A DNA stretch of 25,426 nt, taken from a virus (taxonomy: Duplodnaviria; Caudoviricetes). A program made the translations under genes and the position numbers. The notes under the pieces are model-generated. The model was given only the letters and a program-made list of their open reading frames with translations. It was not told the DNA's origin and ran no database searches. Positions 1-25,426 of the stretch are shown in pieces; positions within the stretch are counted from its first letter, which is position 1; each line of letters opens with the position of its first letter. Location: the IMG/VR virus record IMGVR_UViG_3300037511_000105, positions 1 through 25,426 of that record. One strand, written 5' to 3'.

Positions 1-1
1 C

Positions 2-895
2 GACTACGAGGCCACCATCAAGCCCCGCCTCATCGCCGCAGGCGCCAACACCGACCGCATCTACCGGATTGACATCGTGTCGGCCAACGACGTGGCCGAG
101 GGCCTGAACCTGGTGGAAGACCTCGGTGTCATCAAGGCAGCATCAGATGATCTTGATCTGGGTCTTGTCGTGTTCGACCCCCTGATGTCCCGGCTCGGGG
201 GCAAGGACTCGCACAAGGACTCCGAGGTGCGCGAGGCACTGGAGCCGCTCACCGACTTGGCGCGTACATGCGGATTCTGTGTGCTGGGCCTGATCCACTT
301 CAACAAGTCGGGCAGGTCCGACCCGATGAGCCTGCTGATGGGGTCGGCCGCGTTCGGCGCCGTCGCGCGGTCCGTGCACGTGGTCATGGCCGACCCGGAG
401 GACGACACCGGCGCCCGCAGGCTGCTGGGCACCGTGAAGAACAACCTGGGGCCCGTGTCCGGCTCCGGGGACCACGACCTGTCCACCTTCGCCTTCACCA
501 TCAGCTCCGTCGAGCTGGAGACCGAGGAGGAGGAGGACCGGGGCGGCATCATTGTGACGTCCCGTCTGAAGTGGGAGGAGGCAAGCGGCCTGACGATCCG
601 TGACGCCCTGGAGTCGTCTGCGGGAGCCGCCACGGGAGGCGCAGGAGGGCAGAAGCAGACCAAGCAGGACGCCGCCGCGCAGTGGCTGAAGAAGCTGTTC
701 GAGAAGCACGACCGGCCCCTGACCAAGGCGGAGGTCATGAAGTCCGCGCGCGACGACATGCTGTCCGACCACAACGAGGCCAACCTGATGCGGGCCATGA
801 AGCGCTCCGAGTTCAAGGTGGAGCGCAAGCGCGACCGGGAGAACAACATAACCATCGCGGTATGGGGCCTCGCGGAGCAGGCCGACGGATGGTAG
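2..895 (+). CDS. RepA/AAA_25-type helicase (primase-helicase C-terminal part), 5'-truncated by the window edge
   Basis: Frame is open from position 2 (DYEATIKPRLIAAGA...). Walker B-like LVVFDPL, followed by LIHFNKS, GSAAFGAVARSV and VKNNLG motifs typical of AAA_25/RepA helicases; possible C-terminal winged helix. Confidence 0.8.
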   Translation, partial: DYEATIKPRLIAAGANTDRIYRIDIVSANDVAEGLNLVEDLGVIKAASDDLDLGLVVFDPLMSRLGGKDSHKDSEVREALEPLTDLARTCGFCVLGLIHFNKSGRSDPMSLLMGSAAFGAVARSVHVVMADPEDDTGARRLLGTVKNNLGPVSGSGDHDLSTFAFTISSVELETEEEEDRGGIIVTSRLKWEEASGLTIRDALESSAGAATGGAGGQKQTKQDAAAQWLKKLFEKHDRPLTKAEVMKSARDDMLSDHNEANLMRAMKRSEFKVERKRDRENNITIAVWGLAEQADGW

Positions 896-929
896 GGTAT
901 TCCCAACGCCTTCACGAAAGGGCCGCTCT

Positions 930-1124
930 GTGTCTGTGGCACAAACCCGCGTCTTCGAGTTCTGGATAGGCGTGGCCCTCGCCCGGCCCCCGGCCGTCCA
1001 CGAGTACCGCAAATACCTCGTCGCGGGAAAAGACCCGGTAGACGCCCTCCAGGCCGCCCTGCAAATGGCGTCCTGCACCTGTGTGATGCCGGTACATTCC
1101 AGCCCAGTCCAAAGGATCTTGTAA
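930..1124 (+). CDS. hypothetical protein (64 aa)
   Basis: GAAAGGG RBS-like sequence upstream; stop overlaps the next ATG (TAATG). Confidence 0.6.
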   Translation: MSVAQTRVFEFWIGVALARPPAVHEYRKYLVAGKDPVDALQAALQMASCTCVMPVHSSPVQRIL

Positions 1125-1546
1125 TGTCCGATTTCGACAATCCCAAGCGGCCGTCCGGGGACGAGGCCTTCGACATCGGGGACCTCATCCGGTACCGCTC
1201 CGGAGGGGCCACGACCTACGAATACGAGGGGGTTCTGGGCACGGACGCCGCCTGGCACATCCTGCGCGACCACGCGGACGGCAGGCTCTACAAGACCAGT
1301 GCGGACGGCATCACCGACTACGATCACGTGCCGCCCCGGCCGGGGGAGGTCTGGGCGTTCCGCCTCTTCGACGGGAGCCTGACGCGGGCCCACGTCAAGG
1401 GGGTTTTCGAGGACGACGGGACGACCTACATCACGTACAGGGTGGAGAGGGCGCACCCCGGCACCGAGGCCTTCTATCTCACCCGGCCCGTGGGCTCCTT
1501 CCGGGAGGCCTTCAACATCCGTGTCAACGACGAGGAGGGCTCGTGA
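1124..1546 (+). CDS. hypothetical protein, possibly two small SH3/KOW-like beta-barrels
   Basis: High GC3 and coupled at both ends; two segments begin FDIGDLIRY and PRPGEVWAF. Confidence 0.75.
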   Translation: MSDFDNPKRPSGDEAFDIGDLIRYRSGGATTYEYEGVLGTDAAWHILRDHADGRLYKTSADGITDYDHVPPRPGEVWAFRLFDGSLTRAHVKGVFEDDGTTYITYRVERAHPGTEAFYLTRPVGSFREAFNIRVNDEEGS

Positions 1547-1905
1547 AGCCTGAGATCAAGAAGAAGTGGATCGCCGCCCTGCGCAGCGGGGACTACGAGG
1601 TGGGCTACGGCCAGCTCTACACCGCCCCCAAGGCAGAGGGGGAGAAGCCCTGCCACTGCGCGCTCGGCGTCCTCGCCGAAGTCGCCATCAAGGAGGGGCT
1701 GGAGTTCACCCCGGACCCGGAGAACCCCAGCCTGTACCGGTATGGGAGGGCTCAAGGGTACTGCTACGTCCCGGAGGCGCTGGGGAAGTGGGCGGATATC
1801 CCGCCCGAGGTTCAGGCGCAGGTGGTGCGCCTCAACGACAGCAGCCCCGACGACGTCGATGTGTTCGAGCGGGTGGCCGACTGGCTGGAAGGAGCCGACG
1901 TATGA
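1543..1905 (+). CDS. tandem paralog family member 1 (divergent: CHCALGV)
   Basis: MKPEIKKKWIAALRSGDY...CALGVL...P...W...LND...FERVADWLE; RBS GAGGAGG; GTGA overlap. Confidence 0.9.
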   Translation: MKPEIKKKWIAALRSGDYEVGYGQLYTAPKAEGEKPCHCALGVLAEVAIKEGLEFTPDPENPSLYRYGRAQGYCYVPEALGKWADIPPEVQAQVVRLNDSSPDDVDVFERVADWLEGADV

Positions 1906-2264
1906 ACCCCGAGATCAAGGACCGCTGGCTCCGTGCGCTGCGCAGCGGGGAGTACCGGCAGGGCCGGGGCAGGCTCAAGGGCACCTCCACCTTCGACGGC
2001 AGTGCCCGGTACTGCTGCCTGGGTGTGCTGTGTGAGCTGGCCGTGCAGGACGGGGTCATCCCCGCACCCGAGGAAACCGGCCCGCGCAGCCTCTACGGCT
2101 CTGACGGGGAACTGACCTGGAGCGACCTTCCCACGTCCGTCGCGGCCTGGGCGGGGCTGGACGACCACGACCCGGCCCCCGCCACCGGCAGGAAGCTGTC
2201 CGACCGGAACGACGACGGCTGGTCCTTCGAGGACCTGGCTAACCTCATCGAGAAGGATTTCTGA
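1902..2264 (+). CDS. tandem paralog family member 2 (120 aa)
   Basis: Start is the ATG at 1902 (ATGA overlap), by homology with the other copies: MNPEIKDRWLRALRSGEY...YCCLGVLCEL...RNDDGWSFEDLANLIE. Confidence 0.9.
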   Translation: MNPEIKDRWLRALRSGEYRQGRGRLKGTSTFDGSARYCCLGVLCELAVQDGVIPAPEETGPRSLYGSDGELTWSDLPTSVAAWAGLDDHDPAPATGRKLSDRNDDGWSFEDLANLIEKDF

Positions 2265-2265
2265 C

Positions 2266-2667
2266 ATGAAGATGAACCCGGAAGTCAAGGCCCAGTGGGT
2301 TGCCGCCCTGCGCAGCGGAGAATACGAGCAGGGACGCGACGCGCTGACCCTGGAGGGCAAGTACTGCTGCCTGGGAGTTCTCTGCGATCTCGCAGTGAAA
2401 AGCGGGCAGGACGTCAGGGTGAAGATGGAGACCCTAGCAAACCAGATCCGCTACGACGGGGAGACCGACATCGCCCCGGCGAGCGTCGTGAACTGGGCGG
2501 GGCTGGACAGCGGCAACCCGGCCGTCCGTATGACGGCACGCGAGGCCTTCCCGGAGAAATACGGGTCGGACCCCGGCGCGGGTGACTTTCAGCTTTCCCT
2601 GGCGGAGCTGAACGACGGGGGCAAGACTTTCTCCGAAATCGCGGACATCATCGAAGAGGAGTTCTGA
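2266..2667 (+). CDS. tandem paralog family member 3
   Basis: MNPEVKAQWVAALRSGEY...YCCLGVLCDL...LNDGGKTFSEIADIIE. Confidence 0.9.
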   Translation: MKMNPEVKAQWVAALRSGEYEQGRDALTLEGKYCCLGVLCDLAVKSGQDVRVKMETLANQIRYDGETDIAPASVVNWAGLDSGNPAVRMTAREAFPEKYGSDPGAGDFQLSLAELNDGGKTFSEIADIIEEEF

Positions 2668-2668
2668 C

Positions 2669-3121
2669 GTGCAGATGAAGCCGGAAATCAAGAAGAAGTG
2701 GCTGGCCGCGCTGCGGGGCGGCGACTTTATCCAGGGGCAGAACAGCCTGCGCAGCCGGAACGGTGCCACCGGCCAGTACGAGTACTGCTGCCTCGGGGTG
2801 CTGTGCGAGCTGGCCGTGCAGGACGGGGTCATCCCGGAGCCGACCCTGGAGGACGGCGACTGGATATACGGAAAGCGGGAGGGGGACCAGCAATCCTGGA
2901 GCAGCCTGCCGCACTCCGTGGCCGCCTGGGCGGGCATCGAGTTCGACGCCACCACGGCCCTGTTCGGGGCGGACATCAAGGTGGCGGAGCTGTACGAGGG
3001 CCGGGGCGACCCCACCCTGGCCGCCCTCAATGACGCAGTAGACATCGCCGAGGACGGCGAGACCTGTATCCGGCCCTACACCTTCGAGCGGATCGCAGAC
3101 ATCATCGAGGAGCAGTTGTGA
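2669..3121 (+). CDS. tandem paralog family member 4 (start may be ATG 2675)
   Basis: MKPEIKKKWLAALRGGDF...YCCLGVLCEL...LND...TFERIADIIE. Confidence 0.9.
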   Translation: MQMKPEIKKKWLAALRGGDFIQGQNSLRSRNGATGQYEYCCLGVLCELAVQDGVIPEPTLEDGDWIYGKREGDQQSWSSLPHSVAAWAGIEFDATTALFGADIKVAELYEGRGDPTLAALNDAVDIAEDGETCIRPYTFERIADIIEEQL

Positions 3122-3525
3122 TGAACCCGGAGATCAAGAAGAAGTGGGTCAAGGCCCTGCGGTCCAGGGACTACCAGCAGGGCACGCGTGCCCTGCACGT
3201 CAAGAGGGACGGCACCGAGACCTTCTGCTGCCTCGGCGTGCTGTGCGACCTGGCCGCCAAAGAGGGCGTCGCGGAGCCCTCCCCCGTGTCCACGGTGGCC
3301 GGGGTGACCACCGTGATGTACGACAAGCAGAGTGCCTTCCTCCCCAGGAGTGTCCAGGAGTGGTCGGAAATCCCCAGCAATAACGGGTACCTGTCGGATG
3401 AGCCCGATGTGGTGGTAGAAGGGGAGGACGGTGTGGGGAGCATCTCCTTCAACAGTCTGGTCGGCTTGAATGACGAAGGTGCCACCTTCGCCCAGATCGC
3501 TGACATCATCGAGAAGCACTTCTAA
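3118..3525 (+). CDS. tandem paralog family member 5 (start GTG 3118 or ATG 3121)
   Basis: MNPEIKKKWVKALRSRDY...FCCLGVLCDL...LNDEGATFAQIADIIE. Confidence 0.9.
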   Translation: MMNPEIKKKWVKALRSRDYQQGTRALHVKRDGTETFCCLGVLCDLAAKEGVAEPSPVSTVAGVTTVMYDKQSAFLPRSVQEWSEIPSNNGYLSDEPDVVVEGEDGVGSISFNSLVGLNDEGATFAQIADIIEKHF

Positions 3526-3533
3526 GAGGTATT

Positions 3534-4076
3534 GTGACCAACCCTGCACCCTTGCCGGGCACCATCATTCTGGCCCGTATCGATAACCCGGCAGCGGACA
3601 AACTGGTATGGGGCCTCCAGGCCCTGAACGGGGACCTGTCCCCCTGGACCCACGTTGCGATGATGGTAGAGAGCAACCTGGTGTTCGAGGCACTCCTTAC
3701 GGGCTCCACACTCACCCCCTGGGACGAGTACGCCTCAAAGCAAGTCAAGTTGATCAAGGTTCCGATGCTCTGGTCGGAACGTACCGCCGTGTGCCAGGAG
3801 GCCTACCGCCGCGTGGGCTCCCCGTACAACTGGGACACCTACTTCTACCTGGCCGCCTATCGTCTCCAACTCCCTTTGATTACAGGGGTGTTGAAGAAAC
3901 GTGTGGCCAACTCGAAGAAGCTGATCTGCTCCCAGGCGGTGGATGGCATCTTCCTGGCCAGCGGCATCCACCTGTTCGATGACGGGCGTCTTCCCTACGA
4001 CGTCACCCCCGGCGACTTCGACCGCCACCTGAACCTGAAGAAGATCCGGTACGACAACCGGCCCGACCCCGCTTGA
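3534..4076 (+). CDS. permuted NlpC/P60 (YiiX/YebB-like) papain-fold cysteine hydrolase
   Basis: His before Cys: WTHVAMMV ... VGSPYNW ... LICSQAV ... VTPGDF. Confidence 0.75.
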   Translation: MTNPAPLPGTIILARIDNPAADKLVWGLQALNGDLSPWTHVAMMVESNLVFEALLTGSTLTPWDEYASKQVKLIKVPMLWSERTAVCQEAYRRVGSPYNWDTYFYLAAYRLQLPLITGVLKKRVANSKKLICSQAVDGIFLASGIHLFDDGRLPYDVTPGDFDRHLNLKKIRYDNRPDPA

Positions 4077-4102
4077 CACTGCCTTAACCAAGGCTTTAAC
4101 GT
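4073..4102 (+). promoter_or_regulatory. housekeeping-sigma-type promoter
   Basis: TTGACA-N18-TAACGT; the spacer contains the inverted repeat GCCTT-N4-AAGGC; the same hexamers and spacing recur at 11687-11716. Confidence 0.7.
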
Positions 4103-4131
4103 GGAAACACGCCACCGAAAGCGGGAGCGAA

Positions 4132-4320
4132 ATGTCTGAGGGTATAACGAGGGCTATGGCCGAAGGTATAACGAAGGCTATCCGGATATCCGACGACGTC
4201 ATCGCTGTGGTTTCGGTGGACCCGGCCGACTGGTACGAAGCCGTCGATGACGACGACTGGCTGACCTGCAAGCTGAAGTACATCCGAGCGCGGAAGGGGA
4301 AGCTGGATGGGTATTACTGA
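4132..4320 (+). CDS. hypothetical protein (62 aa) with an internal 8-aa duplication
   Basis: RBS GGGAG; EGITRAMA/EGITKAIR. Confidence 0.6.
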   Translation: MSEGITRAMAEGITKAIRISDDVIAVVSVDPADWYEAVDDDDWLTCKLKYIRARKGKLDGYY

Positions 4321-4495
4321 GCGAGTACGCGTCTGCTTCCCCTACCAGCACGAATACCGCGTGGTCGACCTCCAGAGCATCTGGCGATCCCAGGACGGGA
4401 ACTGGCTGATCACGGGTATTGACGTCGACAAGGGCGAGTACCGTAGTTTTCGCCTGGACCGGATACCGAAGAAGATACGGGTGGTAAAGGTATGA
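4307..4495 (+). CDS. stand-alone minimal WYL-domain protein
   Basis: YRVV ... NWLITGIDVDKGEYRSFRLDRI matches the WYL signature (wYl.a.d..r...R.FRlDRI). Confidence 0.7.
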   Translation: MGITERVRVCFPYQHEYRVVDLQSIWRSQDGNWLITGIDVDKGEYRSFRLDRIPKKIRVVKV

Positions 4496-4686
4496 CGATC
4501 AAGACGTACGAGAACCCCAAGGTGGGGGATACGGTCTGGCACGTCGATGAGCCCGAGACGGATCGCAGCGGCGAGGTGATGTTCGTGGACCCCGCGACCC
4601 GCACCTTCGGTGTCAAGTGGTACGACGGCGAGGCCGAGGCGTACGACATCGATGACGCCCCCGACATCATCATCCTGGAGTCCTGA
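4492..4686 (+). CDS. hypothetical small acidic protein, SH3/Tudor-like pattern
   Basis: ATGA overlap; PKVGDTVW...GEV...FGVKWYDG. Confidence 0.75.
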   Translation: MTIKTYENPKVGDTVWHVDEPETDRSGEVMFVDPATRTFGVKWYDGEAEAYDIDDAPDIIILES

Positions 4687-4687
4687 C

Positions 4688-4876
4688 ATGCCCAAGCCCT
4701 CGCCCTACGTGGGGCAGATCGTCATCGAGCGCGGCTTCACCCGCCGCGAAGACGCCGAGCGATGGATGTCCGCCGTGGAGACGCAGTTCTCCGCCGAGGA
4801 CGGGACCGGCTGCTCCCACGTCGAAACCCACCTGTGGGAGGACGCCTTCCCCACGGCCCGGGAGGTAGCCAAGTGA
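4688..4876 (+). CDS. hypothetical protein (62 aa)
   Basis: ATG at 4688 after GGAG; high GC3; TGATG coupling to the next gene. Confidence 0.7.
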   Translation: MPKPSPYVGQIVIERGFTRREDAERWMSAVETQFSAEDGTGCSHVETHLWEDAFPTAREVAK

Positions 4877-4989
4877 TGGACACCTTCGAGGATGCGAGCC
4901 TGGAAGAGATCCTCGCCGAGATCGCCGACGTGACCGAGGAACTCCGTGAGGAGTTCCGGAAGATACAGAAGGAAGAGGACAATGGTTGA
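4876..4989 (+). CDS. small acidic helical protein (37 aa)
   Basis: RBS GGAGG; MDTFEDASLEEILAEIADVTEELREEFRKIQKEEDNG. Confidence 0.7.
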   Translation: MDTFEDASLEEILAEIADVTEELREEFRKIQKEEDNG

Positions 4990-5086
4990 GGACATTCTGT
5001 GCGCCCTGTTGGGCATGGGTATCCTTGCCACCCTCGCCATGGCGGGGCTCGGCTGGACGTACATGAAAGGGGTTGTCGGTGGCTGA
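4982..5086 (+). CDS. small single-TM membrane protein (34 aa; not in ORF track)
   Basis: RBS GAGG; MVEDILCALLGMGILATLAMAGLGWTYMKGVVGG; 8-nt overlaps on both sides. Confidence 0.6.
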   Translation: MVEDILCALLGMGILATLAMAGLGWTYMKGVVGG

Positions 5087-5189
5087 CATCGGCGAGGAAA
5101 ACCCGAAGATCGTGGAGTTCGAGCCCCTCCCGGAGACTGCTCCGGTAGAGGAGCCGACCCCCGCCCCGGCAGAGCCTCTTCCGGCGTAA
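5079..5189 (+). CDS. small Pro/Glu-rich peptide (36 aa; not in ORF track)
   Basis: RBS AAAGGGG; GTG start; MADIGEENPKIVEFEPLPETAPVEEPTPAPAEPLPA; high GC3. Confidence 0.65.
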   Translation: MADIGEENPKIVEFEPLPETAPVEEPTPAPAEPLPA

Positions 5190-5204
5190 AGGAAAAGCCC
5201 TCGC

Positions 5205-6098
5205 ATGAGTACACTTAAGCAGGGGGATTACGGCGGGTCCACGGATTCCGTTCTGGTCCCCGGATCCCTCATCGCCTACCGGCATTTCGCCCTGGACGGC
5301 ACAGGGCTGCAACCCATGTCCCTGTCCGGGGCTGGTCAGGGCATCCCCTACTTCGACCCGCTACTACTCAACCCCTACCACCTGGGCTGGGCTAATTGCG
5401 GCTGCTCGATGTGCCGTCCGGCGGGCGGTACCGCGCAGCCGAACCCCCCGTCTCCCAAAACCTTCCGGGCCACGTGCCTGCGGCAGACGGACCCGTGGAG
5501 TTTCGGGTACAGCAGTACCCCCAACCACAAGGCCCCGCACGTCGAGTGCACGTGCGGCTTCTACGCCAGCTACGACCCCCGGACCGACTTCTACCCCGGC
5601 AGGCACTGGTCCATCGAGGAGAACCCGGTGATCATGAGCCTGCACAGGCAGCCGATCGTCCGGGCCGTCGTAGAGCTGAGCGGCACGACAGTGATGGGGT
5701 CCCGGGGTGTCCGCGCCGAGAAGATGCGTATCGTGGCACTGGCCACAGACTGGCTGAAGTACCAGAGCCAGCCCCCGTACACCCAGATCTCTTACTACAT
5801 ACCCGACTACTACTGGAACGGGGAAGCCGATCTCTCTCTCTCCAAGCAACTGGACTGGGCGCAGGCCCAGTCCAAGGCCAGGCAGGGGGCCGAGCAGAAG
5901 GTGTCCAGCGTGGCCTACCGCTACGGCGCCGAGTACTTCACCAGCATGCAGGAGATGCACCGTACGTACCCCCAGCCCGACATCTCCCACCTGAAAGGAA
6001 CTACTGATGGACTGGACGCAGGCCCGGGAACTCGCCCTGAAATGGGCACAGGAAGCGGAGACACAGGCGGCGACCTACCCCAGCATCCCGTCAACTGA
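5205..6098 (+). CDS. hypothetical metal-binding protein with H-x-AP-x3-CxCGFY motif
   Basis: RBS AAAGGA; motifs LIAYRHF, CGCSMC, HKAPHVECTCGFYA, VELSG...GVRAEK. Confidence 0.8.
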   Translation: MSTLKQGDYGGSTDSVLVPGSLIAYRHFALDGTGLQPMSLSGAGQGIPYFDPLLLNPYHLGWANCGCSMCRPAGGTAQPNPPSPKTFRATCLRQTDPWSFGYSSTPNHKAPHVECTCGFYASYDPRTDFYPGRHWSIEENPVIMSLHRQPIVRAVVELSGTTVMGSRGVRAEKMRIVALATDWLKYQSQPPYTQISYYIPDYYWNGEADLSLSKQLDWAQAQSKARQGAEQKVSSVAYRYGAEYFTSMQEMHRTYPQPDISHLKGTTDGLDAGPGTRPEMGTGSGDTGGDLPQHPVN

Positions 6099-6228
6099 GT
6101 ACGCCCACATACAGGTTGCCGTCACTCTGGCCAACATGTGGACCCGGGTGGCCAACCTTCTGGAGGATCCCATTGAACGGGTCGAGGCTTTGGAATCGAC
6201 TGGTGAGGTGCCCCTTCCGGGGACATGA
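6007..6228 (+). CDS. hypothetical protein (73 aa)
   Basis: Strong RBS GAAAGGAA; overlaps the 3' end of the upstream ORF by 92 nt. Confidence 0.65.
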   Translation: MDWTQARELALKWAQEAETQAATYPSIPSTEYAHIQVAVTLANMWTRVANLLEDPIERVEALESTGEVPLPGT

Positions 6229-6340
6229 GAAGCGTCGGATTTTGGTGGATCCGACTATGCGGCAAACCACCCGAACGGTGATACGCTGTCTCCGATGTGA
6301 TGCATCCTTCCTAGACGATCACTTGAAGGATCTCCCCTGA
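6203..6340 (+). CDS. small zinc-binding protein (C-x3-GH ... CxRC, DUF1660-like pattern)
   Basis: GTG 6203: MRCPFRGHEKRRILVDPTMRQTTRTVIRCLRCDASFLDDHLKDLP. Confidence 0.5.
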   Translation: MRCPFRGHEKRRILVDPTMRQTTRTVIRCLRCDASFLDDHLKDLP

Positions 6341-6401
6341 CGCGCCCTGCGATAGGGGAGAGGTAGCTCGGGGCTTGGTCAATCTCGGCAGGTGAAACGG
6401 A

Positions 6402-6944
6402 ATGCCACAGAAAGCCCTCTATGAACTGGCCGAAGCGGCCCTGGGGTTGGCCCCGGAGATGTTCTGGAGTCTGGATGAGAACATCGCCCGGCACGAGAGC
6501 AAACGGCTGTTCGACAGACTGGCCGCTCAACAGACCTCCCCCGCAGCAGGGTTGACGGTCTTCCTGATCTCCATGCAGAACAAACGCAAGGCGAGCATGG
6601 ACGTGGTGGAGGAGCGGTACAGTCGGGTGATCCTGCGTCTGACCCAGGAACAGCAGGAGTCCTGCGCCACCCTCGCCGAATTCTTCGAATTCTTCACGCT
6701 GGCATCCCACAACGGGGAATACGTACAGAGCAAAGATATTGCCGAGCACGAACTGGCACCCCTGTTCGAGGCGTGCTACAACGGGGAATTGAGCGCCAAG
6801 GACACCCAGGATGCCGTGTTCGATAACGTCATGGCCAAGCGGGATCTGTTCTTGCAGAGCCTGCAAGAGATGGTACAGAGGCTGCATCAGGAGATGCAGC
6901 AGTTCTTCCCCGCCGAGGAGGTAGAATCCCGTGAGGACACCTAA
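6402..6944 (+). CDS. hypothetical helical protein (180 aa)
   Basis: RBS AGGTG; phage-like codon bias; no recognisable motif. Confidence 0.75.
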   Translation: MPQKALYELAEAALGLAPEMFWSLDENIARHESKRLFDRLAAQQTSPAAGLTVFLISMQNKRKASMDVVEERYSRVILRLTQEQQESCATLAEFFEFFTLASHNGEYVQSKDIAEHELAPLFEACYNGELSAKDTQDAVFDNVMAKRDLFLQSLQEMVQRLHQEMQQFFPAEEVESREDT

Positions 6945-7203
6945 CTTCGACCGGCTGACCCGGTACCGAATCGCCGCTGTTATGTTTGCGTTTCTCTACG
7001 CATTCCTGATGTGCACGGGCCTTCTGCACTGGCCCCGCTTGGACCGGCGGGTGATCCTGGCCCTGTGGTACGGCCTGACCACCCCCGCACTGGCCCTGAT
7101 CGTGTGGAACGTGGCTCAGGAGAGTTGGACAATCATCCGCCGACGTCGTATGATTGACCATATGCTGAAGGACGAGGCCGAAAAGGTCGACAGCACCCCC
7201 TGA
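6931..7203 (+). CDS. membrane protein, 2 TM helices
   Basis: RBS GGAGG; two hydrophobic segments and a basic C-terminal patch. Confidence 0.75.
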   Translation: MRTPNFDRLTRYRIAAVMFAFLYAFLMCTGLLHWPRLDRRVILALWYGLTTPALALIVWNVAQESWTIIRRRRMIDHMLKDEAEKVDSTP

Positions 7204-7206
7204 ACG

Positions 7207-7255
7207 GGTAAGGTGCCCTGCGGTTGTGAGGGCTCCGTCGGGTACCTTACCTTTT
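7207..7255 (+). terminator. intrinsic terminator-like hairpin
   Basis: GGTAAGGTGCCC (7207-7218) pairs with GGGTACCTTACC (7240-7251; one G-U), followed by TTTT, directly after a stop codon. Confidence 0.6.
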
Positions 7256-7356
7256 GCCATGCCTCCTCAAGGAGTCTGGTCGAGCAGATTTCTGGTGACT
7301 TTGAGCGGCCCCCAGAGATTGAGTCTCCCAGCCCTTGAGGGGGCGTGGCTATTTTT
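7256..7356 (+). ncRNA. candidate structured RNA (multibranch)
   Basis: 17-bp closing stem 7256-7272/7333-7349 (two G-U) enclosing internal hairpins; followed by TATTTTT. Confidence 0.4.
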
Positions 7357-7434
7357 GCGCCCCGGAGGGTACAGCAGTACACCGAGCGGGTAGTCCACCT
7401 GTGCCCGAGCCCCTACCGAATCCCTGGAGTAGTC

Positions 7435-7626
7435 ATGAACCACCCCAAGGACGACAAGCCGGTGCCCCTGGAGGTGTACACCTCCAAGGAGCAGGCCGAC
7501 AACGCGCTGCACGAGTTCGCCGAACGTCTCACCGAGTGGGGCGTCACTCAGAGTTACCGTGTGAAGGTGGACCGTATGGAGCCCCGGCGCAACAGCAACT
7601 GGGGCGTTTGGCTGGTCAGGCACTAG
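7435..7626 (+). CDS. hypothetical protein (start ATG 7435, or GTG 7345)
   Basis: GGAG before ATG 7435; high GC3 from there on. Confidence 0.7.
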   Translation: MNHPKDDKPVPLEVYTSKEQADNALHEFAERLTEWGVTQSYRVKVDRMEPRRNSNWGVWLVRH

Positions 7627-7668
7627 CACGGTGACGGCAGGGTTATATCTAACGATCCCTCAGCCACC

Positions 7669-7698
7669 TTGACTCCCTCACCGTGGGTGTCGCATACT
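7669..7698 (+). promoter_or_regulatory. putative promoter
   Basis: TTGACT-N18-CATACT in an intergenic gap. Confidence 0.6.
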
Positions 7699-7742
7699 GG
7701 AAGCACAAGAAGCCCAGTGCATATATCCAGAGGAGCGAGTGT

Positions 7743-8264
7743 ATGACTACCGCGAGGTCCCTGTGGCCGACCCTGCTGGACCAGGTCGAGCACAGTGACG
7801 GAGTACTGAAGGTCTCGATCGAGTTTCTGCGGCAGATCGCAGGCGCCCAGAGGATGGGTCCGAAGATCGCAGACAAGATCGAAGCTGGTCTGGACGTACA
7901 GGGACTCCGGGCGTTTCCGACCGATCTCAACCGGAAGCAGCACGAGGAAGTCATCCTGGTCAAGGCCGGGACACCCGCCTACGAGGCAATCCAGGCGATC
8001 TCTGCCGGTGACCCGAACGACTCCCTGGTATCCCTGCTGACCCGCCTGAACCTGGCGTCCGAAGACCCGAGGGACGCGCTGAACCAGCAGGTTCGCGCCC
8101 TCGCCGAGAAGATCGTGGACCCGGTGTCCGAGCTGCTGGGTATCACCCGGCCGCAGGCCGCCGAACCGTCCTCCGAGGAGGACGTACAGATCCGCGCCGA
8201 CCGCCGTCATCAGGCCGTCCAGGAGGCCTTGGCTGACGTTGTCAGCCTGCCCTCCTCCGGATGA
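7743..8264 (+). CDS. hypothetical protein (monocistronic unit)
   Basis: RBS AGGAG before ATG 7743; bracketed by a promoter and a hairpin. The GTG 7683 start would lie inside the promoter. Confidence 0.8.
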   Translation: MTTARSLWPTLLDQVEHSDGVLKVSIEFLRQIAGAQRMGPKIADKIEAGLDVQGLRAFPTDLNRKQHEEVILVKAGTPAYEAIQAISAGDPNDSLVSLLTRLNLASEDPRDALNQQVRALAEKIVDPVSELLGITRPQAAEPSSEEDVQIRADRRHQAVQEALADVVSLPSSG

Positions 8265-8289
8265 CGCCAGCCCCGTATCGTCCGCCACG

Positions 8290-8330
8290 CCCCCTACCGT
8301 GTTCCTGTTGCGCGGTAGGGGGTCCTCTTT
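8290..8330 (+). terminator. intrinsic terminator-like hairpin
   Basis: CCCCCTACCGTG / CGCGGTAGGGGG 12-bp stem, 9-nt loop, pyrimidine tail. Confidence 0.65.
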
Positions 8331-8387
8331 GCGTCCATAGCTGTAGTTCAAACAGAGTAGAGATTAAGGCCGGTTAAGATAACGAAA

Positions 8388-8428
8388 GAGTCACGCCAGC
8401 TTGACTCGGCTTTTTAAGTCGCTAAGAT
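8388..8428 (+). promoter_or_regulatory. putative promoter with overlapping inverted repeat
   Basis: TTGACT(8401)-N16-TAAGAT(8423) in an AT-rich gap; GAGTCA-N8-TGACTC at 8388-8407. Confidence 0.55.
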
Positions 8429-8463
8429 AGAGGAAAGGTCACAGCGAAGAAGGGTCCGGAACC

Positions 8464-8841
8464 ATGGGACGTCGCAAGAACGTGAAGCACCTCCAGGGGC
8501 ACGACTCCTGGGCGGACATCGCTGACGTGCTGGGCGACCTCAAGTCCTTCCGCACCTGGATGCTGCGAGGCCTCCGGGGTCGGGCCCGAGCGGACTACTA
8601 CAGTTCGTTCCGGTTCACCGACCCGGGCCTGCTCCCCGCTGACTCTGCTGCCAAGTTCCTGAGCCGCGCGGAGGAGAACATCTACACCATCTTCCTCGGG
8701 GAATCCCCTGTCGCCTGGTATTCCTACACCCATGGCTGGGAAGGCGTACTGCGTACGTCTGACATGGGTGACGACACCCCGGAAGAGCACGTCAAGGTGC
8801 TCACCGCGCTGGAGTTCCTGCGCACTCGCACCGCCGCCTGA
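8464..8841 (+). CDS. hypothetical protein (125 aa)
   Basis: First ORF after the promoter; high GC3. Confidence 0.75.
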   Translation: MGRRKNVKHLQGHDSWADIADVLGDLKSFRTWMLRGLRGRARADYYSSFRFTDPGLLPADSAAKFLSRAEENIYTIFLGESPVAWYSYTHGWEGVLRTSDMGDDTPEEHVKVLTALEFLRTRTAA

Positions 8842-8874
8842 CCCCAGAACCAAACCGCTCCCAAGGAGAGAACA

Positions 8875-9105
8875 ATGGCTACTGTCGCGACCATCAACAC
8901 CCTGGACGCTGCCATCACGACTCACCCGGACGTCACCCCGATGGCCTTCTGGACCGAGGCGCGCAAGAGCTGGCACGACCTGGCCGACTTCTACCGCTTC
9001 ACCGGTGACGTCGGCAGCGAGGACTTCTTCCGCGAGATGGAGGCCGCCGCGTGGTTCATGATGACCTCCACCGGCCAGCCGATGGCTGTCAGCACTCTCG
9101 CCTGA
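8875..9105 (+). CDS. hypothetical protein (76 aa)
   Basis: Strong RBS AAGGAG; very high GC3. Confidence 0.8.
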   Translation: MATVATINTLDAAITTHPDVTPMAFWTEARKSWHDLADFYRFTGDVGSEDFFREMEAAAWFMMTSTGQPMAVSTLA

Positions 9106-9113
9106 CCAGCGGA

Positions 9114-9395
9114 ATGTGGGGGAGGCTCAACCCTCTGTTGGGGTGGCAGTACCGAGGGTTGAACGGGAAGCTGGAACCGTTCATACTCTACGATCTACGC
9201 AGAAACTCCGGGATGCTCTCCGGCATCGGTACACATTCAGGTGTACTGGCAACCCGGCCGCTACAGGACTTCGACCTCCTGTCTATCGATGGCAAGTACT
9301 GGCGAGACCGCTCACACCTGCTCGCCCTCGTCCCCCAAGAGGCCTGCTGTGCCCAAAGAAGACACTGCGTGCCCTTGCACGTTCGACACTCCTGA
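9114..9395 (+). CDS. hypothetical protein
   Basis: ATG 9114 just after the previous stop; weaker codon bias. Confidence 0.45.
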   Translation: MWGRLNPLLGWQYRGLNGKLEPFILYDLRRNSGMLSGIGTHSGVLATRPLQDFDLLSIDGKYWRDRSHLLALVPQEACCAQRRHCVPLHVRHS

Positions 9396-9561
9396 CATAT
9401 GGAGGGGTTTCTTCGACCTGTGGGATATAGAGTTCACCCCCGTCGAAGAAGCACATATGCATCGCCGTGCGGAAGCCGAGTCCGGCACCCGCTACGAAGA
9501 TGTGATGGTCGGAAGCCAAAGAAAACCAGAATCCCCTCTTGACGACGTGTCAGAAATATGA
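9349..9561 (+). CDS. hypothetical protein (start uncertain)
   Basis: GAGG before GTG 9349; the frame has coding-like GC3 in its 3' half. Confidence 0.4.
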   Translation: MPKEDTACPCTFDTPDIWRGFFDLWDIEFTPVEEAHMHRRAEAESGTRYEDVMVGSQRKPESPLDDVSEI

Positions 9562-9567
9562 CACAAT
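9539..9567 (+). promoter_or_regulatory. putative promoter with operator-like palindrome
   Basis: TTGACG-N17-CACAAT; GTGTCA-N6-TGACAC at 9547-9564. Confidence 0.6.
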
Positions 9568-9611
9568 GCCCCTCAGGTCTGTAAATAGGACATTCTAGAG
9601 GGAGCAACTCG

Positions 9612-10070
9612 ATGGCAGAGGAAAGCCCGGACTTAGAGCCCCGCCGACATTCCTTTCTACAGGAAGAGGCGCGGATGCTGGGCCCGATCTACCGCGCAGC
9701 GGAAGCACTCGGCCAGTCCTGGCGACGCCCATCCCTCTGCTCAGAGCTAGTCCGCGACGGCACCGTGCCCCCTGATATCTTCTTCGCGGAAGACGGCACG
9801 GACGCCTCCGAAACCGCCGCATCGATCTGCTTCGACTGCCCCGTACGGCAGCAGTGCTTGAAGTGGGCATGCTCGGCCAAACAGAGACATGGCATATGGG
9901 GCGGCCTACCCGCATCGGTTCGATTACAGCGGGTGGCCGCCCCCAGCCGTGGAAAACCCCACGACTACGCATCTCTGGTTACCCTGCCCAACCCGTACCT
10001 GACAGATGACGCGAGAAGCAGATTCCACCACAGCAACGTCACCGCATGGGAAGGACAGGAAGATGACTGA
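9612..10070 (+). CDS. whiB: WhiB-family Fe-S transcription factor
   Basis: W..PSLC...DIFF...ICFDCPVRQQC...HGIWGG: four Cys plus the G(V/I)WGG turn. Confidence 0.92.
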   Translation: MAEESPDLEPRRHSFLQEEARMLGPIYRAAEALGQSWRRPSLCSELVRDGTVPPDIFFAEDGTDASETAASICFDCPVRQQCLKWACSAKQRHGIWGGLPASVRLQRVAAPSRGKPHDYASLVTLPNPYLTDDARSRFHHSNVTAWEGQEDD

Positions 10071-10422
10071 CAACCCGCAGGAGCAGTCCCCCGAAGAGGG
10101 CCCCAGTTTCGAAGACATTGTCAGTAACTCAGATAAAGTAGACGCCAACCAGGGGCGGGACGTAAGCCTCTGGGACGTCTTGGGACAGCTCATGTCGAAG
10201 TTCTACCCGGGCAAGATCCTGACCAAGGGCGTCCTCATTCTCGACCTGCTGTCCACGGATGACCTAGAGACTCGCGAGCTTCGCTGGGCCATGCACCGCA
10301 ACACTATGCCGTGGGAGGCCCTGGGGATGGCCCACCAGATAATCAATGACTTGGAGGCAGAGAACTCCGTTATCGTCTCTACTGCCATGGCCGACGATGA
10401 GGATGACGACGATGAGCAGTAG
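10063..10422 (+). CDS. hypothetical acidic protein
   Basis: ATG 10063 with an 8-nt overlap; acidic tail. Confidence 0.75.
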   Translation: MTDNPQEQSPEEGPSFEDIVSNSDKVDANQGRDVSLWDVLGQLMSKFYPGKILTKGVLILDLLSTDDLETRELRWAMHRNTMPWEALGMAHQIINDLEAENSVIVSTAMADDEDDDDEQ

Positions 10423-10687
10423 TAACGGCTGGGTCAACGTATCCTTCGACTTCCATTTCGATGAAGTCCAGTTCGACCTGGACGAAGTTGACATGCGCGC
10501 ACTCTTACAGGGCTTAGGCAGGGCCGTGGCATACCTGCTCACCACGCAAGAAGAAATGGACCGGATAGGGCGGGATAAAGTCGGGGTGTACGTACGTAAC
10601 CTGCGGCTTCATGCGGTCGATTTCCTGACGGATGACGATATCAACCGCTGGCTGGATAGCGCTCCAGATCCGGGTGGCGATACCTAA
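10412..10687 (+). CDS. hypothetical protein (91 aa)
   Basis: ATG 10412 after GAGG; overlaps the upstream stop. Confidence 0.7.
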   Translation: MSSSNGWVNVSFDFHFDEVQFDLDEVDMRALLQGLGRAVAYLLTTQEEMDRIGRDKVGVYVRNLRLHAVDFLTDDDINRWLDSAPDPGGDT

Positions 10688-10746
10688 ATCCCGTATACTG
10701 GATGTACCGTACAGGTCCGAGGGTGAAACCCCCACGGAGGTAATCA

Positions 10747-10938
10747 ATGGTTCGTAAATGGGTATCCTTTGACGGCGAGATCTTGGGAGAGGAAGAATGG
10801 CAGCTTTCACCGCTACACTCATGTTTCTACTGTGGCTCTCCCCTCATATACGTCCAAGGCGAGCCGTGTCCGTCCGGAATTCTGAACCAGCACGAATTCA
10901 TCACCCTGTGCGATAAGAACTACCAGACTACTTACTAA
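10747..10938 (+). CDS. small Cys-containing protein
   Basis: RBS GGAGGT; CFYC...C...H...C. Confidence 0.6.
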   Translation: MVRKWVSFDGEILGEEEWQLSPLHSCFYCGSPLIYVQGEPCPSGILNQHEFITLCDKNYQTTY

Positions 10939-10968
10939 TCTCTGGACGATTAGTAGTTGGAGGTCGTA

Positions 10969-11160
10969 ATGCTGAGCAAGGCAGTGCGGCCGAGTGACCT
11001 TGGACTTCCACCGTTAACTCGCCCGCAGAACGAACGTACTGAACTCTCCGTCGAGGAGAACACCGAATTCTGGCTCTTAGTTCAGAATTCTACGGGTATG
11101 GACTGGGGGACGATGCGGATCTGGTCACACATCCTTTTCTGGAATCGAGGTGTCTCGTGA
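10969..11160 (+). CDS. hypothetical protein (63 aa)
   Basis: RBS GGAGGT before ATG 10969. Confidence 0.6.
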   Translation: MLSKAVRPSDLGLPPLTRPQNERTELSVEENTEFWLLVQNSTGMDWGTMRIWSHILFWNRGVS

Positions 11161-11471
11161 CCCGGAAACCCCGGAAGAAGCCCAACCCGGCACGCAAGCC
11201 GCGCCCCGCAACCCCTAAGGCGGAGGAACCGGCCACGCTGCTCTACCCGTGCTGCAACGTGTCGGCCGTTGGTCTCGCAGACACCCCCTGCTGGTCGTGT
11301 GAAGCTGGCGAAGGGGTCCGGATATGGATCCCTTCGCAGCCGAACCTGTTAGTACCCCTTGAGGCCGACGTCCCCCTTTACAGTCGGGGGGATGCCGAGT
11401 TGGCACGCAGGGCCGCCATGCTAAGGACTAGCCAGGGAGGCCCGCGCAATGCGGAAGAAGTCATCTGCTGA
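11157..11471 (+). CDS. basic protein with zinc-ribbon-like CC...CWSC
   Basis: RBS GAGGTG; GTGA overlap; K/R/P-rich N-terminus. Confidence 0.65.
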   Translation: MTRKPRKKPNPARKPRPATPKAEEPATLLYPCCNVSAVGLADTPCWSCEAGEGVRIWIPSQPNLLVPLEADVPLYSRGDAELARRAAMLRTSQGGPRNAEEVIC

Positions 11472-11700
11472 GGACTTCGGCATAGACCCGTCGGAACCCA
11501 ACCGCGAGCTGTGGCTCTGGCTGCTGAGCGGTGTGGGTACCCGGCCCAAGAGCACCCGGGAGCGAAAGGCACGAACAGCCCGGAAACGCTCGGAGGAGTA
11601 CTGGGACGACCACGTGGGGTACGTCCTTGAGGCACACCGGCAAAAACGTGAGGCCTACGCCACAGATCAGGAATACTTGCGGAGTCTTGACACGGACTAA
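11449..11700 (+). CDS. hypothetical protein (83 aa)
   Basis: RBS GGGAGG before the ATG. Confidence 0.7.
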   Translation: MRKKSSAEDFGIDPSEPNRELWLWLLSGVGTRPKSTRERKARTARKRSEEYWDDHVGYVLEAHRQKREAYATDQEYLRSLDTD

Positions 11701-11716
11701 ACCCCAGGTATAACGT
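11687..11716 (+). promoter_or_regulatory. promoter, probably giving a leaderless transcript
   Basis: TTGACA-N18-TAACGT; ATG at 11723 lies 7 nt after the -10. Confidence 0.75.
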
Positions 11717-11722
11717 TCGCGC

Positions 11723-11896
11723 ATGGAGAAAAACCCATTATGCATTGTGTGCGGGCAGGGATTTGCCGAATGGACTTACGTTGAATGCGATCCCTGCCGA
11801 GAATGGGCACACAGGGACTGCGGGGCCTACCTTAATTTTCCGGAGCACGGAGACCATGGATTTCGTTTCTTCTGCCAATTCTGCCTGGATGCGTGA
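11723..11896 (+). CDS. PHD-finger-like (C4HC3) zinc-finger microprotein, 57 aa (not in ORF track)
   Basis: MEKNPLCIVCGQGFAEWTYVECDPCREWAHRDCGAYLNFPEHGDHGFRFFCQFCLDA = C-x2-C-x11-C-x2-C-x4-H-x2-C-x17-C-x2-C. Confidence 0.75.
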   Translation: MEKNPLCIVCGQGFAEWTYVECDPCREWAHRDCGAYLNFPEHGDHGFRFFCQFCLDA

Positions 11897-12521
11897 GGCG
11901 GCATGCCGGGGTCTCCCCGAGGAGTACTTCTTCGAGCCTGAGCCGGAAGAGTTCAACGACACCCCGGCATTCAGCAAGGAGACCCACCGGCGTTTCGCCC
12001 AGGGGCGCAAGGTATGCAATAGCTGCCCGGTCCGCCCTCAGTGCCTGGACGAGAACATCCGCATGGAGTTCGGGCTGTACGGCGGGCTGTCGGTACGCCA
12101 GCGGGAACAGCTCATGCGCGACCTGGGTATGACTGAGCAGTCCAGGAAGACAGCCAACCACTCACTCACCCCCGCCTCGGTGCAGGTCGTCAGGGAGCTA
12201 CTGGCCGAAGGCCTCAGCTACACCCACATACACACCCAAACCGGGGTCAGCCGGGCCAGTATCTCCCGTATCGCCAACAACCCGGACTTCGGTCTCAAGC
12301 CGATGCCGTCTGCCAAGCCCGAGACCGACAGGCGGGTCCGAAGCAAGTCCGGAACCTTCGCCGAGGTCCCCACGCAGTCCTGGGCCGAGCCCAAGTACAA
12401 GGAGATACGGGACCTCCTACACGCGGGTGAAACGGCCAACCAGATAGCCCGGAAGACCGACGCCAGTGTCACTAAGGTGCGCCGCGTCCAGATCGCTATG
12501 GAACAGGCAGGAGTTCTGTAA
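11856..12521 (+). CDS. whiB: WhiB-family regulator fused to C-terminal HTH domain(s) (start 11856 or 11889)
   Basis: WMREAAC...YFF...VCNSCPVRPQC...FGLYGG; two HTH-like segments GLSYTHIHTQTGVSRASISRI and GETANQIARKTDASVTKVRRV. Confidence 0.88.
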   Translation: MDFVSSANSAWMREAACRGLPEEYFFEPEPEEFNDTPAFSKETHRRFAQGRKVCNSCPVRPQCLDENIRMEFGLYGGLSVRQREQLMRDLGMTEQSRKTANHSLTPASVQVVRELLAEGLSYTHIHTQTGVSRASISRIANNPDFGLKPMPSAKPETDRRVRSKSGTFAEVPTQSWAEPKYKEIRDLLHAGETANQIARKTDASVTKVRRVQIAMEQAGVL

Positions 12522-12664
12522 TGACGGTAGATGAACTCATCAAGGCCCTCCAACGGGCTGTCGTTATGGATGAGCTGGACGGGACCTCAGAGGTCATGAA
12601 CCACAACATGTGGCCAGCTCTGCTCACCATCAACATCGAACACCGGCACGTTGTAATTGAATAG
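12521..12664 (+). CDS. hypothetical protein (47 aa; not in ORF track)
   Basis: TAATG coupling; MTVDELIKALQ...HVVIE. Confidence 0.6.
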   Translation: MTVDELIKALQRAVVMDELDGTSEVMNHNMWPALLTINIEHRHVVIE

Positions 12665-12672
12665 AGGACGTC

Positions 12673-12909
12673 ATGTCTGATCGCGAGGACTCTTGGCGTA
12701 CGATATGGGCGCTATGGGTCGCGTATTTCGGGGTAGCAGAATATCTTGCCCTGAAAAGCAAGAACCCTAAGGCGCCTTTGTCGTACTTCCTGCGACGCAG
12801 TTTGGGCATCCGGCACAGACCACTACACCAGCGAGCCGGGCAGATGGCCCTGGGGGCTGGTGTGGTGTGGCTCATCAGCCACCTTTACGAGAATCAGGAC
12901 CAGGGGTAA
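12673..12909 (+). CDS. small membrane protein
   Basis: RBS GAGG; two hydrophobic segments around PLSYFLRRSLG. Confidence 0.7.
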   Translation: MSDREDSWRTIWALWVAYFGVAEYLALKSKNPKAPLSYFLRRSLGIRHRPLHQRAGQMALGAGVVWLISHLYENQDQG

Positions 12910-13205
12910 TGGACCGTAAGAAGAAGAAGATCGTCATCGCTGTCGTCGCTGCCCTCGCGGCGGGCGGGTTCCTCACCGCCGGTACTGGCTGCGATGCCAT
13001 TACAGAAGAGTGGAACGACGCCGAGATCGAGCACAAGTACGACCACCCGGCCGAGGTCTATTCCATGCCGGACGGCTACGCCAACTTCGCCGCCAAGTGC
13101 GACGTGCATGGCAACCGGGTCTACACGACCCGCTGGGGTGACTCAGGCCAGGGCAAGGCCCTCGCCGTGGTGCGGGACCCGAGCTGCGACAAGTGGAAGA
13201 AGTAG
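12909..13205 (+). CDS. putative lipoprotein
   Basis: MDRKKKK-hydrophobic stretch-TAGTG|C lipobox-like site; TAATG coupling. Confidence 0.75.
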   Translation: MDRKKKKIVIAVVAALAAGGFLTAGTGCDAITEEWNDAEIEHKYDHPAEVYSMPDGYANFAAKCDVHGNRVYTTRWGDSGQGKALAVVRDPSCDKWKK

Positions 13206-13209
13206 TAGC

Positions 13210-14601
13210 TTGTATGCGTTATCGGACTACCAGGTCGTAGCCCGTGATTTCCTTCTTGATCGACAAGTGGCTGGTCTCTTCGACGTGCCAGGCGTGGGTA
13301 AGACTCCACCTACGATTGTGGCGGCTGCTGAGAAGGTGGCGGAGACGGACCGACCCTCGCTGGTGACCGCCCCCGCCTACCTCTTGCCCAACTGGGAGGT
13401 TGAGATCTCCCGGTTCGCTCCGTTCGCCCGCGTACTGCGGGCGGACGGCGCCGGGCGCCGGGCGCGGTCCGCAGCCTTCGACGGAGACGCCGACTTCATC
13501 CTGACGTCGTACAACAACTGGTCGGCGCAGCACAAGGTGGGGGAGGACGACAAGGGGCCGATCTACGAGTTCAGCTACCCGCAGCTCGTTTCGAGGGGAT
13601 GGAGTTCGTGTGTCTTCGATGAGGGTCATCGATTACGCGGCCGGAACAGTAAGAGTACGCGGCAGGTGTTCCAACTGCGACGCCGATTATCGGCTAACGC
13701 AGAAACTCCCCTTTGGTGCCTTACGGGTACCCCTATCGTCAATAATCCGGGCGATCTCTTCCCTCTGCTCCACCTGTGGCGCCCCCGGGACTATCGATCT
13801 TACTGGAAGTTCGTCAACCGATACTGCGAAGTCGTAGAGACACCCTGGGCAAAGGAAGTAGGGAAGCTCCGTGCGGACATGGCTGTGGAATTTCGAGAAT
13901 TACTTGCTGAGTTCAGCCTCCGCAGAACTCTGGAAGACATTCCATTTCTGTCTGCTCTTGAGCATTCCAGTCGTGACTACATTGTCACTCTCCCCGCTTC
14001 TGTAAGGAAGATGTTTGGCCAAGCACGCAAAGAGTACATCTTGGACCACCCGGATCTCGCGGAGTCTGAGTTCGTTGATGGCGGTGGAGCGCTTTACTCC
14101 CGGCTCCGTCAGCTTGCGACTATACCTCCCACTAGCGCCAAGCCGAAGGTTGATTTTGTCCTGGACTTTCTCCAGGACCATTTCGGACCCCTGGTTGTTT
14201 ACACTTGGTACAAGTCTTCGGCTAGGGGAGTGGCAGAAGCCCTGTCCAAGACCAAGCGACCCGTAACCCTGATCACCGGGGACGTGCCGACCAATAAGCG
14301 CGCTGGGATGGTAGACAAATGGAAAAACGATGCCCAGGGTATTATCGTGGCCACCATATCCGCCTTGAAGGAAGGCATATCCCTCGTGAATGCTACGGAT
14401 GTTGTGTTCTTAGAGCACTCGCCGCTGCCCGCCGACCAGGAACAGTGCATCGCCCGGCTGAAGAGGCGGGGGCAAAATTCACTGGTCAATGTCCACAATG
14501 TCTTTGCCAACGGGACACCTGACACAGCTATCCGGCGTTCCCTGGAAGACCGAAACATCGGGCTCAAACGCGCCCTCACCGATTGGCTTATGGAGGACTG
14601 A
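13210..14601 (+). CDS. SNF2-family (SF2) helicase
   Basis: Q motif LSDYQ, DVPGVGKT, VFDEGH, LTGTP, KEGISL, QCIARLKRRGQ; likely start TTG 13210. Confidence 0.92.
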   Translation: MYALSDYQVVARDFLLDRQVAGLFDVPGVGKTPPTIVAAAEKVAETDRPSLVTAPAYLLPNWEVEISRFAPFARVLRADGAGRRARSAAFDGDADFILTSYNNWSAQHKVGEDDKGPIYEFSYPQLVSRGWSSCVFDEGHRLRGRNSKSTRQVFQLRRRLSANAETPLWCLTGTPIVNNPGDLFPLLHLWRPRDYRSYWKFVNRYCEVVETPWAKEVGKLRADMAVEFRELLAEFSLRRTLEDIPFLSALEHSSRDYIVTLPASVRKMFGQARKEYILDHPDLAESEFVDGGGALYSRLRQLATIPPTSAKPKVDFVLDFLQDHFGPLVVYTWYKSSARGVAEALSKTKRPVTLITGDVPTNKRAGMVDKWKNDAQGIIVATISALKEGISLVNATDVVFLEHSPLPADQEQCIARLKRRGQNSLVNVHNVFANGTPDTAIRRSLEDRNIGLKRALTDWLMED

Positions 14602-14602
14602 C

Positions 14603-14965
14603 ATGGCACTGCGAGACGACGCTGTACGGGCGTGCCAGACGGCGGGCGACCTTATGGAGGGCCGCCCCACGCTCGCCCAGCAGACCTACGAGCACGTGGC
14701 GCAGGGGACCAGTTGCTACTGCATCGTCGGTGCCCTCAGCCAGGTCATCGCCAGTAACCCTGCCGCTCTTGCGGAGAGCTGGCGCATTCCGGAGCCCCTT
14801 ATCGACACGATCGAGGCAGCCATAGGGCTGGTGCTGGAGGCCAACCCGGATATCCCCCGCGACCAGGTCGAGGACACCAGCGGCGCCGGGGTCCTGTTCG
14901 ACTGGAACGACCAACCCGAGCGCCAGATAGGTGAGGTCGTCCAGGTGCTCCGCAACGTGCGGTAG
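14603..14965 (+). CDS. DUF6197-like hypothetical protein
   Basis: RBS GGAGG; CYCIVGAL ... WNDQPER..GEVVQVL. Confidence 0.65.
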   Translation: MALRDDAVRACQTAGDLMEGRPTLAQQTYEHVAQGTSCYCIVGALSQVIASNPAALAESWRIPEPLIDTIEAAIGLVLEANPDIPRDQVEDTSGAGVLFDWNDQPERQIGEVVQVLRNVR

Positions 14966-15213
14966 TGCGCCGGTACGCGGTCACGCCGCGACAGCAGCTA
15001 CGCAAGCAGTTGTGGAGTAAGCAGCGTCACAGATGCCCACTGTGTAAGGCCCAGATCAGACGTCGTACGCTTTACACGGCCGAGGTCAACATCGACCATA
15101 TCCGCCCGAAAAGCCACGGCGGAACCGACCACAAGAGCAATCTGCAACTGGTACACAAAAGGTGTAACGAGTTGAAAGCAGACACCTGCAAGGGGTGCCC
15201 CGGATGTCCGTAA
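14965..15213 (+). CDS. HNH endonuclease
   Basis: CPLC ... IDHIRPKSHGG ... NLQLVHKRCNELK. Confidence 0.9.
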   Translation: MRRYAVTPRQQLRKQLWSKQRHRCPLCKAQIRRRTLYTAEVNIDHIRPKSHGGTDHKSNLQLVHKRCNELKADTCKGCPGCP

Positions 15214-15692
15214 GGCCGAGTTGGGATGAGCAAGGGCAAGCATTCGCGAAAGCGGCCTCTATCCGAGGTGACTGTACTCGCCGTAGTGTCGGCGCTGCGA
15301 TTCTTGATTCTGATCACCGTATCATCGGTGCTGGTTATAACGGCTCTTATCCTGGTGGCCCTAGTTGTCTAGAAGGGCAGTGCCCGCGAGGGCGGCACTA
15401 CGAGATCGAGCCCGAGCTGGCCCCCGGCCTGTGGCGTCGGCACGAATGTGCCTGCGGCGAGAACTGGCCCTGCCCCGACGCCGTCGCCCCCGGTTCGTCG
15501 TACGACACCGGACCCGGGGCGTGTGTCGCGGTCCACGCGGAAATCAACGCCATTCTCGACGTCTCAGATCGTCGTCGGCTGGTCAATTCCACGATGTTCA
15601 TCACCTGTGCCCCGTGTGACGGGTGCTTGAAGATCATCAAGAACACAACGATAAGTAGGGTCGTCTGGCCCGGAGGTGAATATGTCCGCTGA
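15204..15692 (+). CDS. dCMP deaminase
   Basis: RPSWD, CTRRSVGA, GYNG, HAEINA, PCDGC. Confidence 0.93.
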   Translation: MSVRPSWDEQGQAFAKAASIRGDCTRRSVGAAILDSDHRIIGAGYNGSYPGGPSCLEGQCPRGRHYEIEPELAPGLWRRHECACGENWPCPDAVAPGSSYDTGPGACVAVHAEINAILDVSDRRRLVNSTMFITCAPCDGCLKIIKNTTISRVVWPGGEYVR

Positions 15693-15831
15693 GCAGTTAA
15701 CCCGCGAAGAGCTGGAGTGGGTCGGGGAGATCGTCTGGCAGTACCGGGAGGACCGGGACTGGACACAGGGGGAATGGGCTGAGCTACAGACCATCCTGGA
15801 CAAGGTAGACAGCTTGCTGGAGAGGGAATGA
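15682..15831 (+). CDS. hypothetical protein (49 aa; not in ORF track)
   Basis: RBS GGAGGTG; MSAEQLTREELEW...; fills the gap between flanking genes. Confidence 0.7.
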   Translation: MSAEQLTREELEWVGEIVWQYREDRDWTQGEWAELQTILDKVDSLLERE

Positions 15832-15834
15832 AGT

Positions 15835-16983
15835 ATGGAGTACTTCTTATCCCACAGCGACGTCAGCACATTTAAGAGCTGCCGTCAGAAGTGGGACTAC
15901 AGCAGTGCTAACCGCCAGTCCCTGAGGCACAAGAAGACCCCCGCCCTCTACCTTACGGAGGGGAGCGGCTTTCATGAAGCAGTGGAGGCCGCCGCGTACG
16001 GGCGGGACCCCTTCGAGGCCTGCCGGGTGTACCTGGAAGCCGAGCGGGCCAAGGTCGAACAGGCCTTCAAAGAGGAGACGGGCAGCATGCCCTGGGCCTC
16101 GGAGATGGCCCCGTTCGATGAGTCGGCCGAGATGATCATGGCCGTGGTCAAGCAGTACTTCGACCACTACGGTATAGAGGACTCTCTGGCGGACCAGGGT
16201 CTGACATACCTCGCGGCGGAGATCCCGTTCAAGATCCATACACCCATCGTGGATCACTACGGGCTCACTCAGGACGTGTACTACGTCGGCACGTTCGACG
16301 GGATCGCGGAGGACGAGCACGGCGGGATCTGGGTGGTCGAGAACAAGACCTACAGTGCCCGCCCGGACGTGGAAGACCTCCAGTACCATTCCCAGATCAA
16401 CGGCTATGCCGTGGCGTTCGAGATGCTTACCGGCATACCGCTCACGGGCTCCCTGTACAACGGGGTGGCCAAGCAGTTGATCAAGTACCCCAAAGTCCTG
16501 ACCAATGGTCTGGTGTCAGTGGACCAGCGCCAGTTGGTGACCCTCCAGAGCTATCTGACAGGGTTGCAGCAGGCAGGGCAGGACCCCTTCGACCCTAGGT
16601 ACACCGAGATCCTGGCGTACCTCCAGGAGAGGGAGCGACAGGGGGATTCGCGGTTCTTCCACCGCGAGAAGGTCTATTTCAAACGCCCTCAGATCGAGTC
16701 CTGGTTCACGGACTTCGAGAAGGTGGCGTATGAGATGATCTCAGATCCCAGTATCTACCGGACAGTTCCCTACAACGGTTGTGGACCTCGGGGCCAGGCC
16801 TGCTGGTTCAGGGATCTGTGCCATACCCAGTATGACGGTGGGGATGTCCAAAGTGTCCTGGATACCCGGTATATGACGGGTACTTACGGAACAATGCTGG
16901 CTATGCAAACGGAACCAACTATGGTATCCTCTGTCAGCGAACTCAAAGAGCTGCTACAGGAGCTGAAGAATGCCGGAGAGTAA
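15835..16983 (+). CDS. Cas4/RecB-like PD-(D/E)XK exonuclease
   Basis: SHS..STFKSCRQKW, GSGFHE, GTFDG, VVENKT, QINGY, C-terminal C-x6-C-x5-C Fe-S ligands. Confidence 0.88.
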   Translation: MEYFLSHSDVSTFKSCRQKWDYSSANRQSLRHKKTPALYLTEGSGFHEAVEAAAYGRDPFEACRVYLEAERAKVEQAFKEETGSMPWASEMAPFDESAEMIMAVVKQYFDHYGIEDSLADQGLTYLAAEIPFKIHTPIVDHYGLTQDVYYVGTFDGIAEDEHGGIWVVENKTYSARPDVEDLQYHSQINGYAVAFEMLTGIPLTGSLYNGVAKQLIKYPKVLTNGLVSVDQRQLVTLQSYLTGLQQAGQDPFDPRYTEILAYLQERERQGDSRFFHREKVYFKRPQIESWFTDFEKVAYEMISDPSIYRTVPYNGCGPRGQACWFRDLCHTQYDGGDVQSVLDTRYMTGTYGTMLAMQTEPTMVSSVSELKELLQELKNAGE

Positions 16984-17239
16984 GAAGCAGTACTTCGTCC
17001 AGGTGGGACGTCACCCGGAGCCGAGCGAAGAAGAGATGTACGGCAACATGGGGTCGGAGTACATGGCACCCACCAGCGAATGGGATCCGGTTGCCAACAT
17101 CCTCTGGGACCGCACCGGCAGGCTGACCGAGAGCTTCTACGAGGCCGAGGCGCACGCGATTATCGCGGCCAAGACGTACAAGAACGTCCGTATCGCCGAG
17201 AGCGAGATATCGGTCGTCTCCTACGTGGGTGGTGAGTAA
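16970..17239 (+). CDS. hypothetical protein (89 aa)
   Basis: RBS AGGAG; high GC3. Confidence 0.75.
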   Translation: MPESKKQYFVQVGRHPEPSEEEMYGNMGSEYMAPTSEWDPVANILWDRTGRLTESFYEAEAHAIIAAKTYKNVRIAESEISVVSYVGGE

Positions 17240-18004
17240 TTGGCCGTCTTAGGTAGCAAAGGTGGCTTACCCGAGTTCCGCAAAGCGTCCGACTTCGCTG
17301 GGCGTAAAGGCCTCAACATGGTCTTGTTCGGGCCGCCCGGGGTGGGTAAAACGACGCTGGCGTGTACCGCCCAGGACTCCGAATTCGGCTCCGACGTCCT
17401 TCTATTCGATATCGAGGGAGGCGTCGAGTCCGTCACCGACCGAGACGATGTGGCAGTTTGGCCCAATCTTGAGGATCTACCGGGCCTCACCTGGAACGAG
17501 TTCCGGAAGATCGTGGATCAGCTCATCGCGGTCGGCAAGGACTCACCGTACAAAACACTGGTATTCGACTCGCTGTCCGCGATCTACTACGACCTCATCA
17601 TCCCCAAGGTCGTGGGTAACCGGGAGAAGCAGCCGCAGCAGAACCAGTGGGGTGAGTGCAACCGGATCCTGGTCAAGTTCATCTCCGACGTGATGGTGCT
17701 CAATGCCTACGGCATCAACACCATCTTCATCGGCCACGTGAAGGAGGAACAGGACGGCGATGTCATCAACATTCGTCTCGCTGGAACTCCGCAGGGCCGC
17801 GATGAAGTCCTCCGGGTGGTTGGGAACGTCGGGCACCTCGGTTGGGACCGGAAGCTGGAGAATCGAATTCTCTCCTTCAAGGTTCAGCGTCGAATCGAGG
17901 GGCCCAAGTTCCGGCAGCCGACCACGGGGGATCAGATGCCCCTAGAGATCACCAATCCCAAAATGCATGATGTGCTCAAGTACGCCCGTAAGGTGAAGAG
18001 TTGA
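17240..18004 (+). CDS. AAA_24 / Sak4-like recombination ATPase
   Basis: GPPGVGKTT, LFDIEGG, TLVFDSLS, IFIGH; lies between the exonuclease and the SSB. Confidence 0.85.
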   Translation: MAVLGSKGGLPEFRKASDFAGRKGLNMVLFGPPGVGKTTLACTAQDSEFGSDVLLFDIEGGVESVTDRDDVAVWPNLEDLPGLTWNEFRKIVDQLIAVGKDSPYKTLVFDSLSAIYYDLIIPKVVGNREKQPQQNQWGECNRILVKFISDVMVLNAYGINTIFIGHVKEEQDGDVINIRLAGTPQGRDEVLRVVGNVGHLGWDRKLENRILSFKVQRRIEGPKFRQPTTGDQMPLEITNPKMHDVLKYARKVKS

Positions 18005-18354
18005 TGCATAGCAGCCTGAACATCACAGCCCTCGTGAGCCCCGAGGTGGCCGCAGTAGAGGTCCACGGGGTGGACGTGCGGGGCCTCTACGAGGACGACA
18101 TGAAGGGTACCGGCTGGTCCAAGCGGCACCCCGAGGATCTCCCTAACGAAGAACTCGCCTTCAACCTCGCCATGGCCCGAGCCCTCCAGGATCTGGCCAA
18201 CGAGTACGCACGCAAGGCCGCCGACCTCGCCGGGTTCCCGGTCGTGGTCGACCTGACCGGCGTGGCGGGCGACGACGGCCTTGAGGCCGCTGTCGTCCAT
18301 TACCCCGCCCCCATCGCCAACACCAACACCGTCGAAGAGAAGGTTGCATACTGA
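18004..18354 (+). CDS. DUF1876 (Rv2632c-like, dsRBD-fold) protein
   Basis: GTGWSKRHPED...ELAFNLAMARALQDLA matches the family pattern G.G.ArrhP.D....iG.elA.aRAL.dLa. Confidence 0.7.
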   Translation: MHSSLNITALVSPEVAAVEVHGVDVRGLYEDDMKGTGWSKRHPEDLPNEELAFNLAMARALQDLANEYARKAADLAGFPVVVDLTGVAGDDGLEAAVVHYPAPIANTNTVEEKVAY

Positions 18355-18804
18355 ATGGGCATCACGCGAATTGACTTCGGGTCCGTCGAGTTAAAGGAGC
18401 GCAAGGCCTTCAAGGCGTTAGCCGACGACTCGAAGGTGCGCGCGGTAGCGAAGTCGTTCAAGTACGACAAGGCGAACACCGGCACCCCGTACATCGAGGT
18501 CAAGTACGAGATCGATGACGAGGACGCCGTGGACATCGACGGCGGGACCGACTACGGGTCCCTCTGGGACAAGATCTACTTCTCCGAGAAGTCGGTCAAG
18601 ATGGCCAAGCTCAAGCTCAAGGGCCTCGGCGTGGATGTCGATGCACTGGTCATCGAGGACGAGGACGACCTGAGGGACCTGGTGGAGCACCTCAGGGACG
18701 ACTTCACCGATCAGGAAGTCGTTCTGATTACGGAGAACGAACCGTCCTTCAAGGACGAGACCGTGATGGTGACTCGCGTGAAGTTCATCAACCAGGTCAC
18801 CTGA
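18355..18804 (+). CDS. putative ssDNA-binding protein (DUF669-like)
   Basis: GTPYIEVKYEI...LWDKIYFSEK pattern; acidic; typical position after Sak4. Confidence 0.65.
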   Translation: MGITRIDFGSVELKERKAFKALADDSKVRAVAKSFKYDKANTGTPYIEVKYEIDDEDAVDIDGGTDYGSLWDKIYFSEKSVKMAKLKLKGLGVDVDALVIEDEDDLRDLVEHLRDDFTDQEVVLITENEPSFKDETVMVTRVKFINQVT

Positions 18805-18816
18805 AGTTGATCTTGT

Positions 18817-18850
18817 AGGGCCCGGCCGTCCTGATAGCGGCCGGGCCCTT
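18817..18850 (+). terminator. GC-rich hairpin after the SSB gene
   Basis: Perfect 12-bp inverted repeat AGGGCCCGGCCG / CGGCCGGGCCCT, 9-nt loop. Confidence 0.65.
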
Positions 18851-18864
18851 CGGGAAGGACCCTC

Positions 18865-19284
18865 ATGAGAATCTGGGCATTTGACCCGGGGTCAGTTGCT
18901 ACCGGGGTAGCCCGAACCCACCAGCGGTCGGCCTTCTGGGACGCGTTCCAGGTGGCCGATGAACTGGACGTCAAAGAGTACTTCTGGTTGTACGAGCATG
19001 ACCAAGATGACGTGTTCCTGATCGAGATGTACCGCAGCGGCGGGTATCTCAACAAACATGCACAACGAACTATCGAAGTGATCGGGGGGCTCAAGATGCT
19101 GATCCGCTCCCACACAGGCATCGATCCTGTGATGGTCACTGAGCAGGCCAGGCTCTCGGGCCAACGCGAGGCCGCTGCACTGATAGGCGACGACATTGAC
19201 GTCCTACGGACGGATCCTGAGCGTAAGGACGCATTCAGTGCCCTGTCGCACGCGTGCGCATACCGTAGAAGGATAAATGGCTGA
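18865..19284 (+). CDS. RuvC-like Holliday junction resolvase
   Basis: IWAFDPG..TGVA, FLIE, EVIGGLK, KDA; RNase H-fold acidic residues. Confidence 0.75.
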   Translation: MRIWAFDPGSVATGVARTHQRSAFWDAFQVADELDVKEYFWLYEHDQDDVFLIEMYRSGGYLNKHAQRTIEVIGGLKMLIRSHTGIDPVMVTEQARLSGQREAAALIGDDIDVLRTDPERKDAFSALSHACAYRRRING

Positions 19285-19468
19285 GCAGCAGAGGAAAGAG
19301 AAGCAGGCGTCCGCGCCTCAGGAGGAGGTCGAAGAGGTTGAAGCTAAAGACCTTTCGAACGAAGCTCTGGCTGATGATGTGGAAGATCTCCTCGCGGATA
19401 TAGACGATCTGCTGGAGGAGAATGCCGAGGAGTTCGTGAGCAACTACAAGCAGCGAGGTGGGCAGTGA
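19277..19468 (+). CDS. pup: prokaryotic ubiquitin-like protein Pup
   Basis: 63 aa; disordered N-terminus; C-terminal half DDVEDLLADIDDLLEENAEEFVSNYKQRGGQ closely follows the Pup consensus (D.lLDEIDdvLEeNAEdFV..yvQKGG[QE]); RBS GAAGGA. Confidence 0.93.
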   Translation: MAEQQRKEKQASAPQEEVEEVEAKDLSNEALADDVEDLLADIDDLLEENAEEFVSNYKQRGGQ

Positions 19469-20019
19469 CTCACGCCGCCACGGAGAGCCACTACAAGGGC
19501 CGGTTAGCCGAAGTCAAGGTGCTGGGCCAGTTCGCTGCCTGGGGGTGTGAGGTCGCCCCCGTGCTGGGGGAGAACACCTCGTGCGACCTGCTGGCCCTCA
19601 GGGCTGGCAACCCCTGTGCCTACCGGGTAGAGGTCAAGGCCGCGAGTTTCCGGGGTAAGAGCCGGTGGCCGGTAGCCACCATCGGCGGCGGCGGCGGGAG
19701 CAGCGGGGGCAACCGCAAGCACACCCCTATCGACACCGACCGCTTCGACATCCTCGCGGTGTACTGCGAGGAATGGGATCTGGTGTTCGCTTGGTGGGCT
19801 TCCCAGATCGATGTAAAACACTCCTGGACCTTGACCCGGGAGCGGCAGGCAGCAGCAATCACGGACGGGGCTGAGTTAGACCTTGTGGAAGTCGCAGTTA
19901 TGGAAGAACGGGAAGTGGGAGGACTATGCCTCTGCGGCGTCTGTGGAGCTATGCACTCTGATGCTCGCCCCTCTCTTGCAGACTCGGCCGACCATTCGCT
20001 GGCAGATAGTGGAATGTGA
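19465..20019 (+). CDS. PD-(D/E)XK endonuclease (group I intron-associated / PDDEXK_5-like), probably a free-standing homing nuclease
   Basis: KGRLAE, CDLL, RVEVK, FDILAVY. Confidence 0.75.
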   Translation: MTHAATESHYKGRLAEVKVLGQFAAWGCEVAPVLGENTSCDLLALRAGNPCAYRVEVKAASFRGKSRWPVATIGGGGGSSGGNRKHTPIDTDRFDILAVYCEEWDLVFAWWASQIDVKHSWTLTRERQAAAITDGAELDLVEVAVMEEREVGGLCLCGVCGAMHSDARPSLADSADHSLADSGM

Positions 20020-20606
20020 TGAGCGCCCCAAGCCTAAAGTACTCCCTTACTCTTGACCGTGCCGACTTCGAGGACGCCGACCGGTTAGTCCGGGCCGTTC
20101 TGTTCCAGGGCAAACCCGAGACGCCGCTGCGGCCGAGAAAGGTCACGGACGTCGCTGAGCATCTCCGCAAGGACGATCAGCGGTACATCGCCAAGGAACT
20201 GGCCAAAGGCGGGTTGGACGGGCTCTGCTACAACTCCAGCAGCACGTCGAAGACGTTCACGGTATGGATCAATCCGAATCTGGACCCGTACACCGACCTG
20301 TACCGTACGACCCTGTTACACGAACTGGTCCACGGATACCTTCGGGAGTACCGGCACGGCCGGAAATTCCGCCAGGCCATCGGCCGGGTCCTGTACCACT
20401 ACTGCGACATCGTCAGCCCGTTGCAGGACCCCGGAGCCGTCATCAAGACGTACGGACTCTTCTACTCCCGCCGGGGCTCCCAGGAGTCGTCTGCGGAATA
20501 CCTGCTGCGCCTCCAGCGAGAGGGGGAAGAGATCCGGGACACCGCCGAGAACGAGTACAGCGACATCCTCGAAAGCTACCTGGTCCTAGGAGGGACCTGG
20601 CCCTAG
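20016..20606 (+). CDS. SprT-like zinc metalloprotease
   Basis: GLC ... TLLHELVH-x6-HGRKF (HExxH...HG..F). Confidence 0.75.
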   Translation: MMSAPSLKYSLTLDRADFEDADRLVRAVLFQGKPETPLRPRKVTDVAEHLRKDDQRYIAKELAKGGLDGLCYNSSSTSKTFTVWINPNLDPYTDLYRTTLLHELVHGYLREYRHGRKFRQAIGRVLYHYCDIVSPLQDPGAVIKTYGLFYSRRGSQESSAEYLLRLQREGEEIRDTAENEYSDILESYLVLGGTWP

Positions 20607-20619
20607 GAGGGACCTCAGC

Positions 20620-20709
20620 ATGATCACAGACATCATCCTCCGCGTCGTGTCCTGGCTGCACGAACGCCTCTGCCCCTGCACCGTCACCTTCGGTGAGGAC
20701 GAGGACTGA
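20620..20709 (+). CDS. small hypothetical protein (29 aa; not in ORF track)
   Basis: RBS AGGAGG; MITDIILRVVSWLHERLCPCTVTFGEDED. Confidence 0.55.
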   Translation: MITDIILRVVSWLHERLCPCTVTFGEDED

Positions 20710-20711
20710 CA

Positions 20712-20939
20712 ATGCCCAAGGTCTGGTTAGCGTACGACGCGCCCGGTGACGAATGGGAAGTCGTTGCCGGGGAGCGCCCCGAGTGGGCCGAGTGGGCGGT
20801 CGAGGTGGAGATGAACAACTCGCTCTACCGGCAGATCAAGGCCGCCATGAAGAACTACTACAAGTTCCAGGACCACCTTGCCCGCTGGGCGGAAGAGGTC
20901 GGGTCCGGCCAGCGAAAGAGGATCAGCAATGGCGGATGA
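20712..20939 (+). CDS. hypothetical protein (75 aa)
   Basis: RBS GAGG; high GC3. Confidence 0.75.
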   Translation: MPKVWLAYDAPGDEWEVVAGERPEWAEWAVEVEMNNSLYRQIKAAMKNYYKFQDHLARWAEEVGSGQRKRISNGG

Positions 20940-21654
20940 CGCCCCGGTCAAGCTCAAGTCGGATGTGGACGTCGAGTTAATCGACTGGATGGGGGACGAT
21001 GTCAGCATCGTCCAGGCGGCCCGGGTCTCCACGTTGGGCTGGGACAACGGCGACCCCGACAATGGCAACGGCAAGGTTGCAGGTCTCATCAACTTCCTCA
21101 TGAGGGATCGTCATGGAACCCCCTTTGAGCATAACTCTTTCACGTTTCGAATCTCTGCCCCTCTGTTTGTGTTCTACGAATTCCATCGACACCGTATTGG
21201 CTGGAGTTATAACGAGGAATCAGCCCGTTATCGTGAGCTGGAGCCTGTGTTCTACGTGCCAGGCGCTGAGCGGGCTCTCCGTCAGATCGGCAAGCCCGGG
21301 GCGTACACCTTCGAACCCGGCGACTACAAGCAGCAGGCCCTGACCCGTGGCTCACACCTCCGGGCCGCCAGGGAGTCCTGGAGCGAGTACCTGTGGATGC
21401 TGGACCATGGCATTGCTCGGGAGGTTGCGCGCAACGTCCTTCCGGTGTCGGTGTATAAAACGATGTACGCTACATGCAATCTTCGGAGTCTGTTCTCCTT
21501 CCTCTCACTTCGCTGGGCGCATCCACTGTCCACCGTTCCCACATTCCCGCTTGCGGAAATACAAATGGTGGCTGAAAAACTGGATGCGCAGGCACGGCCC
21601 ATCTTCCCGCTGGCTTTCGAAGCATTCGACAAGAACGGACGAGTAGCACCATGA
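20929..21654 (+). CDS. thyX: flavin-dependent thymidylate synthase ThyX
   Basis: AARVS, HGTPFEH, RHRIGWSYNEESARY, AREVARNVLP, NLRSL; start ATG 20929. Confidence 0.95.
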   Translation: MADDAPVKLKSDVDVELIDWMGDDVSIVQAARVSTLGWDNGDPDNGNGKVAGLINFLMRDRHGTPFEHNSFTFRISAPLFVFYEFHRHRIGWSYNEESARYRELEPVFYVPGAERALRQIGKPGAYTFEPGDYKQQALTRGSHLRAARESWSEYLWMLDHGIAREVARNVLPVSVYKTMYATCNLRSLFSFLSLRWAHPLSTVPTFPLAEIQMVAEKLDAQARPIFPLAFEAFDKNGRVAP

Positions 21655-21827
21655 GTGACGACGAGTACACCTGGGAGCAGCACGTACAGGAGTGCCTGGA
21701 GTCCCTGATAGCGGACCTGGACTACGACCTGTTCAAAGCCCTCAAGCGGGGTGAGGAGACCGGGGAGGACCACTTCCCCAGGATCACTCAGGGCTTCCTG
21801 GAGGCCCTCCGACACTTCGATAAGTAG
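21651..21827 (+). CDS. hypothetical acidic protein (58 aa; not in ORF track)
   Basis: ATGA overlap; MSDDEYTWEQHVQEC...; high GC3. Confidence 0.7.
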   Translation: MSDDEYTWEQHVQECLESLIADLDYDLFKALKRGEETGEDHFPRITQGFLEALRHFDK

Positions 21828-21832
21828 GGGCT

Positions 21833-22066
21833 ATGGCAGCCGTACCTGAGATGACAATCCCGATCCGCTTCCTCACCACGGTCGAGTTTGAGCCTGAGAA
21901 CTTGGCCTGGGAAGTCTGGAAGCAGTCCGAGGCCACGGACCAGATCTTCGACTTCATCATGACCCTGGACCAGTTCGTGGCCGACTACGACTTCACCGTC
22001 CGGCTAAGGGACGCCCTGACCGAGGCCCTACGAGTGGAAGACGAGGCCACCAGTGGCGATGTCTGA
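21833..22066 (+). CDS. hypothetical protein (77 aa)
   Basis: Fills the gap in the operon; high GC3. Confidence 0.7.
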   Translation: MAAVPEMTIPIRFLTTVEFEPENLAWEVWKQSEATDQIFDFIMTLDQFVADYDFTVRLRDALTEALRVEDEATSGDV

Positions 22067-22568
22067 AGTCACCTGCTCGCACGAGTCCTGGGACTGTACT
22101 AACGCTTATTCGTGGCACCACTGCAACGACTGCGATTTCCGGTGGTCCTCGGACAGCACCTTCGGCCAGGCTTACCAACTCGGCAAATGTAACGTCTGTA
22201 ACCAGGGCCCGGAGTCGGAGTCGATGTTCGTTACCAAGGACAGCGGTGAGCGCGAAGAGTACGACTCCGGGATGGTCCGGGATACCCAAGAGGGGAAACC
22301 ACGATTCGACCTGCTCCTGCCTCTCGGAGTGCCTTACTCGGATCAGTTCCTCACTCGGGTCGCTGGTCTCCTCGCTCGCGGAGCTAGCAAGTACAGTGAG
22401 CGAAACTGGGAACTCGCTGAAGGCCCTGGGGAGTTGGCTCGCTTCAAATCCTCCGCGCTCCGACATCTGATGCAGTGGCTGAACGACGAGAGTGACGAAG
22501 ATCACGCAGCCGCTGTGGTCTTCAATCTGCTGGCCTACGAAACAATCAAGTGGAAGATGAGCCCATGA
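22059..22568 (+). CDS. DUF5664-like dATP/dGTP diphosphohydrolase domain protein with a Cys/His-rich N-terminal extension
   Basis: KDSGER..YDSGMVRD..EGKPRFDLL, GASKYSERNW, SALRH, DEDHAAAVVFN. Confidence 0.8.
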   Translation: MSEVTCSHESWDCTNAYSWHHCNDCDFRWSSDSTFGQAYQLGKCNVCNQGPESESMFVTKDSGEREEYDSGMVRDTQEGKPRFDLLLPLGVPYSDQFLTRVAGLLARGASKYSERNWELAEGPGELARFKSSALRHLMQWLNDESDEDHAAAVVFNLLAYETIKWKMSP

Positions 22569-22801
22569 GATACTCGATCACCGTCCGGGAGAAGTGGAAC
22601 ACCACCGGGACGTGGAGCCAGTACAACACGTCCAAGTGGGAGTGGGAGTTGTACGACGACGACGAGCAGCTCCTGGACCAGGGCACACGGGACACCGAGT
22701 CCCAGGCCCGCAAGGCGGCCGAGCTGGCAGCCGACCTGGACTACAAGATCAAGAACTCTGCGTACCACACCTACACCTACAGCCCCCCGTCGGCGTCATG
22801 A
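22565..22801 (+). CDS. hypothetical protein (78 aa)
   Basis: ATGA overlaps at both ends. Confidence 0.75.
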   Translation: MRYSITVREKWNTTGTWSQYNTSKWEWELYDDDEQLLDQGTRDTESQARKAAELAADLDYKIKNSAYHTYTYSPPSAS

Positions 22802-22935
22802 GCTGGCTCCTGTGGCTCCGTCAGGAGGTCTGGTACCACCGGCACATGCGGTGTCACACCGCAATCGAGTGGAGTTCTGACCTGAGCCAGTTCGCCATCA
22901 GGTGCACCCCTCACGGAAGCGTATGCCCGTCGTGA
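22798..22935 (+). CDS. small Cys/His protein (45 aa)
   Basis: ATGA overlap; MSWLLWLRQEVWYHRHMRCH...RCTPH. Confidence 0.5.
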   Translation: MSWLLWLRQEVWYHRHMRCHTAIEWSSDLSQFAIRCTPHGSVCPS

Positions 22936-25421
22936 AGAAGATCGCGCTAGTCGACTACGGCGACACCCGCATCTCCAACAAGGCGTTGGAGATCGTGGAG
23001 GCCGTATTCGAAGAAACAGGCTGGACCGACGAAGTCCTCTATTACCACCTGGACAAGCGGACTCAGCTCCTGGAGCTGAAGGGCCATGACCTCATCGTCT
23101 CGATGGGTGCTGAGGCCCTGGAACCGCTGTGCAACACGTCCAGGCCGCTCAAGAAGTACGCCGGATCGCTGACGTACAACCCAGGTCTACGGACCTGGGT
23201 TCTGCCGACTCAGCACCCCAACTGCATCTACCAGGGGAAGTACAACCTCTTCGATGATATTTACGATCACCTTCGACGTGCCGTTTCCCTCTGCCGAGGC
23301 ACCCTTTCGTTTCCACCTGTCGGTGGACACAAGCTCGATTGGGAAATGGTCGGACATAACGGCAGGCGCGGCACGTATCCAGGTGACGCAAAAGTCTTCG
23401 ACGGATACTTTGACGCTACTCGTGACGAAGTTGACCGACAGGCTGAAGTCCTGGGGGACTGGCTCACCCGGCTAGACAGCGGTGAGAAGTGCACGTTCGG
23501 GGCTGACACCGAGTCCTTCACGACCGACCACTTCCGCCCGCTTACCATGATCCAGATCTACGACCCGGGTATGCGTAAGGCGTTTGCCTTCAACTGGGGC
23601 GTCATCGAGTGGGCCAAGGATCTGTGGGTACGCTTCTTCCAGCACCCCAATGCCACGTTCATCTGGCACAACATCAAGCACGACGCCAAGATGATCTACC
23701 ACTGGCTAGGGTTCTGGCCGCTTGGTGAGAACCACGACGACACCCTTGCCTGGGCCCTGGGCCTCACGGAGAAGGGCAACCAGACGGGCTTGAAGTACCT
23801 GTCCCGGCAGTACTGCGGAGCCCCGTACTACGAAGAAGGCCTGGATGAGTGGCTGGATAAAAGCGACATCAACTACGGACACATCCGGCCGGATGTACTC
23901 GCTGAGTATGGGTGCCTGGACGTTTTCTATACGTACCAACTCAGCGGTGTGCTACCTCAGTTGGTGGACGCAGAAGGGACGACGTCCCTTGTTCGCAACA
24001 TACTACTTCCGGCGCAGCGAACCTTCGCCCAAGTAGAGTACGCCGGGATCCGGATCGACCAGGAGTACGCGCAGAGCCTCGCGGCCGACTGGACCCCGCT
24101 CATCAACGAGGCAATCCAACAGGTCCAGGAGTACGCCAAGGAGGTCGGCTTCCCCGCCGACCCCGAGATGACGGCTGGTCAGATCGAACGCCGGATCTGC
24201 CCCTGTGTACCGGTCAGCCTGTGGGGCGAGCTGTCTGGTCTCTCGGTGGCCGGGTACCGCAAGTACCTCCGTGAGACGCACGGCCTGGATGACGCCTGTA
24301 CGAAGTGCAACAAGCGCCGCTACCTCCGCGTCGTGGACAACACCCTGAACGTCCACTCCACCAAGCAGATGCACCACCTGTGCTTCGACATGCTGGGTAT
24401 GGAGCAGACCTGGGAGGGGCGGAAGACCAACAAGTACTTCTGGGAGATCAACCAGAACCATGAGTTCGCGCAGTTGGTTAAGAGCTACCGCGAGTTGGAT
24501 TACCTTAACCGTAATATCGTGCAAGGTTTTGGCCGCTTTGTCCGAGAGGACGGACGGGTTCACCCGTCCATTGCACTCTGGGGAACCGTCACCGGCCGAC
24601 TCGCTGTCCGAGACCCCGCCATGCAGACGGTGCCCAAGCACTCCGCCAACGCCAAGCACATCCGCCGGATGTTCCTGCCCGATCCTGGTGATCTTGTAGT
24701 CGACATCGACTACTCCAACCTTGAGATGTACATGGCTGCACACCTGACTGGGGATCAAAACCTGGTCAAGGCCCTGGACCAGGACATCCACCGTACGACC
24801 GCAGCAGCGATGTACATGAAGGCGTACGAGGAAGTCCTGGCCGAGGAGCGGCAGTCGGCCAAGCCGGTCAACTTCGGTGCGGGCTACAACATCAAGGCCA
24901 AGAAGCTGTCCAGGGACAAGAACCTCGTCAAGATCACCGAGGGTGAGGCCAGCAAGGCGCAGGAGTTCCTGGACGCCTTCTGGAACGAGTACTGGCAGTG
25001 GGACATCGCCCGCAAGGAGTGGATCGAAGAGGCCACGCAGAACTGTGAGTTGAGGACCGAGCTGGGGCGTAAGCGCCGCTGGTCCTTGATCACCAAGGAC
25101 AACCTGTGGAAGGTGGAGAACCAGGCCTGCAACTTCAAGGGCCAGTCCCTCGCCTCGGACCTGTGTCTGACGTCACTCATTGCCCTACATTCCCTGCTGA
25201 CTGCCAAGGAATGGGGGCGAGTTATGATCTCGGTCCACGACTCGATCGTCTTCTCAATCCACCCGGAGAACATCCACGAAGCCATCCCCTTCATCAAGAA
25301 GATCATGACCACGCCGATGTTCGAGACCGATATTCAGTTCAAGGTAGACGTCACCGTGGGGCCCAACTACGGGGACCAGGAATCCTACGACCCGGAGAAG
25401 GACTACGTGAAGGCGGCATGA
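22923..25421 (+). CDS. polA: family A DNA polymerase with 3'-5' exonuclease and a degenerate N-terminal UDG-like domain
   Basis: Exo I ADTE, Exo II HNIKHD, Exo III YGCLD; TVTGRL; motif A DIDYSNLE; motif B RQSAKPVNFG..Y; motif C VHDS. Confidence 0.95.
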   Translation: MPVVKKIALVDYGDTRISNKALEIVEAVFEETGWTDEVLYYHLDKRTQLLELKGHDLIVSMGAEALEPLCNTSRPLKKYAGSLTYNPGLRTWVLPTQHPNCIYQGKYNLFDDIYDHLRRAVSLCRGTLSFPPVGGHKLDWEMVGHNGRRGTYPGDAKVFDGYFDATRDEVDRQAEVLGDWLTRLDSGEKCTFGADTESFTTDHFRPLTMIQIYDPGMRKAFAFNWGVIEWAKDLWVRFFQHPNATFIWHNIKHDAKMIYHWLGFWPLGENHDDTLAWALGLTEKGNQTGLKYLSRQYCGAPYYEEGLDEWLDKSDINYGHIRPDVLAEYGCLDVFYTYQLSGVLPQLVDAEGTTSLVRNILLPAQRTFAQVEYAGIRIDQEYAQSLAADWTPLINEAIQQVQEYAKEVGFPADPEMTAGQIERRICPCVPVSLWGELSGLSVAGYRKYLRETHGLDDACTKCNKRRYLRVVDNTLNVHSTKQMHHLCFDMLGMEQTWEGRKTNKYFWEINQNHEFAQLVKSYRELDYLNRNIVQGFGRFVREDGRVHPSIALWGTVTGRLAVRDPAMQTVPKHSANAKHIRRMFLPDPGDLVVDIDYSNLEMYMAAHLTGDQNLVKALDQDIHRTTAAAMYMKAYEEVLAEERQSAKPVNFGAGYNIKAKKLSRDKNLVKITEGEASKAQEFLDAFWNEYWQWDIARKEWIEEATQNCELRTELGRKRRWSLITKDNLWKVENQACNFKGQSLASDLCLTSLIALHSLLTAKEWGRVMISVHDSIVFSIHPENIHEAIPFIKKIMTTPMFETDIQFKVDVTVGPNYGDQESYDPEKDYVKAA

Positions 25422-25426
25422 CCGTA

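What the first reader, a model, noticed from the sequence alone, without database searches (positions are those of the whole stretch)
19277..19468. Phage-encoded Pup (prokaryotic ubiquitin-like protein) without ligase or proteasome genes nearby
Seen: an intact 63-aa Pup with the conserved C-terminal helix region and a GGQ end, translationally coupled inside the replication operon. No pafA, dop, mpa/arc or prcAB lies in the window. The tail reads YKQRGGQ rather than the usual (Y/F)VQKGG(Q/E). Established: Pup-GGQ must be deamidated by Dop, is ligated to lysines by PafA and is read by Mpa/ARC; in bacteria pup sits in the proteasome locus. Inference: the phage feeds its own tag into host pupylation. 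It could boost or redirect degradation (defence proteins, amino-acid recycling) or act as a decoy that jams Dop, PafA or Mpa. This is the best candidate here for an undescribed system; I cannot confirm novelty without a search.
Basis: partly seen in the sequence, partly recalled or inferred. Interest (0 to 1): 0.88.

Follow-up and report, generated by a model that had tools for sequence, protein, structure and literature searches.

The report
Phage carries its own degradation tag
An uncultured phage carries an intact copy of Pup, the small tag that actinobacteria attach to proteins to send them for destruction, with no attaching or reading enzymes found on its contig, so it likely feeds its own tag into the host's tagging machinery, an idea that could be tested with a related tag gene in a phage already in culture.

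Summary
Confirmed. 19277-19468 encodes a 63-aa Pup (Pfam and TIGR03687 above cut-off) in the replication module of a probable actinobacterial phage. It is not chimeric: related phages have pup in the same module and it is under purifying selection. It is accessory: 2 of 3 relatives found through ThyX lack it there. No PafA/Dop in this contig or in 50 of 50 Pup-bearing viral records; 2 of 50 carry an ARC ATPase. All 44 viral Pups end in GG[Q/E] and keep full length, but differ from host Pups: Lys61 kept in 30/44 vs 151/153, and a DLxNxxL motif in 9/44 vs 0/150. Best reading (0.5, untested): a tag donor used by host Dop/PafA/ARC; rivals are decoy (0.25) and shield (0.13). Cultured Streptomyces phage Dagobah has an annotated Pup that its paper's main text never mentions. 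Ten literature searches showed no report. This scan has noted phage Pups before on other DNA. New variant of a known kind.

The parts
19277..19468 (+). pup gene, 63-aa prokaryotic ubiquitin-like protein ending GGQ
   Evidence: purifying selection
19277..19336 (+). N-terminal 20 residues, low-confidence and likely disordered; the part that threads into the Mpa/ARC pore in the host system
   Evidence: pLDDT 58-59; role from PMC8755798 passages, inferred for this protein
19349..19369 (+). DLSNEAL (DLxNxxL) motif, start of the predicted long helix, in the segment that binds ARC but not Dop/PafA
   Evidence: motif in 9 of 44 viral and 0 of 150 host Pups; helix 28-59 predicted; function inferred
19385..19465 (+). 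C-terminal 27 residues: Dop/PafA-binding segment with Arg at position 61, Lys at 59, Ser at 56 (M. tuberculosis numbering) and terminal GGQ
   Evidence: binding segment from PMC8599861 passages
18865..19284 (+). upstream gene, RuvC/YqgF-like nuclease by recalled motif (only a weak YqgF match, E 0.42); overlaps the pup start
   Evidence: no Pfam or PHROG hit
19465..20019 (+). downstream PD-(D/E)XK endonuclease, not matched in the related loci
   Evidence: PF11645
20016..20606 (+). SprT-like metalloprotease gene, a core gene of the module, present with or without pup
   Evidence: weak, E 0.0038; relative E 3.4e-7
12994..25421 (+). replication/recombination module that hosts pup (SNF2 helicase, HNH, dCMP deaminase, exonuclease, Sak4-like, ThyX, dGTPase-like, PolA)
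   Evidence: synteny

Best explanation
The gene is an intact phage copy of Pup that likely acts as a tag donor: the host's Dop would turn its final glutamine into glutamate, the host's PafA would attach it to lysines, and the host's ARC/Mpa would unfold the tagged proteins, so the phage would raise protein turnover during its replication phase. Shown: family membership, purifying selection, accessory status, absence of ligase in the viral records searched. From papers: free Pup is scarce, the pathway's genes are not induced, and the ATPase-proteasome is indiscriminate, so added tag supply is a plausible lever. Inferred: expression with the replication genes, conjugation, reading by ARC, and the benefit (amino-acid supply, or clearing host proteins such as DNA-repair enzymes). 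Arg61 would stop the tag being spent on Pup~Pup at that site.
For: 44 of 44 distinct viral Pups end in GG[Q/E]-stop, 20 Q and 24 E, as hosts do; Q and E alternate inside this phage's own clade (11 Q, 7 E of 18). All 44 keep 57-80 residues, including the N-terminal part that only ARC uses (PMC8755798), whereas the Dop-bound crystal fragment is the last 28 residues. Residues 21-36 are as conserved as the enzyme-binding end in the clade (0.81 vs 0.74; partly circular, see below). pN 0.24-0.39 vs pS 0.62-0.84 against 7 relatives. K61R Pup pupylates PanB as efficiently as wild type and loses di-Pup (PMC4783102 passages). Free Pup is unstable and rarely seen (PMC5358908); core genes are not induced under known conditions (PMC12288473); pupylated substrates outcompete free Pup at Mpa (PMC6476560), which weakens a free-decoy role there. 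Two T4-like records carry pup plus a full ARC, ending GQYL in the one read, which points to driving degradation rather than blocking it in those phages.
Against: No binding, conjugation or expression data. A competitive inhibitor of Dop or PafA would also keep GG[Q/E]. Viral Pups have drifted at positions that hosts hold: basic residue at 56 in 22/44 vs 148/150, Glu42 in 24/44 vs 148/150 (the host count at 42 is partly set by the search pattern); this protein differs at 41, 42, 56, 59 and 61. More tagging would also hit phage proteins, and no significant lysine depletion was seen in pup-bearing relatives (p 0.27). The gene is dispensable in close relatives and was found in 1 named cultured phage among 50,697 records. 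The host is unknown, and Pup was found in only 147 of 301 sampled genomes of the phylum. Conservation of the 21-36 motif is inflated because some searches used it as the seed.
Confidence: 0.5

Rival explanations
1. Competitive decoy: abundant free phage Pup would occupy host Dop, PafA or ARC and blunt host pupylation of phage proteins, i.e. a counter-defence.
For: Free Pup binds Dop more tightly than conjugates do and binds Mpa at about 3 uM (PMC6476560 passages). Phage-specific changes fall in the ARC-binding helix: DLxNxxL motif 9/44 vs 0/150, and 9 of 44 viral Pups are 74-80 aa long, mostly with what looks like a repeated helix segment, vs 1 of 150 hosts, which could mean tighter binding. 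Mycobacterium phage proteomes are enriched in lysine deserts, read as possible pressure from pupylation (PMC13696103).
Against: No viral Pup of 44 has a non-ligatable end. Pupylated substrates outcompete free Pup at Mpa. Blocking Dop would reduce tag removal and so push the same way as the donor model. No anti-phage role of pupylation appeared in the searches.
Confidence: 0.25
2. Shield tag: phage Pup would be ligated by PafA but read poorly by ARC (or removed poorly), so proteins carrying it escape degradation and host Pup is crowded out.
For: The ARC-only segment is remodelled: no basic residue at 26-33 here, mean 0.93 in viral vs 1.57 in host Pups; Asp41/Glu42 are Ala/Asp here.
Against: 25 of 150 host Pups also have no basic residue there, and net charge of 21-51 is the same (-10.3 vs -10.4). 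Leu32, Leu39, Leu40, Ile43, Leu47 and Asn50 are kept. The threader N-terminus is kept in all 44.
Confidence: 0.13
3. Neutral passenger, or an acidic protein reused for something unrelated (e.g. nucleic-acid mimicry in the replication module).
For: Very acidic (20 D/E vs 6 K/R); absent from the module in 2 of 3 relatives found independently.
Against: Purifying selection across saturated synonymous distances; GG[Q/E] kept in 44 of 44; present beside replication, packaging and lysis genes alike.
Confidence: 0.07

Closest known systems
Cellular Pup of Actinomycetota (PF05639, TIGR03687; M. tuberculosis Pup, PDB 7px9, 3m91, 3m9d)
   Same: Length, low-confidence N-terminus, one long predicted helix, conserved hydrophobic pattern, GG[Q/E] end; 19 of last 27 residues identical.
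   Different: On a phage, alone, outside the arc-dop-pup-prcBA-pafA locus; best identity to a host Pup found is 57%; Arg61, Lys59, Ser56; DLxNxxL motif absent from 150 host Pups.
Pup of Streptomyces phage Dagobah (MT711977.1, QMP84414.1)
   Same: Stand-alone phage Pup, no PafA/Dop or ARC in the complete genome, non-Lys at 61 (Val).
   Different: 78 aa with a longer helix, ends GGE, lies between endolysin and primase genes of an unrelated phage; only an annotation, not mentioned in the main text of its paper.
T4-like phages with pup plus ARC ATPase (G006, G046)
   Same: Viral Pup with Arg61 and no ligase or proteasome in the fragments.
   Different: They also encode an ARC over the TIGR03689 cut-off, about 11 kb away; records are 13-15% complete.
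Bacterial ubiquitin-like anti-phage conjugation (CBASS Cap2, Bil/Bub systems; recalled, not checked here)
   Same: Protein-on-protein tagging in phage-host conflict.
   Different: Those are host-encoded, E1/E2-based and use a beta-grasp or cGAS modifier; here the phage supplies an unrelated, disordered tag.

Membership tests
Pup (PF05639 / TIGR03687) | Profile score above the curated cut-offs | tested here: met
   52.6 vs 27 bits; 47.6 vs 41.45 bits
Pup (PF05639 / TIGR03687) | C-terminal GG[Q/E] directly before the stop | tested here: met
Pup (PF05639 / TIGR03687) | Disordered N-terminus and helix-forming C-terminal half | tested here: met
   prediction only: pLDDT 58-59 for residues 1-20, helix 28-59 at 84-92
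Pup (PF05639 / TIGR03687) | Conserved Lys61 of the QKGG[Q/E] motif | tested here: not met
   Arg here; Lys in 151 of 153 host Pups. Not needed for ligation to PanB (PMC4783102), so it does not bar membership
Pup (PF05639 / TIGR03687) | Deamidated by Dop, ligated by PafA, bound by ARC/Mpa | not testable with these tools
Pup-proteasome system locus | pup encoded with dop, pafA, arc and often prcBA | tested here: not met
   none in G000 (40% complete); PafA/Dop in 0 of 11 viral records at least 90% complete; none in complete Dagobah

The most novel reading that the evidence does not exclude
Phages fight over the Pup-proteasome system: they have captured Pup (some also the ARC motor) and evolved it into a remodelled 'super-tag' with a capped or lengthened ARC-binding helix and no Lys61, which outcompetes host Pup and takes control of host protein degradation. 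This would be a viral hijack of bacterial ubiquitin-like tagging and would imply that pupylation matters in phage infection.
Probability: 0.3. Interest if true: 0.9.

Novelty: new variant of a known kind. Interest (0 to 1): 0.72.

Why it matters
Viruses of eukaryotes routinely manipulate ubiquitin (general knowledge); no counterpart for pupylation appeared in the searches. [quoted passage not shown] A selected, phage-remodelled Pup is direct genetic evidence that phages engage this pathway, and phage Dagobah on Streptomyces coelicolor, for which a pup deletion strain exists (PMC11356632), makes the question testable in a harmless host. Natural Pup variants could also map which residues Dop, PafA and ARC really need.

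Tried and rejected
Chimeric assembly or host fragment: rejected (synteny in L004, L054, L055; bridging contigs). SprT-like protease as Pup partner: rejected, it is present in the two pup-less relatives and far from pup in L002. A conserved partner gene: none among 121 neighbours of viral pup genes by all-against-all BLAST, other than within phage families (103 of them scanned against PHROGs). One versus several captures from hosts: unresolved; viral Pups look scattered in a quick tree, but one viral clade is not rejected (p-AU 0.54, 34 viral and 45 host rows). Lysine content of shared genes in pup-bearing vs pup-less relatives: 5.5% vs 6.2-6.3%, p 0.27, inconclusive. Expression: no RNA holder listed. 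Promoter/terminator scan: nothing above shuffles. Complex prediction with the ARC coiled coil: tool not available, nothing folded. Direct tblastn of this protein against cultured phages found nothing, although a host-like Pup found Dagobah, so that search is insensitive. Sak4 scan of viral contigs found no relatives. Terminase profile as a test of viral origin was uninformative, it missed true phages too. MT835496.1, an unverified 'bacteriophage' scaffold with arc-dop-pup-pafA, was left out of the viral counts as a likely bacterial fragment (tRNA-synthetase hit nearby); if it were viral it would be a counter-example.

Full report
OBSERVATION. Window 19277-19468 (+) encodes MAEQ...YKQRGGQ-stop, 63 aa. 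It passes the curated cut-offs of Pfam PF05639 (52.6 vs 27 bits) and TIGR03687 (47.6 vs 41.45), has no PHROG family, and matches solved Pup chains (7px9_G E 2.7e-8; 19 of the last 27 residues identical by my count from the printed alignment). A fold from an 11-sequence alignment gives a low-confidence N-terminus and one helix, residues 28-59. The start overlaps the upstream ORF by 8 nt and the stop overlaps the next start. Positions below use M. tuberculosis numbering (window residue + 1).

CONTEXT. The window is a whole virus record, linear, about 40% complete. Neighbours are SNF2 helicase, HNH, dCMP deaminase, exonuclease, Sak4-like, a RuvC/YqgF-like gene (label from a recalled motif; best PDB match E 0.42), a PD-(D/E)XK nuclease, an SprT-like protease, ThyX and PolA, plus two WhiB genes. 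The nearest large relative, G004 (98.6 kb, 85% complete), has portal, capsid, tail tube, WhiB and a transglycosylase-like lysin (94 proteins scanned, of G004 and G046). An actinobacterial host is inferred from these genes; it is not identified. No close cultured relative: best PolA matches cover at most 73% at about 27% identity.

IS IT REAL? L004 and L054 have the order RuvC-like, pup, SprT, ThyX; L055 has pup, SprT, ThyX; L002 and L056 carry pup near the helicase/HNH/dCMP deaminase genes of the same module. Against 7 relatives pN is 0.24-0.39 and pS 0.62-0.84. One contig in each of two soil runs spans the gene with no joint (both may be the source data). An independent search with ThyX gave 38 loci, of which 3 share the module: one is G004, and the other two (L241, L243) have no pup in it; a Pfam search found Pup in 0 of 33 of those records (37 given, 4 not held; L241 and L243 are 23% and 57% complete). 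So pup is selected but accessory.

HOW COMMON, AND WITH WHAT? Two scans of IMG/VR gave 52 Pup loci. PafA/Dop: 0 of 50 records searched (2 loci left out), 0 of 11 at least 90% complete; control C. glutamicum positive. Proteasome: 0 of 50. ARC over the cut-off: 2 of 50, G006 and G046; G046 has T4-type capsid, UvsY, pup, UvsW in a row and its ARC ends in GQYL. Among 50,697 annotated phage records a host-like Pup query found 2: Streptomyces phage Dagobah, annotated 'ubiquitin-like protein Pup', complete, without PafA/Dop or ARC, and an unverified scaffold with the full bacterial locus, which I left out as a likely bacterial fragment. Neighbours of viral pup genes vary (replication, packaging, lysis) with no shared partner beyond single phage families.

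VIRAL VERSUS HOST PUP. I compared 44 distinct viral Pups (IMG/VR loci, 4 metagenome contigs of which L053 is not shown to be viral, Dagobah, the window; one truncated locus and duplicates dropped) with 150 host Pups that have a pathway gene beside them. These came from 80 genome loci ranked by likeness to the query (the scan covered 14 of 64 parts) and 90 of 150 matches of a phylum sample, the 30 best and 60 of the weakest; three whose start was unresolved were added for position 61 only. That sample found Pup in 147 of 301 genomes, a tally that includes 11 unpublished genomes; no sequence of those was used. All 44 viral Pups end GG[Q/E] (20 Q, 24 E) and are 57-80 aa. Lys61: 30 of 44 vs 151 of 153 (Fisher p 1e-8; 27 of 39 vs 28 of 28 after thinning the first host set to 80% identity, p 0.0008; p 0.043 at 70%; relatedness is not fully corrected). 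Basic residue at 56: 22 of 44 vs 148 of 150. DLxNxxL at 26-32: 9 of 44 vs 0 of 150; it marks the start of the predicted helix and resembles a helix cap (recalled motif). Nine of 44 are 74-80 aa, against 1 of 150 hosts. The window's Pup falls in a group of 27 rows with no host member among 78 (SH-aLRT 93, quick tree, 66 columns; 10 rows have unknown context), best host identity 57%. One or several captures cannot be told (p-AU 0.54).

MECHANISM. From papers: Pup-Gln is deamidated by Dop, ligated by PafA and read by Mpa/ARC; core genes are not induced under known conditions (PMC12288473, parts 1-2 of 4 read). Residues 21-51 bind the Mpa coiled coil and the N-terminus threads the pore (PMC8755798, passages). 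Dop and PafA bind two short C-terminal helices (PMC8599861, passages). Free Pup is unstable and rarely seen (PMC5358908, passages). Mpa-proteasome is indiscriminate, pupylated substrates outcompete free Pup, and free Pup binds Dop more tightly than conjugates (PMC6476560, passages). K61R Pup still pupylates PanB but forms no di-Pup (PMC4783102, passages). RecA and other DNA-damage proteins are pupylated and cleared (PMC8223512, passages). PafA selects by a structural motif (PMC10465538, abstract). Together: the phage protein keeps every part needed for the full cycle, in a pathway where the tag is scarce, so I commit to a tag donor that raises host protein turnover (0.5). A decoy (0.25) and a ligated-but-unread shield (0.13) are not excluded, since the phage-specific changes fall on the ARC helix and the enzyme-binding end. 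Against the donor model: no data on expression or binding, no significant lysine avoidance in pup-bearing relatives (p 0.27), and dispensability.

NOVELTY. Ten searches of the held library (listings only, except the papers named) showed no report of a phage-encoded Pup; 'Pup-like' with 'phage' and 'actinobacteriophage' with 'proteasome' and 'Pup' gave 0 papers. The 2025 review has no occurrence of phage, virus or viral; PMC3511204 has none of phage (passages); the Dagobah paper's main text has none of ubiquitin, Pup, pupylation or proteasome (PMC7650747, passages; its supplements were not read and may list the gene). The 2026 review treats phage adaptation to this pathway as untested (PMC13696103, passages). 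Subscription journals are largely outside the library. Six earlier notes of this scan describe phage Pups on other DNA; they are unchecked and are not counted as support. Verdict: a member of the Pup family in a new setting with phage-specific changes; new variant of a known kind; interest 0.72, mainly because Dagobah and an existing S. coelicolor pup deletion strain (PMC11356632, passages) make the open question testable.

Noticed in passing
G046 (L057:6540-6716 pup; L058:4823-6424 ARC) and G006: T4-like phages encode both Pup (between UvsY and UvsW) and a full ARC/Mpa ATPase over the TIGR03689 cut-off; the G046 copy ends in the GQYL docking motif; no ligase or proteasome in the fragments.
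   Followed up: partly
proteins P0026 and P0027: Proteins with a signal-peptide-like start and 2-3 Pup repeats (Pfam), in P0026 separated by KR sites, resembling a eukaryotic secreted precursor; source unnamed, contigs 1-2 kb.
   Followed up: partly
L196, L231, L238: Host pup genes in pathway loci whose frame runs on past GG[Q/E] into a 15-35 residue hydrophobic tail; a processed or membrane-anchored form is possible.
   Followed up: no
L060:7878-8114 (Dagobah); L001, L003, L018, L023, L034, L004, L030: Longer viral Pups (74-80 aa) with an apparently repeated acidic helix segment.
   Followed up: partly
window 1543-3525: Tandem array of paralogous small genes, four matching phrog_18067 of unknown function, and a fifth similar ORF at 1543-1905.
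   Followed up: no
window 9612-10070 and 11745-12521; 4307-4495: Two WhiB-family genes and a tiny stand-alone WYL-domain gene; WYL domains also occur in PafBC of the pupylation locus.
   Followed up: no
MT835496.1 (L061): A record filed as bacteriophage carries arc, dop, pup and pafA in bacterial order and a tRNA-synthetase hit; likely a bacterial fragment.
   Followed up: partly
L178:11325-17908 (G004): The related phage carries a cluster of glycosyltransferase, UDP-sugar dehydrogenase, epimerase and methyltransferase genes.
   Followed up: no
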